DNA from: Candidatus Latescibacterota bacterium
Lineage (GTDB): Bacteria; Latescibacterota; UBA2968; GCA-2709665
Assembly (NCBI GenBank): GCA_963667175.2
Contig: CAXXXF010000004.1
Location: forward strand, 224,001-288,000
DNA length: 64,000 bases
Direction of reading: 5' to 3'
Shown here: positions 1-64,000 of the stretch, piece after piece
Numbering within the stretch: the stretch's first letter is position 1
Layout of the letters: each line of letters begins with the position of its first letter
Translations under genes and position numbers: made by a program
The notes under the pieces: generated by a model
Databases searched by the model: none
Told to the model about the DNA's origin: nothing
Seen by the model: only the letters and a program-made list of their open reading frames with translations

Positions 1-98
1 TCAATAAAGAGTGGAAATAGCTCTGCTCCTTCCTCCTTCGCTATCACGCTCACAAGAGTTGAATCAAATCCACCCGATACAAGAGTCACGATCCGCAA
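1..98 (-). CDS. QueC-like (7-cyano-7-deazaguanine synthase / PP-loop) protein, N-terminus only; runs off the window
   Basis: Hand translation from TTG at 98: MRIVTLVSGGFDSTLVSVIAKEEGAELFPLFI(D). Contains the SGGxDS PP-loop. AGGAGG RBS 9 nt upstream. Overlaps the end of the OGG gene. Not in the ORF track. Confidence 0.8.
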   Translation of the reverse strand, partial: MRIVTLVSGGFDSTLVSVIAKEEGAELFPLFI

Positions 99-777
99 TT
101 TTGGATTCCTCCTTTGCCACTCTTATTACAATCCAGACTGCAAGGTCGAATTGGTCAGGCGAGTATCCGAACGCACAGGCATGTTCGATAAAGGCGCTTT
201 CCAACGCTTCGTATTCGCACAGATTCGAAATCGATTTGAACGATGAGCCTGTAATTCCTACCCAACGCAAATAAGTCAGAACATGCACATCCAAGATCGC
301 AATGTACTTTGCAAAACAAATGTTGCGGAGAAATAGACTTGCCTGTTTCGGTCCCAGACCTGGAACCTCTCGCACTAGCAGTCTTCGAGCGCTGCAAACG
401 TCTTCTGAATCATCTAACAGGCTGAGTATTGACCCTCGTGTAATGTATATGTATTCTGCTGCCCGCCGAATCTGATTGGCACGGACGCGAAAAAAGGGAT
501 AACCTCCCGTTAGTGCTGCTAAAGTGTCCACTTCAAATTGATTAAAACAAGTGCGTGGCTGCGGTCGCGACAACAGACACATACTGCTCATGCGTTCGAT
601 GGCTGCATTAACAGCCTTGACTCTTACCCGACTACCCAGGATACATGACACAAGCTCCCTCCACAGTTCATCTTCGCTATGGATTCTCCAGGACACGGGC
701 GGGCGTTCTTCTAATGTGTTGCACACATCGCGGATCGCTTGTTCGATAGATAGTAGCGTGAAATTTTTCGTCGCCAT
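64..777 (-). CDS. N-glycosylase/DNA lyase (archaeal-type OGG, HhH family); Cap11-like
   Basis: HhH motif VPGLGPKQASLFLRN...AILDVHVL. ATG at 777 with GAAGGAG RBS, just after the upstream stop at 779. Confidence 0.82.
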   Translation of the reverse strand: MATKNFTLLSIEQAIRDVCNTLEERPPVSWRIHSEDELWRELVSCILGSRVRVKAVNAAIERMSSMCLLSRPQPRTCFNQFEVDTLAALTGGYPFFRVRANQIRRAAEYIYITRGSILSLLDDSEDVCSARRLLVREVPGLGPKQASLFLRNICFAKYIAILDVHVLTYLRWVGITGSSFKSISNLCEYEALESAFIEHACAFGYSPDQFDLAVWIVIRVAKEESKIADRDSCIGWI

Positions 778-778
778 G

Positions 779-1843
779 CTATTGAACTCCTTCGATAGCA
801 GGCAATAGCAGATCCAATTGTTCCTTAGTTGCATACTTTTGGACGAACGATTCAACTCTTCCGGTATACAGTGCTTCCTGAAACCCTACCATAAACTCGC
901 GATAAAAAACCAGATTGTGCATTAAGACAGATTGGACGTACGGTAGTACGGGAGATTGACCCCACTCTGTTTGGTTTCGGATCAGATCCCATTGCTGGAA
1001 ATGTAACAGCCTGCCATTCTCGTGATCAACGACTGCCTGACACCATTCCAATCCATCAAAACTATCGGCTCCCGCCAATGTGTAGGCAATGATTGAAATC
1101 GGATTTCCGGTTCCAAGCAGGTGAAGCGGGCAATAGAAGCCTAATGCGTTTAACGCTACTCGGATTCTCCGTACGGTGCGAATCCGATCGAGAATTCCCT
1201 CACCTAAATCTCGTTCCGCGACAGCCAACAATAAAGGGTAGAGCTTTTCCGCTGTTAAACGCGCCGCATCAGGCAATTCTTCTGCGTTGCCATGGACTAT
1301 CGGAAGCACTGTTGTCTGTGCATTCTCCTGATCTCTTGTTACACCGGCCACGACATCGTCGGCGATCGATTTCGGAGAGTCAGGTGGCTTCAGGTTATCA
1401 AAACAGAAGCAGAGATCGTGTTGATAGGATTGCACGACCTTATGAAAATCAGCCGGTCCCCAATCGGAATCTTGTTTCCAATAGCTTTCGTAGTTTCCGC
1501 TATCAATAAGTACAACGGCACCGCTTTCTATACGTCTATTAAGGGCAGTTTCCATGCGAGGGCGCTGATCATCAGGACAATTGGCTAAATCATATGCAGA
1601 AGCTAAAAACAGTGGATGACCAGTAACGGTCAGAAAGTCAGCGTAACTGACCGGCGATAGGCTTGTCTTCACGCTCGAAACTGAAGGAAAGAAACAGGGT
1701 ACTTGAACGGTTGTCTCAGCGACGTATAACTCCTGGCTTCGTTCGATTGCCGTAGAGGATTCGACGTTTAGGTATTTGGCTCCATTGCAATGTTGGATTG
1801 TCATCTTAATCATCCTTGATTGCTTGAATCTGAAGAACGCCAC
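779..1843 (-). CDS. tRNA-guanine transglycosylase (TGT)-like protein; Cap10-like
   Basis: Motifs LIDSGNYES, FCFD, LPIVHG, LHLLGTGNP, GADSFDG, HNL, typical of the TGT barrel. The start may be 1804 (MTIQHC). Confidence 0.8.
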   Translation of the reverse strand: MAFFRFKQSRMIKMTIQHCNGAKYLNVESSTAIERSQELYVAETTVQVPCFFPSVSSVKTSLSPVSYADFLTVTGHPLFLASAYDLANCPDDQRPRMETALNRRIESGAVVLIDSGNYESYWKQDSDWGPADFHKVVQSYQHDLCFCFDNLKPPDSPKSIADDVVAGVTRDQENAQTTVLPIVHGNAEELPDAARLTAEKLYPLLLAVAERDLGEGILDRIRTVRRIRVALNALGFYCPLHLLGTGNPISIIAYTLAGADSFDGLEWCQAVVDHENGRLLHFQQWDLIRNQTEWGQSPVLPYVQSVLMHNLVFYREFMVGFQEALYTGRVESFVQKYATKEQLDLLLPAIEGVQ

Positions 1844-1892
1844 GTAAGACTTCTGTCCATCGAAGAGTAAGTTTCGGAACAGAATACTGACT

Positions 1893-2852
1893 TTACGCCA
1901 TTTCTTCGCCCGCGTGGGTCGGACCGAAATTTACATTTCGGCGTACACACCACATAGTGTGCTCACGAGAAATGGTCTGCTCGACCTGCTCCACGAGCTC
2001 GAGAAAAACAGCCTCTTCCATTGCATCCAACGCGATTGTTTCCTGATCCCCAAGTTCCTGGGCGGCGAGCGAATAGGACTGAGCCAACTCATTGTAGCGC
2101 TTCATTTGACTCCAGGCGACAGCGGAAGCAGCGCAAGTCATTAACAACGGGACCACGTTTAATGGTAAGCCACTCGAACACGCCTGAATAATTGCAAGAG
2201 CAATGGCGGAAATCTGTAGAACAACAACTGTCCAGTACCAACGGATTTCCTTTCTTGAATTGAAGATGGCTTTATTTGAATACCAGGTCTTTTGATCGCG
2301 AAGCCGCGACTCAAGATATAGGTTCCGCCGTTCACCCACGGATTTCCGACGAATTTCATTCATAAGACCACTAACGGATTGAGCATTTGGATCGAGATTT
2401 TGCGCCAAATCCGTCGGGCTGGACGGTCTCGCTCCTCTTATTTGCTGAAGTTTCTCAAGAAATGATTGCTCAGATGTGCTGTCATCCTTGAATGGTTCAG
2501 CCTTCATCATGAATCGCCATGTGGCGGTCTTTGTTGACTCAGCAATCGCCCGACAGTCAAACCAAACTTCCTCATCCCGACGGACGCGGGATGTCAGAGT
2601 AAGAAAAATGCCAATTGTCAGAACGATCGCTAAAAGAACGTAGGTCCATGTGGCGACGATTGGAAATATTGTCGTCATGGCGACACTAACGCTCCCCAAG
2701 ATAAGACAGAATAAATGCCATCGATGAAAGTGAATATAGCGCCGCTGTGCCGAGATTGAGGATCGATCGGCACTCTGGTATAGTCCCGGAAAGTGTTCGT
2801 CTTCAACAATCGTTGGCGCTGATTCCTGCTGGTTATTCCCGTCATTGACCAT
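1893..2852 (-). CDS. SLATT/DUF4231-type membrane effector (two 2TM SLATT-like domains)
   Basis: PGLYQSADRSS..AQRRY, WFDCRAIAESTKTATWRF, QKTWY and EHTMW motifs with two hydrophobic hairpins. GGAGG RBS before ATG 2852. Confidence 0.8.
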   Translation of the reverse strand: MVNDGNNQQESAPTIVEDEHFPGLYQSADRSSISAQRRYIHFHRWHLFCLILGSVSVAMTTIFPIVATWTYVLLAIVLTIGIFLTLTSRVRRDEEVWFDCRAIAESTKTATWRFMMKAEPFKDDSTSEQSFLEKLQQIRGARPSSPTDLAQNLDPNAQSVSGLMNEIRRKSVGERRNLYLESRLRDQKTWYSNKAIFNSRKEIRWYWTVVVLQISAIALAIIQACSSGLPLNVVPLLMTCAASAVAWSQMKRYNELAQSYSLAAQELGDQETIALDAMEEAVFLELVEQVEQTISREHTMWCVRRNVNFGPTHAGEEMA

Positions 2853-2961
2853 CAAAATGCCTCCGAAAATCTGTGTTTTATCATCACACGTCTGTTCTTG
2901 AAGAAAATCGGTTTCGTGTGTCTAACGTTGCCCTGTCGTGCCGTCTAAAACTCAGTCCGAT

Positions 2962-3051
2962 CAGCCTCATCCGCCCAGTAATAAGGTGCAGTATCACTCC
3001 CTGTTTGACAGAACGGATCCTGCCCCGGCACAACTCCACCAAGGCGATCTC
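2962..3051 (-). pseudogene. degenerate relic of an hsdS 3' end
   Basis: EIALVELCRGRIRSVKQGVILHLITGRMRL aligns ungapped with the HsdS tail EIAALERRRKKVRAVKHGMMEQLLSGRVRL (14/30 identical by hand count). Confidence 0.65.
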
Positions 3052-3074
3052 AACAAGCTTAATGAAATCGTGGA

Positions 3075-3851
3075 CTATCCCGAGATGCTCTCGCTTAGAA
3101 AGCGCGTAATCCTCTCCTGATTTGCAGTGAGGCTGGAGAATTGCTTCTCGCAGACGTCGCTGAAGCGCGCCAACACCTTGCGATTAATCGACTCTTGGTC
3201 TTCGAAAATGGCGAGTGAACCGAACGGTATTTCCCACCGTTCAAATTGAAGGAGCGCGATCGTTGCGTCGCGGGTCCTGCCATCGCTCGCGAGCGCATGA
3301 ACGAATAACGGCCGCTGCATACCGTTGACTCGACAGTCCACGGTATACATTCCTTGAGGATCCCGTTCAGGATCGTTCCAGTCAAAACTCCGACGATTTT
3401 CCGGGACGGCGCCAGTCATCACCGTACGAAAATCGTCCATAAATGTGGAACTGACCCTTGCCCGAGATAAGTACGAAACGTCGGATATCTTGAGTAGCCC
3501 CTGAACGAACGAATACAGTGCGTCACCGTAACGTTCCTCCGGCACGTCAAGTATCAACTCTCCGTCACGATCCTCGATCTGAAACATGGAAAGTGTATTT
3601 GAAATGATTTTTTGACGCGTGCCACCATGGAGATCCTTCTCATCGATGTCGTATGTCAGATGCATGTACGTATGCGCTTCATCGGAAAGCACCCAACGTG
3701 TACCGTCCTTCCTTAAAACGATGTCCAGATGATCGCCGTCGTCGAACATGAACGGGGTAAACACGCGGAAGCGTTCCATACCCTCGGCCGCAAGCCGAAT
3801 CTGAGCCGAGACCTTCTCGTGAAAGTCTCGCTCTATGGTCTCAAAGGACAT
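3075..3851 (-). CDS. DUF1828/DUF1829-like protein
   Basis: N-terminal pattern VFTPFMFDDGDHLDI..LSDEAHT. The C-terminal domain resembles a restriction-endonuclease-like fold. Confidence 0.65.
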   Translation of the reverse strand: MSFETIERDFHEKVSAQIRLAAEGMERFRVFTPFMFDDGDHLDIVLRKDGTRWVLSDEAHTYMHLTYDIDEKDLHGGTRQKIISNTLSMFQIEDRDGELILDVPEERYGDALYSFVQGLLKISDVSYLSRARVSSTFMDDFRTVMTGAVPENRRSFDWNDPERDPQGMYTVDCRVNGMQRPLFVHALASDGRTRDATIALLQFERWEIPFGSLAIFEDQESINRKVLARFSDVCEKQFSSLTANQERITRFLSESISG

Positions 3852-3854
3852 TGC

Positions 3855-4337
3855 TTACACCTCCTCGAAAAGGTCAACTTGGAGGTCCGGCGGTAACACA
3901 AGATTCACATCGGAAATCAGACAACGAAGGGCACCGTGATAGTCTCCGAAACGGTCGGTTGGATCGGCGTACGCATCCTCCCTGGTTCCGAGTTCCTGAT
4001 ACCTCTCCGTGGCAACATGAATGTGAAAATCATAGAATTTCACGCCTTCAATGCGGTTCGAATGTTCTTGGCTCTTGCCATTATAGCGCCGGAGGCGGAA
4101 GAGTTGATTTGATCCCGGAACTCGAACAGCCAGAATAACTGAGAAGTCGAGCGGATTGATCTTATTCTGCCTGAGAATCAGACGATACTCGCTCCCCGCA
4201 TCACCTGCTAAATCAAGGTGTTGTTCTTCGTGGCCACGCTTGGACTTTAGACGAATCCGGGTGCGCCAATCTGGAGGCAGGAGCTTGCGCTCTTGTATCA
4301 ACGACTCTATCTCATGATCCGAAAACGTTACCGCCAT
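3855..4337 (-). CDS. hypothetical protein, DUF6978-like
   Basis: LRRYNGKSQEHSN...FHIH His motif. Lies 3 nt from the DUF1828 gene. Confidence 0.55.
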   Translation of the reverse strand: MAVTFSDHEIESLIQERKLLPPDWRTRIRLKSKRGHEEQHLDLAGDAGSEYRLILRQNKINPLDFSVILAVRVPGSNQLFRLRRYNGKSQEHSNRIEGVKFYDFHIHVATERYQELGTREDAYADPTDRFGDYHGALRCLISDVNLVLPPDLQVDLFEEV

Positions 4338-4379
4338 AACGATTACAATTCGATGGCCCACACCTGGCCGAAGAGTAGG

Positions 4380-4703
4380 CGCCGCATCCTTTGTACGTCT
4401 CGGACAACCGAAGCCGTTTTGGAGATCAATCCTATGTCGCGGAACTTTTCATAGCACAGGGACGAAACCCTGATTCCAGGTTTCCTGTCGCAACCGCTCC
4501 ACTTGCCGAGTAGATGGGATTTCCGCATCCAGCTTGAAGTAGACCGCGAGGGACGACTCACTCAGCCACAAGGCGTCCAGAGAGAACTCTCGAGCCTTAC
4601 ACATTGTACGGGCATCTTGGTCCAGTTAGACACCATGCGCGGGTTCACCATTCGCCAGATAGCCAGTTGCTTCAGGAACTTCGCCTAAGGATTGGGCGAT
4701 CAT
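4380..4703 (-). pseudogene. decayed N-terminus of a probable N-6 DNA methylase / fused RM protein
   Basis: GAGGG RBS, ATG 4703: MIAQSLGEVPEATGYLANGEPAHGV*LDQDAR...LDALWLSESSLAVYFK...QETWNQGFVPVL*KVPRHRIDLQNGFG. In-frame stops at 4628 and 4451. The family is recalled from the WN.GF.P.LW...IDL.NGF pattern. Confidence 0.5.
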
Positions 4704-5196
4704 CTAGCACCCTCACAAAGTCACAAATCACAATGAGACGATATATCCACTATTATACGTTATTACGGTCCTAGCATTCAACAAAATCCGCAATTACTGT
4801 GGTTCCACACCAAATCCAGTTCTCTATCACGGTGCAGGAAAGTCGATGAGGAATAATGTCAAAGCACGATTCGGGACGTGACAAAATGGAACACCAACGA
4901 CAATTAAACCAGTTACGGATGAATCGTGCATGGGATTGCGCGAAGATATGGCAAACTTCACACTACTGATTGGTCTGGGTAGATCGTGTATAACGTGTGA
5001 GATTGGCGTGTGGCGTGTGTTCGTGAAGCGCTGTACGCAAGATCGCCCACGCTTTCTCGTCGATTCAAAGGTCGTACTCAGCCGCGCGGACGTGCAGTCG
5101 GTGCTCAAAGTCTTCGCTTACGTCAATGTAATCTACGTCTCCTACAATGGCGACAAGGGTCAGCCGGCGAGGAGTAAAATTGCCCGATTGGACTCA

Positions 5197-6078
5197 TCAG
5201 TCTGCTTGCCTTTTTGAATTGGTTTCATAGAGATTTTCGGTGATTGCGCCTCGGAATATCTCTTCGTTGAGAAATTGCAAAACCTTTTTCGCCCTAGGCT
5301 TTTCCGAAGGGAAGACAATCTTGTCCTCTGAGATGTGAATATCGACGTCGTATCGAGCGGAACGCTCTCTGATTTCCCCGGCGGAATATTGATCAAGCAC
5401 CCCTGAATCCTTGAGCATAGCGAACCGCTTTCGGAACCATTGATTGGCTCCCATCACTAAGGAGTCCGGGTTTTGCGTTGCCAGCAGTTCGTGCCCCAAC
5501 ACGTCGCGAATCTCCTGATCCGACGCCTCCTTATAAAAGTCCTCTAAAGGAAGAAACGTGTTGACGGTACGGTAATTCCGAAACAACAGCTTACGTTCAT
5601 TCGGCAGATACACTGCTGCCAGTTTGTCATCAAGTGTAATCCCGGGATCTTGGATGGTCTTGTAGGTATTTTTCTCTAGAAACAGAAAACGCCCTGGTCG
5701 AATCAAATGCGAGCGGTTAAAATTCTGAAACAATACTATCTCCGCGCTTCCGCCACTTCGGGCAAAAGCCACGACTCCCTTGATGGATTCGATCAGCGTC
5801 TCATTGCTGCTGATTCTTTCAAGATTCGGAACTGTCTGACTGTCTTCGTATACAATCCAAGGTGGAGGGGTGTAATCATCTAAACAGAAACACTCATGCT
5901 CCTCCGGAGTGTAACCCGCATTGAAGTCGATTTCCTGAATTTCTAAAACGAATCTTCGGTACTGGTCTTGCCAATTCTCAGCGAGGTCGATCTGTAGGTC
6001 TTGATACAGAGGAATCGAGAGCAGGTTTGGACTTGTGCCCTGCTTTGCAATTACAGCAAGTTGGAAGTTTTCAAGCAT
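5197..6078 (-). CDS. kwaB: Kiwa anti-phage protein KwaB-like (DUF4868)
   Basis: ILFQNF..., GITLDDKLAAVY...KLLFRNY and LQFLNEEIFRGAITENLYETNSK tail. Overlaps the upstream membrane gene. Confidence 0.78.
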   Translation of the reverse strand: MLENFQLAVIAKQGTSPNLLSIPLYQDLQIDLAENWQDQYRRFVLEIQEIDFNAGYTPEEHECFCLDDYTPPPWIVYEDSQTVPNLERISSNETLIESIKGVVAFARSGGSAEIVLFQNFNRSHLIRPGRFLFLEKNTYKTIQDPGITLDDKLAAVYLPNERKLLFRNYRTVNTFLPLEDFYKEASDQEIRDVLGHELLATQNPDSLVMGANQWFRKRFAMLKDSGVLDQYSAGEIRERSARYDVDIHISEDKIVFPSEKPRAKKVLQFLNEEIFRGAITENLYETNSKRQAD

Positions 6079-6610
6079 CCGGCTCTCCTATATGTAGAAA
6101 GATATTCAAAGCGAGTCCAACCGTTTGGACTTCTCTTTCAGGTCTTCGCAAATCAACTCTGCTGATCAGAAGACTAGACACCCCACGCTTGTCTTTTACA
6201 GCGTAGAAGCGATAGCCAAACAACAGACGCATGACGGGATTAAAATGAAAGGCGCCGGCTTGCGCAATTGCTACTACGATGATTAGTAAAATATAGATGC
6301 TCGTTAGCGACTCGCTGGCAAACGTCGAATTTTCGGATCGGACAAAGGGCAACAAATAAATAAACAGGAATGTAAGAACCTCCTGATCCTTGCTTTCAAA
6401 TTCCTTAATGTAGAATGAGTGTTTTTGTGCTTTCTTCGCAGCGTTTCTCAAGAGCGCCCAACAAAGAGCAACCAAAACTATCGCAGCCAAGAACCACCAT
6501 ATCCAACTCGTCCATGGCTCGCAACGCTCGAATTGACTGATGGCCACGGCGCCGAGGACTGGAGATAAAGATGTTGATACCAACAGACACTTGGCAAGGA
6601 AGCTCAGCAT
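6071..6610 (-). CDS. kwaA: Kiwa anti-phage membrane protein KwaA-like
   Basis: About 4 TM segments, with LTFLFIYLLPF and FHFNPVMRLLFGYRFY motifs. Start overlaps the hsdS stop. Confidence 0.78.
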   Translation of the reverse strand: MLSFLAKCLLVSTSLSPVLGAVAISQFERCEPWTSWIWWFLAAIVLVALCWALLRNAAKKAQKHSFYIKEFESKDQEVLTFLFIYLLPFVRSENSTFASESLTSIYILLIIVVAIAQAGAFHFNPVMRLLFGYRFYAVKDKRGVSSLLISRVDLRRPEREVQTVGLALNIFLHIGEPDA

Positions 6611-7980
6611 GCTGGATTTTCCTTAGTAGGTGTTGGCAGATCCAGCCGTACCCGCCCGGATAAAAGTTGCTCCATCATCCCGTGCTTGACGGCACGAACT
6701 TTTTTTCTCCGTCGCTCCAACGCTGCGATCTCAGCATCCATATCGGAAAGGACAGTTGCGATGGCTCTTTGTTCGGTGTAGTTGGGAACAGAAAGTTCCA
6801 TAGACGCCATATCTCGGTTGCCTATTTCCAGAAATGTTGATCCAATTGCGCGCTCCAACATCCGAGACTTGAGCGTCAAGAGCACGTAATACAGAAACTC
6901 ACTCGAAACATCTGCTTTGCAGACGAGCGACTTAAACCCTTGGTTTGTGCATACTGGCGATATACTGATCTTAATCTCTCCGATGGTTGCGCGGCTGCAG
7001 AGCAGTAGGGAACCAGCAGGAAGCAGCCTCGCCCCGCAACTTGCCAATCCTTCCTCAGTGACACTCCGATGCGTCGCAACGAGGTACTTCTCACGCGTGG
7101 CCGTGATATCGGTGGGCGTACACCACGGAATCGGCCCGTTCCAATAGGCACCAATTTGAGTACTTGGCGTTGCTCCGCCGATAATGTCTGCGACTCTTCC
7201 GACCGTTGTCGTCTCCCACTCCCCGCAGAATCCCGGCAACCGAGTCTTGCCGGTAAGGAGTTGTTGCATCGCCGCTTGCTTGATGGCTCGTTTTTTGGCA
7301 ATCAGCGCTTCCAGCGTCGTAAGCAACCCATCCACATCCGACAACGCCTCGGCGATGGCGCGTTGTTCGGCCACAGGGGGGAGAAATGCACGGACGTTCC
7401 TGATTGACTGCTTTGATATTCCAAAGACCTTTAGACCAGTGGCGAGGCGACGCAATTGTTCCTTTGCCGGCCCATTCTCTAGAAGAAATCCGCGATAGCC
7501 ATATTGGACTCGCATGTCCTTTGATCTGAGCAGGAATGTATGCAATCCTGAAACTGCTTCAGCCGTACCAAGGTTTCGAATTTCGACGCTCTTACCTACA
7601 CCAATTTCGTCTTCGGAGGCATCTGCGACGACTAGATCGCCATCTCTAAGCCGGGTGGCTTTAACACTCTTGCCGCGCAAAAGATATGGTACATCTTCTC
7701 GGGAAAAGTCGATAACATGATCAAATCGGGTATGGATGTCGCCGTAATGTATATACGCCGTTTGCCCGGACTCTCCTAGATCGGCTCTAGAATTGGATGC
7801 AGTACTTTGGAAGTCGAAAAGTTCGCCAATGGAGAATACGGACCAATCATCGGGAATCACTCCCCATTCGGTTCGAGTGTAACCCTCGGGTGGATCATTC
7901 GATGGGGCAAATCCGGGTTCACTTTCTCTGCCCGAATGATCGGATATACTGTTCATCAAATTAACCCTTCGTGCGACCAC
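6604..7980 (-). CDS. hsdS: type I restriction-modification specificity subunit S
   Basis: Two TRDs with conserved spacers PPVAEQRAIAEALSDVD and EQRAIATVLSDMDAEIAALE. Confidence 0.95.
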   Translation of the reverse strand: MVARRVNLMNSISDHSGRESEPGFAPSNDPPEGYTRTEWGVIPDDWSVFSIGELFDFQSTASNSRADLGESGQTAYIHYGDIHTRFDHVIDFSREDVPYLLRGKSVKATRLRDGDLVVADASEDEIGVGKSVEIRNLGTAEAVSGLHTFLLRSKDMRVQYGYRGFLLENGPAKEQLRRLATGLKVFGISKQSIRNVRAFLPPVAEQRAIAEALSDVDGLLTTLEALIAKKRAIKQAAMQQLLTGKTRLPGFCGEWETTTVGRVADIIGGATPSTQIGAYWNGPIPWCTPTDITATREKYLVATHRSVTEEGLASCGARLLPAGSLLLCSRATIGEIKISISPVCTNQGFKSLVCKADVSSEFLYYVLLTLKSRMLERAIGSTFLEIGNRDMASMELSVPNYTEQRAIATVLSDMDAEIAALERRRKKVRAVKHGMMEQLLSGRVRLDLPTPTKENPAC

Positions 7981-8025
7981 TGCCTAGTAATGAACACACG
8001 CGGTCTGCAACCCGCTCACACTGGA

Positions 8026-8871
8026 CTATCGGCGACACAATTCCGCTATTATCGCCGCATTTTCGCCGAGTTGATCGCTGAATTTCTGGTACATTCCCAC
8101 CAAGAGAATATCGTTGGGTTTGACATTAGCGAGTGTATATGCGAATTCCTCCCGAATCCGGTTTCTCGAGCCGATAGCGCGTCCGGCCGCGAGGACTTTG
8201 AAGACAATGCATGGTTTGGCGATATTGCGAATGATGGCACACATGCGGTCGCGGTGTTCGCGGAGGTAGATTTCGCCGAGGGGCGCATAGCCGAATTTTT
8301 GTTCGAATTCCTCCTGGGCGCCCTGCAGATAATAGAGCGCGGTCATGTAATAGTCGATATCCCAATCTTCTTCTTCCGCGATTTCGATGACGCGGGGATT
8401 GTGGACCGACAACCCGACCATGACGCCGTTGTCACGAATCCGCTTCAGAATATCTTGAAGATGGTCGAGGCGGTTCTCCTGCAGGCATCGTCCCGCAACA
8501 CCGCTTCCGTGCGGCGCCATTCCGATGGGTTCATGCGTGGCGGCTTCGTCGATCAGCGAGGGATCGTCGTACCAGTTTCCGCCCCCGCTGAGACAGAAGT
8601 AATGAATAGCGCCTCCCTCGTCGCGATATCGTCGAAGATCGGCCGCCGATCGTTCGGTAAGCGTATTTTGCCAGGCGTTTACTCCCACTTCTTCCGCGCG
8701 GCGGAGGGTTGCCATAACCTGGTCCGACGAATTAGCTTCTCTCTGATGCTCTGAGAGCAACTGATTGAAGTGTGAATACCCATAGATCGGATTGTCGCCC
8801 ATGATAAGCCGGCTGATCCGATATTTCCCGAATGGAACTGTTGGAAGTCTTACTGTATCCAATGTTGACAC
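8026..8871 (-). CDS. aldo/keto reductase-fold hypothetical protein
   Basis: LPTVPFGKYRISRLIMGDN, VGLSVHNP and IVFKVLAAGR, an AKR-like barrel pattern. Confidence 0.65.
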   Translation of the reverse strand: MSTLDTVRLPTVPFGKYRISRLIMGDNPIYGYSHFNQLLSEHQREANSSDQVMATLRRAEEVGVNAWQNTLTERSAADLRRYRDEGGAIHYFCLSGGGNWYDDPSLIDEAATHEPIGMAPHGSGVAGRCLQENRLDHLQDILKRIRDNGVMVGLSVHNPRVIEIAEEEDWDIDYYMTALYYLQGAQEEFEQKFGYAPLGEIYLREHRDRMCAIIRNIAKPCIVFKVLAAGRAIGSRNRIREEFAYTLANVKPNDILLVGMYQKFSDQLGENAAIIAELCRR

Positions 8872-8892
8872 GCTGTGTCTCCTCTGCCCCTT

Positions 8893-11430
8893 TTACAACG
8901 ATAGCCCCATCCTTGTCAGGTGGCCCTCGACCTTCGCGCTGTATTCATCGACCTCCCGCTCCAACTTGGGAAGCGGCCGCGCATAACGCTCGTCGAGTTG
9001 CTTGACCCTACCGGTAAGTTGCTGTGTAATTCGCTGCACCTCTGCCTGAATATCGGCTCGGATGCGCGCGAACCATTTGTCCTCGATCACAAGCGACTTT
9101 ATTTCTTCATCAGTGAGCTGGTTGTACTTCGCAATGACCGCCATGTGCAACGCTTCCATCGCTCGTTCTTGCGCCTTCTTTTGCCTTGTCTCATCCGCGA
9201 TCAGCTGAAGATAATCGTAAAGAACATCCAGCTCCTCGAATAAGCCTTCTGCGTCCTTTATGTTCTTGATCCAGTCATTATCGCCAAATGTCGTCTTCTT
9301 GATCGACTTAGCCTGATCGTGCTCGGGCTCACCCTTGGGATACGCTTTCAAGATGGCGTCCTTGAGTTCTACGACTCGTAGCTGCACATTACCTTTTGTG
9401 ATTCCATTCTTGCCTTCCAAACCGTTAAGGGGCCCCTCTTCAGAAGCATGTTCTGCTTCGAATTCTTCCTTTCGTTCCGCTAATCTGGTGACTTCTGCCT
9501 TAAGTTGCTCGAGTTCCCGCTGTTCGGCGCTAAAAAACCCTGCAATTACCAGAGGTGAAGGTATCAATTCACCTACGTACTTGGAGGTCGTTTTTCCCTT
9601 TTTGATCGTGAATTCAGGCGATTCATTATCCTCTGGCGACCGAACGGTACGGCCGGCTTTCCAGCCATCTGAGGCAATCAGGTAGACATCGTCCTGCATA
9701 ACCTCATCCCAGTAATCCATCATCCGCTGGTAAACGTCGTGAGCGTCAATCAGGGGAAGGTCTCCAAAGCACTTCAATAGATCGTCCGCCAGAATACGTA
9801 CGATGTCCTTGAGATTCGTACCTGGACCAAGATCCGAAAGAGTCGATCGATGGGCCTTGCACCAATCGTTGAGAAGGACTGCAACCCGTTCCTCAAAAAG
9901 CTTGAATTCCCTGTGTTCAAGGATACTGGCTTTAAGCTGCTGAGTCTCAGTTCTGGCGTCACTATAGCCCGGACGGCCATTCCGTACAAACAACGCCTGA
10001 CGCAATGTCGGGAAGACCTCCCAATATGCAGCAAGTGTATCGAGGTCCCGATCCGGAATGCCGCCGTGCAGGTGCGCGTCAAGATCGTGCAAATCCTCCG
10101 CATCACTGGAGTCGATATATCGAGGAATGTTGAGGTTGTATTCGTTAGCAGGACTGCTGATCTCGGCTACCGGCACCATGCGGGAATAGCGAGGCAACTC
10201 AATCTGATTGTTGAAAACATCGGCGATCCGATGGATGTCCTGCGCCCGCAGCCGGTTCTTGTTCCCATCTTTGAGGAATCCCTTGCTGGCATCGATCATA
10301 AGGATACCCGTGCGAGCGTGGGCGTTCTCCTTATCGATGACGAGTATGCACGCGGGAATGCCAGTACCGTAGAAAAGGTTTGCAGGTAGGCCGATGATAC
10401 CCTTGATATAGCCGTGCTGGATTAGGTTCTTACGTATATCCGCCTCCTTGTTGCCGCGAAACAACACACCGTGCGGCAGAATTATCGCACCCTTTCCGTT
10501 GCTCTTGAGCGACGCAATGAGGTGTAAGAGGAAGGCATAGTCACCATTCCTTGCCGGGGGGATACCATACCCGAATCGTCCGTATTCGTCGTGTTCCGGA
10601 TTAAGTCCGCTGGTCCAGGCCTTAGCCGAAAAGGGTGGATTTGCGACGGCGAAGTCGAACGTCTTGAGACTGTCATCCGGGTTTTTGAAATACGGTGAGG
10701 CCAGCGTATTCCCACGCCAGAGTTCGGCGGTCGGGTGGCCATGCAGGATCAGGTTCATTCGAGCCAGCGCCCAGGTCGCGTTGTCCATCTCCTGGCCGTA
10801 GATTGAGATGCCGCTTGGCGCCTCGTCCGCGGCTTTGAGCAGTAGCGAGCCAGAGCCGCAGGTCGGATCGTAAATCGTCTGGTCCTGGCGAGTGTCAGAT
10901 CCAATGCCGATCACTTTCGCCATGATACGGGACACCTCGGCCGGCGTGTAAAATTGCCCTTTGCTCTTGCCTGACTCGGTAGCGAAGTGCATCATCAGGT
11001 ACTCGTACGCGTCGCCGAGCAGATCATCGCCCCCTCCGCGGTTAGCTCGAAAGTCCAGACCGTCGAATATGGCAACCAGTTTGGAAAGCCGATCCTGCAT
11101 TTCCTTGCCCGAACCGAGCTTGCTCTCGTCGTTGAAATCCGCCTGATCGATGACACCCTTTAAATCGTTCGACTCGGCAAGTCTACCAATGATCTTGTTA
11201 ATCCCGTCTCCTATTTCCTTTTTACCCTTCAACGCTAACATGTCCAAAAAGCCGCCGCCCGGAGGAACTTCGATAAGCGCGTTGGGATCGGAGGCGTGTT
11301 TGTCAGAGACATACTTCATGAACAAAAGGGTCAGGACGTAGTCTTTGTACTGAGACGCGTCCATGCCACCACGTAACTCGTCGCAGCTTTGCCAGAGTGA
11401 TGAATAGAGTTGGGATTTCTTCAATGCCAT
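8893..11430 (-). CDS. hsdM: type I restriction-modification methyltransferase M
   Basis: Start MALKKSQLYSSLW, GQFYTP, YDPTCGSGSLL, catalytic NPPF motif. Confidence 0.96.
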   Translation of the reverse strand: MALKKSQLYSSLWQSCDELRGGMDASQYKDYVLTLLFMKYVSDKHASDPNALIEVPPGGGFLDMLALKGKKEIGDGINKIIGRLAESNDLKGVIDQADFNDESKLGSGKEMQDRLSKLVAIFDGLDFRANRGGGDDLLGDAYEYLMMHFATESGKSKGQFYTPAEVSRIMAKVIGIGSDTRQDQTIYDPTCGSGSLLLKAADEAPSGISIYGQEMDNATWALARMNLILHGHPTAELWRGNTLASPYFKNPDDSLKTFDFAVANPPFSAKAWTSGLNPEHDEYGRFGYGIPPARNGDYAFLLHLIASLKSNGKGAIILPHGVLFRGNKEADIRKNLIQHGYIKGIIGLPANLFYGTGIPACILVIDKENAHARTGILMIDASKGFLKDGNKNRLRAQDIHRIADVFNNQIELPRYSRMVPVAEISSPANEYNLNIPRYIDSSDAEDLHDLDAHLHGGIPDRDLDTLAAYWEVFPTLRQALFVRNGRPGYSDARTETQQLKASILEHREFKLFEERVAVLLNDWCKAHRSTLSDLGPGTNLKDIVRILADDLLKCFGDLPLIDAHDVYQRMMDYWDEVMQDDVYLIASDGWKAGRTVRSPEDNESPEFTIKKGKTTSKYVGELIPSPLVIAGFFSAEQRELEQLKAEVTRLAERKEEFEAEHASEEGPLNGLEGKNGITKGNVQLRVVELKDAILKAYPKGEPEHDQAKSIKKTTFGDNDWIKNIKDAEGLFEELDVLYDYLQLIADETRQKKAQERAMEALHMAVIAKYNQLTDEEIKSLVIEDKWFARIRADIQAEVQRITQQLTGRVKQLDERYARPLPKLEREVDEYSAKVEGHLTRMGLSL

Positions 11431-11500
11431 TATTCATTCCTTACCGAATGTGATGGACGACTTATAAATTTCGGACCCAAATTGCCTCCTGCAAAGCCCC

Positions 11501-11660
11501 TCAGTCAAAAACCAGCACCGTGCGCGCCACCTTCCCCTGAACCATGTCTTCGAATGCCTCGTTGATCTCGTCCAGCGGTCGATAGCGGGAAATCAGTTCG
11601 TCCAGCTTGGTCTTCCCTGCCGATACAGATCCGGAATCCAGAGGAAGTCCACGCGGGTCC
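11501..11660 (-). pseudogene. frameshifted 3' fragment of a Zn-dependent alcohol dehydrogenase
   Basis: TRVDFLWIPDLYRQG | (1-nt frameshift) KTKLDELISRYRPLDEINEAFEDMVQGKVARTVLVFD*. The rest of the gene is absent. Confidence 0.8.
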
Positions 11661-11676
11661 CGGCATTTCCTTTCTC

Positions 11677-12255
11677 TCAACCGCCCCGGATACCGAGCCG
11701 GGCGAGGACGTCCGACCACCGTTTCGCGTGACTCTCGTGGGTGTGCAGAGGCCGGAATCCTGCCGTGAGATAGCTCTTGATTGCCGGGACACGCCAATCG
11801 TCGGTGAGCAGGTGGGCCTGGCGATAGCCCAGCTCTCTGAGTCGATGAAGCACGGCGGCGTTGACCAGGTGGCCCAGGCCTTTCCCGCGCTGGTCTTCCA
11901 GCACGGCAACCATATGCACTTCCCCCACGATGCGTTCGGTCAGATCCCGGCGCCACGCGCAGGCGGAGCCGACGAGCCGCGAATCGATGGTTGCAAAAAA
12001 GAGACTTTGCGGATGGAAGCGGGGGTCGTTAATGAGTTTTTCACGGCAGGTTTCAGGCGTCCAGTCCCGCCCCACGTTTCCTTCCATGATCGCGCACCAT
12101 CCGGCTTCGTCGCCCGAACGGTACGTTCGCAGCCCATACCCTTCCGGGATCCGGATTTCCGGAAGGTCCTGCAGCGTATCTCTTATCATCTCCAGTTGCG
12201 GCGGTGGCGGAGGAGGTGATTTGGCGCACATGGAAGAAAGAATCCTGCGAAGCAT
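11677..12255 (-). CDS. GNAT family N-acetyltransferase
   Basis: VAVLEDQRGKGLG acetyl-CoA motif and AIKSYLTAGF. Start uncertain (12255 or 12231). Confidence 0.85.
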   Translation of the reverse strand: MLRRILSSMCAKSPPPPPPQLEMIRDTLQDLPEIRIPEGYGLRTYRSGDEAGWCAIMEGNVGRDWTPETCREKLINDPRFHPQSLFFATIDSRLVGSACAWRRDLTERIVGEVHMVAVLEDQRGKGLGHLVNAAVLHRLRELGYRQAHLLTDDWRVPAIKSYLTAGFRPLHTHESHAKRWSDVLARLGIRGG

Positions 12256-12582
12256 GGTGGTTCTCTGGTCGAATCGGCGCGGTCTGTACCGGGGTACCGT
12301 TGGCTCGCGGTTATGCCGGGCCGGTCGCAGATCCCCGGACCCCTGCGCATCGATTGCAAATACCGTCCGTGGTCGCCATTCGTCTGACGCGAAACGGGGT
12401 TCCCGACCCGGCCGCGCCCTTATGTACAATATGAGCGTCGCGGCCGTTGGTGTCAACGGATAATCGCCCGTTCGAGCCCTGGATCGGGGGAACGAATTCG
12501 CGCCTGGCGCGAATGAAACCGGGGCCGGATTCAGCCCTGAAATCACGCCCCGGCCGGGGCCTGTTGATTCTTCGGTAATGCC

Positions 12583-12611
12583 TTGACAATTGCCAATCCT
12601 TGTGATATACT
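12583..12611 (+). promoter_or_regulatory. sigma70-type promoter of the nuo operon
   Basis: TTGACA(12583)-17 nt-TATACT(12606) with extended TGn, 80 nt upstream of nuoA. Confidence 0.8.
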
Positions 12612-12691
12612 ATCACCGCCGAAAAGCGGTCCTCGGAATGAATGCCATTCCGGAACCGTTTTTTTGAGCATGTGGGAGGTCCAGGCGCACG

Positions 12692-13057
12692 ATGCTGGTC
12701 GATTATCTTCCGATTGTTATTCTGATGGCGGTGGCCGTCGGGTTTGCAGCCGTCAGTCTGTTAATAACGCATCTGTTCGGGCCCCGCCGACCCAATCCGG
12801 TCAAATTGTCGCCATATGAATCGGGTGTGCCTCCCGTAGGCGATGCCAGACTGCGGTTTTCGGTCAAGTTTTACGTTGTGGCGATGCTGTTTATCGTCTT
12901 CGATATCGAAGTCGTGTTCTTGTACCCCTGGGCCGTTGTCTTTAAGGAAATGCTGGCCCAGGGGAACTTTATTTTTACGGAAATGGTGGTATTCCTCGGC
13001 GTTCTGGCGCTGGGGCTGGCGTACGTCTGGCGGAAGGGCGGCCTGGATTGGGATTGA
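12692..13057 (+). CDS. nuoA: NADH-quinone oxidoreductase subunit A
   Basis: KLSPYESG, FIVFDIEVVFLYPWA, KGGLDW. Confidence 0.96.
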   Translation: MLVDYLPIVILMAVAVGFAAVSLLITHLFGPRRPNPVKLSPYESGVPPVGDARLRFSVKFYVVAMLFIVFDIEVVFLYPWAVVFKEMLAQGNFIFTEMVVFLGVLALGLAYVWRKGGLDWD

Positions 13058-13113
13058 ACGCGGACGGCGCGTCTGAAACATCGACGATACACGACTGACG
13101 AACGGGCAATCGC

Positions 13114-14886
13114 ATGGCCCAGGAAATGACAAACGGAACCACTGTGACTGACGTCGCCGCTGGAAACCTGACGGCCGGACGGCTGGAGGAACGGTTCGGG
13201 GAAGACGGCCTTGAGTTTTCCGAATTCTGCGGCGACTGTACGGCGGTCTGCGATGCGGACCGGGTCTCGGAAGTGCTGGCCTTCTTGCGGGATGAGCCGG
13301 GCCTGGAATACGATCGATTGTCCGATGTGACGGCCGTCGACTATTCCGAATATCCGGGGCCGCGTCCTGACGTCCGTTTCAACGTGGTCTATCACCTCTA
13401 TTCACATCCTCACAACCAGCGCTTTCGGCTCCGGGCGAACGTAGGCGAAGAAAACTGCGGGATCCCCTCCGCGTGCGGATTGTGGAAAGGCGCCGAATGG
13501 CCGGAGCGCGAAGTCTACGATATGTTCGGCATCCGGTTCGAGGACCATCCGGACCTGCGGCGCATATTGATGCCGGTAAACTTTCAGTACTACCCGCTGA
13601 GGAAAGATTACCCGCTCAACGGACGGGGCGAGCGGGACGTTATCGCGCCGGAAGATCCCGGTTTCGAGGGCAATCCTTTCGGGGACGACGACGCTCCGGA
13701 CGACGACCCGCTGGCGTCGGAGCGGATGATCCTGAACCTGGGGCCCCAGCATCCGGCAACCCACGGGACGCTGCGGCTCACGCTCGAATTGGACGGCGAG
13801 CGCATTTCCAGGTGTCTTCCGGACATAGGCTACCTGCATACCGGCTTCGAAAAACTGGGGGAACACCATACCTACAACCAGTGGGTCACGGTCACGGACC
13901 GGATGAACTATCTTTCACCGTTGTGCAACAACATCGGTTACGCGATGACGGTGGAAAAACTGATGGGCCTGGAAGTCCCGCCTCGGGCCGTGTGTATCCG
14001 TGTCATTCTGTCGGAACTTTCCCGCATCGCGGACCACATGGTCTGGCTGGGCACGCACGCGCTGGATATCGGCGCGATGACGGTGTTCCTCTACACCTTC
14101 GAACAACGTGAACGCCTGTACGATATATTCGAGGCCGTCACCGGCGCCCGCCTGACCACCAGCTATACGCGAGTTGGCGGGATGGGATGGGACGTGCCCG
14201 ACAATTTCCACGAACTGGTAACGGACTTCACGGCGCAATTCCCCAGGGCGGCCGCGGAGGTCGACAGGCTTCTGACCCGCAACAGGATCTGGATAGACCG
14301 TACCAAGGGAATCGGCGTTATCTCGGCCGAAGACGCCATCGCGTGGAATCTGACGGGTCCGATGGCTCGCGGTTCCGGTGTGAACTACGATTTGCGGAAG
14401 GCCGAGCCATACCTGGGTTACGAAGCGTTTGACTTCGACGTTCCCGTGGGCGAAAAGGGCGACGTCTACGACAGGTACCTGGTACGCATGGAGGAACTGA
14501 ACCAGAGCATCCGGATTATCGAACAGGCGGTGAACAACCTGCCCGGCGGCGCCGTAAAGGTCGACGACGCCAAGGTGATTCTTCCCGAGAAAGACGACGT
14601 GTACACCGGGATGGAGTCGCTGATCCACCATTTCAAGGTCACGATGGACCATCACGGAATCGCGCCGCCCCCGGGAGAAATCTACCTGGCTACGGAGGGA
14701 CCTAACGGGGAGTTGGGCTTCTATATCGTCAGCGACGGGAGCGGCGCCGCGTACCGGCTGAGGGTAAGACCCCCTTCGTTTATGAACTACCAGTGCTTTC
14801 CGAAACTGGCGCACGGGCATATGGTGGCCGACGTGGTGGCCATTCTGGGCAGCATCAACGTAATTGCGGGAGAGTTGGACCGGTAA
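13114..14886 (+). CDS. nuoCD: NADH-quinone oxidoreductase fused subunit C/D
   Basis: NuoC EREVYDMFGIRF..HPDLRRIL fused in frame to NuoD NLGPQHPATHG ... GELDR. Confidence 0.95.
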   Translation: MAQEMTNGTTVTDVAAGNLTAGRLEERFGEDGLEFSEFCGDCTAVCDADRVSEVLAFLRDEPGLEYDRLSDVTAVDYSEYPGPRPDVRFNVVYHLYSHPHNQRFRLRANVGEENCGIPSACGLWKGAEWPEREVYDMFGIRFEDHPDLRRILMPVNFQYYPLRKDYPLNGRGERDVIAPEDPGFEGNPFGDDDAPDDDPLASERMILNLGPQHPATHGTLRLTLELDGERISRCLPDIGYLHTGFEKLGEHHTYNQWVTVTDRMNYLSPLCNNIGYAMTVEKLMGLEVPPRAVCIRVILSELSRIADHMVWLGTHALDIGAMTVFLYTFEQRERLYDIFEAVTGARLTTSYTRVGGMGWDVPDNFHELVTDFTAQFPRAAAEVDRLLTRNRIWIDRTKGIGVISAEDAIAWNLTGPMARGSGVNYDLRKAEPYLGYEAFDFDVPVGEKGDVYDRYLVRMEELNQSIRIIEQAVNNLPGGAVKVDDAKVILPEKDDVYTGMESLIHHFKVTMDHHGIAPPPGEIYLATEGPNGELGFYIVSDGSGAAYRLRVRPPSFMNYQCFPKLAHGHMVADVVAILGSINVIAGELDR

Positions 14887-14929
14887 CAGTCCGCGGACTT
14901 GAGCCGTTCGAAGGACAGGACACCATAAT

Positions 14930-15409
14930 ATGGCGATCGCGCTTTCCGATGAGACGTTGAAGAAGTGCGAGGAGATGATCACGCACTATCCGCAGGAATG
15001 GCGAAAGGCGGCAATTCTTCCCGTTCTGCATCTGGCGCAGAAGGAGTGGGGGTACATCTCCCTCGAAGGATTGAGATACGTGGCGAACCTGCTGGAGATC
15101 CCGCCCGCCCATGCGGCGGGCGTGATGAGCTTCTATCCGATGTTCCACAAGGCGCCCGTGGGCGAGGTTGTCATCCATGTCTGCGGCACGCTGTCCTGTG
15201 CGCTCTGCGGCGCCGGCGAGCTTACGAAACACCTCAAGGAAAAACTGAAAATAGACGTGGGTGAAACCACCGGAGACGGACGGTTCACGCTGGCCAAGGT
15301 GGAGTGCATTGCGGCATGCGAAGGCGCGCCGGCCGTTCTGATCAACGAGGAACTGCATCGTTGCGTGACCCGGGAAAAGCTGGACGAACTGCTGGACCGG
15401 TCCGCGTAA
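14930..15409 (+). CDS. nuoE: NADH-quinone oxidoreductase subunit E
   Basis: CGTLSC...CIAAC 2Fe-2S motif. Confidence 0.95.
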   Translation: MAIALSDETLKKCEEMITHYPQEWRKAAILPVLHLAQKEWGYISLEGLRYVANLLEIPPAHAAGVMSFYPMFHKAPVGEVVIHVCGTLSCALCGAGELTKHLKEKLKIDVGETTGDGRFTLAKVECIAACEGAPAVLINEELHRCVTREKLDELLDRSA

Positions 15410-15429
15410 AACAGTCGAATTGACAGGGT

Positions 15430-16767
15430 ATGCCTGAAGAACACAAAATCATCACCGAAGGCTTCGGCGTAGATGGCCTCCGGACGATCGACGTCTACAG
15501 GGCTCATGGCGGATATACGGCCATCGAGAAGGCCTTCGGAATGTCACAGGACGAGGTGATCGACGAGGTGAGGGAGTCGTTGCTGGCCGGTCGGGGAGGC
15601 GCGTGGTTCCCGGCCGGTGTGAAATGGGGGTTTATGCCGAAAGAACCCCGCGAGCCCAGTTACCTCTGCGTGAATGCCGACGAAAGCGAGCCGGGCACGT
15701 TCAAGGACCGGCATCTGATGGAGCAGAATCCGCATCAGATGCTCGAGGGTACCATTATCGCGTCGTACGCGATGCGGGTAAGCGTGGCATACGTCTATAT
15801 CCGCGGCGAGATGTTCGAGGCCAGGAGGATCGTGGAGAAGGCGATCGCCGAGGCGCGGGCGGCCGGCTTTATCGGCAGGGACATTCTGGGTTCCGGATAC
15901 GACCTGGAGGTCTACGTCCACCCTGGCGCCGGGGCCTATATTTGCGGTGAGGAAATGGGCCTGATCCAGTCCCTCAACGGCAACCGAGCCGAGCCGCGCG
16001 CAAAACCGCCGTTTCCCGCCCAGCAGGGTGTTTTCGAACGGCCCACCACGGTGAACAACGTCCAGACGCTTTCTTACGTGCCCCACATCGTGAACCGGGG
16101 GGCGGACTGGTTCAAGGGAATCGGCAGCGAACGGTTTCCCGGCACGTTCATTTTCTGTGTCAGCGGCCATGTGAACAATCCGGGGATGTTCGAGCTCGAA
16201 ACCGGTTCCGTCACGATGCGCCAGATCGTGGAGGATTTCGCGGGGGGAGTGCGCGACGGCCGCGCGTTGAAAGCGGTGATTCCAGGCGGGGCCTCAACGC
16301 CGCCGATGACACCCGACCAGATCGATATCGTAATGGACCCGTCGAATTTCCTTGCGCCGGGCGGGGGAGACTTCCAGGGCATGTTCGGCACGGGCGGGAT
16401 CATTGTGATGGACGAAACTTCGTGCATGGTCGACGCTTTGTTGAACTTCATGGTCTTCTTCGCTCACGAGTCCTGCGGCCAGTGCACGCCCTGCCGTGAG
16501 GGATGCCCATGGGCGCGGGATATCGTGTGGCGGATCGAGAATGGCCTGGGGAAACGGGGCGACCTGGATACGTTGCTCGACATAGCCCATAACGTCGGGC
16601 CTTATCTGTGTCCGCCTTCCAGGCTGACAACCATATGCGGCTTCGGCGGGGCGTTTGCAAATCCGATCCACGGATTCGTGCAGACGTTCCGGGACGAATT
16701 CGAGGCCCACGTCGAAGAGGGTCGATACCCGGTCAAACAGGACAAATCCACTCGGGTTCCGGGATAA
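15430..16767 (+). CDS. nuoF: NADH-quinone oxidoreductase subunit F
   Basis: NADESEPGTFKDR, GAGAYICGEE, ESCGQCTPCREG. Confidence 0.95.
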   Translation: MPEEHKIITEGFGVDGLRTIDVYRAHGGYTAIEKAFGMSQDEVIDEVRESLLAGRGGAWFPAGVKWGFMPKEPREPSYLCVNADESEPGTFKDRHLMEQNPHQMLEGTIIASYAMRVSVAYVYIRGEMFEARRIVEKAIAEARAAGFIGRDILGSGYDLEVYVHPGAGAYICGEEMGLIQSLNGNRAEPRAKPPFPAQQGVFERPTTVNNVQTLSYVPHIVNRGADWFKGIGSERFPGTFIFCVSGHVNNPGMFELETGSVTMRQIVEDFAGGVRDGRALKAVIPGGASTPPMTPDQIDIVMDPSNFLAPGGGDFQGMFGTGGIIVMDETSCMVDALLNFMVFFAHESCGQCTPCREGCPWARDIVWRIENGLGKRGDLDTLLDIAHNVGPYLCPPSRLTTICGFGGAFANPIHGFVQTFRDEFEAHVEEGRYPVKQDKSTRVPG

Positions 16768-16773
16768 ATCAAG

Positions 16774-18390
16774 ATGGCGACGTTTACGATTGATGGCAGT
16801 GAAATTGAGATCGTCCCTGGAAAGAACGTGCTCCAGACGGCGATTGACAACGGGATCTACGTCCCTCACTATTGCTACCACCCGGGGCTCAGCGCGCCGG
16901 CAAACTGCCGCATGTGCCTTGTGGAGATGGACGTGGGCGGTCGTCGCAGCCTCGGACCTTCCTGCTCCGCCATGCCCGCCGATGGCATGGTTGTGGATAC
17001 GCAGTCGGACGTCGTCAAGGAAAACCAGAATGCCGTGATGGAATTCCTGCTGGTGAATCATCCGCTGGACTGTCCGGTGTGCGATCAGTCCGGCGAGTGC
17101 GAGCTGCAGGACTACAGCTACACGTACGGGACCGACAGGAGCCGGTACCACGAGAAGAAGCTGGTCCAGCCCAAGAAAGACGTCGGAAGGCACGTGTTGT
17201 TGTATTCCGACCGGTGCATCCGGTGTACCCGCTGCATCCGGTTCTGCGACGAGGTTTCCGGAACGGGCGAGCTGGGGTACTTCAATCGGGGGGTCTATAA
17301 CGAAATCGACGTGTTCCCCGGGGCGAGGATGGACAATCGACTGTCGGGCAATACCGTGGATATCTGCCCGGTCGGCGCGTTGCTGGACAAATCGTTTCTT
17401 TTCAAACAGCGTGTATGGTTTCTGAAGTCGGTCGACACGATCTGCCCGGGATGCAGCACGGGATGCAACGTCAGGGCCGATTACAACAATGAACGGATCT
17501 ACCGACTGGCGCCGCGCGAGAATCCGGACGTGAACGAATACTGGATGTGTGACGACGGACGCCACGGGTGGGGCTACGTGCATGCCGACGACCGTCTGCT
17601 GTTTCCGATGCTGGGGCGAGGCGAGGCGCAGGAACTGGCGCTGTGGGAGGCCGCGCTGAAGGCGACGAGGGCCGGATTCGAACGCGTTCGGTCGGAGTAC
17701 GGAGACGGCGCCGTGGCGGGGATTGCGTCGGCTCACCTGACCAACGAAGAGCACTATCTTTTCGGCAGTCTCTTCTCGAACGGGCTGGCGGGTGGTCCCG
17801 TCGCGGTCCACACCAGACTCAGCGACGAGGGCGACGTGACGTTCAAGGGCGGATTCACCATCCATGGGGACAAGTCTCCCAATTCACGCGGCGCGCGGAC
17901 CGTGCTTGAGGGGTTGGGGTTGTCTCTCGCGGAGCCGCCGGAAATCTGGCGCGGCATCGCGGAAGGACGGATACGGGGTCTCTACCTTCTGGGCGGCGAT
18001 CCTCTGGCTTCGTTGTCCGACGAGGAACAGACGGCCCTGGCAACCCTCGACTTTCTGGTCGTTCAGGATATCCGGGCTCGCAGCTGGACGGCGATGGCCG
18101 ACGTGATCCTGCCCGGCGCGGCGTTTATCGAGAAGGACGGCACGTTCAGCAATTTCGGCGGACGGGTACAGCGTGTACGGCGGGGCCTGGCCCCAGTCGG
18201 CGACGCGCGTGCGGACTGGGAGATCCTTCGGGACGTCAACCGGGAGATGGGGGTCGAAGCCGCACACGACCGGATCGAAGCGGTTATGGCCGACCTGGCG
18301 AACGCCGTCGCGGCCTTCGAGGGAGTGGACGATGATGACGGGGGAGACCGGGGAAAGCCACTTGTTGAGATTGAGGCAGCCGGAGCGTAG
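16774..18390 (+). CDS. nuoG: NADH-quinone oxidoreductase subunit G (short, 538 aa)
   Basis: CYHPGL..NCRMC, HPLDCPVCDQSGEC, CIRCTRC, CPGCSTGC..C. Confidence 0.93.
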   Translation: MATFTIDGSEIEIVPGKNVLQTAIDNGIYVPHYCYHPGLSAPANCRMCLVEMDVGGRRSLGPSCSAMPADGMVVDTQSDVVKENQNAVMEFLLVNHPLDCPVCDQSGECELQDYSYTYGTDRSRYHEKKLVQPKKDVGRHVLLYSDRCIRCTRCIRFCDEVSGTGELGYFNRGVYNEIDVFPGARMDNRLSGNTVDICPVGALLDKSFLFKQRVWFLKSVDTICPGCSTGCNVRADYNNERIYRLAPRENPDVNEYWMCDDGRHGWGYVHADDRLLFPMLGRGEAQELALWEAALKATRAGFERVRSEYGDGAVAGIASAHLTNEEHYLFGSLFSNGLAGGPVAVHTRLSDEGDVTFKGGFTIHGDKSPNSRGARTVLEGLGLSLAEPPEIWRGIAEGRIRGLYLLGGDPLASLSDEEQTALATLDFLVVQDIRARSWTAMADVILPGAAFIEKDGTFSNFGGRVQRVRRGLAPVGDARADWEILRDVNREMGVEAAHDRIEAVMADLANAVAAFEGVDDDDGGDRGKPLVEIEAAGA

Positions 18391-18398
18391 ATGCGTTT

Positions 18399-19439
18399 AT
18401 GGATTACGCGATTGAGAGTGTCGTGAAGATCGTTGTGGTATTCGGCGGGATGCTGGGCGCGGTCGCCTATCTCGTACTTGCCGAGCGGAAGGTCAGCGCG
18501 TATATCCAGAACCGTCTGGGTCCGAACCGGGTCGGGCCCTGGGGATTGCTGCAGCCGCTTGCCGACGGTCTCAAGTTTCTCTTCAAGGAAGACGTGATTC
18601 CCCGGCACGTGAACCGGTTCGTCTATCTGGCCGCGCCGCCCGCCATTCTCGTCCCTGCGCTGATGGGTTTTGCCATCGTGCCGTTCGGCGATACCATGAC
18701 CCTGTGGGGCCATGAGGTCCGGCTGCAGATCGCCGATATAAACGTCGGCGTCCTTTACCTCCTTGCGCTGGCGTCTCTGGGGGTCTACGGGGTGGTGCTC
18801 GGCGGGTGGGCGTCCAACAACAAGTATGCCCTGCTGGGCGGGTTGCGCGCTTCCGCCCAGATGATCAGCTACGAACTGGCGCTGGGGCTGTCGCTGATCG
18901 GCGTACTGATGGCCGCGGGCACACTGCAGCTGGATGAAATCGTCAGGCAGCAGTCCGAACGAACGCTGTTCGGTTTTTTGCCGGGATGGAACGTGTTCAC
19001 GCAGCCGCTGGGATTCGTGTTGTTTACAGCGGCCGCGTTCGCCGAGAGCAACCGGCTGCCGTTCGATCTGCCGGAGTCCGAACAGGAACTGGTGGCCGGG
19101 TATCACGCCGAGTACAGCAGCATGAAGTTCGCCATGTTCTTCATGGCCGAGTACGCCCATATGATTACGGCGTCGGCCGTCATCGCCACCCTTTTCTTCG
19201 GCGGCTGGCATATGCCGTGGCTGGTGGACCCCGGAAGTTCCTCGATCGGCGCCAGTCTGCTCAAGTTGCTCGCGTTTCTGATCAAGACCGGATTCTTCAT
19301 GTTTCTGTTCCTGTGGGTACGCTGGACCCTTCCGCGTTTTCGGTACGATCAGGTGATGTGGCTGGGGTGGAAGGTTCTGCTGCCGCTGGCGCTTCTGAAC
19401 GTCTTCTTAACCGGGCTCTATCTGACGCTTACGCACTGA
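18399..19439 (+). CDS. nuoH: NADH-quinone oxidoreductase subunit H
   Basis: [37 protein letters not shown]. Confidence 0.96.
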
Positions 19440-19483
19440 ATGTTCCGTCCCGGAACGCAAAGCGGCGCCCTGCAGGAGGGAGA

Positions 19484-20011
19484 ATGGAGCAGATCTTCTT
19501 TTTTGTCTTCGCCGCAATCGCGCTGGTTGCGGGCGTGCTCCTCGTCGCGTTTCGAAATCCGGTCTACAGTGCCCTGTCTCTGGTGGCTGCGTTCTTCGCC
19601 CTGGCGGGGCTTTTTGTTTTGCTGAACGCCTATTTCCTGGCGGCGGTGCAGATCATCGTGTATGCCGGCGCGATTATGGTACTCTTCCTGTTCGTGATTA
19701 TGCTTCTGAACCTGGGCCATGCCGGCGCACTCGAGCGCGTGGCGGGCAAATACCGGCGCGTCGCGGTGGTATTGCTGGCGGCGGTTCTGGTGGCGCAACT
19801 CGGCTTCATGGCGGGACGACATTGGGCGGGCACGCCGGTATCCGACGAGGCGCCGCTGTTTACCGACAACGTCAATGCCATCGGCAAACTGCTCTATACC
19901 AGGTATCTGTTCCCCTTCGAAGTGGTTTCCCTGATTCTGCTGGTCGCGTTGATCGGTGTGATGGTCATGGTGAAACGGGATCGTGGAGGCGGAGAAAGCC
20001 GATCCCGTTAG
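19484..20011 (+). CDS. nuoJ: NADH-quinone oxidoreductase subunit J
   Basis: NPVYSAL, QIIVYAGAIMVLFLFVIMLL, YLFPFE. AGGAGG RBS before ATG 19484. Confidence 0.95.
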   Translation: MEQIFFFVFAAIALVAGVLLVAFRNPVYSALSLVAAFFALAGLFVLLNAYFLAAVQIIVYAGAIMVLFLFVIMLLNLGHAGALERVAGKYRRVAVVLLAAVLVAQLGFMAGRHWAGTPVSDEAPLFTDNVNAIGKLLYTRYLFPFEVVSLILLVALIGVMVMVKRDRGGGESRSR

Positions 20012-20099
20012 AAGCGACAGCAATTCCGGGCGCACGCTCCCGTCCCGCTGTTCGTCCAGATGACGAATTCTTAGACAGCTTCTTGACAGCGAGATCGAG

Positions 20100-20405
20100 A
20101 TGGCCGTTCCGGTTACCTATTACCTGATACTGAGCGCGATGCTCTTTGCGATCGGTGTGACGGGCGTACTGATTCGTCGCAATGCGATCGTGATATTCAT
20201 GTGTATCGAACTGATGCTGAACGCGGTCAATCTGCTGTTCGTGACCATGGCGCGTTATATGGGATCGGGTTCCGGCCAGGTATTCGTGTTCTTCGTGATG
20301 GCGGTGTCCGCCGCCGAAGTTGCGGTCGGACTGGCGATTATCATTGCGCTATACAGGAACAGACAGACATTGGACGTTGGCGAAGTGAACCTGCTGAAAT
20401 GGTAG
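20100..20405 (+). CDS. nuoK: NADH-quinone oxidoreductase subunit K
   Basis: [19 protein letters not shown]. Confidence 0.96.
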
Positions 20406-20465
20406 GCGCCGCGTGACGGTGATACGGCAACCGCGATACTTCCGTCGGAATAAAGTGAGCTGGCG

Positions 20466-22325
20466 ATGCTGACCGTTGTGATTCTGATCATTCTCTTTCC
20501 GCTCGCCGGCGCCGCCGTAAACGGATTGTTCGGTCATCGGCTTCGGGAGGCGTCCGGGTACATCGGCGCCGCGGCGGTGGGGCTTTCGTGTGTACTGTCC
20601 CTGCGTGTTCTGCTCTGGGTGGCGGGCGGCGGAGAATTGAACGAAAACGTCTACACCTGGATTGCGGCCGGGTCGTTCAAGGCCGCCGTCGGGTTCCAGG
20701 TCGATGCCCTGTCGACCATCATGATCGTGACGGTTACGGCAATCTCGTTCCTTATCCATATATATTCTTTCGGATATATGCGCAACGACCCGGGGTTCGC
20801 CCGATTCTTTGCCTACCTGAACCTGTTTGTGTTTTCCATGCTGGTACTGGTGCTCGCGAACAATTATCTGCTGATGTTCGTGGGATGGGAGGGCGTTGGG
20901 TTGTGTTCATATCTCCTGATCGGCTTCTGGTACGAACGGAAGTCCGCTTCGGATGCGGGCAAGAAAGCGTTTATCGTGAACCGGATCGGAGATTTCGGTT
21001 TCCTGCTCGGCATTTTTCTGATGGTAAGCTACCTGGGCACGGTGCAGTACACCGAGGTATTCGCAAAGGCGCCGCTCCTGTTGTCCACGGGCGTCGCGAC
21101 GGCGATCGCGCTTCTGCTTTTCGTCGGCGCCTGCGGAAAGTCGGCGCAGTTTCCGCTCTACGTATGGCTGCCCGACGCTATGGAAGGCCCAACGCCGGTG
21201 AGTTCTCTGATTCACGCGGCCACGATGGTCACGGCGGGTGTCTATATGGTGGCGCGCTCGAACGTGCTGTATACGCTCTCCCCCGCCGCGGGGACCGTGG
21301 TGGCCTGGGTCGGTATCGCCACGGCGTTGCTGGCCGCGACCATCGCGCTGGTGAATACCGACATCAAACGGGTCCTGGCCTATTCGACCGTCAGCCAGCT
21401 GGGGTACATGTTCGTTGGCGTGGGCGTCGGCGCATATACGGCCGGAATTTTCCATCTGTTCACACACGCGTTCTTCAAAGGGCTGATGTTTCTGGCGGCG
21501 GGCAGTGTGATGCACGCGATGCAGGACGAACTGGATATGCGGAAGATGGGCGGGCTGTTGGGCAAGATGCGGGTGACCGGTGTCACGTTCTGGGTCGGCG
21601 CTCTCGCCATCGCGGGCATTCCGCCCCTGGCCGGATTCTGGAGCAAGGACGAAATCCTGGTGAGCGCGTACCGCTCCGGGAACGTGGCGATCTGGGCCCT
21701 GGGTGTCGCAGGGGCTGTGCTTACGGCATTTTACATGTTCCGGCTGATCTTTATGACATTCCATGGACAACCCCGCGACCGGCATCTGTACGAGCACGCT
21801 CACGAGTCTCCTTACAACATGACGGCGCCGCTGGTTTCGCTGGCGTTGGGATCGGCCCTGGTCGGGTTCGTGGGCGTTCCGCCCGGGCACGGCTGGATCG
21901 ATGCGTTCCTGAGCGATACGGCCGGAGCGGCTCACCATCCGGCGTCCGGCGGACTGTCAGGCGGGATGCTGGTGGGTATTTCCATTCTCGCGGGTCTGCT
22001 GGGAATCGGGTTCGCCTACCGGATGCACAGGGCAGGCCGGCTGGGAGCGGCGTCCTCGAATGCCCTTCATGGGCTGCTGGTTCGCAAATGGTACGTCGAC
22101 GAGATCTACCACGCCGTCGTCGTCCGACCGATTCATCGGCTTTCGCAGGCGCTGGCGCGTGTTCTCGATGCGATGGTGGTGGATGGGATCGTAAACGGTC
22201 TGGGCCTGCTGGTGAAAGGTTCGGGCTGGGTCGTCACCAGGTTTCAGTCGGGCAACGCGCCCACGTACGCGCTCTGGATGGTGATTGGCGTGGTTGCGGT
22301 GTTGTATTACGTGTCGGGGAATTGA
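20466..22325 (+). CDS. nuoL: NADH-quinone oxidoreductase subunit L
   Basis: GWEGVGLCSYLLIGFW, KSAQFPLYVWLPDAMEGPTPVS. Confidence 0.96.
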   Translation: MLTVVILIILFPLAGAAVNGLFGHRLREASGYIGAAAVGLSCVLSLRVLLWVAGGGELNENVYTWIAAGSFKAAVGFQVDALSTIMIVTVTAISFLIHIYSFGYMRNDPGFARFFAYLNLFVFSMLVLVLANNYLLMFVGWEGVGLCSYLLIGFWYERKSASDAGKKAFIVNRIGDFGFLLGIFLMVSYLGTVQYTEVFAKAPLLLSTGVATAIALLLFVGACGKSAQFPLYVWLPDAMEGPTPVSSLIHAATMVTAGVYMVARSNVLYTLSPAAGTVVAWVGIATALLAATIALVNTDIKRVLAYSTVSQLGYMFVGVGVGAYTAGIFHLFTHAFFKGLMFLAAGSVMHAMQDELDMRKMGGLLGKMRVTGVTFWVGALAIAGIPPLAGFWSKDEILVSAYRSGNVAIWALGVAGAVLTAFYMFRLIFMTFHGQPRDRHLYEHAHESPYNMTAPLVSLALGSALVGFVGVPPGHGWIDAFLSDTAGAAHHPASGGLSGGMLVGISILAGLLGIGFAYRMHRAGRLGAASSNALHGLLVRKWYVDEIYHAVVVRPIHRLSQALARVLDAMVVDGIVNGLGLLVKGSGWVVTRFQSGNAPTYALWMVIGVVAVLYYVSGN

Positions 22326-22374
22326 GACGATTCCGCGCAAGATAACAGTCCGTAGGCTGATAAGGAACTGAACT

Positions 22375-23895
22375 GTGCCTGGAATCCTGACAGGCTTGAT
22401 CTTCATTCCATTGATTGGCGGCGTGCTGGTCCTGCTTCTGGGTCGTGGACGCGACGGGTTGAGTCGCGCTCTCGCCCTGGCGGTGGCACTGGCGAATCTG
22501 CTGCTGTCCGTCTGGTTATATGCCGGATTCAGATCCGGCGCCGCGGGGATGCAGTTTGTGGAAAAAACGGAGTGGGTGGGGGCCTTCGGCATCTCCTATT
22601 TCGTGGGGATCGACGGAATCAGTCTCTTGCTGGTACTGGTGACGACATTGCTCACGTTCCTGGCGATTCTCGCATCGTGGACGTCAATAACGTCCCGCGT
22701 GCGGGAGTATATGGCTTCGATGCTTCTGCTGGAAACGGGGATGATCGGGGTGTTCTGCGCCCTGGATCTGTTCCTCTTATACGTGTTCTGGGAGGCCATG
22801 CTCATTCCGATGGTTCTGCTGATCGGCGTCTGGGGCGGAGAACGGCGGATCTATGCGGCGATAAAATTCCTGCTGTTTACCCTGGCGGGCAGTCTGTTGA
22901 TGCTCGTGGCGATTGTCTATCTCGGTCTGCGGTATGGCACCTTCGACCTGATGGCGCTGCAGAAGATGACGTATCTGCACCCGCAACAGCACTGGCTCTT
23001 CCTCGCGTTTTTCCTGAGTTTCGCGATCAAGGTGCCGCTGTTTCCACTGCATACCTGGTTGCCTGACGCGCACGTCGAGGCGCCGACGGCGGGCAGCGTG
23101 ATCCTTGCGGGGGTTCTTCTGAAAATGGGTACCTACGGGTTGATCCGCTTCTGCCTGCCGTTGTTCCCGATGGCTGCGCTGTACTTCACCCCGCATATCA
23201 TGGCGCTGTCCGTGGTCGGCATCGTGTACGGCGCACTGGTGGCTATGGTCCAGACCGATATTAAGAAACTCGTAGCTTATTCGAGCGTGAGCCACCTGGG
23301 TTTCGTGGTTCTGGGTATTTTCTCAATGAACGCCCAGGGCATGCAGGGCGGGATTATTCAGATGGTGAACCACGGGCTGTCAACAGGGGCGCTGTTCTTG
23401 ATTGTGGGCATGATCTACGAACGCCGTCATACGCGTCTCATCGCCGACTTCGGCGGGTTGGCCAGGACCATCCCGGTATTTGCGACGTTCTTCCTGATCA
23501 CGACGCTCTCTTCGATCGGCCTTCCGGGGCTGAACGGGTTTGTGGGTGAGTTCCTGATCCTTCTCGGCGCCTTTAAGGCAAGCATGACGCACGGCATCAT
23601 TGCTGCCTCCGGTGTCGTCCTTGCCGCCGTGTACATGCTGTGGATGTTTCAGCGTGTGGTGTGGGGCGAGGTGAAAGACGAACGAAATCGGAAGCTGGCG
23701 GACCTGTCCGTACGGGAATGGTTCATTCTGACGCCGCTGGTGGTCCTGATGTTCTGGATCGGCGTGTACCCGGGCGCGTTCCTGAAGAAGACCGAACTGT
23801 CTGCGAAAATGGTGATCGAACAGGTGCGCATCAGGCAGATTGAAAGCCTGAAAGATACCTTCGCTTCGGCACCCACACGCGGAAAAATCGAATAA
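22375..23895 (+). CDS. nuoM: NADH-quinone oxidoreductase subunit M
   Basis: KVPLFPLHTWLPDAHVEAPTAGS, GLPGLNGFVGEF. Confidence 0.96.
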   Translation: MPGILTGLIFIPLIGGVLVLLLGRGRDGLSRALALAVALANLLLSVWLYAGFRSGAAGMQFVEKTEWVGAFGISYFVGIDGISLLLVLVTTLLTFLAILASWTSITSRVREYMASMLLLETGMIGVFCALDLFLLYVFWEAMLIPMVLLIGVWGGERRIYAAIKFLLFTLAGSLLMLVAIVYLGLRYGTFDLMALQKMTYLHPQQHWLFLAFFLSFAIKVPLFPLHTWLPDAHVEAPTAGSVILAGVLLKMGTYGLIRFCLPLFPMAALYFTPHIMALSVVGIVYGALVAMVQTDIKKLVAYSSVSHLGFVVLGIFSMNAQGMQGGIIQMVNHGLSTGALFLIVGMIYERRHTRLIADFGGLARTIPVFATFFLITTLSSIGLPGLNGFVGEFLILLGAFKASMTHGIIAASGVVLAAVYMLWMFQRVVWGEVKDERNRKLADLSVREWFILTPLVVLMFWIGVYPGAFLKKTELSAKMVIEQVRIRQIESLKDTFASAPTRGKIE

Positions 23896-23955
23896 TCCGA
23901 ACCGGACAACAGACGCGTCCGGCCGTTGCGGCGCCCGGCGCGGAGGGAACAGGAT

Positions 23956-24441
23956 TTGAGAATCTTGCTGAGTCTGACCGTTGTGTTATTCGGAGTCTGG
24001 CTGCTCTGGTCGGGGCACTATTCCATCGACCGCTCGCTGGTACTCGCGCTCGGGGTCGTGTCCTGCCTGACGGTGGTCGCCATCGTCCGGCGGATGGGTA
24101 TCGTCGATTCCGAGGGACATCCGGTTCACCTCGCGGCTCGAGTACTGGGATACGTTCCGTGGCTTCTGTTGGTTATCGTCCGGTCCAATATCGACGTGGC
24201 TTTGCGAATACTGACGCCCGGAATGCCCATCAGCCCCACTCTGGTCCGAACCGGGACAAGCCAGAATCACGCGCTGGGAAGGGTCATTTACGCAAATTCC
24301 ATCACACTGACGCCCGGGACGGTTTCGGTGGAAGTGGAAGACGACGCGATTCTTGTTCACGCGCTTTCGCGTGAAGGCGCCGAAGAACTTCTGGACGGCG
24401 AGATGGACCGCCGTGTCACGGCAATGGAGGGAACCTCCTGA
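23956..24441 (+). CDS. mrpE: Na+/H+ antiporter subunit E
   Basis: ANSITLTPGT, LVHAL. Probable TTG start at 23956. Confidence 0.92.
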   Translation: MRILLSLTVVLFGVWLLWSGHYSIDRSLVLALGVVSCLTVVAIVRRMGIVDSEGHPVHLAARVLGYVPWLLLVIVRSNIDVALRILTPGMPISPTLVRTGTSQNHALGRVIYANSITLTPGTVSVEVEDDAILVHALSREGAEELLDGEMDRRVTAMEGTS

Positions 24442-24728
24442 TGTTTGCGGCGGCGATGGCGGCAGTCCTTATCACGATGGTTCTGGCGCTGATTCGAGCG
24501 ATCGCGGGTCCAACGGTTTACGACCGCGTCCTGGCCGCAAACATGTTCGGCACCAAGATGATTCTCCTGATTGCGGTGCTGGGTTTTCTGACGGGCCGGC
24601 CGGATTTTCTGGACCTGGCGCTGATCTACGTCCTGCTGAACTTCATCGGAACGTTCGCCGTGCTCAAGTACGTCCAATACGGCAATTTCGGGTCGGCGGA
24701 CGGCGAGGGCGGGGAGACTTCCAAATGA
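24441..24728 (+). CDS. mrpF: Na+/H+ antiporter subunit F
   Basis: GPTVYDRVLA, FLDLALIYVLLNFIGT. Confidence 0.92.
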   Translation: MFAAAMAAVLITMVLALIRAIAGPTVYDRVLAANMFGTKMILLIAVLGFLTGRPDFLDLALIYVLLNFIGTFAVLKYVQYGNFGSADGEGGETSK

Positions 24729-25036
24729 CGGTTCACGAAATTGCAAGCTGGGTCTGCCTGCTTTTGGGATCGTTTTTCTGTATCGTGGGCGGCATCGGGC
24801 TGATCAGACTTCCCAACGTCTACACTCGGACGCACGCCGCCGGAGTCACAGATACCCTCGGCGCAGGCCTTGTGCTGGTGGGGCTGATGATACAGGGCGG
24901 GTTCAGCATGGCAACCGTCAAGCTGCTGCTGATCCTTCTGCTTCTCTTGCTGACCAGCCCGGCATCCACCCACGCGGTCGCAAAGGCCGCCTACGCCTCC
25001 GGGTTGAAGCCTCTGCTTCCGGAGGACAAACAATGA
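24725..25036 (+). CDS. mrpG: Na+/H+ antiporter subunit G
   Basis: GLIRLPNVYTRTHAAGVTDTLG, TSPASTHA. ATGA overlap with mrpF. Confidence 0.92.
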   Translation: MTVHEIASWVCLLLGSFFCIVGGIGLIRLPNVYTRTHAAGVTDTLGAGLVLVGLMIQGGFSMATVKLLLILLLLLLTSPASTHAVAKAAYASGLKPLLPEDKQ

Positions 25037-25608
25037 CCATGATCGAGCTCATAGACGTTGTCCTGCTGGCGCTCCTGGCTGCCACCGCCGTCGCCGTCGT
25101 GCTCACCCGGAATCTTCTCGCCGCCGTGATTCTCGCCGGGATATTCAGCCTGCTTTCCGCCGGGTTGTTTGCCGTGATGGACGCCGTTGACGTGGCCTTT
25201 ACCGAGGCCGCAGTGGGCGCGGGCATCTCGACCGTGCTGCTGATCGGGACCCTTGCGCTGACAGCCCGGAAGGAAGCGAAATCGTCACGACCGTCTCCGC
25301 TGACCCTGCTGGCGGTCCTGGCGACGGGCGCCGTCCTGATTTACGGCACCCTGGACATGCCGCGGTTCGGCGACCCGGAAGCGCCGGTTCATACCCACGT
25401 CGCGCCCGAATACCTCAAGGATTCCGTGCCGCACGCGGGCGGTTCAGCAGCGCGCGTCGACGTTGAGAACATCGTGACGTCCGTGCTTGCCAGTTACAGA
25501 GGGTACGATACGCTTGGCGAGACCACCGTGATCTTCTGTGCGGGCGTGGGGGTGCTGCTGTTGTTGAAGGGAACCCGGCGGGGACGCGAACCGGAGGACG
25601 GACGGTGA
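25033..25608 (+). CDS. Mrp B'-type subunit (DUF4040 plus MrpA C-terminal-like part)
   Basis: AVDVAFTEAAVGAG and NIVTSVLASYRGYDTLGE. Confidence 0.88.
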   Translation: MTMIELIDVVLLALLAATAVAVVLTRNLLAAVILAGIFSLLSAGLFAVMDAVDVAFTEAAVGAGISTVLLIGTLALTARKEAKSSRPSPLTLLAVLATGAVLIYGTLDMPRFGDPEAPVHTHVAPEYLKDSVPHAGGSAARVDVENIVTSVLASYRGYDTLGETTVIFCAGVGVLLLLKGTRRGREPEDGR

Positions 25609-26024
25609 AGAATCAGATCATACCGCGGGTCATCGCCAAACTGTTTATCCCGCTGATCCTTCTGTTTGCGCTCTACGTCCAGTTTCACGGCGATTTCGGG
25701 CCGGGAGGCGGGTTTCAGGCCGGCGTGATTTTCGCCGCGGGCTTTGTTCTCTATACGCTGATTTTCGGCCTGGACGAGGCGAAGCGGGTGGCAGGGCCCG
25801 CGGTCGTGGAAATTGTCATCGCCCTCGGTCTGCTCCTGTATGCCTGCACCGGGGTCGCGGGAATGATGAAGGGCGGCCGCTACCTGGACTACGGCGTGCT
25901 TGGCGCGGATCCTGTGGCCGGTCAGCATCTGGGTATTCTCCTGATTGAACTGGGTGTGGGAATCACCGTGGCTTCTGTGATCATTGGGATCTTCTACGCC
26001 TTCGTCGGCAGGAATCGCGCATGA
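25605..26024 (+). CDS. mrpB: Na+/H+ antiporter subunit B
   Basis: HGDFGPGGGFQAG, IELGVGITV. Confidence 0.92.
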   Translation: MKNQIIPRVIAKLFIPLILLFALYVQFHGDFGPGGGFQAGVIFAAGFVLYTLIFGLDEAKRVAGPAVVEIVIALGLLLYACTGVAGMMKGGRYLDYGVLGADPVAGQHLGILLIELGVGITVASVIIGIFYAFVGRNRA

Positions 26025-26380
26025 CAGGATTCCCGGGCTTAACCAACTATTGGTTCGTCGTTGTCCTGATGATGATCGGGTTCTATGGGGTGATCGCCAG
26101 CGGCAACCTGATCAAGAAGCTGATCGGCCTGAATATCTTTCAGACCTCGGTCTTCCTGTTCTACATCAGTATGGGCAAGGTCTCCGGGGGGAGCGCGCCG
26201 ATTGTCGCGGAGGGCGTGCGCAGCTATTCCAACCCGCTGCCGCATGTGCTGATTCTGACGGCGATCGTCGTCGGCATCGCCACGACGTCTCTCGGGCTGG
26301 CGCTCGTCGTGAGGATCAGGGAAGCATTCGGCACCATCGAAGAAGAGGAAATCTACGGTCGGGGCGAGGAGACGCCCTGA
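26021..26380 (+). CDS. mrpC: Na+/H+ antiporter subunit C
   Basis: NLIKKLIGL, NPLPHVLILTAIVVG. Confidence 0.93.
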   Translation: MTGFPGLTNYWFVVVLMMIGFYGVIASGNLIKKLIGLNIFQTSVFLFYISMGKVSGGSAPIVAEGVRSYSNPLPHVLILTAIVVGIATTSLGLALVVRIREAFGTIEEEEIYGRGEETP

Positions 26381-27897
26381 TGGCCGTCCACCTGCCCATT
26401 CTGCAAATCGTGGTTCCCCTCATTGCCGCGCCGGTCTGCCTCCTGCTTCGGCGAAGAATGCTGGCCTGGGCATTCGCCACGGCCGTCGCGTGGGCGGTGC
26501 TGGGGATGACGGCCCTGCTGCTGATCCGGGTCCTGGATGCCGGTACCATCTCCTACGCGCTCGGAAGCTGGAGCGCCCCGTGGGGGATCGAGTACCGGAT
26601 CGATGCGGTCAACGCGTTCGTACTGCTCCTGGTGGCCTTCATCGGCGCCGTGGTGCTTCTGTACGCGCCACCCAGCGCCGCCCGTGAGATCCCGCATGAC
26701 CGCCACTATTTGTTTTACGCCGCATATCTCCTGTGCCTGACGGGCCTTCTCGGCATCGCCATCACCGGAGACGCGTTCAACCTGTTCGTCTTTCTCGAGA
26801 TTTCCTCCCTTTCAACCTACGCGCTGATCAGCCTTGGAGCAGACCGCCGCGCCCTGACGGCCTCGTACCAGTACCTGGTCATCGGTACCGTCGGGGCGAC
26901 GTTTATTCTCATCGGCGTGGGGCTCCTCTATATGGCCACGGGAACGCTGAACATGGCGGACCTCGCGGTACGTCTGGGTCCGGTCCTGGGCAGCAGGACA
27001 GTGCTGGCCGCGTTCGCGTTCCTCGGCGTCGGCCTGTGTTTGAAACTGGCGCTGTTTCCCCTGCACATGTGGCTGCCCGACGCGTATTGCTATGCGCCGT
27101 CCATGGTTACGGCCTTCCTCGCGGCAACGGCGACCAAGGTCTCCATCTACGTTCTCCTGCGGTTCGTCTTCACCGTTTTCGGACCGCGTTTCGCATTCGA
27201 TACGGTCGGATTGCAGGTGGTGCTGTTGCCGCTTTCGCTACTGGCCGTGTTCGCGGCCTCGGCGGTCGCCATTTTCCAGACGAACGTCAAACGCATGCTC
27301 GCCTGGTCCAGCGTTGCCCAGGTCGGTTACATCATGCTGGGAGTCGCCTTAGTGTCGGTGAGCGGCGCCGCGCCGGACGTGCGGTTCGGACCGGGGTCGT
27401 TGAATGGTCTCACCGCGGGAATCGCGCACGTGTTCAATCACGCCGTAACGAAGGGCGCGCTGTTCCTGTGCATGGGATGTATCGCCCTCCGCGCGGGCTC
27501 GGTGAATCTTGACGATATGCATGGTCTCGGACGCCGCATGCCGGTCACGACGGCCGCTCTCGTACTCGGCGGCCTGAGCCTGATCGGCGTCCCGCTTACG
27601 GTGGGATTCATCAGCAAGTGGTACCTGGTTCTGGCGGCCCTGGAGAAGGGCTGGTGGCCGGTCGCGGTTCTGGTCCTGCTGGGCTCCCTGCTGGCGGCGA
27701 TCTATGTCTGGCGGGTGGTTGAAGTCGCCTATTTCCGTAAGCCCGCAGAGCCCTCCGGGGTTAACGAGGCGCCGCTGCTGATGCACGTCCCAACGTGGAT
27801 TCTGATTGCGGCCACCCTGTATTTCGGGGTTTCGACGTCTTTCACCGTGGGCGTTGCCCGCCGGGCCGCCGGCTGGCTTCTGGGAGTCGCGCCATGA
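26380..27897 (+). CDS. mrpD: MrpD-family antiporter subunit (copy 1)
   Basis: GDAFNLFVFLEI, KLALFPLHMWLPDAY. TGATG overlap with mrpC. Confidence 0.9.
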   Translation: MAVHLPILQIVVPLIAAPVCLLLRRRMLAWAFATAVAWAVLGMTALLLIRVLDAGTISYALGSWSAPWGIEYRIDAVNAFVLLLVAFIGAVVLLYAPPSAAREIPHDRHYLFYAAYLLCLTGLLGIAITGDAFNLFVFLEISSLSTYALISLGADRRALTASYQYLVIGTVGATFILIGVGLLYMATGTLNMADLAVRLGPVLGSRTVLAAFAFLGVGLCLKLALFPLHMWLPDAYCYAPSMVTAFLAATATKVSIYVLLRFVFTVFGPRFAFDTVGLQVVLLPLSLLAVFAASAVAIFQTNVKRMLAWSSVAQVGYIMLGVALVSVSGAAPDVRFGPGSLNGLTAGIAHVFNHAVTKGALFLCMGCIALRAGSVNLDDMHGLGRRMPVTTAALVLGGLSLIGVPLTVGFISKWYLVLAALEKGWWPVAVLVLLGSLLAAIYVWRVVEVAYFRKPAEPSGVNEAPLLMHVPTWILIAATLYFGVSTSFTVGVARRAAGWLLGVAP

Positions 27898-29360
27898 CCG
27901 CGTCCGACGCCACGCTGATTGCCGTTCTGCTGCCCCTGCTCGGGGCCCCGCTGATCGGTCTTCTCGGTCAGAGGCCCAATCTCCGTGAGGCGGCCACGCT
28001 GGCAACCGGCGGCGTGCTTTTTTTCGTGGTTCTCTCCCTGGTTCCTGAAGTCATCTCCGGAGCGAGGCCGGGCATACAGATTCTCGAGGTGCTGCCGGGA
28101 CTCGCGCTGGCATTTGAAGTTGAACCCCTGGGCATGCTCTTCGGTTTGATCGCCTCTGGGCTCTGGATTTTGACGTCTCTTTATTCCATCGGGTACATGC
28201 GCGGGCATCACGAAACGCACCAGACCCGGTTTTACGTTTTCTTCTCGGTGGCCATCGCGGGCGCCCTGGGCGTTGCGTTTGCCCGCAACATGCTGACCCT
28301 GTTCATCTTCTACGAGATTCTGACCCTTTCGACCTACCCGCTGGTTACCCACCATCGTACGAAGGAGGCGCTGCGGTCCGGAAGGATATATCTGGGCATC
28401 CTGCTGGGCACGTCGGTGGGGTTGATGCTACTGGCGGTCACGTGGACCTGGAACCTGACGGGTACCCTGGAATTTGAACCCGGTGGAATCCTCGAGGGAA
28501 AAGCGAGTCCGGCCGTGGTGGGCCTGCTGCTGGCGCTCTATGCGTTCGGAACCGGCAAGGCCGCGCTGATGCCGTTCCACCGGTGGCTGCCGGCGGCGAT
28601 GGTGGCGCCAACGCCGGTGAGCGCCCTGCTGCACGCGGTGGCAGTCGTTAAGGCAGGTGTGTTTAGCGTGATGAAGGTTGTCGTCTACATCTTTGGCATC
28701 GACCTGCTCGCGAACACGGGCACAAGCCTGTGGCTGGCCGGTGTGGCGGCCGCAACGTTGCTGATTGCATCCCTGGTTGCGCTGACCAAAGACAATCTCA
28801 AGGCGCGTCTCGCCTATTCCACGGTCAGCCAGTTGTCCTACGTGATTCTCGGCGCGGCCCTGGCCAACAACTGGGGGATCATTGGCGGCTCCATGCATAT
28901 TGCGATGCACGCATTCGGTAAGATCACGCTGTTTTTCTGTGCCGGCGCCATCATGGTGGCCGCGCACAAGACGGAAATCAGCGAAATGGCAGGCATCGGG
29001 AAGACAATGCCGGTGACCATGTTCGCTTTTTTTGTGGGATCGCTGAGCGTCATCGGCCTGCCTCCACTTGGAGGTTCATGGAGCAAGTGGTACCTGGCGC
29101 TGGGCGCGGCGGATACCGGCCAGGTTATTCTCGTGGCCGTATTGATCGTCAGTTCGCTTTTGAACGTCGCGTATCTGATGCCGATCGTCGCGCGCGCGTT
29201 TTTTGCTGCGCCCGCCTCCGGGCCAGGGGGACCGACTCCCATACGGGAGGCCCCGGCGTTCTGCGTGGTTCCGCTTTGTTTGACGGCCCTCGGTTGTCTC
29301 GCGCTGTTCTTCGGCGCCGATGAGATCTACCGGTTGCTCGCGCCAATTGCACAACCCTGA
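27894..29360 (+). CDS. MrpD-family antiporter subunit (copy 2)
   Basis: KAALMPFHRWLPAAMVAPTPVSALLHAV. ATGA overlap. Confidence 0.88.
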   Translation: MTASDATLIAVLLPLLGAPLIGLLGQRPNLREAATLATGGVLFFVVLSLVPEVISGARPGIQILEVLPGLALAFEVEPLGMLFGLIASGLWILTSLYSIGYMRGHHETHQTRFYVFFSVAIAGALGVAFARNMLTLFIFYEILTLSTYPLVTHHRTKEALRSGRIYLGILLGTSVGLMLLAVTWTWNLTGTLEFEPGGILEGKASPAVVGLLLALYAFGTGKAALMPFHRWLPAAMVAPTPVSALLHAVAVVKAGVFSVMKVVVYIFGIDLLANTGTSLWLAGVAAATLLIASLVALTKDNLKARLAYSTVSQLSYVILGAALANNWGIIGGSMHIAMHAFGKITLFFCAGAIMVAAHKTEISEMAGIGKTMPVTMFAFFVGSLSVIGLPPLGGSWSKWYLALGAADTGQVILVAVLIVSSLLNVAYLMPIVARAFFAAPASGPGGPTPIREAPAFCVVPLCLTALGCLALFFGADEIYRLLAPIAQP

Positions 29361-29372
29361 CGGACGAAGCGT

Positions 29373-29618
29373 ATGGAACAAAGATCGAAAGACAGACTTG
29401 AGGGTGCCGGAATCGTAAAGAAGACGTGCCGGGTTCTCTATGCGGTCTGCGTCCTGCTGCTGTTGGCGGATGTTTTCATTCACAAACATACCCATTTTTC
29501 GGCCGAGCAATGGTTCGGATTTCATGCGTTTTACGGGTTTGTGGCCGCCGTCGTGCTTGTGCTGGCAGCCAGGGGGCTACGCGTGGTTCTGGGACGCAAG
29601 GAAGACTATTATGATTGA
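29373..29618 (+). CDS. small 2TM membrane protein within the Mrp cassette
   Basis: Two hydrophobic segments and C-terminal RKEDYYD. Overlaps the start of the next gene. Confidence 0.75.
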   Translation: MEQRSKDRLEGAGIVKKTCRVLYAVCVLLLLADVFIHKHTHFSAEQWFGFHAFYGFVAAVVLVLAARGLRVVLGRKEDYYD

Positions 29619-31299
29619 TCCGTTTCCGCCGGCGTTGATCCTGATGATCGGGTCGCTGCTGATACCGCTCCTGAGGGGGCGCATTCAGTCGGCGTATATG
29701 CTGCTGCTTCCGGTTGCCGGGCTTGTCCATCTGCACGGCCTCTCCCCGGGCGAATACTGGCAGATCGGAATCTTCGACTATTCCCTGACGCTGGTTCGAA
29801 TCGACAGACTCAGCCTGGTTTTTGGCTACGTCTTCCATATCGCCGCCCTGTTGAGCGTCGTCTATGCGCTCCACGTGAAAGACAACGTGCAGCACGTTGC
29901 CGGCCTGTTCTATGCCGGCAGCGCCATAGGCGCCCTCTTCGCGGGCGATCTCATTACCCTCTTCGTCTATTGGGAACTGACGGCGATCTCTTCCGTATTT
30001 CTGATCTGGTGCCGCCGGACCGACCGGGCCTATGCCGCCGGGATGCGCTACCTGATCGTCCAGGTCTGCTCGGGCATGATTCTGCTCGCCGGCATTCTGC
30101 TCCACCTGCGCGAGACAGGGTCGATCGCGTTTACCGGGTTGGGGCTGAACGGTCCGGGCACCACGCTGATCTTAATCGCGATTGGAATCAAATGCGCCTT
30201 TCCCCTGCTCCACAGCTGGCTGCCGGACGCCTATCCGGAGGCAACGGTGACCGGGACCGTGTTTCTGAGCGCGTTCACAACAAAGCTGGCGGTCTATGCG
30301 CTTGCCCGGGGGTTTCCCGGTACGGAGATCCTGATCCCGATCGGCGCCGCGATGACCGCGTTTCCGATGTTCTACGCGGTCATTGAAAACGACCTCAGGC
30401 GGGTGCTGTCCTACAGCCTGAATATCCAGTTGGGATTTATGGTGGTTGGCATTGGGATCGGAACGGAGACGTCCCTGAACGGTACGGCCGCCCACGCGTT
30501 CACGCACGTCCTTTACAAAGCCCTGTTGTTTATGTCGATGGGCGCCGTGCTCTACCGGACTGGCGCCGCGAAAGCGTCGGAGCTGGGCGGGCTGTACCGA
30601 TCCATGCCGCTGACTACGGTGTTCTGCATCGTTGGCGCGGCGTCGATTTCGGCCTTTCCATTCTTCAGCGGCTTCGTCAGTAAGTCGTTTATCATCTGGT
30701 CGGTAGCCAATGGTCACAACGTCCTGACATGGGTGGTCCTGGTGTTCGCGTCGGCCAGCGCGTTGATCTATATAGGCATCAGAATCCCCTACCTTGCTTT
30801 CTTCTCGCGTGATTCGGGGATCCGATGCAGGGAGGCGCCGCTGAACATGCTCGTCGCCATGGGCGCAGCAGCGGCCATGTGCGTTCTGATTGGCATGATA
30901 CCGAAACCACTGTACGATATTCTGCCTCATGCCGTGGATTTCGAACCTTATACGATGGACCACGTGATTGCCCAGGTTCAGCTGCTGTCTTTCTCCGCTC
31001 TGGCCTTCGTCCTGTTGAAACGGACCGGGATTTATCCGTCCGTACTCCGGTCGGTGAACCTGGACACCGACTGGGCGTACCGACGACTGCTTCCCGGTAT
31101 CGTCCGGATTGTTGCGCGGGCGGGCGGTTCCGCGGGAGATCCGATCCTGCGGGGCGGAAAGGCGCTGGTCGCGGCGACGATATCCGGATGCCGGCGAACC
31201 CACGGTCCCCAGGGCATTCTGGGTCGGACCTGGACTACGGGCACTGCCGTATTGGTCGTGACGATCTTTCTGGCTGCCTTCCTGATTTACTGCTTTTGA
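29611..31299 (+). CDS. MrpD/MrpA-like antiporter subunit (copy 3, extended C-terminus)
   Basis: GDLITLFVYWE, KCAFPLLHSWLPDAYPEAT, PFFSGFVSKS. Confidence 0.88.
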   Translation: MIDPFPPALILMIGSLLIPLLRGRIQSAYMLLLPVAGLVHLHGLSPGEYWQIGIFDYSLTLVRIDRLSLVFGYVFHIAALLSVVYALHVKDNVQHVAGLFYAGSAIGALFAGDLITLFVYWELTAISSVFLIWCRRTDRAYAAGMRYLIVQVCSGMILLAGILLHLRETGSIAFTGLGLNGPGTTLILIAIGIKCAFPLLHSWLPDAYPEATVTGTVFLSAFTTKLAVYALARGFPGTEILIPIGAAMTAFPMFYAVIENDLRRVLSYSLNIQLGFMVVGIGIGTETSLNGTAAHAFTHVLYKALLFMSMGAVLYRTGAAKASELGGLYRSMPLTTVFCIVGAASISAFPFFSGFVSKSFIIWSVANGHNVLTWVVLVFASASALIYIGIRIPYLAFFSRDSGIRCREAPLNMLVAMGAAAAMCVLIGMIPKPLYDILPHAVDFEPYTMDHVIAQVQLLSFSALAFVLLKRTGIYPSVLRSVNLDTDWAYRRLLPGIVRIVARAGGSAGDPILRGGKALVAATISGCRRTHGPQGILGRTWTTGTAVLVVTIFLAAFLIYCF

Positions 31300-31487
31300 A
31301 ATCGGGAACAACCAGTAATGTATAAGTATAATAAAAACCATTAATTGTGCTGTTTTTTCGTTGCGCATGGCAGATGTGTTTTCCGGCAATTATCCACATT
31401 CGCGTCAGATTGAAACTTTAGGCTTGACATTTTTATCGCATCCCCGTTAATTAATGTCGCTAATAATTATCACCGAGGACTTCTGCG

Positions 31488-32933
31488 TTGCCTGACCTGA
31501 ACTGGATCGTGCTCGTTCCCTCGTTGATCGTGGCGGCCAGCGCGCTGCTGATCCTGTGCATCGACGTCGTCCGGCCCGCAAATCGGGGTACGGGCGCGGC
31601 ATACGCTGCCATTGTCGGAACGGGCCTGGCGGCGGTCGCCTGCGCGGGTCTCTGGGGACGGTCCGAGCAGGCTTTTGGCGGCATGCTCGCGCTGGACAAT
31701 TTCGCGCTCTTTTCCAACGTTATATTTACAGTCGGCACGGCGCTGACCATTTTTGTTTCCACAGGGTACCTGAGGCGGGAACGAGGCAGCCGCAGCGAAT
31801 ATTATCTGCTGCTGCTGACGGCCACCCTGGGCATGATGCTCATGGCCGCGGGGACGGATCTTATCGTCATCTTCCTGGGCCTGGAACTGATGTCCCTGTC
31901 ACTCTATATCCTGGTCGGATTCCTCAGTTCGCGTTCCGTGTCCAACGAAGCCTCCTTGAAGTACCTGCTGCTGGGCGCATTTGCGACCGGGTTTCTGCTC
32001 TATGGAATCGCCCTGATTTACGGATCGACCGGCTCCACGAGCCTGCAGCAGGTTGGCGCGATGCTGTCCCGGCGCGTGGACGGCGGCCTGATGTTATACG
32101 CCGGGATGGGTTTGCTGGTTGTGGGCTTTGCTTTCAAGGTGGCGGCGGTTCCGTTCCACATGTGGGCGCCCGACGTCTACGAAGGCGCGCCCGCGGCGGT
32201 TACCGCCTTTCTTTCGGCGGGCCCCAAGGCGGCCGCCTTTGTTGCATTCCTGCGCGTGCTGATGGTGTCTCTGGAATCGCTGAAGACGGAGTGGACGGCG
32301 GTGCTCTGGATCCTTGCCGCGCTGACCATGACCGTAGGCAACCTGAGCGCGTTGGGGCAGCGCAGCATTAAGCGAATGCTGGCATATTCCAGCGTTGCCC
32401 ACGCCGGTTACGTATTGGTTGCGCTCACCGCGGCCAGCGAGAGCGGGATTTCCGCGGCGCTGTTTTATCTGCTGGCCTATACGTTCATGAATATCGGCGC
32501 TTTTGCGGTCCTGATTCTGGTGGCGCGCAAGGGCGAAGAGAACCTGGATATTTCGGACTACGCGGGTCTGGGCTTCAAACATCCACTTCTCGGGCTGACG
32601 ATGACGCTGTTCATGCTCTCTTTGGCCGGGCTGCCGCCCACTGCCGGATTCTTTGGTAAATTCTACATCTTCCGGGCGGCCATCGACGCGGGGCAGGTCA
32701 CCCTCACCGTAATCGCGGTGCTGAACAGCCTGGTCTCCGTCTATTTCTATCTCGGCGTCGTCGTAAGTATGTATATGAGACAGCCCGCGGACCAGGAGCC
32801 GGTGGGGACGTTTCCCGCGCTCGCACGAACCGCACTGCTGTTGACGTCCCTGGCGACTCTCTATATCGGACTGGCGCCCTCGCGGGTTCTGGAATATGCC
32901 AGGCAGACGGTAGGCAACCTGATTGGGATTTGA
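31488..32933 (+). CDS. nuoN: NADH-quinone oxidoreductase subunit N
   Basis: EASLKYLLLG, FKVAAVPFHMWAPDVYEGAP, GLPPTAGFFGK. Confidence 0.95.
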   Translation: MPDLNWIVLVPSLIVAASALLILCIDVVRPANRGTGAAYAAIVGTGLAAVACAGLWGRSEQAFGGMLALDNFALFSNVIFTVGTALTIFVSTGYLRRERGSRSEYYLLLLTATLGMMLMAAGTDLIVIFLGLELMSLSLYILVGFLSSRSVSNEASLKYLLLGAFATGFLLYGIALIYGSTGSTSLQQVGAMLSRRVDGGLMLYAGMGLLVVGFAFKVAAVPFHMWAPDVYEGAPAAVTAFLSAGPKAAAFVAFLRVLMVSLESLKTEWTAVLWILAALTMTVGNLSALGQRSIKRMLAYSSVAHAGYVLVALTAASESGISAALFYLLAYTFMNIGAFAVLILVARKGEENLDISDYAGLGFKHPLLGLTMTLFMLSLAGLPPTAGFFGKFYIFRAAIDAGQVTLTVIAVLNSLVSVYFYLGVVVSMYMRQPADQEPVGTFPALARTALLLTSLATLYIGLAPSRVLEYARQTVGNLIGI

Positions 32934-33008
32934 GTGTCTCCGACCTTGCAACATGAGAGGATACACCGGCGCCTGCGCCTTTCGGCCCATAATCCATCAC
33001 ATTGAACG

Positions 33009-33260
33009 ATGGCGGAGGAAAGAAAACAATCGGGTCTCGCGGCAGCCTATCGGAAGGCGGGTCCCTATCTGAACCTGGGGATCGAGTTTGCGGCGGCCAT
33101 TCTGCTCTGCCTCTTTGGCGGACGGTGGCTGGACGGAAAACTGGGAACGGCCCCGTATCTGATGCTGGTCGGTACGTTTCTGGGCATCACCGTCGGTTTT
33201 CTGAACCTTTACAGAACGGCAATTCGACTCCAGGAACGCGATCAGAAGGACATCCAATAG
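33009..33260 (+). CDS. AtpZ/AtpI-family small membrane protein
   Basis: GRWLDGKLGTAPY 2TM pattern. First gene of the atp cluster. Confidence 0.85.
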   Translation: MAEERKQSGLAAAYRKAGPYLNLGIEFAAAILLCLFGGRWLDGKLGTAPYLMLVGTFLGITVGFLNLYRTAIRLQERDQKDIQ

Positions 33261-33280
33261 CGGCCGTCCGGGGAGATTAG

Positions 33281-33467
33281 CAGTCCGTTGAAAAAGTCGC
33301 TCTGCAGGCGAGGGCGAGTCATTGTGGCCGCAGACAAGGCGCGCCTGTCTGCGTGCCTGCCTGCGCCGAGACGTGCTCGGCAGGCAGGCGGACACGCACA
33401 GGCAGGCAACGCCGTATTTCGGTCACAAGGGCCGGACGCAGACCGGATGGACTTTATCAACGGGCTG
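33281..33467 (+). mobile_element. MITE copy 1 (187 bp)
   Basis: TIRs CAGTCCGTTGAAAAAGTC / GACTTTATCAACGGGCTG. Flanks TTAG/TCAG. Homologous to copies at 35026 and 43836. Confidence 0.85.
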
Positions 33468-33473
33468 TCAGAC

Positions 33474-33878
33474 TTGGGAACGGAATTCCTCCGATTTGGC
33501 GGGCAGGTCGGGGCTGTCGTGATCGTGGCGGTGGTTTTGGGCGGTTTCCCGCTATACCTCTATTGGGGCGTTGAAATGGTCCATGCGGCCGCCGTCGGAT
33601 TTGGCATTGGCGCACTGAACGCACTGGCCGGGGGGCTCTCGGCCATCTGGTCGTTCGACCGGCCGCAGTCGGTCTTCCTGAAGACGCTGCTGGGTGGAAT
33701 GGTCCTGAGGATGCTGGTCATCTGCGGCGTGCTGGTTCTCCTGATCGAAATCACTGCGTTGTCGATTTACGGGTTGGTATTCTCTCTCTTTCTGTCGTAC
33801 CTGCTCTTTCAGATTCTGGAAATCCGGTTCTTTGTGAGGCGTGCCGCGGTTCGGCGGGCGACAAAAGAAGGGGTTTGA
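33474..33878 (+). CDS. atpI: ATP synthase subunit I
   Basis: 4TM protein with GMVLRM immediately before atpB. Start TTG 33474, or the MITE-derived ATG 33447. Confidence 0.75.
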   Translation: MGTEFLRFGGQVGAVVIVAVVLGGFPLYLYWGVEMVHAAAVGFGIGALNALAGGLSAIWSFDRPQSVFLKTLLGGMVLRMLVICGVLVLLIEITALSIYGLVFSLFLSYLLFQILEIRFFVRRAAVRRATKEGV

Positions 33879-33882
33879 CTCA

Positions 33883-34683
33883 ATGGCCTCAGAAAACGCC
33901 GCGGAAGGCAAAAAAGACTACATCATGGAGCACCTGCTCGATTCTTCGGAGCTCCATCTGCCCTTCGTGCACGTCGAACTGCCTCGCTTCGAGCTGTTCG
34001 GCATTGACGTAACCATCACCCGGCACGTGGTCATGATGTGGGTTGCGGCCGCCTTTCTGCTGTGGATCTTCACCTCGACAACCCGGCGCCGCGGTCTGGT
34101 ACCCTCCGGGCTGGCCAATCTACTGGAGTGGGTTGTCGTCTTTATCCGGGATGAAGTCGCCGTTCCCAACATCGGCGCAAGAGAGGCCGGGCGGTTCCTG
34201 CCCTTTCTGTTTACCGTATTTTTCTTCATCCTGACCTGCAATCTGCTGGGCCTGGTACCCTACGGCGCAACCGCAACCGGCAATGTGAGCGTAACCGCCG
34301 GGCTGGCCGTCTGTGCCTTTCTGGTGATTCAAATGGGTGGCGTTCTGCACAACGGCCTTCTGGGTTACTTCAAAGGACTGGTGCCGCACGGACTTCCCCT
34401 GCCGATCACGCTCCTGATGATCCCTATCGAGCTCATCGGTCTGATTGCCAAGCCTTTTGCGCTGTGTATCCGTCTCTTCGCCAATATGACTGCCGGACAC
34501 GTGATTATTCTGGGGTTGCTGGGACTGATTTTCATGTTCAAGTCGTACGCCGTGGCGCCCGTGTCCGTGGCATTCGCGCTGGCGATTTACCTGCTCGAAA
34601 TCTTCGTGGCGCTGGTGCAGGCGTACATATTCACCATGTTGTCCGCCGTCTTTATCGGGATGGCTGTGCATCAGGACCACTGA
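33883..34683 (+). CDS. atpB: ATP synthase Fo subunit a
   Basis: LCIRLFANMTAGH, LVQAYIFTMLS. Confidence 0.96.
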   Translation: MASENAAEGKKDYIMEHLLDSSELHLPFVHVELPRFELFGIDVTITRHVVMMWVAAAFLLWIFTSTTRRRGLVPSGLANLLEWVVVFIRDEVAVPNIGAREAGRFLPFLFTVFFFILTCNLLGLVPYGATATGNVSVTAGLAVCAFLVIQMGGVLHNGLLGYFKGLVPHGLPLPITLLMIPIELIGLIAKPFALCIRLFANMTAGHVIILGLLGLIFMFKSYAVAPVSVAFALAIYLLEIFVALVQAYIFTMLSAVFIGMAVHQDH

Positions 34684-34747
34684 GCGTAGAATCACGCTGT
34701 GATCGTTTCACTGTAAACCCTTATTTTCCTAGCGGAGGAGGTGTGTT

Positions 34748-34999
34748 GTGGCAGACGTGGCATCCGTGGCGGCCGAAGCATACGGTTATCTGTCCGCAGG
34801 CATTGGCGCGGGGCTGGTAACGATCGGCGCCGGTATTGGAATCGGACGTTTGGCCGGTATGGCCGTAGAGGGCACCGCGCGGCAGCCCGAAGCGGCCGGC
34901 GATATCCGTACCTCGATGATCATTACGGCGGCGTTCATAGAGGGTGTGGCCCTTTTCGGGCAGGTGGTCTGCTTTCTTCTGGCAACAAAAGGCGGCTGA
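34748..34999 (+). CDS. atpE: ATP synthase Fo subunit c
   Basis: GAGIGIG, ARQPE, AAFIEG. GGAGG RBS. Confidence 0.96.
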   Translation: MADVASVAAEAYGYLSAGIGAGLVTIGAGIGIGRLAGMAVEGTARQPEAAGDIRTSMIITAAFIEGVALFGQVVCFLLATKGG

Positions 35000-35025
35000 G
35001 AAAGCAACCCATTGAGGACGTCTAA

Positions 35026-35295
35026 CAGTCCGTTGAAAAAGTCGCTCCGCAGGCGAGGCCGAGGCATTGTGGCCGAAGACAAGGCGCGCCTGTCTGCGTG
35101 CCTGCCTGCGCCGAGACGTGCTCGGCAGGCAGGCGGACACGCACAGGCAGGCGACCGACGCGAATCCCTGGATTCAGGGAGGGAGCGCCTGCCTGCCGCA
35201 GGCAGGCAACACGGTAATCCGGCCACAAGGGCCGGACACCTGTCTGCGTGCGAACGCACAGGCAGGCAGCCCGGATGTGCTTTTTCAAAGGGCTG
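35026..35295 (+). mobile_element. MITE copy 2 (270 bp)
   Basis: CAGTCCGTTGAAAAAG ... CTTTTTCAAAGGGCTG ends. Flanks CTAA/ATAA. Internal GCCTGCCTGC hairpins. Confidence 0.85.
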
Positions 35296-35314
35296 ATAAA
35301 CCAGAGGAACGGGT

Positions 35315-35812
35315 ATGTTGCTGAATGTCGATACAGGTCTGATGTTCTGGACCATTGTTACCTTTGTCCTGCTTCTGCTTGTTCTCAAGCGTGTTGCCTG
35401 GAAACCCCTGCTGGCCATGCTGGAGGAGCGTGAAAAGCGCATTCGGGATTCCCTGAACCAGGCCGAAAAAGCCAGGGAAGAAGCGCAGAGCGCGGCTGAA
35501 CAAAACCGTCGGGCCATGGAGCAGGCGCAGGCCGACGCCCGGCAGGCGATTTCGGAAGGGCGGGAAACGGCCGAGCGCGCGGCGCAGGAAGTGCGCGAAC
35601 GCGCGGCGGAAGAAGCGCGGCAGATGCTGGAGCAGGCCCGGCGGACGATTCGGCAGGAGAAGGAGCAGGCGATCCAGGAATTGCGCACGCACGCCGCGGG
35701 TTTGGCCATCGAAGCCGCGGGCAAAGTACTGGACGAGAATCTGGACAATGAGAGAAACCGGAAGCTGGTCGACGAGTTTATCGACAGCATTCCGGAACCG
35801 GGTCAAAACTGA
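35315..35812 (+). CDS. atpF: ATP synthase Fo subunit b
   Basis: N-terminal TM, AWKPLLAMLEERE, coiled coil. Confidence 0.95.
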   Translation: MLLNVDTGLMFWTIVTFVLLLLVLKRVAWKPLLAMLEEREKRIRDSLNQAEKAREEAQSAAEQNRRAMEQAQADARQAISEGRETAERAAQEVRERAAEEARQMLEQARRTIRQEKEQAIQELRTHAAGLAIEAAGKVLDENLDNERNRKLVDEFIDSIPEPGQN

Positions 35813-35827
35813 TTTCCGGAGCCGAAC

Positions 35828-36367
35828 TTGAACGAAACCCCCGTCGCAATGCGATATGCCAGGGCGCTGATCCAGGCGGCAGAAGAGCGGGATGCGCTGG
35901 ACCGGGTCCGTGAGGACCTGGAGGGTCTTCTTGACCTGATCCGTGAGTCGGAAGACCTGCGGGCCTTTCTGAGCGACCCCCTGACTTATCCGGAACAGAA
36001 GCGGTCGGCCGTCCGGAGGCTTTTTTCGGGCCGGACCGGCGATCTCACGCTGAATTTCCTGCTGCTGTTGTGCGACAAAAGGCGCGAACGGGGACTCGAC
36101 GGGATCATCAGGGCCTTTCTGACGCTTCTCGATGAACGAAGGGGCATGATCACCGCATACGTGAGGTCGGCGCAGGAACTCTCAGAGGACCAGCGCGCGA
36201 GGATCGCGCGGCGGTTGTCGAGTTATTCAGGGAAGCAGGTACGGCTGGACGTGCAAGTCGACGAGGGACTCAAAGCGGGTTTTGTGACCAGGATGGGGGA
36301 CCACGTGTTCGACGCAACCCTCGAAGCGCAGTTGAATCGGATGCGCCAGAGGCTGGTTTCGGGCTGA
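35828..36367 (+). CDS. atpH: ATP synthase F1 subunit delta
   Basis: VAMRYARAL ... GDHVFDAT. Position between b and alpha. Confidence 0.93.
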   Translation: MNETPVAMRYARALIQAAEERDALDRVREDLEGLLDLIRESEDLRAFLSDPLTYPEQKRSAVRRLFSGRTGDLTLNFLLLLCDKRRERGLDGIIRAFLTLLDERRGMITAYVRSAQELSEDQRARIARRLSSYSGKQVRLDVQVDEGLKAGFVTRMGDHVFDATLEAQLNRMRQRLVSG

Positions 36368-36387
36368 TAACCGAGGTGTAGACACTT

Positions 36388-37908
36388 ATGGCGATGAACT
36401 TGCAGATTCGCCCCGATGAGGTCTCCGATATTCTCAAGCAGCAGATACTGGAGGTCGAACGGGACATTGACGTTTACGAAACCGGAACCGTGCTGCAGGT
36501 GGGGGACGGCGTGGCGCGCGTTCACGGCCTGGGCAACGCGCAGGCCAGCGAGTTGGTGGCGTTTCCCGATAACATCATGGGCATGGCGTTCAACCTGGAA
36601 GAGGACAACGTCGGCTGCGTCCTTTTCGGGGACGACACGGCAATCAAAGAGGGCGATCAGGTTCGGCGTACGGGACGCGTCGTCGAAGTCCCCGTGGGAG
36701 ACGAATTGCTGGGCCGGGTGGTGACGCCTCTGGGCGAACCGCTGGATGGAAAGGGGCCGGTTGGCGCCTCGCAGACGTTGCCGGTGGAGCGGATTGCGCC
36801 CGGCGTGATCCAGCGCCAGCCGGTGGAGGAAGCGCTGCAGACGGGAATCAAGGTCGTGGACGCCGCAACGCCGATCGGGCGCGGACAGCGGGAGTTGATC
36901 ATCGGGGACCGGCAAACCGGGAAGACGGCCATCGGGCTGGACGCCATCATCAATCAGAAAGACAGCGGCGTCAAATGCATCTACGTGGGTATCGGACAGA
37001 AGGCGTCGTCCGTGGCAAAAGTGGTTGCCGAACTCGAGGCAAACGGCGCCCTGGAGTACACAATCGTGGTTTCGGCCACGGCCAGCGATCCGGCGCCGCT
37101 CCAGTTCCTGGCGCCCTACGCCGGATGTTCGATGGGCGAATACTTCCGCGACAAGGGCGAACACGCGCTGATCGTGTACGACGATCTCTCCAAGCAGGCG
37201 TGGGCCTACAGGGAAATGGCCCTCGTCCTGCGCCGGCCGCCGGGGCGGGAAGCCTATCCCGGCGACGTGTTCTACCTGCACTCGCGCCTTCTGGAACGCG
37301 CCTGCAAATTGAGCGACGAGGAGGGCGCAGGCTCACTCACGGCGCTGCCCATCATCGAGATCCTCGAAGGAGACGTATCCACGTTCGTGCCGACCAACGT
37401 GATCTCGATCACCGACGGTCAGATTCTGCTGAAGCCGGAGTTGTTCTATTCCGGAATCCGTCCGGCCATGGACGTGGGCGCTTCCGTTTCCAGGGTCAGT
37501 TCGGCCAAAACACGGGCGATGCGGTCGGTTTCCGGCACGTTGAGCGGCGATATCGCGCGATACAACGAGGTCCAGGCCTTCGCACAGTTCGGGGCTTCGG
37601 ACCTGGACATGGCCACCCGGAACCTGCTGAACCGAGGAGAGAAACTGATCGAGATTCTCAAACAGGACCAGTACACGCCCATGTCGCTGGGCGAGCAGGT
37701 GGTGTCCCTGACCGTCGGCGCGAGCATCGACGAACTGCCCACGGACGACGTGCGGCGGTTTGAGACCGAGGCACTGGCCTACATGCGAGACCACCACCAG
37801 GACGTGGTGGACGAGATCACGAGAAGCGAAGAACTGAGCGATGAGGCGAAGACCGTCATCGAAGCCGCTATCGAGAGCGTAAAGCGCGGCTTTCAGGTGT
37901 CGGCGTAG
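36388..37908 (+). CDS. atpA: ATP synthase F1 subunit alpha
   Basis: [31 protein letters not shown]. Confidence 0.97.
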
Positions 37909-37927
37909 GCGCGCGGGGGAGTAGCCG

Positions 37928-38779
37928 GTGGCAACGTTGCGTCAACTCAGAAACCGGGTAACCGGGGTCACAAATATCCAGAAGGTGACACACGCCATGC
38001 AGCTGGTTGCCGCGGCCAGGGTGCGCAAAGCCCAGGATGCGATCCTGGCCGCCCGGCCCTATGCGGAGCAACTCGACCGCACCCTTCAACGGCTTACCGC
38101 AAGCATCGACGCGGATCGGCATCCTCTGTTCCGTCACGGGGAATCCGGCCGGACCGCGGTTGCGGTGGTGACGGCGGACCGCGGCCTGTGCGGCGGTTTT
38201 AACGCCGGCATCTGCCGGAAAGCGCTTTCGGTACTGGAAGAACATGGAGAGGTCGAACTGGTCGCGATCGGCAGGAAGGGACGCGACTTCTTTCACAACC
38301 GCGGAGTACCGATCAGTCGCGAATACCTCGACGTGTTTGGCAACCTGAATTTCGATCAGGCCATGGAAATCGCCGGCGACCTGACGGAGCGCTTCGTATC
38401 CGGTGACGTGGACCAGGTGTGGATTGCCAACAACGAATTCCTCTCGCTTGGACGGCAGGAGCCCGTGATCAACCTTCTTCTTCCGGTTGCGCCGCACGAA
38501 ACCGCCGAGGAAGGCCCGTCCGGCGAGTACATCTTCGAGCCTGAACCCGAACAATTGCTGAATTCGCTCGTTCCCAGGCACGTGAACTACCAGGTATGGC
38601 GCGCCCTGCTGGAGTCCAACGTCGGAGAGCAGGCTGCGCGCATGGCGGCCATGGACAACGCGACGAAGAACGCGGGAGACCTGATCGAAGATTTGACGCG
38701 CGAGATGAACAAGGTGCGCCAGTCTTCGATTACACTGGAGCTGATGGACATCATCGGCGGCGCCGAGGCCGTGGCGTAG
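37928..38779 (+). CDS. atpG: ATP synthase F1 subunit gamma
   Basis: DRGLCGGFN, ARMAAMDNAT, RQSSITLEL. Confidence 0.96.
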   Translation: MATLRQLRNRVTGVTNIQKVTHAMQLVAAARVRKAQDAILAARPYAEQLDRTLQRLTASIDADRHPLFRHGESGRTAVAVVTADRGLCGGFNAGICRKALSVLEEHGEVELVAIGRKGRDFFHNRGVPISREYLDVFGNLNFDQAMEIAGDLTERFVSGDVDQVWIANNEFLSLGRQEPVINLLLPVAPHETAEEGPSGEYIFEPEPEQLLNSLVPRHVNYQVWRALLESNVGEQAARMAAMDNATKNAGDLIEDLTREMNKVRQSSITLELMDIIGGAEAVA

Positions 38780-38951
38780 GACGGTTTTCGCGCATGTCGC
38801 GGCTACCGGCTTTCGCTTTGGCTTTCGTCTCATCGCTTCTTTAAGTCGGTGAGAGGGGAGACGGTAGACGGTAGAGGACATCATCACCCGACCGGTTATG
38901 CAAAGTGTCGTTTGTAAGGGTTTTGCCGTTTGCTTTTCGGTTTTGATTCAA

Positions 38952-40393
<1,442 letters not shown>

Positions 40394-40418
40394 GGTCTGT
40401 ATTACACACGGGGCACTG

Positions 40419-40823
40419 ATGCCGGGGTTTCATCTCGAGATTGTAACACCGGAAAAAACGGTTTATTCGGGTGAAGTGGAGAGCCTGCGCGCGCCTGGCG
40501 TCGAGGGCGGGTTCGGCGTGCTTGCCGGGCACCATCCGATGCTGACCGCGCTGGACATCGGCTGGATGTCCTTTTCCGACCGGGAGCATGGATCGAGGTC
40601 GGTCGCGATCGGCGGCGGGTTCGCGGAAGTCCAGCGCGATAGCGTTACCATTCTTGCGGAGACGGCGGAATTCGCGGAGGAAATCGACGTGACCCGAGCA
40701 GAAGGCGCCAGGGATCGCGCCCGTGAAAGGCTGGCGCGAAAACGGGAACAGCAGATCGACGAGACGCGGGCGAACCTGGCCCTGGCCCGGGCGGCCAACC
40801 GGCTGCGGATCGGGGGACTTTAG
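40419..40823 (+). CDS. atpC: ATP synthase F1 subunit epsilon
   Basis: LEIVTPE, GVLAGHHP, GGFAEV. Confidence 0.96.
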   Translation: MPGFHLEIVTPEKTVYSGEVESLRAPGVEGGFGVLAGHHPMLTALDIGWMSFSDREHGSRSVAIGGGFAEVQRDSVTILAETAEFAEEIDVTRAEGARDRARERLARKREQQIDETRANLALARAANRLRIGGL

Positions 40824-40852
40824 ACCTCCATTTCAGACAAGGTGTTTCCATG

Positions 40853-40886
40853 AATGGGTGGGTTTTGAAACCCGCCCGTTTTTATT
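40853..40886 (+). terminator. hairpin plus T-run after atpC (REP-like, probable terminator)
   Basis: aatgggtgggttt-tg-aaacccgcccgtt followed by tttatt. Confidence 0.6.
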
Positions 40887-40899
40887 GGCTCTCAGCCTA

Positions 40900-41075
40900 A
40901 CGGCGGGCAACAACAAAGGTTGCCCCTACAACAAGGATTCGCAACGCAACGCGGGCGGTTCGCGAACCGCCCCGACACAAAGACGGGTTCCCCGTTCTGC
41001 TCCCCCTCTCCCTCCGGGAGAGGGGGCCTGCCTGCCGAGCAGAACTCGGCGCAGGCAGGCCGGGGGGAGAGGTCC
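40900..41075. repeat. cluster of REP-like palindromes
   Basis: gggcaac..gttgcccctac; gggcggttcgcgaaccgccc; ccctctccc..gggagaggg with a nested gcctgcctgc..gcaggcaggc hairpin. Confidence 0.7.
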
Positions 41076-41190
41076 CGGGAGCGAGGGCATCCTGCCCTCG
41101 GAACGCCCCTCGCGGTCCTGTCTCTTCACGGCGTTGACGTCATTGGGTTGGTCTTGATTCAAGCTGACCACTGTCTTTACGAGGTTCTAC

Positions 41191-41943
41191 ATGTCCAATG
41201 CTACGATTGACCTCCTGATGTCACACCGAAGTGTCCGCCGGTTCCAGAACCGGCCGCTGCCCGACGGCGTCCTGGAGACCCTGATCCGGTGCGGGCAGCA
41301 GGCGAGCACGTCCAGCAACCTGCAGGCCTACACGGTCATCCACGTAGCAGATCCAGAGCGGAAGAAGAGACTGGCCGAACTGTGCGCCGACCAGGTGCAG
41401 ATTCACCAGAGTGCGGCGTTTCTGGCCTTCTGCGCGGACCTGCACCGGGACTGGATGGCCAACCGGATGCACGACGCGGAACGGTTTGACGGGGACTACG
41501 CGGAGGCCTTGATGATCGCGACGGTGGACGTGGCGCTGATGATGCAGAACGTGGCGATTGCCGCGGAATCGCTGGGACTGGGCATCTGTATGATCGGCGC
41601 GATGCGGAACAACCCGAAGTCGGTGGGCAAGTTGCTGGATCTGCCTCCGTACGTCGTGGCCGTGGCCGGCTTCTGCATCGGGTATCCGGCGCAGGATCCG
41701 GAGGTCAAACCGCGGTTGCCTCTGGACGCCGTTTTGCATCGCGAGCGGTATCTCTGCGACGAGACGCATCAATTGGCCATGGAGGAATACGACGAGACCA
41801 TGGTCGATTTCTATACCTCGCAGGGGATGCACGAAGGCGACCAGCGATGGACGACGGTCATGGCCGACCGCACCGGGCAATTCCACGCCCGCGCCGAACT
41901 GGACGAGTTCCTGACGGCCCAGGGGTTCCGGGTGCGTCGCTGA
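41191..41943 (+). CDS. NfsA/NfrA-family nitroreductase (NADPH-flavin oxidoreductase)
   Basis: SHRSVRRF, ASTSSNLQ, AESLGLG, KPRLP. Confidence 0.92.
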   Translation: MSNATIDLLMSHRSVRRFQNRPLPDGVLETLIRCGQQASTSSNLQAYTVIHVADPERKKRLAELCADQVQIHQSAAFLAFCADLHRDWMANRMHDAERFDGDYAEALMIATVDVALMMQNVAIAAESLGLGICMIGAMRNNPKSVGKLLDLPPYVVAVAGFCIGYPAQDPEVKPRLPLDAVLHRERYLCDETHQLAMEEYDETMVDFYTSQGMHEGDQRWTTVMADRTGQFHARAELDEFLTAQGFRVRR

Positions 41944-42030
41944 ATCCTGTCCGGCTTGCCTTGTTCTTGACGTCCGGCGGAACATTGTGTATACATTGAA
42001 AAACCGGTGCCTCAACGAAAGTATAGGACA

Positions 42031-42342
42031 ATGGCTGATTCGAAAGTAGACAGGCTCGTTGGCGAGGTCGTAAAGCGTGTGAATCCACTGCGAATCGTGC
42101 TCTTCGGCTCAGCAGCCAGAAACGAGTCAGGGCTGCAGGGCGACATCGATCTTCTGGTCGTCATGCCCGACGGCGCCCATCGGCGGCGAACCGCGCAGAA
42201 ACTCTACCGAGAAGTCAAAGGCCTGGCCGTACCATTCGATATTGTCGTCGCAACCGAACAGGACCTGAAAGAGCACAAAAACAATGACGGCCTGATCTAC
42301 AAGAACGCCCTCAGGGAAGGCATTGAAGTCTATGGGCTCTGA
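42031..42342 (+). CDS. minimal nucleotidyltransferase (MNT antitoxin)
   Basis: LFGSAAR...GDIDLLVV. Confidence 0.88.
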   Translation: MADSKVDRLVGEVVKRVNPLRIVLFGSAARNESGLQGDIDLLVVMPDGAHRRRTAQKLYREVKGLAVPFDIVVATEQDLKEHKNNDGLIYKNALREGIEVYGL

Positions 42343-42733
42343 GACTCAGGTTCCAGGGAATGCCGAAGACTGGCTGCGCTACGCCAGGAGCGACCTGAAG
42401 CTTGCCCGCATCGATAGGCCAGAGGGTGTCTTGCTGGAGAACCTTTGTTTTCATGCTCAACAGGCTGTAGAAAAGACGCTAAAGGCAGTTCTTGTGTTCC
42501 CTAAGGTACATTTCCCCACCACCCACAATATTCGAACATTGATCGATTTCTTACCTGATATGGATATTCCGGAGTTCGTAGAAGACTCCGCAGCTCTGAC
42601 GGACTATGCCGTTGTGTCTCGATATCCCGGAAACATCGAGCCGGTCGAAGAAAACAAATACCGGCATTCAATTTTCGTTGCAGAGGCAGTCCTGAGTTGG
42701 GCAGAGACGTTGATTTACAAAGGCGATACATGA
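42332..42733 (+). CDS. HEPN domain protein
   Basis: CFHAQQAVEKTLKA, THNI, SRYPG. Overlaps the MNT gene. Confidence 0.9.
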   Translation: MGSETQVPGNAEDWLRYARSDLKLARIDRPEGVLLENLCFHAQQAVEKTLKAVLVFPKVHFPTTHNIRTLIDFLPDMDIPEFVEDSAALTDYAVVSRYPGNIEPVEENKYRHSIFVAEAVLSWAETLIYKGDT

Positions 42734-43095
42734 ACAACGTCATTGAACATATCGATCGCCTGAAATCGGAGTTGGGCGAATTACGGCCATTGCCTTCCGA
42801 GGTCGTAGGGCGAATCGAGCAAAAGCTCCGGATCAAGTCCAATTACCACTCGAATGCCATCGAAGGCAACAGCCTGACGCTTGGAGAAACGAAAAGCGTG
42901 ATCCTCCATGGACTGTCCGCCCATGGCATGAGGATGCGGGATCATTTTGATATTGAGAGCCATGATGATGCGACAAAGGCAGTTGAGGATGCAGTCAAAC
43001 ACAACGAACCTCTCAATGAGATCTTCATTCGGAATCTCCACAAAATACCGTTGAAAGCGCCCGATAGAATCGCTACGTCCAATGAAGGCGTATAG
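42730..43095 (+). pseudogene. truncated Fic protein (N-terminal ~110 aa)
   Basis: About 74% aa identity by hand count to the N-terminus of Fic 47867. Lacks the HPFxxGNGR motif. Confidence 0.85.
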
Positions 43096-43150
43096 ATTGG
43101 CCGATTTCTCAGCTAATGACGACAAGACGACTCGACAGGAGTAATTAGTA

Positions 43151-43846
43151 ATGAGAATTGAGCCCGAAATCTCCGGAGTTTCGCTCGTTATGCTTGGCCA
43201 TTTCAATCCTGTGATATTTACACCCGCCTGGTTCGGATGGCATCAGCTTCTACCTAAGAGGGTAATCGAAGTTGCAGATACGAACATTGCGCATCCCCAA
43301 ATTTCGAGCTTTAACGCCGATTGGCTCAACATTCAAGTCGTTCCCGAACGTATGCAAATGGATACAACCCAGCCGCCCTACGTTCGGATTCGAGACCTGG
43401 CTGTCCGAATATTTCTCGAACACCTTCACCATACACCGCTAACCTCTGTCGGTATTAACCGTGACGTCCACTTTTGCGTGCAGGACCATAAACAGAGAGA
43501 CCGACTCGGAAAATTATTGGCGCCCGCAGAGCCTTGGGGTGATTGGGCAGCAAAACTTGGCCTGGATGGAAACCGCGGTGGAATGGTATCCCTTACGATG
43601 AGACAGGTAGACCCTTGTAACAGACCGGTTGGCGGGCAAATTAACGTTAAGGTGGAGCCATCCAATAGGGTCGCGCAAGAGCTTCCCGGGGTATACGTTG
43701 GGGTCAATGACCACTACGTTGTAGGAAATGTGGAACCACAGACGCAAACCAGCGAAGTCGTTGAGTTGATCGAGGAGAAATTCGACGATTCATTGCGCCG
43801 TGCCGACGAAATTATCGATCACATAATGTCCTTGACAGCCCGTTGA
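43151..43846 (+). CDS. hypothetical protein, TIGR04255-like; last codons replaced by a MITE
   Basis: LVMLGHFNPVIFTPAWF, HTPLTSVGIN, INVKVEPS, VNDHY. Confidence 0.6.
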   Translation: MRIEPEISGVSLVMLGHFNPVIFTPAWFGWHQLLPKRVIEVADTNIAHPQISSFNADWLNIQVVPERMQMDTTQPPYVRIRDLAVRIFLEHLHHTPLTSVGINRDVHFCVQDHKQRDRLGKLLAPAEPWGDWAAKLGLDGNRGGMVSLTMRQVDPCNRPVGGQINVKVEPSNRVAQELPGVYVGVNDHYVVGNVEPQTQTSEVVELIEEKFDDSLRRADEIIDHIMSLTAR

Positions 43847-44206
43847 TAGAGTCCATCCGGGCTGCCTGCCTGTGCGTTCGTACGCAGACAGGCGTCCGGC
43901 CCTTGTGGCCGAAATACTGCGTTGCCTGCCTGCAGCAGGCAGGCGCTCCCTCCCCGAATCCAGGGAATCGCGTCGGTCGCATGCTTTGTCTTCGGCCACA
44001 ATGACAAGTGTTCCGTCCCGGAAATAGATTGCCGAAATTCGACCGCCGAGTCGCCCGGCTGGCAAGACGCCTGAGCGAGGCGACCTGCCCAGGGTCACCA
44101 AGCGAAGGCAACGCCGCCAGACGGGATGAATCGGCGGATGGATGGTGACATATTTCCGGGAAGGGACACCATACCTCGCCTGCAGAGCGACTTTTTCAAC
44201 GGACTG
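43836..44206 (-). mobile_element. MITE copy 3 (371 bp, inverted, extra internal segment)
   Basis: CAGCCCGTTGATAGAGTC ... GACTTTTTCAACGGACTG. Flanks TTGA/TTAA. Confidence 0.85.
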
Positions 44207-44223
44207 TTAACGGAGGAACAATA

Positions 44224-44835
44224 ATGCCAGATTCAGCAGCCGCACCTGAAAGCAATAGCTTACATAGTACATCCAGCCTCAACGATAATTCGAGCGATGC
44301 CAGTGCGCCTAACCAATTGCTTCGGGAAAGATATGCGGATCGGATTACGGCGACATTACAACAGCCTCGCATCCCTCCAACGCACGACACTGATGTCGCG
44401 GACACTACGATTGAGGATCAAGTGACGTCGGCCCGAATCGGATCCGATTTAGGCAAAGTAATAGATTTTCCTGATTTAGCCGGGGTTTCAAGAACCGCGC
44501 CCAGCAGCAGTTTCCATTTGCTTCAGGAATGGGAAGGCTACGTAATCTTGAAGGGAAAGGAAGACTTCACGGTACGGCTATTGGATCTAACCACAGGTTC
44601 CACGTATGAAGAGGAAGAAGCTGTTATACCATTTTCCGAGATCACGGACGACGAACGCAAGCGCATGGGTCCTGGTAGCATTTTTCGCTGGGTCATTGGC
44701 TACGAGCGATCCGCCAGTGGGACCAAACAGCGCGTATCCCGGATCGTCTTTCGCGATCTTCCTGTGCTTACGAAACAAGAAATAATGGAGGCCGACCAAC
44801 GGGCTAAGAGGACGTCTCGGTTATGGGCAGATTGA
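44224..44835 (+). CDS. hypothetical protein (low-complexity N-terminus, folded C-terminal domain)
   Basis: GGAGG RBS. LQEWEGYV..FTVRLLDLT..GSIFRWVIGY..RVSRIVFR. Confidence 0.75.
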   Translation: MPDSAAAPESNSLHSTSSLNDNSSDASAPNQLLRERYADRITATLQQPRIPPTHDTDVADTTIEDQVTSARIGSDLGKVIDFPDLAGVSRTAPSSSFHLLQEWEGYVILKGKEDFTVRLLDLTTGSTYEEEEAVIPFSEITDDERKRMGPGSIFRWVIGYERSASGTKQRVSRIVFRDLPVLTKQEIMEADQRAKRTSRLWAD

Positions 44836-45009
44836 CAGCAGTTGGCGAACCACCAGAACAGGACGTCCTGGAAGTAACCCTATTGGGACCTGGCTATGGA
44901 GAATGCATTTTACTTCACATAGGTAACGGGAGTTGGGTAATTGTCGATTCCTGCATTGATGTGGATTCGCGCCCGGCAGCGTTGGCATATTTTCAAGACC
45001 TCGGTCTAA

Positions 45010-46562
45010 CCTTGATTCCGCAAAAATCAGGCGGCTTTCTGTAGCGCGTTGCAGATTTTCCGGTATTGTTTTTCGGTGTGTTTGTTGCGTTGTAGTCTCA
45101 GGGTGAGTCGTCCTTTTGGTCGGACGAGGTATCCGGCTTTGTTGATGAGTTCGAACCGGAGTGTGCGTATGGATTTGAGGGCCCATCGGTTGGTACTTTT
45201 CAAGGTGCGATTGCGTTGTGTCAGTCCGGTTTCGATTTGGAAGTTGGCCAGGAGGTTATGAGCGAGAATGACGAACTGTTGCCAAGCGCTATTGGCGTGG
45301 TAATCGTTAGTGGGAATGGTATCGAAGCTGAGTCCGGTCTTGAGTTCGCCGATGGCTTTCTCGTGTGCGCCTCGGCCTGCCATGAAGCGCCACAGCGCGC
45401 GCAACTTGAGGGGTAGGTTGGTGGCCACCGCGGAGTATTCGAAGGTGCCGTCATTGGGATCGAACAGGTCCAACTGGTAGTTCTTGCGAGTTTTATGCAT
45501 CACGCGTTTTCGAAAGATCGCTATGTTGAACGTGCGTTTCCATTTCTTGATCGTCAGCGTTGACGTGAAGCCGTCGACGCCTTTCTCGATCCTTTGCCAG
45601 TGGGTGCGTTGTTGGATTTGCTGCCGCAAGTCCAGGCCTTTCCAGAAGGGCACTTTGATGGCGTATGAGGCCTTGTTCTTGATGAGCGTTTTAAGCACGT
45701 CTTCCTTGAAATAGTCGCCATCCATACGGAATCGGAGGGTGTAGGCATCCCCCAAGCTTTCTTCGACCTGGGTAAACACGTCCTTTAGAAACGGGATGGA
45801 GGCGCTGCCGTCATTGACGTTGCCTGGACGGTTGTGCACGCCCAGAAAATGACCACTGTCGGCCAGGTAGGCGGTAATCGGATAGTAACTGGGCACTTTA
45901 CGATGGTGCGGATTATAGCCACGACGGGCACCGTCGACGTGCTTTCCCGTGCACAAGACCGTGCCGTCGACGTCGATGGTTAACGTGCGGGCGCGTAGCG
46001 ATGGGAGCGCATCGGCTACAACGTCGGCGTTGAGGCGTTTCAGGGCTTCCACGCCACGCCCCGTAAAGCGCTTCAAAAAGCGGCTGACACTGTCGTCGGA
46101 GGGCAGGTCACACAGTCCACAAAACCGCTGTATCAGGGGGTCCCCTTTTAGGAAATTCAGATGTCGCAGCCGTCGCCCACCAACCACTAACAAGCCCAAG
46201 ATCACGCGAGAAAGACTCACTACACCAAAATCACCGCCACACACCACACCACGGAGTGAGCCACGCAATTGACGGTTCCATTCAATCTTTCGCAAAAAAC
46301 GCATGAACGGTTCCAATCCCGCATACGACGTGAGGCCTTCACCGGTGAATTCCATCTCCAATTTGTCGTTGACACGACACCGTAAATCCGCTTTCTTTCG
46401 TCTCACAGCAGGTGGCCTTTCGTTTTGAGTTAAATGGGGGTATTGTCGCTTCCCAATATACCAAAATGAAAGGCCTTTTCCTATTGAAAATTATACACTT
46501 ATTCACAATTTGACGCCAACTTCATTGTAACGGAACTCAACCGCTTTTTTGCGGAATCAAGG
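45010..46562 (-). mobile_element. IS1380-family insertion sequence (1553 bp)
   Basis: Perfect 17-bp IR CCTTGATTCCGCAAAAA. 4-bp target duplication CTAA at 45006-9 and 46563-6. Confidence 0.93.
45027..46406 (-). CDS. IS1380-family DDE transposase
   Basis: LTSYAGL, TIDVDGT, RMDGDY, RGAHEKAIGELK, ANSAW. Confidence 0.92.
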   Translation of the reverse strand: MRRKKADLRCRVNDKLEMEFTGEGLTSYAGLEPFMRFLRKIEWNRQLRGSLRGVVCGGDFGVVSLSRVILGLLVVGGRRLRHLNFLKGDPLIQRFCGLCDLPSDDSVSRFLKRFTGRGVEALKRLNADVVADALPSLRARTLTIDVDGTVLCTGKHVDGARRGYNPHHRKVPSYYPITAYLADSGHFLGVHNRPGNVNDGSASIPFLKDVFTQVEESLGDAYTLRFRMDGDYFKEDVLKTLIKNKASYAIKVPFWKGLDLRQQIQQRTHWQRIEKGVDGFTSTLTIKKWKRTFNIAIFRKRVMHKTRKNYQLDLFDPNDGTFEYSAVATNLPLKLRALWRFMAGRGAHEKAIGELKTGLSFDTIPTNDYHANSAWQQFVILAHNLLANFQIETGLTQRNRTLKSTNRWALKSIRTLRFELINKAGYLVRPKGRLTLRLQRNKHTEKQYRKICNALQKAA

Positions 46563-47507
46563 CTAAACCCTGCTGATGTCGTTCGCCTTATTGTCGCGTC
46601 TCATTGGCATGACGACCACATACGAGGAATTGGAGAATTGGTCGATGTCTGCGCCAATGCGCATTTCTGCTGCGCATCTGCCCTTCGAGCAGAGGAATTT
46701 CTTGCCATGATGGACTCTGTAGCAAGCCGTCCGATGTCTAATGTAAGTTCTGGAATGCAGGAACTCTATACGGTCCGATCTCTTCTCGAAAAGAGATCCG
46801 TCAAACCCCTTTTCGCAATAGCAAATCGTAGAATCTTCAGGTGTGACAATTGCGAATTATGGTCCCTCTCGCCATTTGATAAGCATGTCGATGTCTTTTT
46901 GCGCCAAATTGACCGAATCCGACCTCAAGAAGGGGCGACAAAAAGGCGAATACACAGCTTGACTCCCAACGAAATTTCGGTTGTCCTGTTAGTCAAAATC
47001 GACAATACGGCGATTCTCCTGGGTTCCGATCTTGAAAGGCCGGGCTGGTTGGAAATACTCGCCTCAAATGAAAGACCGAATTGCAAAGCGTCGGTATTCA
47101 AGATTCCGCACCATGGTTCCCGAAACGCCCACGAGGATCGAGTTTGGACTGAGATGCTACACGACAATCCGATAGCAACTCTCACTCCATGGAAGAAAGG
47201 TGGACGAAGTTTGCCAGATGAAACGGATGTAACACGAATTCTATCTTTCACCCGAAAGGCTTACGCTACCTCAGCGTTACGAGTTTCCAATCGCAAACCC
47301 GCACGCAGACGAGCTAAGACGGTCGAAAAGTCCATTAGAGAAGTTAGCAAAAGGATCGGCGCCATAGCCCGCTCTTCCGGAATGATCCGGCTCCGCAGGG
47401 AGTTCGCGTCAAAACTCGACTGGGATATTACGATTGTTGCGCCAGCTCGCCAATTGATGTAATTAGCGGTGGTTCAAATTCAGAATTGGCAACACTACGC
47501 TTTTAGA

Positions 47508-47815
47508 ATAGGGTAAGCCGGTCCGTCGGCACAGGATGTTTCTACCGTTGGCTGCGCGCGTTGCCTGCTTCCCCAACGACGGCGGCCTTCCCCGATCGAT
47601 AGACGGACGGCGCCCGTATTATCTTTTTCTAGGCCTGCTCAGCGTTCACTGCGCGTTTCGGCCTGCATACTCGCCAAGTCGCCTTGCGGCCCTCGACACC
47701 GGAGGCTTGGGAGAGGTCGTTACCCTCATTCCCCGCACCGATTGCTACCGACCGAAGCAACAATTGTCGGGTGGGTCTCTCACCCACTGGAGTTCCGCGC
47801 CTTTTCATGGCGCAC
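47508..47815 (-). mobile_element. internally deleted, ORF-less group II intron relic (308 nt)
   Basis: Minus strand starts GTGCGCCATGAAAAGGCGCG...GTGGGTGAGAGACCCAC (domain I-like) and ends GCCGACGGACCGGCTTACCCTAT (domain VI-like, ..AT). No domain V or RT seen. Confidence 0.7.
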
Positions 47816-47866
47816 TGTCGATTTAAGGCTAAGTTGGGAAGAATCACTGATCTGCAGAAACAGACC

Positions 47867-49192
47867 ATGAGCAACGTCATTGAAAAAATCGATGCGTTGA
47901 AAGCGGAGTTGGACGCATTGCGGCCGCTGCCACCCGATGTTGTGGGGCGAATTGAGCAAAAGCTCCGAATTGAGTCGAACTATCACTCCAATGCCATCGA
48001 AGGCAACAGCCTGACCCTCGGAGAAACGAGAAGCCTGATTCTGCACGGCCTCACTTCTCATGGGAAGTCCATGCGCGACCATCTGGATATCGAGGGGCAC
48101 GACGAAGCGGTAAAGGCGATTGCGGATGCAGTCGAACGAAACGAATCTCTCAATGAAGTCTTCATCAGAAATCTTCACGGCGTACTGCTGAAGCAGCCGT
48201 ATGAGATTGACGCAATCAAGCCGGATGGGGAACCGACGAAGCGACTCATTTCCATCGGTAAATACAAGACACTTTCCAATAACGTGAGAACGACTACGGG
48301 TGAAATCTACTATTTCACGCCCCCCGACCAGGTAAAGCCGGCAATGAGCGACCTCATCGACTGGTATCGGCGAGCCGAGAAAGAGGGAGAGCATCCGATT
48401 GTCATCGCGGCGACGTTTCACTATCGTTTCGTCAGGATTCATCCGTTTGACGATGGGAACGGGCGCATGGCTCGGCTTCTGATGAACATGATCCTGATTA
48501 AACACGGCTATACTGTGGCAGTTGTACCCATACAACAAAGAAGCCGATACATCAGCACGCTGGAACAGGCCGACAATTCAGAAGACCTGTCCGAGTTTAT
48601 TGAGTGTATCGCGGAAAATTGCGAAAATACCCTGAATCTCCATCTGCGCGCCGCCCGTGGCGAGGACATCGAAGACGTCGAGGACATCGATAAAGAGATC
48701 GCGCTCTTTAAACGATCGATTCAAACTGGCGGAGGTGAGTTGTTTCAGGCCAGAGCGTACGCTGGGAACGTGCTGTATCCGCTTTTTTCCTATTGCAAAG
48801 AAAAATGTGAGCAATTTTCCGGCATGTTCGAAAGTGTCAATGCAGATAATGGTGAATGTTCTGTGAGAAATGCGGATGACAACGTCTCAAGTCTTGATCT
48901 GACTAAGGATCAAGTTAAAGCTTGGCCGGAATACGCCGTGTACGTTTCTACATCTTTGCTGATTTCCCTCAATCAATTTCAGGCCAAACAAGATGCCGAT
49001 TTTTTAATCCAAATTGAGAATGAAGTTGGATCGCATGGCTCCGTCTGGCGGTTTATGTCAATGGGACTTGACTACGAAAGAGAATATGCGGGTCAGGACC
49101 TGGAGGTACTCAAGAGGATGTTTAACGATATTATCAGGCAACTCATGGTAAGCCTCTCAGAGATTTCGGACGATCGGAAGGATGAGGAATAA
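47867..49192 (+). CDS. Fic family protein with C-terminal extension
   Basis: HPFDDGNGRMAR, plus N-terminal SNAIEGN autoinhibitory motif. Confidence 0.93.
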   Translation: MSNVIEKIDALKAELDALRPLPPDVVGRIEQKLRIESNYHSNAIEGNSLTLGETRSLILHGLTSHGKSMRDHLDIEGHDEAVKAIADAVERNESLNEVFIRNLHGVLLKQPYEIDAIKPDGEPTKRLISIGKYKTLSNNVRTTTGEIYYFTPPDQVKPAMSDLIDWYRRAEKEGEHPIVIAATFHYRFVRIHPFDDGNGRMARLLMNMILIKHGYTVAVVPIQQRSRYISTLEQADNSEDLSEFIECIAENCENTLNLHLRAARGEDIEDVEDIDKEIALFKRSIQTGGGELFQARAYAGNVLYPLFSYCKEKCEQFSGMFESVNADNGECSVRNADDNVSSLDLTKDQVKAWPEYAVYVSTSLLISLNQFQAKQDADFLIQIENEVGSHGSVWRFMSMGLDYEREYAGQDLEVLKRMFNDIIRQLMVSLSEISDDRKDEE

Positions 49193-49238
49193 CGAGGCGA
49201 ACGGACGATATGGCGCGAATTCCGGACGTAGGCAAACC

Positions 49239-50408
49239 ATGAGAAAATACCAGAAGACCCATCCCTGGATCACGTTTCAAGTCGATCTTCGTGATGTGCC
49301 GTATTCGCTTTGGATGAAACTGGGCGAATGCGCTTCCAAGATCGAGCACGTCTCCAGGGCGCCGCTCGTTCATGAATCGGCGGAGGACCTCTATAAGGTT
49401 TATCTGGCCAAGGGCGTCCATGCCACGACCGCCATTGAAGGAAATACCCTGTCCGAAGAGGATGTGTTGCGGCATATAGAGGGAAAACTGGAACTGCCCC
49501 CCTCGCGGGAGTATCTGGTCCAGGAGATTGACAACATTATTAAGGCGATCAACGCTACAATCAAGGGAATGCGCGAGGGGTCGGTCCAGCCTCTGGATTT
49601 CGAATGGATCAAAGAGGTGAATAGAGCCGTTCTCGACAAACTCGACCAACAGGAAGGTTCCATTCCGGGCACGATTCGAACCCACTCCGTGGGCGTGGGC
49701 AGGCGATATCGAGGCGCGCCCGCGGAGGATTGCGAACACCTGCTGGAGAAACTATGCAACTGGCTACGAGATGAATTCAAGGTACCGGCAGGCGAGGAGA
49801 TTACGTTTGCAATCATCAAGGCGGTAATGGCCCATCTTTATGTGGCATGGATCCATCCGTTTGGAGACGGCAACGGCCGCACGGCGAGGTTGCTGGAATT
49901 CGCAATCCTGTTGCGGTCGGGCATACCGGTACCCGCCTGTCACCTATTGAGCAGCCATTATAGCGCCACGCGTGTCGAATACGCGCGCCAACTCGCGCGG
50001 ACCAGCCAATCCGGTGGAAAGGTCGTACCCTTTCTCGCCTATGCCGTACAGGGATTCCTCGACGGGCTTCACGGTCAACTGGAGATGATCTGGAAGCAGC
50101 ATCTGGATATCGTTTGGCAGCACCACATATATCAGCATTTTCCAAGGCAGGATACTGTCGCTGGAAAAAGGCGCCGCGCCCTGCTTCTGGATCTATCGGC
50201 CGGCGATCAAGCAGTAGATCCATTGTCATTAATGATGACAGGTGACCGCTTAGGCGAGTCCTACAGGGAAAAACCATGGATCATCATGAAGGATCTACAA
50301 TGGCTCACGGAGAAGAATTGGATTACAAAGGAAGGGAACAGCTACTGCGCCAATAAGGAAACAATGCTGAAACGCCGGCCGTTTCGTGTGCCTTCAAGTG
50401 GGAGTTAA
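49239..50408 (+). CDS. Fic family protein
   Basis: HPFGDGNGRTAR, TTAIEGN. Start could be 49182. Confidence 0.92.
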   Translation: MRKYQKTHPWITFQVDLRDVPYSLWMKLGECASKIEHVSRAPLVHESAEDLYKVYLAKGVHATTAIEGNTLSEEDVLRHIEGKLELPPSREYLVQEIDNIIKAINATIKGMREGSVQPLDFEWIKEVNRAVLDKLDQQEGSIPGTIRTHSVGVGRRYRGAPAEDCEHLLEKLCNWLRDEFKVPAGEEITFAIIKAVMAHLYVAWIHPFGDGNGRTARLLEFAILLRSGIPVPACHLLSSHYSATRVEYARQLARTSQSGGKVVPFLAYAVQGFLDGLHGQLEMIWKQHLDIVWQHHIYQHFPRQDTVAGKRRRALLLDLSAGDQAVDPLSLMMTGDRLGESYREKPWIIMKDLQWLTEKNWITKEGNSYCANKETMLKRRPFRVPSSGS

Positions 50409-50417
50409 CTGGAATTG

Positions 50418-50732
50418 ATGAGCGCAAGAATCGACGTTCCAAAGAAAAAGATCGCCACCTTCTGCCGGCGAAACGGTATCCGTCGCATGGCCCTGTTCGG
50501 CTCGGTACTGCGCGACGACTTCACGCCCGAGAGCGACGTGGATGTACTCGTGGAGTTCGAGCCAGGCAAGACGCCGGGACTGGCGTTCTTCACCATGCAG
50601 GACGAGTTGTCGGAAATATATGGGAGAAGAGTGGATCTCCACACCTTCCGGGGCGTCGAAAGCAACCCCAATTGGCTGCTTCGGAAGGAAATACTCGGCT
50701 CGGCGGAGGCGGTCTATGACCAGGCGGGATGA
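50418..50732 (+). CDS. minimal nucleotidyltransferase (MntA-like)
   Basis: LFGSVLRDDFTPESDVDVLVEF. Confidence 0.9.
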   Translation: MSARIDVPKKKIATFCRRNGIRRMALFGSVLRDDFTPESDVDVLVEFEPGKTPGLAFFTMQDELSEIYGRRVDLHTFRGVESNPNWLLRKEILGSAEAVYDQAG

Positions 50733-50778
50733 CCTGCCGCGGCTGATAGAGCAACTGGAATCCATCGTCAAAGAATAG
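50716..50778 (+). pseudogene. internally deleted DUF86/HepT toxin
   Basis: MTRRDDLPRLIEQLESIVKE* looks like the first and last residues of a DUF86 protein fused together. Overlaps the MNT end. Confidence 0.6.
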
Positions 50779-50905
50779 GTGTACCAACACAGCGCGGTCA
50801 GATGGTTGGATGTGCCCGTTGCTCCGGGTTCTTCGACCATCTGGCCGCGTTTGGTACATAGGGATATTCAAGGGCGTCCTGCGGGATCTCCCAGTCACCC
50901 CCATA

Positions 50906-51652
50906 TCAGACGGTAGCGGCGGTCCGCATTGCGGCGGCGGCCAGGAGGTAGAGAACCCAGAGACCGAAAATCCCAATCACGGCAAGCTTTGTCCGAATAC
51001 CCGCAACAGCTCCAAGGCCGACGGAAACCAAAAGATACTTCCAGACGGCGAAGACGGTGACCATGGACAGGAAGTGATGCATGTAACTTCCTTCCATGGA
51101 TTTCGGCGCCAGCAGTCCCAGGCCGAGTTGGACCGTTGGCGCATCCCAAACCATACCGAGCAGCAACGCAACAACGGCGGCGGGTACCGCCACGAGCGAA
51201 CTGTAGCTCACAACGGCCAGCGTCTTTTTGTACGTACCGTCGCCGCCGAATACGAAATTGGCGAGCGCCAGAAAAATCGCCGCCTGGACAAAGATTGTGA
51301 TGGCGGTACCAATGGGCGGGAGGACAACAGCGCTAAGACCCATCATCCGTTGCGCGCTTTCCAGGGCCATCGTCCGCTGTTCCTCTGTAAGGGATTCGAG
51401 GGATTCGTCTTTCGCGAATTGCTCCTGCATCGCCTGCATCCCGGCTGTCTGAGCGGCGGGCATGAGCAGATACGCGGAGAACATTCCGATGATTGCGATG
51501 ACGATCATGGGGAGATACCAGTCCCTGTTTTCGGTATGCGCATTGACGGAAGCGAACGTCCGCCCCGGCGAAAGCAGAGCGCCGACCATGCGCCCGCCAA
51601 TCCCGATCTCCTCCGCGCTATCGACGTCCCGGACGTCCGTGGGTTCGTCCAT
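50906..51652 (-). CDS. Yip1-family membrane protein
   Basis: LLSPGRTF, about 5 TMs, GTYKKTLAVVSYS. GGAGGAG RBS before ATG 51652. Confidence 0.8.
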   Translation of the reverse strand: MDEPTDVRDVDSAEEIGIGGRMVGALLSPGRTFASVNAHTENRDWYLPMIVIAIIGMFSAYLLMPAAQTAGMQAMQEQFAKDESLESLTEEQRTMALESAQRMMGLSAVVLPPIGTAITIFVQAAIFLALANFVFGGDGTYKKTLAVVSYSSLVAVPAAVVALLLGMVWDAPTVQLGLGLLAPKSMEGSYMHHFLSMVTVFAVWKYLLVSVGLGAVAGIRTKLAVIGIFGLWVLYLLAAAAMRTAATV

Positions 51653-51888
51653 TTTACTCTCCTCCGTATGAATGGCTCGTGAATTCCGGCTGATCCCGGC
51701 GACTCGAATGGTGCACGCCTCGCGTAATATAACCTCTCTCGCAGAGAATTCAACCGGGATAACGCGACGCGTCACACGTCCACCCGGATGTTTAGCAGTT
51801 GCGGAACACAGGAAATATCAACAAAATTAGACTCGAGGGGGTGTCCTGGAGTTCGACCCGGTGACGTGGTCTGAAAGGAGTGGACCGA

Positions 51889-54867
51889 ATGTCAATGAGG
51901 AAAAAGCGAAGCCGATTCGTCAGCGCGGCGATGCGGTCGAACGCGGTGGCGAATGCGAAGAGACACGACTGGGCGAGCGAGCGACAGGAGCGCGCGGTTG
52001 CGGCGGCCGGCGAGTGGGTCGGCCGCACCGACGATGCGTTGTGGGGCATGGTCACCGCGCAGGAGTTGCCGCGGACGGTCTACACCAACGAAGGGGTGAC
52101 GTACAAGGGACAGCAGCCCTATTGCCCCGGATGCGGCGAAGCGGCCCCGGCGAAATCCGGGCGCGAATGGTGGGAGTTCGACGACGCCAGGCCATGGAAA
52201 ATCTGGTGCGAACACTGCGGAGAGGTGTATCCGAAAAACGACTTCGGCGCCTTCTACAGGACGGCCCTGGACGAGCACGGGATGTTCCGTCGTGAGTTGG
52301 GCGACCGGTCGCTGCTGTTCAATGCCGATCATCCGGATCCGGACGACCCCCTGCACGAACGCTACGTCGACGACGGGTATGGCATGTTCGACGAGCAGGG
52401 CAATCGACACGATATCATCGCATACTACAATTTCGAAGCCGTGTGGCGCCGGATACAGCAGGGCGTTGCCGCGCTGTCCGACGCGTACGCGCTCACCAAT
52501 GACCGGCGCTACGCACATAAAGCGAGCGTTCTGCTGGACCGGATCGCCGACGTCTATCCGGAGATGGACTACCTGCCGCTGCACGAAATGGGATTTCAGC
52601 ACAGCCAGGGCGGTTCCGGGAGAGGTCGGATCGAGGGTTGCATCTGGGAAACCTTCGTCGCACAGGGCCTCGCGCGCAGCTACGACGTCATCTTCGACGG
52701 CCTTCAGGGCGACGAAGAACTGGTGGCTTTCTGCTCGGACAGAGCCGGGAAATATGACCTGGGGGACAAAGAGAGCATCGCCGCAATCTGCGGACATATC
52801 CACGATCACCTGCTTTTAGAGGTGCTTGCCTCTGTTAAGGACGGCCGGATCAGCGGTAACACGGGCATGAACCACACGTCCCTCGCCACCGCCGCGATCG
52901 CTCTGGACCATCCGGAACTGACGCCCGAATGGCTGGACTGGCTGTTCCATCCCGGGTTTCCCGGAGACCACTCAGCTCAGCATGATCCGGTGTCGTGGGT
53001 GCTGACCGAGGGGCTGGACCGGGATGGCATGGGCGGCGAGTGCGGGGGATACGGTCTCATCTGGACCCGCCACATGCGGGAACTGGCACAGATTCTGTCC
53101 GCATGGCCGGAATACACGAAACACAATCTCGTCGAGGATTACCCGAAGCTCAAACAGGCTTATCTCGTGGAGTCCCGGCTGAACGTCCTGGATGGCATGA
53201 TGCCCAATACGGGCGACAGCGGCGCCGTGGGCGCGTGGGGCCGGCAGGGCGATGCCGCGACCTATGTCCGGGCGTACCGGCTGTACGGAGACCCGCGTTT
53301 CGCGGCCCTGGCCTGGCACGAACACTCCGCGCACGGTTCCACGCTGCGCCTGGACGACGATATCTTCCGCGAGGATCCGGACGCGCTGATCCGTGAGATT
53401 CGAAACGTCGGGCGAAAAGGCCCGGACAACCTCACGAGCGAACATTTCGGGCGGTACGGACAGGCGCAATTGCAGACCGAACGGCCGGAAAACGGCCGCG
53501 CCGTGTTCATCCACTACGGGCAGGGCAAGGGCCACTCCCACCACGATGCTCTCAACCTGGGACTGCTGGCGAACAACGTGGCGATGATGCCGGACCTCGG
53601 CTATCCCGAATATACGGGAACGTGGCCCAAACGGCACGCGTGGACCGCCAACACGATCAGTCACAATACGCTGCTGGTGGGGGATACGAGGTCGGCGTAC
53701 AGCCCCGGCGGACAGGTCGAGTACTTCGCCGTCGAACCGCCCCTGAGAGCGATCCAGGTGGATGCGCCAGACGCCTATGAGGATTTGCAAACCTACCGGC
53801 GCACCGTCGCCCTGGTCGACGTGGACGAGGACAACAGCTACGTGCTGGACGTGTTCCGGGCACGGGGCGGGAGCAACCACCGTCTGTCCTGGCATGGCGC
53901 CGCGGAAACGGCTGACGTTGCCGGCCTGGAACTCGTCGTTCAGAAAGGCGGCGCCTTCGCGGGTTCCGACGTTTCGTTCGCCACGCTGGACGGCGAGAAC
54001 GCAGACTTCTTCAAAGAGAGCGGCTTCACGTACCTGTACGACGTGGAACGCTCACCCGGGGCGGTCCGGAAGCCCTACCGGGTCGACTGGAAGATCGAAG
54101 ATATCCACGGACGAATTTCGGAAGGCTGCGAGCCGCACCTTCGCCTGCACGCGCTTACGCCCTGCGATGAGGTGGCGCTCGCCACAGGGGATTCGCCGCG
54201 GCGGCTGCAGCGGCCCAGGTATCTGATCCAGAGCAGGCTGGGCGAGGAGATGCAAAGCATATATCTCAACGTCCTGGAACCTTACGATACAAATCGGTTC
54301 ATCTCTCGGGTGCGAGAACTGGAGGTGAGGCACGACGGGGATGCCTGCTGTGCCGCAGCCGTGGCCGTGGAACTATTCGACGGCCACACGGACGTCCTGA
54401 TCAGCTGTGAGGAAGCGATGGAAGTCGAAGTGGACGGCGGGATCAGGTTCGACGGTACCCTTGGACTGATCCGCCTGGCGAGGGATGAGGTGAAGCTGAT
54501 GCGAATGATCGGCGGCACGTCACTCGCTGTCGGTGGCGTTGAACTGACAGCGGAACGCCCGGCATGGCGCGGGAGGGTGACAGGGACCGACGCTTCCGAC
54601 CCGGCGAACAATCTGGTTGACCTGGATCCGCCACTTCCGGCCGGTCCCGACCTCGTCGGCCGCACGATCCATTTCATCAACGATCTGCCGATGGACACGA
54701 GCTACAGGATCGCGGCCGTCACGAACGGCGGCGTCTCAACGGGCGACATTACGATTGTCCGGGGGCTAAGGGAAGGCACGGATCTCGCGGGTGGGTACAC
54801 TTACCTGGTCAATCCCGGGGACGAATACATCGTCCCGTCGATCGCAGGGCTCGGAGAAATGACCTAA
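51889..54867 (+). CDS. heparinase II/III-like polysaccharide lyase family protein
   Basis: GHSHHDALNL, PDLGYPEY, WTANTISHNTLLV. CxxC pairs near the N-terminus. Confidence 0.8.
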   Translation: MSMRKKRSRFVSAAMRSNAVANAKRHDWASERQERAVAAAGEWVGRTDDALWGMVTAQELPRTVYTNEGVTYKGQQPYCPGCGEAAPAKSGREWWEFDDARPWKIWCEHCGEVYPKNDFGAFYRTALDEHGMFRRELGDRSLLFNADHPDPDDPLHERYVDDGYGMFDEQGNRHDIIAYYNFEAVWRRIQQGVAALSDAYALTNDRRYAHKASVLLDRIADVYPEMDYLPLHEMGFQHSQGGSGRGRIEGCIWETFVAQGLARSYDVIFDGLQGDEELVAFCSDRAGKYDLGDKESIAAICGHIHDHLLLEVLASVKDGRISGNTGMNHTSLATAAIALDHPELTPEWLDWLFHPGFPGDHSAQHDPVSWVLTEGLDRDGMGGECGGYGLIWTRHMRELAQILSAWPEYTKHNLVEDYPKLKQAYLVESRLNVLDGMMPNTGDSGAVGAWGRQGDAATYVRAYRLYGDPRFAALAWHEHSAHGSTLRLDDDIFREDPDALIREIRNVGRKGPDNLTSEHFGRYGQAQLQTERPENGRAVFIHYGQGKGHSHHDALNLGLLANNVAMMPDLGYPEYTGTWPKRHAWTANTISHNTLLVGDTRSAYSPGGQVEYFAVEPPLRAIQVDAPDAYEDLQTYRRTVALVDVDEDNSYVLDVFRARGGSNHRLSWHGAAETADVAGLELVVQKGGAFAGSDVSFATLDGENADFFKESGFTYLYDVERSPGAVRKPYRVDWKIEDIHGRISEGCEPHLRLHALTPCDEVALATGDSPRRLQRPRYLIQSRLGEEMQSIYLNVLEPYDTNRFISRVRELEVRHDGDACCAAAVAVELFDGHTDVLISCEEAMEVEVDGGIRFDGTLGLIRLARDEVKLMRMIGGTSLAVGGVELTAERPAWRGRVTGTDASDPANNLVDLDPPLPAGPDLVGRTIHFINDLPMDTSYRIAAVTNGGVSTGDITIVRGLREGTDLAGGYTYLVNPGDEYIVPSIAGLGEMT

Positions 54868-55048
54868 ACCTACTCACACAAAGACACCAAGACACAAAGA
54901 AAACCGGAAACAACCAAAAGACGGGCAACCCGGAGAGATAGTGACGGGAGACGGGAGACGAATACGTCGTACCCTCATTCACAGGGCTCGGAGGAATGAC
55001 CTAAACCTACTCACACAAAGACACCAAGACACAAAGAAAACCGGAAAC
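54817..55048 (+). repeat. 137-bp-period direct repeat: gene tail plus CACAAAGACACCAAGACACAAAG motif
   Basis: Units 54817-54911 and 54954-55048. The last ~50 nt are identical. Confidence 0.85.
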
Positions 55049-55085
55049 GAAATTCTTCACTCTACGCATGGGACATTTCGGATCG

Positions 55086-55469
55086 ATGAATGAAAACGAG
55101 ATAGGTGCAGAGGTCGTGAATTGTGCGGTCCGCCTCCATAAGGATCTTGGCCCAGGCTTGCTTGAATCGGTCTATGAAGTGATTCTGGCAAAGCAGCTTC
55201 AGACGGCTGGCATGAAAGTTAAAGTGCAGGCGCCAATACCAATTGAGTTCGAAGGAGTGCGATTCTCCGAAGCATTTCGCGTGGATATAATCGTCGAGGA
55301 CCGCGTCATCCTGGAGTTGAAATCAATTGAGAAAATCACGAGAGCACACCGGAAGCAAGTCCTTACCTACCTCAAATTGACCGATTTGAAGCTCGGCTTT
55401 ATACTGAACTTTGGCGCCGCAACAATGAGGGAGGGCATTGCTCGAATTATCAACGGCAAGATCACGTAG
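55086..55469 (+). CDS. GxxExxY protein (PD-(D/E)xK-like)
   Basis: LGPGLLESVYE, RVDIIVE..ILELK, QVLTYL..GFILNF. Confidence 0.92.
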   Translation: MNENEIGAEVVNCAVRLHKDLGPGLLESVYEVILAKQLQTAGMKVKVQAPIPIEFEGVRFSEAFRVDIIVEDRVILELKSIEKITRAHRKQVLTYLKLTDLKLGFILNFGAATMREGIARIINGKIT

Positions 55470-55509
55470 ACCGTTTTTGATTTAGACCTCTTGCACTGGT
55501 TAGAAGCGC

Positions 55510-55975
55510 CGTGTGTCCCCCTGGCCATCTCGCTAGCAACGGCCCCTGACCAGTGTTGCATTTCTCCGTGTCTTTGTGTCTTCGTGTGAGAACGGGTTTG
55601 CTGGTTTCATCACCCCATCCGCTCGTAGTCCGCCCGCCGGGTCAATCTAAGGCGTGCAACACTTCAAGTGACGGTAAAATCTCGTGCGTCCCCCTGGCCA
55701 TCTCAACAGCAACATCCCCTGACCTGCCTTGCATTTCTTCGTGTCTTTGTGTGAGACGGATTTTGTGGCTTTTCTCACGCCATCCGCCCATAGTCCGCCC
55801 GCCGGGTCAATCCAAGACGTTCAGCACGTCAGATGGCGGAAAAATCTCGGTGCGTCCGCTAGGCTTTCTTGACAGCAAGGTCCCCTGACCCTTCTTGCTT
55901 TTCTCCGTGTCTTTGTGTCTTTGTGTGAGGAGGGTTATGTGGGTTTCATCACCCCATCCGCTCGTAGTCCGCACG
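55510..55975 (-). repeat. three diverged ~170-bp tandem units containing the GNAT 3' end and an inverted CACAAAGACAC motif
   Basis: tcac.ccatccgc...tagtccgc at 55610, 55775 and 55949. Each is preceded by gtgtctttgtgt and cccctgacc. Confidence 0.8.
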
Positions 55976-56527
55976 TGTGATCTCGAAATCCAGCACACTA
56001 CCACCGTCCACTTCCCTCGCGACGGTGAGGCCCAGCGACCGCCACAGCGCTACCGATCGCGCATTGTCCGTGCGCACGTCCATCGGGCAGAAGCGATCGA
56101 TTTTCAGTTCTTCAAACGCGTACGTTATCAGACGGCGCGCCACCTCGCTTCCGTATCCTCGACCCCACAGCGACTTGTCCCAGATCCCGATCGGCACGCG
56201 CATCGCCTTCTCCCCCGGAATCCTTCCACGGTCCAGGTTCATCCACTGCAGACACACTTCGCCGATGGTGCGGCCGGACTCTTTTTCGACAATCGCGAAC
56301 AGAAAACCCTGCGCCGCCATCGCCCTGCCCGCGCCTTCGAGATAGTCCCGGGTAACGGGCTCCTCGGGCGGCGACAATTCCATCGCGTTCAGGAAGTCCG
56401 GATCCTGATAGAACGGAACGGCCAAATCGAAATCCGCCGCCTTAAACGGCCGCAGTTTCAGGCGCGCCGTTTCCAGGCGCAGGTTGTGACCCGGAAAACC
56501 GTCCATCTTCGGGGCCTCTACTGTCAC
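55949..56527 (-). CDS. RimJ/RimL-type GNAT acetyltransferase
   Basis: LETARLKLRPF, LWGRGYGSE, NARS..LG. Confidence 0.88.
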   Translation of the reverse strand: MTVEAPKMDGFPGHNLRLETARLKLRPFKAADFDLAVPFYQDPDFLNAMELSPPEEPVTRDYLEGAGRAMAAQGFLFAIVEKESGRTIGEVCLQWMNLDRGRIPGEKAMRVPIGIWDKSLWGRGYGSEVARRLITYAFEELKIDRFCPMDVRTDNARSVALWRSLGLTVAREVDGGSVLDFEITRADYERMG

Positions 56528-56555
56528 GGTTTCGCAAGCCGTTTCGGGATTGGTT

Positions 56556-57548
56556 CTACGCCGAATACGTCAACTCCATCCCGTCCTCCACGTCCACCGT
56601 GATTCGCAAAACACCGGGACTCACGAGCGAGCCGGGCATGGGTTGACTGTTGACGAGGACGCGGGGATACCGGCACCAGGCCGCGGGCACGTCGGCGTCC
56701 AGGGTCAGCGCGCGGCAGGTGACCCGATCGGACAATCCACTCAGATTCAGCCGGTATCGCTTTTCATCGGCGGTGTCCGACACGGTTGTGATTTCGGCGT
56801 GGCGACGAGTCAAGTGGTAGAAGATGGCTTCTTCCGGAACCGCGCACCACACGTCGTCCCCGCCTTCGCCGAGAACCGCTTCGAAACGCCTCCGAAGCTG
56901 TTCCGCGGTGCAGTCTTTGTTCCGGTGGACGGCCTCATCCAGCGGACAGTGGCAATAGTCGATGATCCATCCGCTGTCCCTCTGCGCATGGCGTATGTTC
57001 CGGTACGGATCGAACTCGCTGTAGAAGGGCTCGTAGAACTGGTCGTGCAGCGCGGTGCGGTTCAGCCAGAAGCCTTCGTCGCCGGGGCGGTTGAGGGCAT
57101 CCGTGAGGCTCATCGCGCCCAGATAGCCGTACTCCCGGCAGGCAGCCAGGACATGATCGGCCATATTCGTATTGTTTCCCGGCGAACAGTAAAGATCCAC
57201 GGGACCGTCAATGGCCTCTTCCAGCACGACCTTCGCCTCCCGCAATTCCCGGTCCAGCATGTCCGGCCGGATGACTTCGTGGCTCCATGAATGGTTGCCC
57301 ACACCCCAGCCGCGATCCACCATCTCCCTCATTTCCTCGCCGGTCATATGCCGGAATCCGTTGTAGCTCGAGTTGCCAAGTTGCCGGATCTCCCCGATGT
57401 GCCCGGCCACCGCCTCCATATGCCCGGGAACGTTGAATTCTTCGTGTATGGGCACGGCGCGCTCGTGCAACTCGATCAGCGCTTCGTCGTACGTGATGGA
57501 GTAGACCCATTGCTTTCCGTGTTTCCAGTCACAAATTCTGAGAGCCAT
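56556..57548 (-). CDS. polysaccharide deacetylase family protein
   Basis: SITYDE, GWGVGNHSWSH. Start MALRI at 57548. Confidence 0.8.
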   Translation of the reverse strand: MALRICDWKHGKQWVYSITYDEALIELHERAVPIHEEFNVPGHMEAVAGHIGEIRQLGNSSYNGFRHMTGEEMREMVDRGWGVGNHSWSHEVIRPDMLDRELREAKVVLEEAIDGPVDLYCSPGNNTNMADHVLAACREYGYLGAMSLTDALNRPGDEGFWLNRTALHDQFYEPFYSEFDPYRNIRHAQRDSGWIIDYCHCPLDEAVHRNKDCTAEQLRRRFEAVLGEGGDDVWCAVPEEAIFYHLTRRHAEITTVSDTADEKRYRLNLSGLSDRVTCRALTLDADVPAAWCRYPRVLVNSQPMPGSLVSPGVLRITVDVEDGMELTYSA

Positions 57549-57585
57549 CGAATTTTCCTTTCCTTTTCGCCTCGTCTGTTGAGTT

Positions 57586-58362
57586 TCAGGCTCTTTGACC
57601 GGTTCCTGCCGCTGCCATAAACGCTTCGAACGTGGTGCTGTACCCGATCTTCCATTCGAATATGTGGATACCGTAGCGCGTGGCAAGGCGTTCGTCGAAG
57701 GTATCCGGACGTTCCACGCCCACCGTGCCGTCGCGCATCAGGATGCAGCGGTACCCTCGGGAGAGCATCGCCTGCCCGCCGCCCTCGGAGCCCAGAACGC
57801 ACATATCGGCCGCGAATCCGGTGTAGATGAGCGTATCGACGTCGTTCGCTTTCAGGGTTGCGTCCAGGGTGTCGGTGTAGAAGACCATGGGCTCATCGCC
57901 GACGGGAGACACGATTTCTGCCCGTCGCATCTTCGCCAGCGGGGAGTGCTTCATATAGTCGGGGCCATGCGCGCGGTCCAGCATCTCCTTCTGGCGCCCG
58001 GTGGGTTTCCAGTCGCTTGTCTTGTCCCGTCTGGTGGGAATGTGCGGGTATTGTTCGTCCATCCAGTCGGCTTCCACGTGCACGACGGGGAGCCCGATCG
58101 ACCGCGCCGCATCCATGGCGGGGCGCATCACCTCGCGCATGATGCGGTACCCTTCCGCCGTGGCCTCGGGCCAGCCCAGGTCCACGCAGTAGTCCATGTT
58201 CAGGGGAGGACCGTCGGGACAGCCGATATTCCAACAGTGCATTCCGATGAGCGCCGTTCGGTGGACGGGAAGTTCGAACGTGACCGATTCGTACCCGGGA
58301 CTGTCGATGGGCAGCGCGCGGTAATAGCGCGCGTCCAGATGGATGGTTGCGGAATCAGGCAT
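57586..58362 (-). CDS. isochorismatase/cysteine hydrolase family protein
   Basis: LIYTGFAADMCV, RGYRCILMRD. Start MPDSAT at 58362. Confidence 0.75.
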   Translation of the reverse strand: MPDSATIHLDARYYRALPIDSPGYESVTFELPVHRTALIGMHCWNIGCPDGPPLNMDYCVDLGWPEATAEGYRIMREVMRPAMDAARSIGLPVVHVEADWMDEQYPHIPTRRDKTSDWKPTGRQKEMLDRAHGPDYMKHSPLAKMRRAEIVSPVGDEPMVFYTDTLDATLKANDVDTLIYTGFAADMCVLGSEGGGQAMLSRGYRCILMRDGTVGVERPDTFDERLATRYGIHIFEWKIGYSTTFEAFMAAAGTGQRA

Positions 58363-58430
58363 TGCAATTGCCTTTCTGGATCGACGACGGCACATTTGGG
58401 CCGGGCCGGGTGGCGCCGGGTGCTGCGGCG

Positions 58431-60302
58431 TCAACGCATCGGTCCGCGACCGTCGATAAGAATATCCACCGGATCGGAAAGCACAATCAGGTCTTCGATA
58501 TCGAACTGTTCGAGCAGGCCGAAACAAAACGGGACGGGCTCTTCGGTATAGTCGATGCTCCAGTCGATGAGCCGGCGCAGCGTGTCCGGAAGGTTGGCGC
58601 TCAATGCGTCGACGCCCCGGGGCCTCAGCGCCGCCGTACAGAGAGCGATCAGGCCGGTGGAGAGGCCATGCGCGGTAATATTGAGAGAACTGCCGCCGGA
58701 CGTCGACTCGATCCAGCGCCGCAGGGCGAGCAACTGGGCCGTGCAGATGCCCAGGGGACGATCGCCGGCCGCGGCAATGCACTCCATGAAGAGGTAGTGG
58801 TAGGCGCCTTCAGCGATAACCTGTTCGCCGAATGCCAGCAGATCGGCTACGAAAACACGTTTCCCGGCGTCGAGCGCGTTCTCAACGGCCCTGGCAGCGC
58901 CCGCGCGGCCGTTTTCGGGCAGGATGAGCAGGACTTCGTCCGAACCCTGCGGATCGAATTCCGTGACCGGAACGTTCCAGCGGCCCATTTCCAGGATATG
59001 GTGCGAGATGCTCACGCCTGCCATCGATCTCGTCTTTCGGACGGTTCGCGATGCAACGGTGTACGCGGACGGAAGACGCAACACACTGGCGAGGCGTCTG
59101 CGATCCGCCGGTTTTGTGCCGGCGGTCGACCGCGTCCCGGGCAGGCGCCCGGCGAGTTCGCCGGCGATCGTCAGATACGTGGGATTGCCCGGCGGCAGCC
59201 CGACGTTGAGTTCCCATTCGGAGCGGATTTCGTCGTCACATGGGATGTCTTCAGTCGAAATATCCAGATCCCACGCGCTTTTCAGAAACCTGTACAGTTG
59301 CTCGCGGACGTCTTTCCCGTAGTTGTGCGTGCCCGGATCTTCATTCGCGTAGAAGCCGATGCGTTCGGATACGCCGAGCCGTTCGTAAACCCTTCGTGCG
59401 GGCGTATACAGGGCCGGCCGCATGAACTCCGGGCGGAAAATCGAGTCATTGACGCTGTGGACCAGCAGCGCCGGGCGGGGCGCGAACATCGCGGTGAGGG
59501 TGTCGTAGTCCGCCACGGTGCAGAGATCGACCGGTGTCTGTTCCAGGTCGCCGTGGTCCTGCCACCGTTTCGTCGCCCGGTGCCAGATCGGGGAGTGCCC
59601 GGAAACGGGGATGGAGACGCCAATGCGTTCGTCGATCGCCGTGAGCACGGCGGTCTGCCACCCCCCACCCGAGAGGCCGGTCATGGCCACCCGGTCAGGG
59701 TCGGCGTGTTCGTGCGCGAGCAGCACGTCCAGTCCGCGTTTCATGGCCAGGTACATGGCGCTGACGCCGGCCACGCCGCACAGGTCCATATGGGCCTGGT
59801 GCATGTGGTTGAGCGAGCCCTGAAGTTCCCCCATGCCGATGAACTCAAAGTTCAGGGCGAGCATGCCGCGTCTGGCCAGGTTGATGCACCGCGCCTGCTT
59901 GTAGTCCATGGCCTTGCCGCCGCGATGGTGACCGTTGGGGTTGAGCACGGCCGGGACTTTGCCCTTGAGATTCTCGGGCTCGTAGAGCAGCGCCGGAATC
60001 CGCATGCCCGGATATCCTTCGTAGTGGAGTTTCCGGATGCGATACCCGTTGCCCTCGAGGACGCCTCGCCACCGGACCGACGGCGGGCGATCGTTGACGG
60101 CAGGATCGAGGCCGGTCAGGTAGACCTTTTTCAGCAGATCCCGGCGAATCCTGGCGGTTCGCTTCTTCCATTCCACGTGGGACTCCGGCGTTTCCAGGCG
60201 CGGCAGCTTTTCCGCATAATAGTCCATCATGATGCGGGTATGCCGGTTGCGCAGGAGCTTGCGCGAAAGCGCGTGTTCGATCTGCCTGGGTGTGAGAGGC
60301 AT
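58431..60302 (-). CDS. alpha/beta hydrolase (acetylxylan esterase-like)
   Basis: PAVLNPNGH, nucleophile TGLSGGG, GTHNY. Confidence 0.82.
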   Translation of the reverse strand: MPLTPRQIEHALSRKLLRNRHTRIMMDYYAEKLPRLETPESHVEWKKRTARIRRDLLKKVYLTGLDPAVNDRPPSVRWRGVLEGNGYRIRKLHYEGYPGMRIPALLYEPENLKGKVPAVLNPNGHHRGGKAMDYKQARCINLARRGMLALNFEFIGMGELQGSLNHMHQAHMDLCGVAGVSAMYLAMKRGLDVLLAHEHADPDRVAMTGLSGGGWQTAVLTAIDERIGVSIPVSGHSPIWHRATKRWQDHGDLEQTPVDLCTVADYDTLTAMFAPRPALLVHSVNDSIFRPEFMRPALYTPARRVYERLGVSERIGFYANEDPGTHNYGKDVREQLYRFLKSAWDLDISTEDIPCDDEIRSEWELNVGLPPGNPTYLTIAGELAGRLPGTRSTAGTKPADRRRLASVLRLPSAYTVASRTVRKTRSMAGVSISHHILEMGRWNVPVTEFDPQGSDEVLLILPENGRAGAARAVENALDAGKRVFVADLLAFGEQVIAEGAYHYLFMECIAAAGDRPLGICTAQLLALRRWIESTSGGSSLNITAHGLSTGLIALCTAALRPRGVDALSANLPDTLRRLIDWSIDYTEEPVPFCFGLLEQFDIEDLIVLSDPVDILIDGRGPMR

Positions 60303-60354
60303 GGGCGGGGTTCCCGGAGGACCGTGCGCAAACTTTGTGCGGCGCGCGGGTCGG

Positions 60355-61410
60355 TCAGTTCAGCGAATACGTCTCGTACGGGTTCTGGCAGGGGTTGTTC
60401 TTACTCACGTGCATGCGGCCGGTATCGGTTTCGATGATCACGGAGAACGCGGTCGACCAATACCCGGTCGTGGGATGATCGTTGGGATGGCGACAGATGG
60501 AGGTGGGGTGATTCTCGTGATCGCTCAGGGCGGCCTTCAGGCTTTCGATCGCAAAGGGACGTTCCATCTCACTGAAGAGCTTCTGGATTCGGATCTTGCG
60601 CCCGCCCGATTGGATGAGTTCGGGGAAGACGTCGTTGTTGTGTGCCAGTTCCGGATGCTCGCAGTGGTTCGTATGGGTCACCAGGCCCACGCCGTCGTCC
60701 CGGATCACGTGCACGTTGTCCAGGGTAACCTCCAGATCCGCCGGCCCCTGTGGCGTTGCGAGTATGATGTTGGCGGGAATGGCGCGCTTCGCCCGGCGAA
60801 CCGCCTGGACGGCGTCTTCCATATTCCTGGTTTCGTAAATGCCGCGAACGGTGAAGTAGTGCGGCACGCCCACGAGTCGGGCGGGCGCGGGCAGGGTATT
60901 CAGGCAAAGCCCGATGCCTTCGCTGTTCAGACCGATATAGGCGATAATGCCGGCCTGGGTGACATTCAGGAGGGCGGGCATCCCTTCCGGACGGCGGGTG
61001 AGGACGATGGTAAAGGGGTTCAGCGCCGGGTCGTTGTCCCAGTTCTGGCCCACAACGTTGCCCGTTCCGGCGGGCGTGGCGACCGAAAAGGACGTGCAGC
61101 CCGAATCCGGGTCAGCCTGAAGCTGATTGCGGATCTGTAGCATCATGAGGTCATCCAGCGAGACGCCGGAAGACTCGGACATGCCGCGCATCTCCTCCAG
61201 GTGGTGGGGCGCGTATTGTTCTACATACGGGATGCAATCGCGGGCAACGGACGTGGCCTTGTCCACCGATGCCGCAACGCTCTTGTTAACCCGTTCGAGC
61301 GCAATATCCACAAAGCCGCGGATTTCGTCGCGGGCGGCCTCGCCGATCTGTCGCCCCATTTCAATGGGCGACCCGCCGACTTCGATTTCCCGATAGCGGG
61401 TATCTGACAT
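60355..61410 (-). CDS. C45 family autoproteolytic acyltransferase/hydrolase
   Basis: G|CTS cleavage site, GQNWD, GLNSEG, THTNH. Confidence 0.88.
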   Translation of the reverse strand: MSDTRYREIEVGGSPIEMGRQIGEAARDEIRGFVDIALERVNKSVAASVDKATSVARDCIPYVEQYAPHHLEEMRGMSESSGVSLDDLMMLQIRNQLQADPDSGCTSFSVATPAGTGNVVGQNWDNDPALNPFTIVLTRRPEGMPALLNVTQAGIIAYIGLNSEGIGLCLNTLPAPARLVGVPHYFTVRGIYETRNMEDAVQAVRRAKRAIPANIILATPQGPADLEVTLDNVHVIRDDGVGLVTHTNHCEHPELAHNNDVFPELIQSGGRKIRIQKLFSEMERPFAIESLKAALSDHENHPTSICRHPNDHPTTGYWSTAFSVIIETDTGRMHVSKNNPCQNPYETYSLN

Positions 61411-61440
61411 CCGGACCTCCTCGTCTCCGCCGCCCGGCGT

Positions 61441-62682
61441 TTACGCGCGATTCCGATCGGCTACTTCCCGGACAATCTGCGCGGCGAGTTCGCAGTGTTC
61501 GGGTTCATATCGTTCGCAGAATGACGTCCAGCGTATGAAGGACTCCAGGAATCTCCGGGCATTCGGACAGGTATCCCCGTCATACGAATACTCCCTTGAA
61601 GCCGGGGGCATGGAATAGGGATGCAGCTTCTTTTTTGCCTTTTCTGAGAGGAAGGGCAGGGCCGGGGGCATCAGGTAATAACGTCCCATGCCCGTGCCAG
61701 GAATTCCCCCGTCCGCGACCTGTTGCGCGAATTCATCCGGGGTACAGGCGAAGGCGTCGGGGTCGACGCTGAAGCCGGTCATCCAGCAGGAGTAGACGTC
61801 CATGTAATCCGGAATCGGAAGCGGGGCAATGCCCGGGATATCCTCCAGTTTTTCCGTGAGCAACCGGATCATCCGGTCGCGCTGTTCCACGTTGGGACGG
61901 ATGATCTCGAGCTGCGCCAGGGAAATGGCGGCGGTGCACTGGGGCATGCGGTGGGCGAACCCGGGCACAACGTGCTGCCGCCCGAACCCCTCCAGCACTT
62001 GGCCGCCGCGGCTGTGGCCGATGAATCGCATGCGTTCAGCCAGGTCATCGTCGTCGGTCACGACGCAGCCGCCAACGTCCGAACCCATGGTCTTTTCGGA
62101 ATCGAAAGAAAAAGCGCCCGCATCGGACAGAACTCCCGCCAACCGACCCCTGTATTCCCCGAAAACAGCCTGGCAGACGTCTTCATAGACGACGAGACCG
62201 TGTTTGCCGGCGAGTTCGACAATGGGGTCCATATCGCAGATCGTTCCGGTCATGTGCACAACCAGAATCGCGCGCGTGCGATCCGTGATACAGGGCTCGA
62301 TGGTTTCGGCGCTGCTGACCAGCGTCCCGGCATCGGTGTCCGCGAAGACCGGGATATAGTTCTCCCGGATAAGCCCCTGCACGGTACCGTAGTCCGTGAC
62401 GGAACTGACAACGATCTCGTCCCCCGGATCAAACGCCAATGCGCATGCCAGAACGGCCAGAGCCGGCGTGCAACCCGGCGTGGCGACGCAGTGCTTCACA
62501 CCCATCTCTTCGGCGAATGCGTCTTCGAATCGCCCGATCATGTTGCACGTCAGACCCGATTCGACCACCTCCTGGAGGTAGGTCATTGCGTTGGGTCCGA
62601 TGGTGCGCGGAAAGGGTTGAGGCAGCGTGCCGGCCAACCCCGCGGCGGCATCCGCGCCGTATCGTGCCCGCTCGACGGTCAT
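61441..62682 (-). CDS. DegT/DnrJ/EryC1/StrS family aminotransferase
   Basis: PGDEIVV, VYEDVCQA, FSFDSEKTM..GG. Confidence 0.88.
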   Translation of the reverse strand: MTVERARYGADAAAGLAGTLPQPFPRTIGPNAMTYLQEVVESGLTCNMIGRFEDAFAEEMGVKHCVATPGCTPALAVLACALAFDPGDEIVVSSVTDYGTVQGLIRENYIPVFADTDAGTLVSSAETIEPCITDRTRAILVVHMTGTICDMDPIVELAGKHGLVVYEDVCQAVFGEYRGRLAGVLSDAGAFSFDSEKTMGSDVGGCVVTDDDDLAERMRFIGHSRGGQVLEGFGRQHVVPGFAHRMPQCTAAISLAQLEIIRPNVEQRDRMIRLLTEKLEDIPGIAPLPIPDYMDVYSCWMTGFSVDPDAFACTPDEFAQQVADGGIPGTGMGRYYLMPPALPFLSEKAKKKLHPYSMPPASREYSYDGDTCPNARRFLESFIRWTSFCERYEPEHCELAAQIVREVADRNRA

Positions 62683-62713
62683 GGCTCATCCTTTCAGATA
62701 TTGCTTCCGAAGG

Positions 62714-63466
62714 CTATTTCTTTGCCTGATCGGCGTACATTTCTTTAGAATAGACGTGGGGTTGTATCTCGCGGTTCGTGGCGTCGATCATGCCCTGAAG
62801 ATATTCGACGGTTTTCTGAACCGCGGCATCCACCAGAATCCGGCCCAGTTCTTCCGTGGCTTTCATCGGCTGCTGGTCCTCCTGGTCCTGCATGGCATCG
62901 TGCCGGATGTTCTCCGGGCAGATGACCATGGCCATGGCGGTTTCGTATTCGCCCGCATGGCCGGGCACTCGGCTCGTACAGTGCTGCTCGGCAATTTCAC
63001 GACTCAGGTTCCAGTAGGAATGAAACTGTACATTGGCTTCCGGGGCGGTGAGTTGAAAGAACAGTTGCCACTGCCGGAGGATGCCCATCATGGGAGCTTC
63101 GTTGCCCCCGTGTCCATTGAGAATCAGCACGTTATTGACACCGTGGCGAACCAGGCTCTCGACAGCGTCGAAGAGTACTGCCAGCCAGCTGCCGGGTTTG
63201 GCGGTGACGGTTCCCTTATGGATCATGTGATGCTCGGAGATGCCCACCGCCATAGGTACGTTCACGACGACGTTGGGGTAGAGTCTTCCGGCGGCTTCGG
63301 TGGCCACGTAGGTCGCCGCGCGGATATCGTACTCCATGGCCAGGTGCTCGAGGTGCTGTTCATTGCTCCCCGTTGGAATGACGGCGGTTCCGAACTTTCC
63401 GGCGTCCAGGGCTTCCCGGAATTCTCTGCGGGTGAATTTGGCCACCGCGACTTCCTGGTTGGGCAT
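62714..63466 (-). CDS. creatininase family amidohydrolase
   Basis: GSNEQH..HL..D, LNGHGGN, HAGEYET. Confidence 0.9.
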   Translation of the reverse strand: MPNQEVAVAKFTRREFREALDAGKFGTAVIPTGSNEQHLEHLAMEYDIRAATYVATEAAGRLYPNVVVNVPMAVGISEHHMIHKGTVTAKPGSWLAVLFDAVESLVRHGVNNVLILNGHGGNEAPMMGILRQWQLFFQLTAPEANVQFHSYWNLSREIAEQHCTSRVPGHAGEYETAMAMVICPENIRHDAMQDQEDQQPMKATEELGRILVDAAVQKTVEYLQGMIDATNREIQPHVYSKEMYADQAKK

Positions 63467-63526
63467 ACTGAATCTCCTTCTCGCGTTTTTCATTCAGAAA
63501 ACGGAACGCCCATGGATGGTCCGGAT

Positions 63527-64000
63527 TCAGACCCCCGTCTTGACGCGGGCGAAGTTGACGGTATCGTCCAGTACGATGAGGGCCAGATAGGTCGTGACAT
63601 CCGTTCTGGACGGATCCAAATCCGCGATTCTTCCCCGGAACCAGTCCAGCCGCTTTTCGTTCCAGGGCTCGATCGTACCTGTATTGCGATTGAAATCGCC
63701 GATTTCAGAGCCGGTTTTGCGATAGTGTTCGTCGATCCAGTCGGATATCTCCTCGTCGGTGCGGCCCGCCCTGATGGCATCGGTAAAGTCGCCCATGGTA
63801 ACCCCGATGAATTCCGCGACCATCCTGTCCAGGCCGGACTCTTCCGCGTATTTGTAATCCCCCAGCAACCCGTGGATGGCCGCCCTGCCCTTGTCGATCA
63901 TCCGGGCCAGGCCGAAGAGCCCGCCCACGGCAACGTCGTAAGGGCTTCTCGGAGGGTGGCGCGTCAGATCCACAACGCCGAAAGACACTTCATCATCCAC
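63527..64000 (-). CDS. DUF5069-domain protein (5' end probably outside the window)
   Basis: DLTRHPPRSPY..GGLFGLARMIDKGRA. Confidence 0.75.
   Translation of the reverse strand: MDDEVSFGVVDLTRHPPRSPYDVAVGGLFGLARMIDKGRAAIHGLLGDYKYAEESGLDRMVAEFIGVTMGDFTDAIRAGRTDEEISDWIDEHYRKTGSEIGDFNRNTGTIEPWNEKRLDWFRGRIADLDPSRTDVTTYLALIVLDDTVNFARVKTGV

Follow-up and report, generated by a model that had tools for sequence, protein, structure and literature searches.

Four genes at the start of the window, the whole stretch of 64,000 nucleotides that we analysed, are probably the visible part of a five-gene, TIR-based anti-phage operon on the minus strand, to judge from their sequences and those of their relatives. 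By analogy with known systems, we consider it likely that the module is a Thoeris-like TIR abortive-infection operon, which uses the deazaguanylation machinery of type IV CBASS and has a SLATT effector. The SLATT, TGT-like and OGG-like genes and the 5' end of a QueC-like gene all lie on the minus strand and are intact up to the window edge (Table 1). An earlier, sequence-only reading of this DNA had correctly noted four tightly packed, co-oriented genes.

Table 1. Genes of the module in the window, with the evidence used for each assignment
Gene or product	Coordinates	Strand	Evidence
Double-SLATT membrane protein, 319 aa, predicted effector	1893..2852	-	Pfam SLATT_3 and SLATT_1
TGT-family, Cap10-like protein, 341 aa	779..1804	-	Pfam TGT, PADLOC, PDB, Foldseek
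OGG-type HhH-GPD glycosylase, Cap11-like, 237 aa	64..777	-	Pfam Ogg-HhH, NCBIfam
QueC-family, Cap9-like gene, 5' end (32 codons, gene cut by window edge)	1..98	-	SGGFDS, Pfam QueC

The open reading frame of the SLATT gene (2855..1893) opens at TTG 2855, and ATG 2852, which has a GGAGG 7 nt upstream, is the likelier start. Pfam assigned a SLATT_3 domain to residues 23-177 (E=1.9e-31) and a SLATT_1 domain to residues 180-302 (E=1.3e-30) and found no further domain in the protein; the NCBIfam models gave 1.2e-38 for SLATT_3 and 2.1e-29 for SLATT_1. With these two domains and two hydrophobic hairpins (residues 46-92 and 204-247), the protein is likely an effector, in agreement with the membrane effector proposed from sequence alone. 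The SLATT domain, and possibly also the link between QueC, TGT and OGG, reportedly goes back to work by Burroughs and colleagues in NAR in 2015.

The open reading frame of the TGT-like gene (1843..779) opens at GTG 1843, and since its homologues are 324-341 aa long, ATG 1804 is likely the start. The protein, which has 1444 homologues in the database, matched Pfam TGT (E=2.2e-11) and a PADLOC model named 'TGT' (PDLC00913, E=2.2e-22). Its top sequence match in the PDB was Cap10 (9ntn_A, 5.6e-7; 4.3e-9 with a profile), and the top Foldseek match was the same structure (9ntn, E 1.4e-11), with only a small margin over tRNA TGTs (TM 0.57-0.63 versus 0.50-0.56). The similarity to the solved Cap10 is weak, with about 19% identity and a HMMER alignment that is significant over about 65 residues only. 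Four residues, H228, D250, D101 and S102, do not vary across 26 homologues. The first two align with H226 and D248 of Cap10, and the other two match D73 and S74 of Cap10 only in a stretch that is not significant in HMMER.

The OGG-like gene starts at ATG 777, 1 nt past the stop of the TGT-like gene. Its product matched Pfam Ogg-HhH (E=3.2e-22) and HhH-GPD (2.3e-6), and scored 83.3 bits (1.5e-23) against the NCBIfam N-glycosylase/DNA lyase model, far under the equivalog cut-off of 183. The QueC-like gene overlaps its 3' end by 35 nt and starts at TTG 98, preceded by AGGAGG with a 9-nt spacer. The 32 visible codons contain an SGGFDS PP-loop motif, which fits the SxGxDS motif of Cap9, and matched Pfam QueC with E=2.6e-4 (21.0 bits, just under the gathering score of 22); against the NCBIfam equivalog this 32-aa fragment scored 17.6 (cut-off 150.3). 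At two related loci (L015 and L001), the QueC-like genes encode 198 aa with the same TTG start and N-terminus. These orthologues matched Pfam QueC (2.9e-34) and the PADLOC model 'QueC' (1.3e-27), and their top match in the PDB was Cap9 (9nto_B, 6e-13). The results confirmed the TTG start, strong ribosome-binding site and SGGFDS motif that the sequence-only reading had assigned to the last gene, as well as its view that QueC, TGT and OGG are related to Cap9, Cap10 and Cap11. It had also named two outcomes that would speak against it. One was an early stop in the QueC frame, which in the relatives runs to 198 aa. The other was a grouping of TGT and QueC with housekeeping enzymes, and this was not found either.

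The family names TGT, QueC and Ogg-HhH in Pfam would also suit tgt and queC as housekeeping genes for queuosine or archaeosine, beside a DNA-repair glycosylase. Against the NCBIfam equivalogs, however, the TGT-like protein scored 20.3 bits for Tgt (cut-off 306.75) and 26.8 bits for TgtA (cut-off 350), and the OGG-like protein likewise stayed far below its threshold. The module has a GC content of 47.7%, compared with 57.6% for the window, and lies in a low-GC defence island that also contains Kiwa, type I R-M genes and a PDC-M24B-like gene; the linkage with SLATT and TIR is kept across phyla. Based on the equivalog scores and this context, the housekeeping explanation is refuted, and the window genes should be annotated as a defence operon, not as queuosine metabolism. 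Searches of positions 1..4500 gave 5 promoter-like sites (4.4 expected) and 3 terminator-like sites (4.5 expected), none of which fits the operon, and an Rfam scan of 1..13000 returned 0 matches.

Positions 1..4783 of the window align with positions 7022..11804 of L015 at 91.6% nucleotide identity; window base 1 is where the alignment ends. Past the OGG-like gene, both L015 and L001 carry the 198-aa QueC-like gene and then a gene for a 167-aa TIR protein, which matched Pfam ThsB_TIR (E about 1e-24 to 1e-25) and the PADLOC model ThsB (1.6e-18). By synteny with L015, a fifth gene encoding a ThsB-type TIR protein of about 167 aa probably lies just beyond window base 1. As one of two options, the sequence-only reading had placed a CD-NTase beyond the left edge, which would make the module a canonical type IV CBASS. 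Such a system would account for the Cap9/10/11 set and for the matches to the PADLOC models named TGT and QueC, which we take to be CBASS type IV models. SLATT proteins are, moreover, cited as CBASS effectors (Yirmiya et al., bioRxiv 10.64898/2025.12.03.692087). Yet the collinear locus L015 has the TIR gene after QueC, followed by an unrelated HEC-03 pair and hsdR, and a TIR gene stands at that position in 73 of 79 related loci. Among representative neighbouring ORFs of the related loci (40 in one set and 96 in another, 136 in all), the CD-NTase/SMODS Pfam families gave 0 matches; for the 96, a single ORF stood for each cluster, with a minimum length of 200 aa and a threshold of E<=1e-8, so that a very divergent cyclase could escape the scan. 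These results contradict the proposed CD-NTase and leave canonical CBASS highly improbable and close to refuted. The other proposal of that reading, a deazaguanine-based system that lacks a cyclase, holds literally in that no cyclase is present, but a TIR protein that bears the N-terminal acceptor motif of the cyclase probably takes its place as signal generator. Nor would such a system be new, as had been suggested, because Thoeris with cap9, cap10 and cap11 is already described in the preprint of Yirmiya et al.

The 79 loci, drawn from GTDB species representatives only, belong to Latescibacterota, Nitrospirota, Acidobacteriota, Planctomycetota, Proteobacteria, Bacteroidota, Chloroflexota, one CPR bacterium and one archaeon, and the closest relatives of the window lineage are Latescibacterota MAGs. 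The order TGT-OGG-QueC-TIR was found at 73 loci. Counted by gene, OGG follows TGT at 73 loci, QueC is present at 75 and TIR at 73, and most missing genes fall at contig ends. Where 2 kb or more of sequence lies downstream of TGT (73 loci), QueC is present at 72, TIR at 70 and OGG at 68. This gene arrangement is not due to chance. The effectors, in contrast to the fixed core, vary among loci and include double SLATT, single SLATT/DUF4231, TPR-S, alpha/beta-hydrolase with TPR-S, and 8xMP proteins. SLATT is the commonest, with a SLATT protein at most 6 kb from the TGT gene at 57/79 loci and none nearby at 22/79. Variable effectors around a fixed core are the usual signature of signal-and-effector systems.

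The product of the fifth gene is predicted to have a TIR core preceded by an M-G-G-(G/S)-rich N-terminal tail and an amphipathic helix. At the related loci, 70/73 TIR proteins begin with M-G-G, and G or S predominates at positions 4-8. The conserved helix follows the tail, with L18 nearly invariant, and a W112-E113 pair is invariant in 70/70 sequences; we take Glu113 of this pair to be the catalytic glutamate. In the database, 836 TIR homologues were found at E<=1e-3, and of the best 120, 111 start with MGG and 8 with MGS (MG(G/S) in 119/120). According to Wassarman et al. (bioRxiv 10.1101/2025.04.06.647259), all CD-NTases of type IV CBASS share the NDG site M(G/S)G(G/S)GG, followed by helix alpha-1, which docks on Cap9 and Cap10. 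A motif of this acceptor type is thus present in the family, but on the TIR protein. TIR::TGT fusions occur in 13 loci, and at one locus (L036) a tail and helix of identical type is found on a non-TIR protein.

From homology, we propose the following mechanism. Once Met1 has been removed, the QueC/Cap9-like enzyme would use ATP to join 7-carboxy-7-deazaguanine to the amine of TIR Gly2, giving an N-terminal 7-amido-7-deazaguanine (NDG). The nucleobase pocket of the TGT/Cap10-like protein would take the tagged tail and so hold the TIR protein in check. As it retains the nucleophile Asp and its partner His, the TGT-like protein may also pass the tag, with the TIR protein attached, to a putative target, and the OGG/Cap11-like glycosylase would reverse or limit this transfer or holding. 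Upon phage infection, the TIR protein would be released or activated and convert NAD+ into a cADPR-type signal, a type that we guess from other SLATT-linked TIR proteins. Binding of the signal by the double-SLATT protein would lead to its oligomerisation in the membrane, and the cell would be killed or arrested before the phage cycle ends. A bolder and doubtful version is that the TGT-like protein transglycosylates the whole TIR protein onto phage or host nucleic acid by way of the N-terminal deazaguanine, whose N9 is free; in that case the covalent tether would activate TIR signalling and the OGG-like protein would cut it. The near-universal Cap11 (73/79 loci), the TIR::TGT fusions and the non-TIR protein of L036 would fit a portable 'NDG tag' module built around both attachment and release of the tag.

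The signalling step has a competitor in the idea that the TIR protein itself is the effector, depleting NAD+ once it is no longer held off by deazaguanylation and Cap10, with SLATT serving as an anchor or as a further toxin of its own. Some bacterial TIR proteins do deplete NAD+, the SLATT protein carries nothing beyond its two SLATT domains, and the loci lacking a nearby SLATT gene fit this idea as well. We nevertheless regard it as unlikely, because the TIR protein is of the small ThsB type, a signal-producing class, and the effectors vary around a constant TIR. They include TPR-S, a domain that Pfam names as a sensor, and the TPR domain of ThsI has been suggested to perceive cADPR; cADPR signalling is also shown for TIR and SLATT pairs (Yirmiya et al., bioRxiv 10.64898/2025.12.03.692087).

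The enzymes could instead modify nucleic acid in a Dpd-like modification or restriction system, in which QueC makes preQ0 or ADG, TGT inserts it into DNA or RNA and OGG excises it, while TIR and SLATT are unrelated neighbours. Both tRNA and DNA do receive 7-deazaguanines from TGT-family enzymes (Wassarman et al., bioRxiv 10.1101/2025.04.06.647259), the Asp/His catalytic pair is intact, the HhH-GPD glycosylase is ancestrally a DNA enzyme, and type I R-M genes adjoin the module. However, the TGT-like protein has no CxCxxC zinc motif, and the zinc site by which QTRT1 stabilises its binding of nucleic acid is missing from Cap10 as well (same preprint). The TIR gene, with its fixed position, translational coupling to QueC and NDG acceptor tail in 70/73 proteins, is unlike a chance neighbour. 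The PADLOC scan, whose collection presumably includes Dpd models, gave no Dpd model, only the one named 'TGT', and no DpdA-type TGT with DpdB and DpdC was seen, the scanned neighbouring ORFs of the loci having no DpdB- or DpdC-like genes. We therefore consider the Dpd-like alternative very unlikely, and prefer deazaguanylation of the TIR protein.

The CBASS CD-NTases are so far the one class of substrates with demonstrated protein deazaguanylation, and a review proposes QatB as another. If the TIR protein is tagged likewise, a second large immune signalling family would come under the same nucleobase-protein chemistry, and the tail and helix would be a transferable regulatory tag. The TIR/Cap9/10/11 family is sizeable, spans many phyla and nearly always keeps the glycosylase, making it a good place to seek the transfer target of Cap10 and the role of Cap11.

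Among known systems, QatABCD also has a QueC-family enzyme (QatC) repurposed for anti-phage defence (PMC13279940, PMC13639016), and a review (PMC13329287) proposes that QatC deazaguanylates a partner protein. It differs from the module in having an ATPase and a TatD nuclease and in lacking TGT, OGG, TIR and SLATT, and the review assigns QatC and Cap9 to different QueC clusters. A CD-NTase adjoins 67% of the Cap9 cluster in that review, which does not mention TIR.

Type IV CBASS, as described by Wassarman et al., resembles the module in its Cap9-, Cap10- and Cap11-like enzymes and its membrane effector, and in a signalling enzyme with a Gly-rich N-terminal acceptor tail and docking helix. The window family keeps the catalytic Asp/His pair of Cap10 and the Cap9 motif SxGxDS, and both ancillary genes were recognised by PADLOC. 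The signalling enzyme is a TIR protein here and a CD-NTase there, the operon position of which is taken by TIR in L015 and the great majority of the surveyed loci; the second messenger should therefore be NAD-derived, not a cyclic oligonucleotide. The module also differs in its distant TGT (about 19% identity to the solved Cap10) and in Cap11, which is present at 73/79 loci, whereas about one-third of type IV CBASS systems have it.

On the Thoeris side, a ThsB-type TIR protein with the conserved Glu is seen in the relatives, its gene lying outside the window. Type VII Thoeris, in which a TIR protein is paired with the SLATT effector ThsH, is reported to give defence by means of canonical cADPR (Yirmiya et al., bioRxiv 10.64898/2025.12.03.692087). 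It shares with the module a ThsB-type TIR and a SLATT-domain membrane effector, but it consists of two genes and lacks Cap9/10/11. Closest to the module are the Thoeris operons with cap9, cap10 and cap11, which the same preprint describes in two sentences (Fig. 6G, S10B). They combine a ThsB-type TIR and an effector with QueC/Cap9-, TGT/Cap10- and OGG/Cap11-like genes; four of these five genes are in the window and the fifth is in its collinear relatives. For one Pseudomonadales example, the preprint gives AlphaFold3 ipTM values of 0.79 for ThsB-Cap10 and 0.62 for ThsB-Cap9, and it likewise proposes that the TIR protein binds Cap9 and Cap10 as a CD-NTase does. The hybrid appears to have been noted this once, from AlphaFold3 models only, and among the full texts searched, this preprint was the only one that links TIR with Cap9/10/11. 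To it we add the lineage of the window and the survey, with MGG tails in 70/73 TIR proteins, OGG at 73/79 loci and the TIR::TGT fusions.

The left end of the window holds four minus-strand genes in tandem (table), and the SLATT-TGT-OGG-QueC order described in the sequence-only reading was borne out in every detail by ORFs, Pfam, PADLOC and start sites. The SLATT ORF opens at TTG 2855, and ATG 2852 is the likelier start, with GGAGG 7 nt 5' of it; each SLATT half of the protein contains a hydrophobic hairpin (residues 46-92 and 204-247). The TGT-like gene follows after 88 nt; judging by the length of its homologues (324-341 aa), its true frame is probably ATG 1804..779. The OGG start lies one base past the TGT stop, and the last 35 nt of OGG are shared with the QueC-like frame, which has AGGAGG 9 nt 5' of its TTG. 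The Pfam score of this QueC fragment, which the window edge cuts off, is slightly below the gathering score, as expected at such short length. We regard the module as genuine and as a defence operon.

Genes of the module and of the surrounding island in the window, with a TGT fusion from the related locus L045
Feature	Coordinates	Strand	Support
hsdM, type I R-M	11430..8896	minus	
hsdS, type I R-M	7980..6604	minus	
KwaA	6610..6071	minus	PADLOC 6.5e-40
KwaB	6078..5197	minus	PADLOC 4.5e-62
DUF6978 protein	4361..3855	minus	Pfam 1.3e-6, slightly below gathering score
DUF1828 protein	3851..3075	minus	PADLOC candidate PDC-M24B 2.2e-18
Double-SLATT protein	ATG 2852 (ORF opens TTG 2855)..1893	minus	Pfam SLATT_3 E=1.9e-31 (residues 23-177), SLATT_1 E=1.3e-30 (residues 180-302)
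TGT-like gene	ATG 1804..779	minus	Pfam TGT E=2.2e-11; PADLOC model named 'TGT' E=2.2e-22
OGG-like gene, HhH-GPD glycosylase of Ogg type, 237 aa	from ATG 777	minus	Pfam Ogg-HhH 3.2e-22
QueC-like gene, 5' end, 32 codons up to window edge	from TTG 98	minus	SGGFDS; Pfam QueC E=2.6e-4
TIR_2::TGT fusion	L045 9653-11080		Pfam TIR_2 1.9e-12 + TGT

We aligned 25 database homologues with the window TGT and used the alignment to retrieve related loci, keeping one genome per GTDB species, which gave 79 loci. Among them is L015, the chromosome of a Latescibacterota MAG, with a TGT protein 96% identical to that of the window; across 4.8 kb (window 1..4783) the nucleotide identity is 91.6%, and the match stops exactly at window base 1. 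The SLATT, TGT and OGG genes are also present in L015 and in the next relative, L001 (75%), and in both the QueC-like gene encodes 198 aa, with the TTG start and N-terminus seen in the window. The sequence-only reading had proposed either a CD-NTase beyond the left edge or a cyclase-less deazaguanine system. No CD-NTase was found in the continuation of L015 and L001 past QueC; QueC is directly followed there by a 167-aa protein of the ThsB type, the TIR signalling protein of Thoeris (Pfam ThsB_TIR E ~1e-24 to 1e-25; PADLOC ThsB 1.6e-18), and then by an unrelated HEC-03A/B pair and a type I hsdR.

The five L015 proteins served as queries against every ORF of the 79 loci. Near the TGT gene we found OGG in 73/79 loci, QueC in 75/79 and TIR (E<1e-20) in 73/79; in the subset of 73 loci whose sequence extends 2 kb or more downstream of TGT, the counts were 68, 72 and 70, respectively. 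Six loci had no strong TIR match. L016 and L033 end ~1.1 kb or less from the TGT gene, L039 has a TGT split across two ORFs and ends within ~1.7 kb of it, and L049 is degenerate. The archaeal locus L077 (Methanoperedens) encodes a divergent TIR (ThsB_TIR 6.7e-15) with an N-terminus of M and then a Gly run. L036 lacks OGG and encodes, 3' of TGT and QueC (11729-12064), a 111-aa protein with a Gly-rich tail and following helix, in which no TIR domain or Pfam match was found; it may be a further substrate for these tagging enzymes or a truncated protein. The 322 neighbouring ORFs were clustered, and Pfam scans of 40 representatives (E<=1e-3) and 96 representatives (E<=1e-8, ORFs of at least 200 aa) gave no match to the CD-NTase/SMODS family. 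The only nucleotidyltransferase-fold matches in these scans were one small Polbeta-type protein (locus L026) and an AbiEii toxin.

In type IV CBASS, the CD-NTase receives 7-carboxy-7-deazaguanine at Gly2, ligated by Cap9, and its tagged N-terminus is then bound by Cap10; the N-terminal sequence of all type IV CD-NTases is M(G/S)G(G/S)GG, after which comes a helix that docks on Cap9 and Cap10 (Wassarman et al., bioRxiv 10.1101/2025.04.06.647259). An M-G-G start was found in 70/73 TIR proteins of the related loci, the exceptions being L007 (MAG), L018 (MGN) and L067 (frameshifted gene); positions 4-8 are mainly Gly or Ser, and a conserved helix precedes the TIR core. When the L015 TIR was used to query a large protein collection, 836 proteins matched at E<=1e-3, and of the best 120 of these, 111 start with MGG, 8 with MGS and 1 with MVGG. 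In these loci the acceptor-tail motif of the cyclase is thus carried by the TIR protein, as a predicted tagging site. The W112-E113 pair is invariant in an alignment of 70 TIR sequences, and E113 is presumably the catalytic glutamate of ThsB-type TIRs. In the Mesorhizobium locus L067 (12226-12644), a frameshift splits the MGG-tailed TIR gene between the tail and helix and the TIR core.

The sequence-only reading had also called for HMM comparisons of the TGT with DpdA, Cap10 and tRNA TGTs; in our searches of solved structures, Cap10 came first. By sequence, the best match among solved structures was Cap10 (9ntn_A, E=5.6e-7; 4.3e-9 with a profile), a distant relation at 19% identity. Cap10 was also the top PDB match of an AlphaFold2 model (mean pLDDT 76.8; E=1.4e-11), with a narrow lead over tRNA TGTs (TM 0.57-0.63 vs 0.50-0.56). 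H228/D250 align with the Cap10 catalytic pair H226/D248 and are invariant in 26 homologues; D101/S102 are likewise invariant, and their alignment with the nucleobase-reading D73/S74 of Cap10 falls in a non-significant HMMER stretch. The CxCxxC zinc motif was not found in the window TGT, and the zinc site is missing in Cap10 as well. Full-length L015 QueC matched Cap9 (9nto_B, 6e-13) slightly ahead of canonical QueC (1.2e-10), and SGGFDS in the window fits the SxGxDS motif, which Cap9 requires (bioRxiv 10.1101/2025.04.06.647259). Scores against the NCBIfam equivalogs for Tgt, TgtA, QueC and Ogg-type lyase were far under cut-off. In these sequence and model comparisons, the module enzymes resemble Cap9, Cap10 and Cap11 and do not look like their housekeeping counterparts. 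In 13 loci, mainly Rhizobiales (L045, L057, L058, L064, L065, L067-L070, L073, L075, L076 and L079), the TGT has an N-terminal domain homologous to the Pfam TIR_2 of L045, and these loci retain a separate MGG-tailed TIR. A PfkB-like gene lies directly upstream in 12 loci, largely this fusion set, and is absent from L068.

The genes around the fixed TGT-OGG-QueC-TIR core vary between loci. A SLATT protein lies within 6 kb of TGT in 57/79 loci. By phmmer, the SLATT ORF reaches 280 aa or more in 35 loci, which is the size class of the window's double-domain protein, and 21 further loci have shorter ORFs, which are ~165-aa single-domain DUF4231/SLATT_1 proteins and some truncated ORFs (domain content by Pfam on representatives only). 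Alternative neighbours are TPR-S/MAP3K_TRAF_bd proteins, an alpha/beta-hydrolase with TPR-S, and an 8xMP membrane protein; SLATT and TPR-S proteins occur together in several loci. Type VII Thoeris (TIR and SLATT, effector ThsH) and type VIII Thoeris (TIR and CMP-hydrolase-TPR, ThsI) are both reported to signal via canonical cADPR and occasionally to share one operon (Yirmiya et al., bioRxiv 10.64898/2025.12.03.692087). By analogy, our best guess is that the signal of the window's system would be cADPR. An extra small TIR-like ORF is present in 14 loci (15 ORFs in one cluster, 112-170 aa), in several of them between the SLATT and TGT genes, and is absent from the window and L015; by Pfam, the copy checked (L003, 9601-10002) is a ThsB TIR without the tail (ThsB_TIR 1.2e-19, match starting at residue 7).

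Over window 1-24000, GC is 0.47-0.52 in the first ~10 kb vs 0.58-0.63 past ~13 kb, beyond which respiratory complex I genes start, and the defence island looks horizontally acquired. Its Kiwa pair (5197-6610) is complete. The DUF6978/DUF1828 pair directly upstream of the SLATT gene is kept in L015 and probably represents a candidate defence pair in its own right. A 281-aa unannotated ORF separates hsdM from hsdS, and no hsdR was found in window 1-24 kb. In L015 and L001, hsdR (about 14950-18190) is found past the TIR module and the HEC-03A/B pair, so several defence cassettes sit between hsdM/hsdS and hsdR, and the R-M genes flank an inserted array. Window 4380-5124 has no long ORF and shares 68.8% nucleotide identity with L001 20157-20904, within which an intact gene begins (20581 onward); the window has only a 51-aa fragment of this gene (4604..4449), and this stretch looks like a decayed gene remnant.

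The combination of TIR with Cap9, Cap10 and Cap11 is already in print, in two preprint sentences that come without experiments in the accessible part of the text: some Thoeris operons contain cap9, cap10 and cap11 (Fig. 6G), and AlphaFold3 gave ipTM values of 0.79 for ThsB-Cap10 and 0.62 for ThsB-Cap9, with CD-NTase-like contacts (bioRxiv 10.64898/2025.12.03.692087). Full-text literature searches found no second paper tying TIR to these proteins. In a review of the QueC family, a CD-NTase adjoins only 67% of the Cap9 cluster, and its accessible text does not mention TIR (PMC13329287). As the relatives lack the defining CD-NTase, the module was not assigned to strict type IV CBASS. It is best classed as a Thoeris-type system that combines a Cap9/10/11 module with a predicted double-SLATT effector, and by analogy it would work like type IV CBASS, with the TIR replacing the cyclase. 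The two systems share a Gly/Ser-rich N-terminus followed by a helix, on the CD-NTase in type IV CBASS and on the TIR here, whereas they differ in that a TIR stands at the place of the CD-NTase in the relatives of the window.

Follow-up and report, generated by a model that had tools for sequence, protein, structure and literature searches.

We showed that three genes at positions 43,151 to 47,462 of the window (the whole stretch of 64,000 nucleotides that was analysed) constitute a genuine, translationally coupled operon with an effector of the metallo-beta-lactamase (MBL) fold, inactivated by two mobile elements, a MITE and an IS1380-family insertion sequence. With a probability of roughly three in four, these genes are the decayed remains of a DS-42-family cassette, a three-gene anti-phage unit that is widespread and horizontally mobile. 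The first-pass annotation had described the operon and both insertions, and its coordinates and sequence statements proved correct throughout; the anatomy, the relatives in other genomes and the empty insertion sites of locus L007 all agree. Its view that the system is undescribed has to be given up, because the operon matches an already named one, the homologous E. coli prophage operon DS-42, which has been scored as defensive.

Structure of the interrupted operon

The operon lies in an island of lowered G+C content (0.49-0.55 across 42-51 kb of the window vs 0.60-0.65 on either side) and, as had been noticed at the outset, among Fic and MNT-HEPN genes, all on the plus strand. Upstream, an MNT-HEPN pair (42007..42733; MNT 42007-42342, HEPN 42323-42733) is followed by a truncated Fic-family fragment of 132 aa (42697..43095), which directly precedes gene 1 and whose nucleotide sequence is 75% identical to that of the downstream Fic gene over the N-terminal part of the latter. 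The downstream group (47684..50732) consists of this Fic gene (47684-49192), a SoFic-like Fic gene (49182-50408) and an MNT gene (50415-50732).

Gene 1 (43151..43846, plus strand, ATG at 43151) now encodes 231 aa instead of the 232 aa encoded before the MITE arrived; its present stop is TGA (43844-46) and the protein ends ...MSLTAR. The MITE (copy 3 in the window, 371 bp, 43836..44206) sits within the third-from-last codon, has the terminal inverted repeats CAGCCCGTTGA... and ...TCAACGGACTG, and is bordered by an imperfect 4-bp repeat, TTGA (43832-35) and TTAA (44207-10). Two further copies are located at about 33278-33470 and 35023-35295, both on the minus strand. The original 3' end of gene 1 (44211..44224, plus strand) has been orphaned beyond the element and reads ..G GAG GAA CAA TAA, its TAA (44222-24) overlapping the ATG of gene 2 (44224-26) as TAATG. 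The corresponding region is uninterrupted at the MITE-free site of L007 (...ATGTCCTTGACGGAGGAACAATAATG), and the relatives P0002, P0003 and P0005 have the ending ...MSLTEEQ that had been reconstructed for gene 1. Taken together, the L007 site and these endings demonstrate that the MITE alters just the C-terminal three residues of the gene 1 product. It leaves about 380 bp between genes 1 and 2, which it has uncoupled.

Gene 2 (44224..44835, plus strand, 203 aa) is intact, and its TGA (44833-35) falls within the start of the MBL gene (ATG 44823), the two genes overlapping by 13 nt (start context ATGGGCAGATTGA). The MBL gene spans 44823-47462 and is interrupted by a 1553-bp insertion, which separates a 5' fragment (44823..45009, plus strand, 62 codons + 1 nt) from a 3' fragment (46563..47462, plus strand, 298 codons from 46566). 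The inserted element (45010..46562, minus strand, transposase ORF 45027-46406) is bounded by perfect inverted ends of 17 bp and flanked by a CTAA target duplication (45006-09 and 46563-66), and its transposase scores 220.5 bits against NF033539 (cut-off 180); transposase, terminal inverted repeats and 4-bp target duplication place it in the IS1380 family. The corresponding site is free of the element in L007 (GGGCTAAACCCTGCTG), and the 360-aa MBL protein P0241, 97% identical to the C-terminal fragment of the window, reads through the junction (...YFQDLGLNPADVV...HWHDDH), which bears out the uninterrupted 360-aa protein proposed earlier. Because IS1380 splits the MBL gene, the window cassette is dead and cannot be active.

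Features of the three proteins

The predicted metal site of the MBL protein (HWHDDH...D...HHGS) is preserved. The N-terminal fragment contains a VDSC motif, and the C-terminal one holds HWHDDH, GSDLE and PHHGS together with an extension of about 100 aa at its end; these motifs are invariant columns in 46 homologues. The HxHxDH motif with downstream Asp and His ligands identifies a member of the metallo-beta-lactamase fold superfamily, and PF00753 is precomputed on all but 8 of the 120 homologues listed, while on its own the window fragment reaches 20.8 bits and narrowly misses the cut-off of 22.7.

For gene 1, an AF2 model predicted an alpha/beta saddle fold (pLDDT 89.7, pTM 0.87), and no Pfam, NCBIfam or PADLOC match was obtained; RefSeq names the E. 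coli and plasmid copies of this first protein “hypothetical protein”. The nearest ESM Atlas cluster, a protein-language-model neighbour with a score of 0.98, is auto-named TIGR04255, which is a lead to distant kinship only. The “TIGR04255-like” label given to gene 1 was not upheld by HMM searches: this NCBIfam model matched neither the window protein, nor P0002 or P0009 at E <= 10, nor, at E <= 1, any one of the 132 representatives of the family, a negative to be read with the provisos that HMMER filters drop weak matches and that the presence of the model in the NCBIfam copy is unconfirmed.

Gene 2 likewise matched no Pfam, NCBIfam or PADLOC family. Its N-terminal part (about 90 residues) is variable and disordered, in line with the partial disorder first reported for it, and the C-terminal part (about 105 residues) forms a conserved five-strand barrel and helix with the motif QEWEGYV...GSIFRWVIGYERS...RVSxIVFRDLP. 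Fold searches with genes 1 and 2 returned TBP/RepDE-like and OB-like matches which are weak (TM <= 0.34; E 1e-4 to 7e-2), so that “saddle” and “OB-like” name shapes here, not families.

Relationship to DS-42

DS-42 (working name PRO1) is a three-gene E. coli prophage system from the DefensePredictor study (PMC13092281), in whose Table S6 it is listed as defensive = 1 with the proteins WP_249925928.1, WP_001024069.1 and WP_001198055.1. The annotated copy of strain ECOR29 carries exactly these accessions. Carried on a plasmid in MG1655, the system was scored as defensive, and one plaque-assay row gives 1.10 log10 of protection (about 12-fold) against phage Bas1, a modest effect on a single phage, along with a “Y” flag (PMC13092281). 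The main text of that paper does not mention DS-42 and contains neither a mechanism nor a description of its components; an HHpred run belonging to the study assigned the E. coli MBL protein to cd07731 (ComA-like MBL fold) with a probability of 0.998.

Homology could be traced protein by protein. For the first one, hmmsearch with profiles of the window family recovered the ECOR29 protein at 2.4e-18 and 4.8e-27, hhalign against profile A3 (first row, the close relative P0002) gave 98.6% and E 5.9e-16 over 186 columns, and BLASTP found 23% identity over 113 aa (1e-7). The third was matched at 7.6e-67 by hmmsearch, and P0241 aligned with it by BLASTP at 31% over 322 aa (2e-49). For the second protein the link is weaker than for the other two, with moderate support from sequence comparison: 6.3e-10 (27.8 bits) by hmmsearch, 86.8% and E 4.2e-6 by hhalign, 25% over 75 aa (5e-7) by BLASTP, and a common motif in the conserved C-terminal part (SIFRWVIGYE in the window, AIFYWYVGME in E. 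coli). Both systems encode, in the same order, a protein of about 235 aa, one of about 190-200 aa and a ComEC-like MBL hydrolase of about 360 aa, and the frames overlap or abut in the window (insertions allowed for) as well as in ECOR29, F5 and FWSEC0010. On the strength of these alignments, the window operon is a distant relative of DS-42, homologous gene for gene. The two differ in that identity is just 23-31%, that DS-42 is a moron of lambdoid prophages whereas the window copy occupies a chromosomal island of a high-GC genome that is most closely related to Latescibacterota MAGs, and that the DS-42 copy scored defensive but the window copy is broken.

Distribution of the cassette

Among 621, 1458 and 2751 candidates scored for gene 1, gene 2 and the MBL gene, 442, 1180 and 1229, respectively, were database relatives at E <= 1e-3. 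Judged by such conservation, the three ORFs are not chance reading frames. From 177 confirmed relatives, 80 loci were kept, and synteny, proposed initially as a check, was found: in 57 of them, from 12 phyla, the complete trio is intact, co-directional and constant in order. In 17 others gene 2 is accompanied by remnants of gene 1, of the MBL gene or of both, in unchanged order, and another locus is situated at a contig end. In the intact trios the pairwise distances calculated for one protein correlate with those for the others (r = 0.66-0.83), and the tree of these trios contains several well-supported cross-phylum sister pairs. Deep variants of the same architecture are present on an Adhaeribacter plasmid, on a Pantoea conjugative plasmid and in E. 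coli lambdoid prophages, where the cassette lies between the Q antiterminator and holin genes (3/3 loci inspected).

When up to four neighbouring ORFs on either side were considered, a defence-type gene was present, by raw count, in at least 38 of the 80 loci, and about half have no recognised defence neighbour; the neighbouring ORFs were called by a longest-ORF heuristic, not a gene caller, and the scan covered all but 94 of the 166 singleton nearest neighbours. The most frequent host locus is Hma/BR (15 loci), recognised by matches to HmaC (2.6e-98), HmaB (8e-77) and a PLD-SNF2 helicase; type III R-M genes occur in 10 loci, and other neighbours are Fic, MNT/HepT, PtuA, NsnA and PDC-S01.

Comparison with other systems

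The MBL protein weakly matches ComEC and the defence MBL profiles RTasMBL (2e-13), LmuA (3e-9 to 2e-11) and Avs1a. Assignment to 6A-MBL, Avs1a, the Lamassu LmuA hydrolase or the DRT-associated MBL was rejected, as the scores are far under the cut-offs (e.g. 21.3 bits vs 420 for Avs1a) and the cognate partners are absent: no ubiquitin-like, STAND NTPase, protease, LmuB or RT genes were seen beside the trio in related loci. The 6A-MBL system of Pseudomonas aeruginosa (NF058524; 25.3 bits, cut-off 220) likewise acts against phages through an effector of the MBL fold, but it includes ubiquitin-related elements (PMC13276650), which the window-type cassette lacks.

Protease-associated defence MBLs are Zn-dependent dsDNA nucleases, described as MBL-fold zymogen effectors that occur with Avs, Hachiman, DRT and other sensors (bioRxiv 2025.11.14.688446); HamMAB/Liu-DS5 is one such case (bioRxiv 2025.12.08.692795). 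As characterised in these reports, they resemble the window-type protein in being defence-linked and in their remote ComEC/RNase J similarity, and would share with it a latency that lasts until infection, whereas the window type has no protease, STAND, helicase or RT partner and is accompanied instead by two small proteins of unnamed families. The MBL nuclease domain of ComEC/Rec2 shares the metal-ligand motifs of the window-type protein, and sequence searches against solved structures place it with the top matches (9ic4_A, 3.2e-4; 30bt_A, 6.4e-4); in contrast to ComEC, the window-type protein is soluble, 360 aa long and devoid of competence or membrane domains, and it reaches 22.6 bits against the ComEC profile (cut-off 190).

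Possible mode of action and alternative explanations

A tentative model, which we consider somewhat less than an even bet as a whole, is that of a ComEC-like DNase effector controlled by two small partner proteins. The MBL-fold protein would be the metal-dependent DNase, a role suggested by its invariant HxHxDH, D and HH motifs, the weak matches to ComEC and to defence MBL profiles, the cd07731 assignment of the E. coli protein and the nuclease activity of protease-associated defence MBLs. The stop/start overlaps suggest that both small proteins are made in fixed proportion to it. They would keep it inactive or aim it, gene 1 (the large alpha/beta saddle) acting as a sensor or scaffold, and gene 2 as a nucleic-acid-binding or adaptor subunit by way of its OB-like barrel and fast-evolving disordered N-terminal tail, until a phage cue releases or recruits the nuclease. 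A protease would play no part, unlike in the characterised defence MBL zymogens.

Some of the same features could be expected of an addiction module that chiefly stabilises mobile islands and protects against phages at most as a side effect. Tight translational coupling suggested by the gene overlaps, a potentially toxic MBL effector, a gene 2 product that is half disordered, carriage on plasmids and prophages, and an MBL gene often found broken (13/74 loci, with three loci cut by a contig end left out) would all fit, and the trio is analogous to toxin-antitoxin-chaperone systems in having three coupled small genes, one with a potentially toxic product and one whose product is partly disordered. 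The first-pass annotation had drawn this analogy, casting gene 1 as a sensor or chaperone and gene 2 as an antitoxin-like partner, roles that are speculative. However, no SecB-like chaperone, known toxin or antitoxin family was matched by any of the three proteins in Pfam, NCBIfam or PADLOC, so that membership of that class was rejected. The breakage of the MBL gene per length (13 per 360 aa) is not clearly above that of gene 1 (6 per 232 aa), some of the frameshifts may be assembly errors, and the orthologous E. coli operon scored as phage-defensive (PMC13092281), all of which makes a primarily addictive role decidedly improbable. A housekeeping module for DNA uptake or repair, unrelated to conflict, is strongly disfavoured: the weak similarity of the MBL protein to ComEC speaks for it, but that protein has no domains of the membrane or competence type, the trio occurs patchily and across phyla, its settings are low-GC islands, prophages and plasmids, its neighbours include R-M, Hma and TA genes, and no conserved link to competence or repair genes was seen among related loci.

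Another alternative is that the anti-phage cassette does not act alone. In 11 loci from several phyla it is inserted within an Hma (DUF499/DUF1156) operon, between HmaC(-DUF7680) and HmaB-HmaA, and in L005 and L009 it is enclosed by the type III Mod and Res genes. It might accordingly be a non-autonomous accessory or backup effector of Hma/type-2 BR and type III R-M, firing when these are inhibited or overwhelmed; embedded backup nucleases have a precedent as a concept in BREX/BR loci (PMC12839542), and PARIS-like modules have been proposed to act so inside BREX loci. Hma/type-2 DUF499-centred BR is a separate system (ATPase, methylase and PLD-helicase) that is absent from the window, and the main text of the cited paper contains no occurrence of MBL, lactamase or ComEC. 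Dependence on such a host is unlikely, given that many cassettes are solitary between housekeeping genes (e.g. L037, with Fpg / trio / GGT, as well as L076/L080 and L057/L079), that the E. coli prophage morons have no Hma gene in the annotated stretch, and that plasmid-borne DS-42 was scored as defensive in MG1655 (PMC13092281).

A more speculative version of the model, to which we give a low probability, treats the cassette as a self-contained backup immune module, repeatedly nested in Hma/BR and type III R-M loci and endowed with a new, protease-free control of its DNase. The saddle sensor and the OB-like adaptor with its hypervariable disordered tail might then detect aberrant DNA or an anti-restriction factor of the phage. 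If true, this would be a control of a ComEC-like DNase not yet described among defence MBLs, and transfer would have carried the module into at least 12 phyla. The lineages that carry the module include Poribacteria and Entotheonella, known as sponge symbionts.

Two insertions in a coupled operon

The region examined consists of three reading frames, all in one orientation, and two insertions. We located gene 1, gene 2, the MBL-fold gene, the MITE and the IS1380 element, in agreement with what the first-pass annotation had read from the sequence, and found the empty sites of both the MITE and IS1380 in L007, a locus from a related Latescibacterota MAG. That annotation had proposed an undescribed three-gene defence operon struck by two mobile elements. 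The defence operon and the two strikes are upheld by our analysis; the novelty is not, as the operon is a distant, broken member of the already validated DS-42 family (working name PRO1), whose E. coli prophage representative was reported in the DefensePredictor study (PMC13092281).

Gene 1 lies on the plus strand, with its ATG at 43151 and its present TGA (43844-46) located within the MITE. The latter (copy 3; 43836-44206, 371 bp) is flanked by TTGA and TTAA, and its ends (CAGCCCGTTGA... and ...TCAACGGACTG) are common to two further copies in the window. The orphaned last codons of gene 1 are found downstream of the element (44211-44224), where their TAA overlaps the ATG of gene 2 as TAATG. 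The C-terminus obtained when the insertion is removed agrees exactly with that of the close relatives P0002, P0003 and P0005 (...MSLTEEQ). P0001 (97% identical to gene 1) ends in ...MSLTAR, as in the window; the MITE insertion is thus present in a second record and is no assembly artefact. It altered only three residues of gene 1, yet broke the coupling to gene 2.

The three MITE copies in the window (33278-33470, 35023-35295 and 43836-44206; about 190, 270 and 371 bp, respectively) have the common ends CAGYCCGTTGA...TCAACGGACTG. Two of them are flanked by the 4-mers NTGA (left) and NTAA (right), which resemble the CTAA target of the IS1380 copy. Judging from this likeness, the MITEs and IS1380 may be served by the same transposase family.

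Gene 2 (44224-44835, plus strand) is intact, and the MBL-fold gene begins 10 nt before its TGA. The MBL-fold gene (start 44823, end 47462, plus strand) is interrupted after codon 62 and was destroyed by the insertion of IS1380 (45010-46562, 1553 bp), an element whose inverted ends match perfectly over 17 bp, which is flanked by a duplicated CTAA and whose transposase scores 220.5 bits (cut-off 180). The repaired reading is matched exactly by P0241, an uninterrupted 360-aa MBL protein (97% identical to the C-terminal fragment in the window), which reads ...YFQDLGLNPADVV...HWHDDH. The MBL gene is also broken in the closest genome relative (L007, 8585-12003), where two insertions of about 1.1 kb each, at sites other than that of the IS in the window, divide it into three.

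The operon sits, as had been noted, in a low-GC island (G+C 0.49-0.55 versus 0.60-0.65 on either side), and its flanks carry an MNT-HEPN gene pair, a Fic fragment, two Fic genes and a second MNT gene. The Fic fragment (42697-43095, 132 aa), just upstream of gene 1, is 75% identical at the nucleotide level to 47829-48128, where the full Fic gene downstream of the trio encodes its N-terminal part. Because of this identity, and because the upstream position is held by a full-length Fic gene in three related loci (L005, L009 and L015), the fragment looks like a truncated paralogue. In an otherwise ORF-poor stretch (54817-55975), repeats of 95-133 nt, some direct and some inverted, are clustered and have a CACAAAGACACCAAGACACAAAG-type motif in common. 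No tRNA or tmRNA genes were found across the whole 64-kb window.

Conservation of the cassette

Database relatives at E <= 1e-3 numbered 442 for gene 1, 1180 for gene 2 and 1229 for the MBL protein (621, 1458 and 2751 candidates scored, respectively), and source contigs of equal size recur across the three lists. The gene 2 alignment was scanned over one genome per species, which gave 177 confirmed relatives and 80 retained loci, and the profiles of all three proteins were run on every ORF of these loci. The predicted three-gene synteny was borne out: 57 of the 80 loci carry a complete trio, with intact, adjacent or overlapping genes in preserved order and on the same strand. Among the remainder, gene 1 is intact and the MBL gene broken in 11 loci (three of them cut by a contig end), both are broken in four, gene 1 is broken with the MBL gene absent in one and with the MBL gene intact in another, one locus lies at a contig end, and five hold the C-terminal domain of gene 2 alone. 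We considered preferential inactivation of the MBL gene as a sign of toxicity and dropped it: per unit length, its breakage is about equal to that of gene 1, and frameshifts in MAGs may be sequencing errors, so the breakage is no evidence of toxicity.

Pairwise protein distances among the three genes of the 57 intact trios are correlated (r = 0.66, 0.78 and 0.83). Representatives of 12 phyla make up a FastTree phylogeny of the concatenated proteins, in which the phylum label changes 16 times (minimum possible 11) and well-supported sisters from different phyla occur, e.g. Poribacteria with Latescibacterota and Thermodesulfobacteriota with Pseudomonadales. These comparisons fit a trio that would move as a single cassette, a tree of related sequences alone being no proof of transfer. 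Two further observations concern individual loci. In a Thermodesulfobacteriota locus (L074), a degraded second copy of genes 1 and 2 (916-1523, minus strand) is found some 5 kb away from the intact one. The flanks of L038 (labelled Latescibacterota) match those of L039 (labelled Gemmatimonadetes) at 93-95% identity for some 7 kb on each side; either one bin is taxonomically mislabelled or a large segment was transferred very recently.

Relationship to the DS-42 system

Searching plasmids with the MBL protein (tblastn) revealed the same trio on a plasmid of Adhaeribacter swui and a more divergent one on a conjugative plasmid of Pantoea agglomerans. With the latter as query, a sensitive blastn search detected a gene annotated as "MBL fold metallo-hydrolase" in at least 15 of 5426 complete E. 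coli genomes, a lower bound since the DNA similarity is weak. Three of these 15 loci were inspected (ECOR29, F5 and O113:H21 FWSEC0010). Each carries a trio of overlapping genes that ends with the MBL gene; in ECOR29 the products are of 238, 190 and 363 aa. The trio occupies the classic moron position, flanked by the prophage genes for the Q antiterminator and the holin and carried on the opposite strand.

Profiles built from relatives of the window proteins matched the first, second and third ECOR29 proteins with E-values of 2.4e-18, 6.3e-10 and 7.6e-67, and hhalign gave 98.6% and 86.8% for the first and second; the BLASTP identities are 23%, 25% and 31%. In the annotation of the ECOR29 chromosome, these proteins bear the very three accessions that Table S6 of PMC13092281 lists for the PRO1 transcription unit, which is scored there as defensive (defensive = 1) and named DS-42; the strain list of that study includes MG1655 pCV1-PRO1. 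One row of its plaque assay data, marked with a "Y" flag, gives a protection of 1.10 log10 against phage Bas1. A unit counted as validated in that study when plaques were smaller or the efficiency of plating fell ten-fold or more, the panel comprising 24 phages. The first protein received a per-gene log-odds score of 4.87 there, the second one of 1.00 and the MBL protein one of 0.20; the HHpred run of the study assigned the MBL protein to cd07731 (ComA-like MBL fold). DS-42 is confined to the supplementary tables of PMC13092281 and goes without mention in its main text.

For the window, this result is deflationary, because the supposedly hidden system is a dead, distant copy of one already cloned and scored defensive in E. 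coli. The DS-42 family itself is barely described, and none of Pfam, NCBIfam and PADLOC offers a model for either of its small proteins. Three aspects appear to be new: how broad the family is, that it is repeatedly nested in operons of the Hma and type III R-M systems, and which folds are predicted for the small proteins. Since the family is large and recurrently nested in this way, and contains a putative defence MBL nuclease without a protease partner, the E. coli DS-42 operon offers a tractable entry point into a possibly new mode of licensing such a nuclease.

Genetic neighbourhood

Up to four ORFs per side of each cassette were collected with a longest-ORF heuristic instead of a gene caller (556 ORFs, 413 clusters). 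Pfam was scanned with 66 recurring clusters and 72 of 166 singleton nearest neighbours, and PADLOC with 28 ORFs (27 defence-like or unannotated representatives of recurring clusters plus one more neighbour from L053). A defence-type gene neighbours the cassette in at least 38 of the 80 loci, a figure that describes association rather than measured enrichment, as it comes without a background control.

Genes of the Hma system, alias type-2 "BR" (PMC12839542), stand out most among the neighbours; they occur in 15 loci and on both flanks of the cassette in 11. HmaC/DUF499 (2.6e-98) is found upstream, often followed by a DUF7680 protein, and the HmaB/DUF1156 methylase (8e-77) with a PLD-SNF2 helicase downstream; these flanks are 72-81% identical in nucleotide sequence between phyla. 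The backup nucleases listed in PMC12839542 as embedded in BREX/BR loci are of the HNH, HKD, PD-(D/E)XK, TOPRIM/OLD, HEPN, PIN and Schlafen types, and the terms MBL, lactamase and ComEC are absent from its main text. In L053 (6323-6832) and four other loci, the DUF7680 protein (170 aa) stands between HmaC/DUF499 and the trio, the position that the same paper gives to DUF3780; our literature search found no mention of DUF7680.

In ten loci, from Latescibacterota relatives, the cassette stands next to type III Mod and Res or between them, in the company of Fic and MNT genes (most clearly in L005 and L009). Further neighbours are PtuA, NsnA/GmrSD, PDC-S01, an AAA16-TPR NTPase and an E2-E1-JAB-patatin fusion. 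The last is a 1136-aa ORF beside the trio of L019 (9896-13303, minus strand), which combines prokaryotic E2, ThiF (E1), JAB and patatin domains in one protein. Numerous copies stand alone amid housekeeping genes (L037, L038/L039, L057/L079 and L076/L080), which argues for an autonomous, insertable unit.

Predicted roles of the three proteins

The label "TIGR04255-like" given to gene 1 proved unsupported, its sole basis being an ESM Atlas neighbour cluster auto-named TIGR04255 (score 0.98), a name for which the literature search found no mention. Neither gene 1, its homologues at E <= 10 nor 132 diverse family members gave a Pfam, NCBIfam or PADLOC match, the scattered Pfam matches among the 132 being at chance level only. 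Against PDB sequences, the gene 1 profile gave only low-complexity matches to designed "Bagel" proteins. The family comprises 1681 clusters (50% identity) at E <= 1e-3 and 159 at E <= 1e-30. The AF2 model is confident (pLDDT 89.7, pTM 0.87) and predicts an antiparallel sheet in two lobes with helices behind and a long C-terminal helix; Foldseek against the PDB returned weak matches only (RepDE at 1.2e-4, then TBP and AdoMetDC; TM <= 0.34).

In the gene 2 model, nearly all of residues 1-89, a stretch also variable in the alignment, have pLDDT < 50, and residues 95-203 form a confident five-strand barrel with a helix. The barrel matches OB-type domains weakly (E 0.01-0.07), namely the LysRS N-terminal domain, aIF5A, an RNA-exosome chain, Rim1 and Teb1. 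Among viral proteins, the best match was one of 113 aa from Cronobacter phage GAP32 (5e-4).

The MBL protein has the invariant columns HxHxDH, a downstream Asp and an HH pair. It matches phrog_28593 over nearly its full length (1.8e-39), and ComEC and the defence MBL profiles RTasMBL, LmuA, PDC-M48B and Avs1a weakly. Neither this protein nor gene 2 matched the phage genome collection by tblastn. Membership in 6A-MBL (25 versus a cut-off of 220 bits), Avs1a (21 versus 420 bits) and Lamassu (far under the cut-off) was ruled out, the cognate partners being absent in each case.

We propose that the effector would be the MBL protein, acting as a ComEC-like DNase, which would be controlled by a saddle-shaped sensor or scaffold (gene 1) and by an adaptor of OB-like shape whose tail is disordered (gene 2), and that this control would need no protease. 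The DNase role is suggested by ComEC and by the protease-associated defence MBLs, which were shown to be latent Zn-dependent dsDNA nucleases (bioRxiv 2025.11.14.688446).

A 931-aa ORF in L044 (8399-11191) matches the MBL N-terminus over its first ~140 residues but not beyond; it could be an in-frame insertion or a fusion. Stand-alone ORFs of 113-133 aa that correspond to the conserved C-terminal barrel of gene 2 alone occur in L015, L018, L058, L062, L077 and L082 (7968-8369), with neither gene 1 nor the MBL gene near. On an Acetobacter plasmid, the barrel ORF is preceded by an unrelated 234-aa protein, which was ruled out as a relative of gene 1 (hhalign 0.7%). The L058 ORF has a PtuA-like ATPase on one side and a pair of ATPase and S8-protease genes on the other, and that of L015, which comes after a Fic gene, looks like a deletion remnant.
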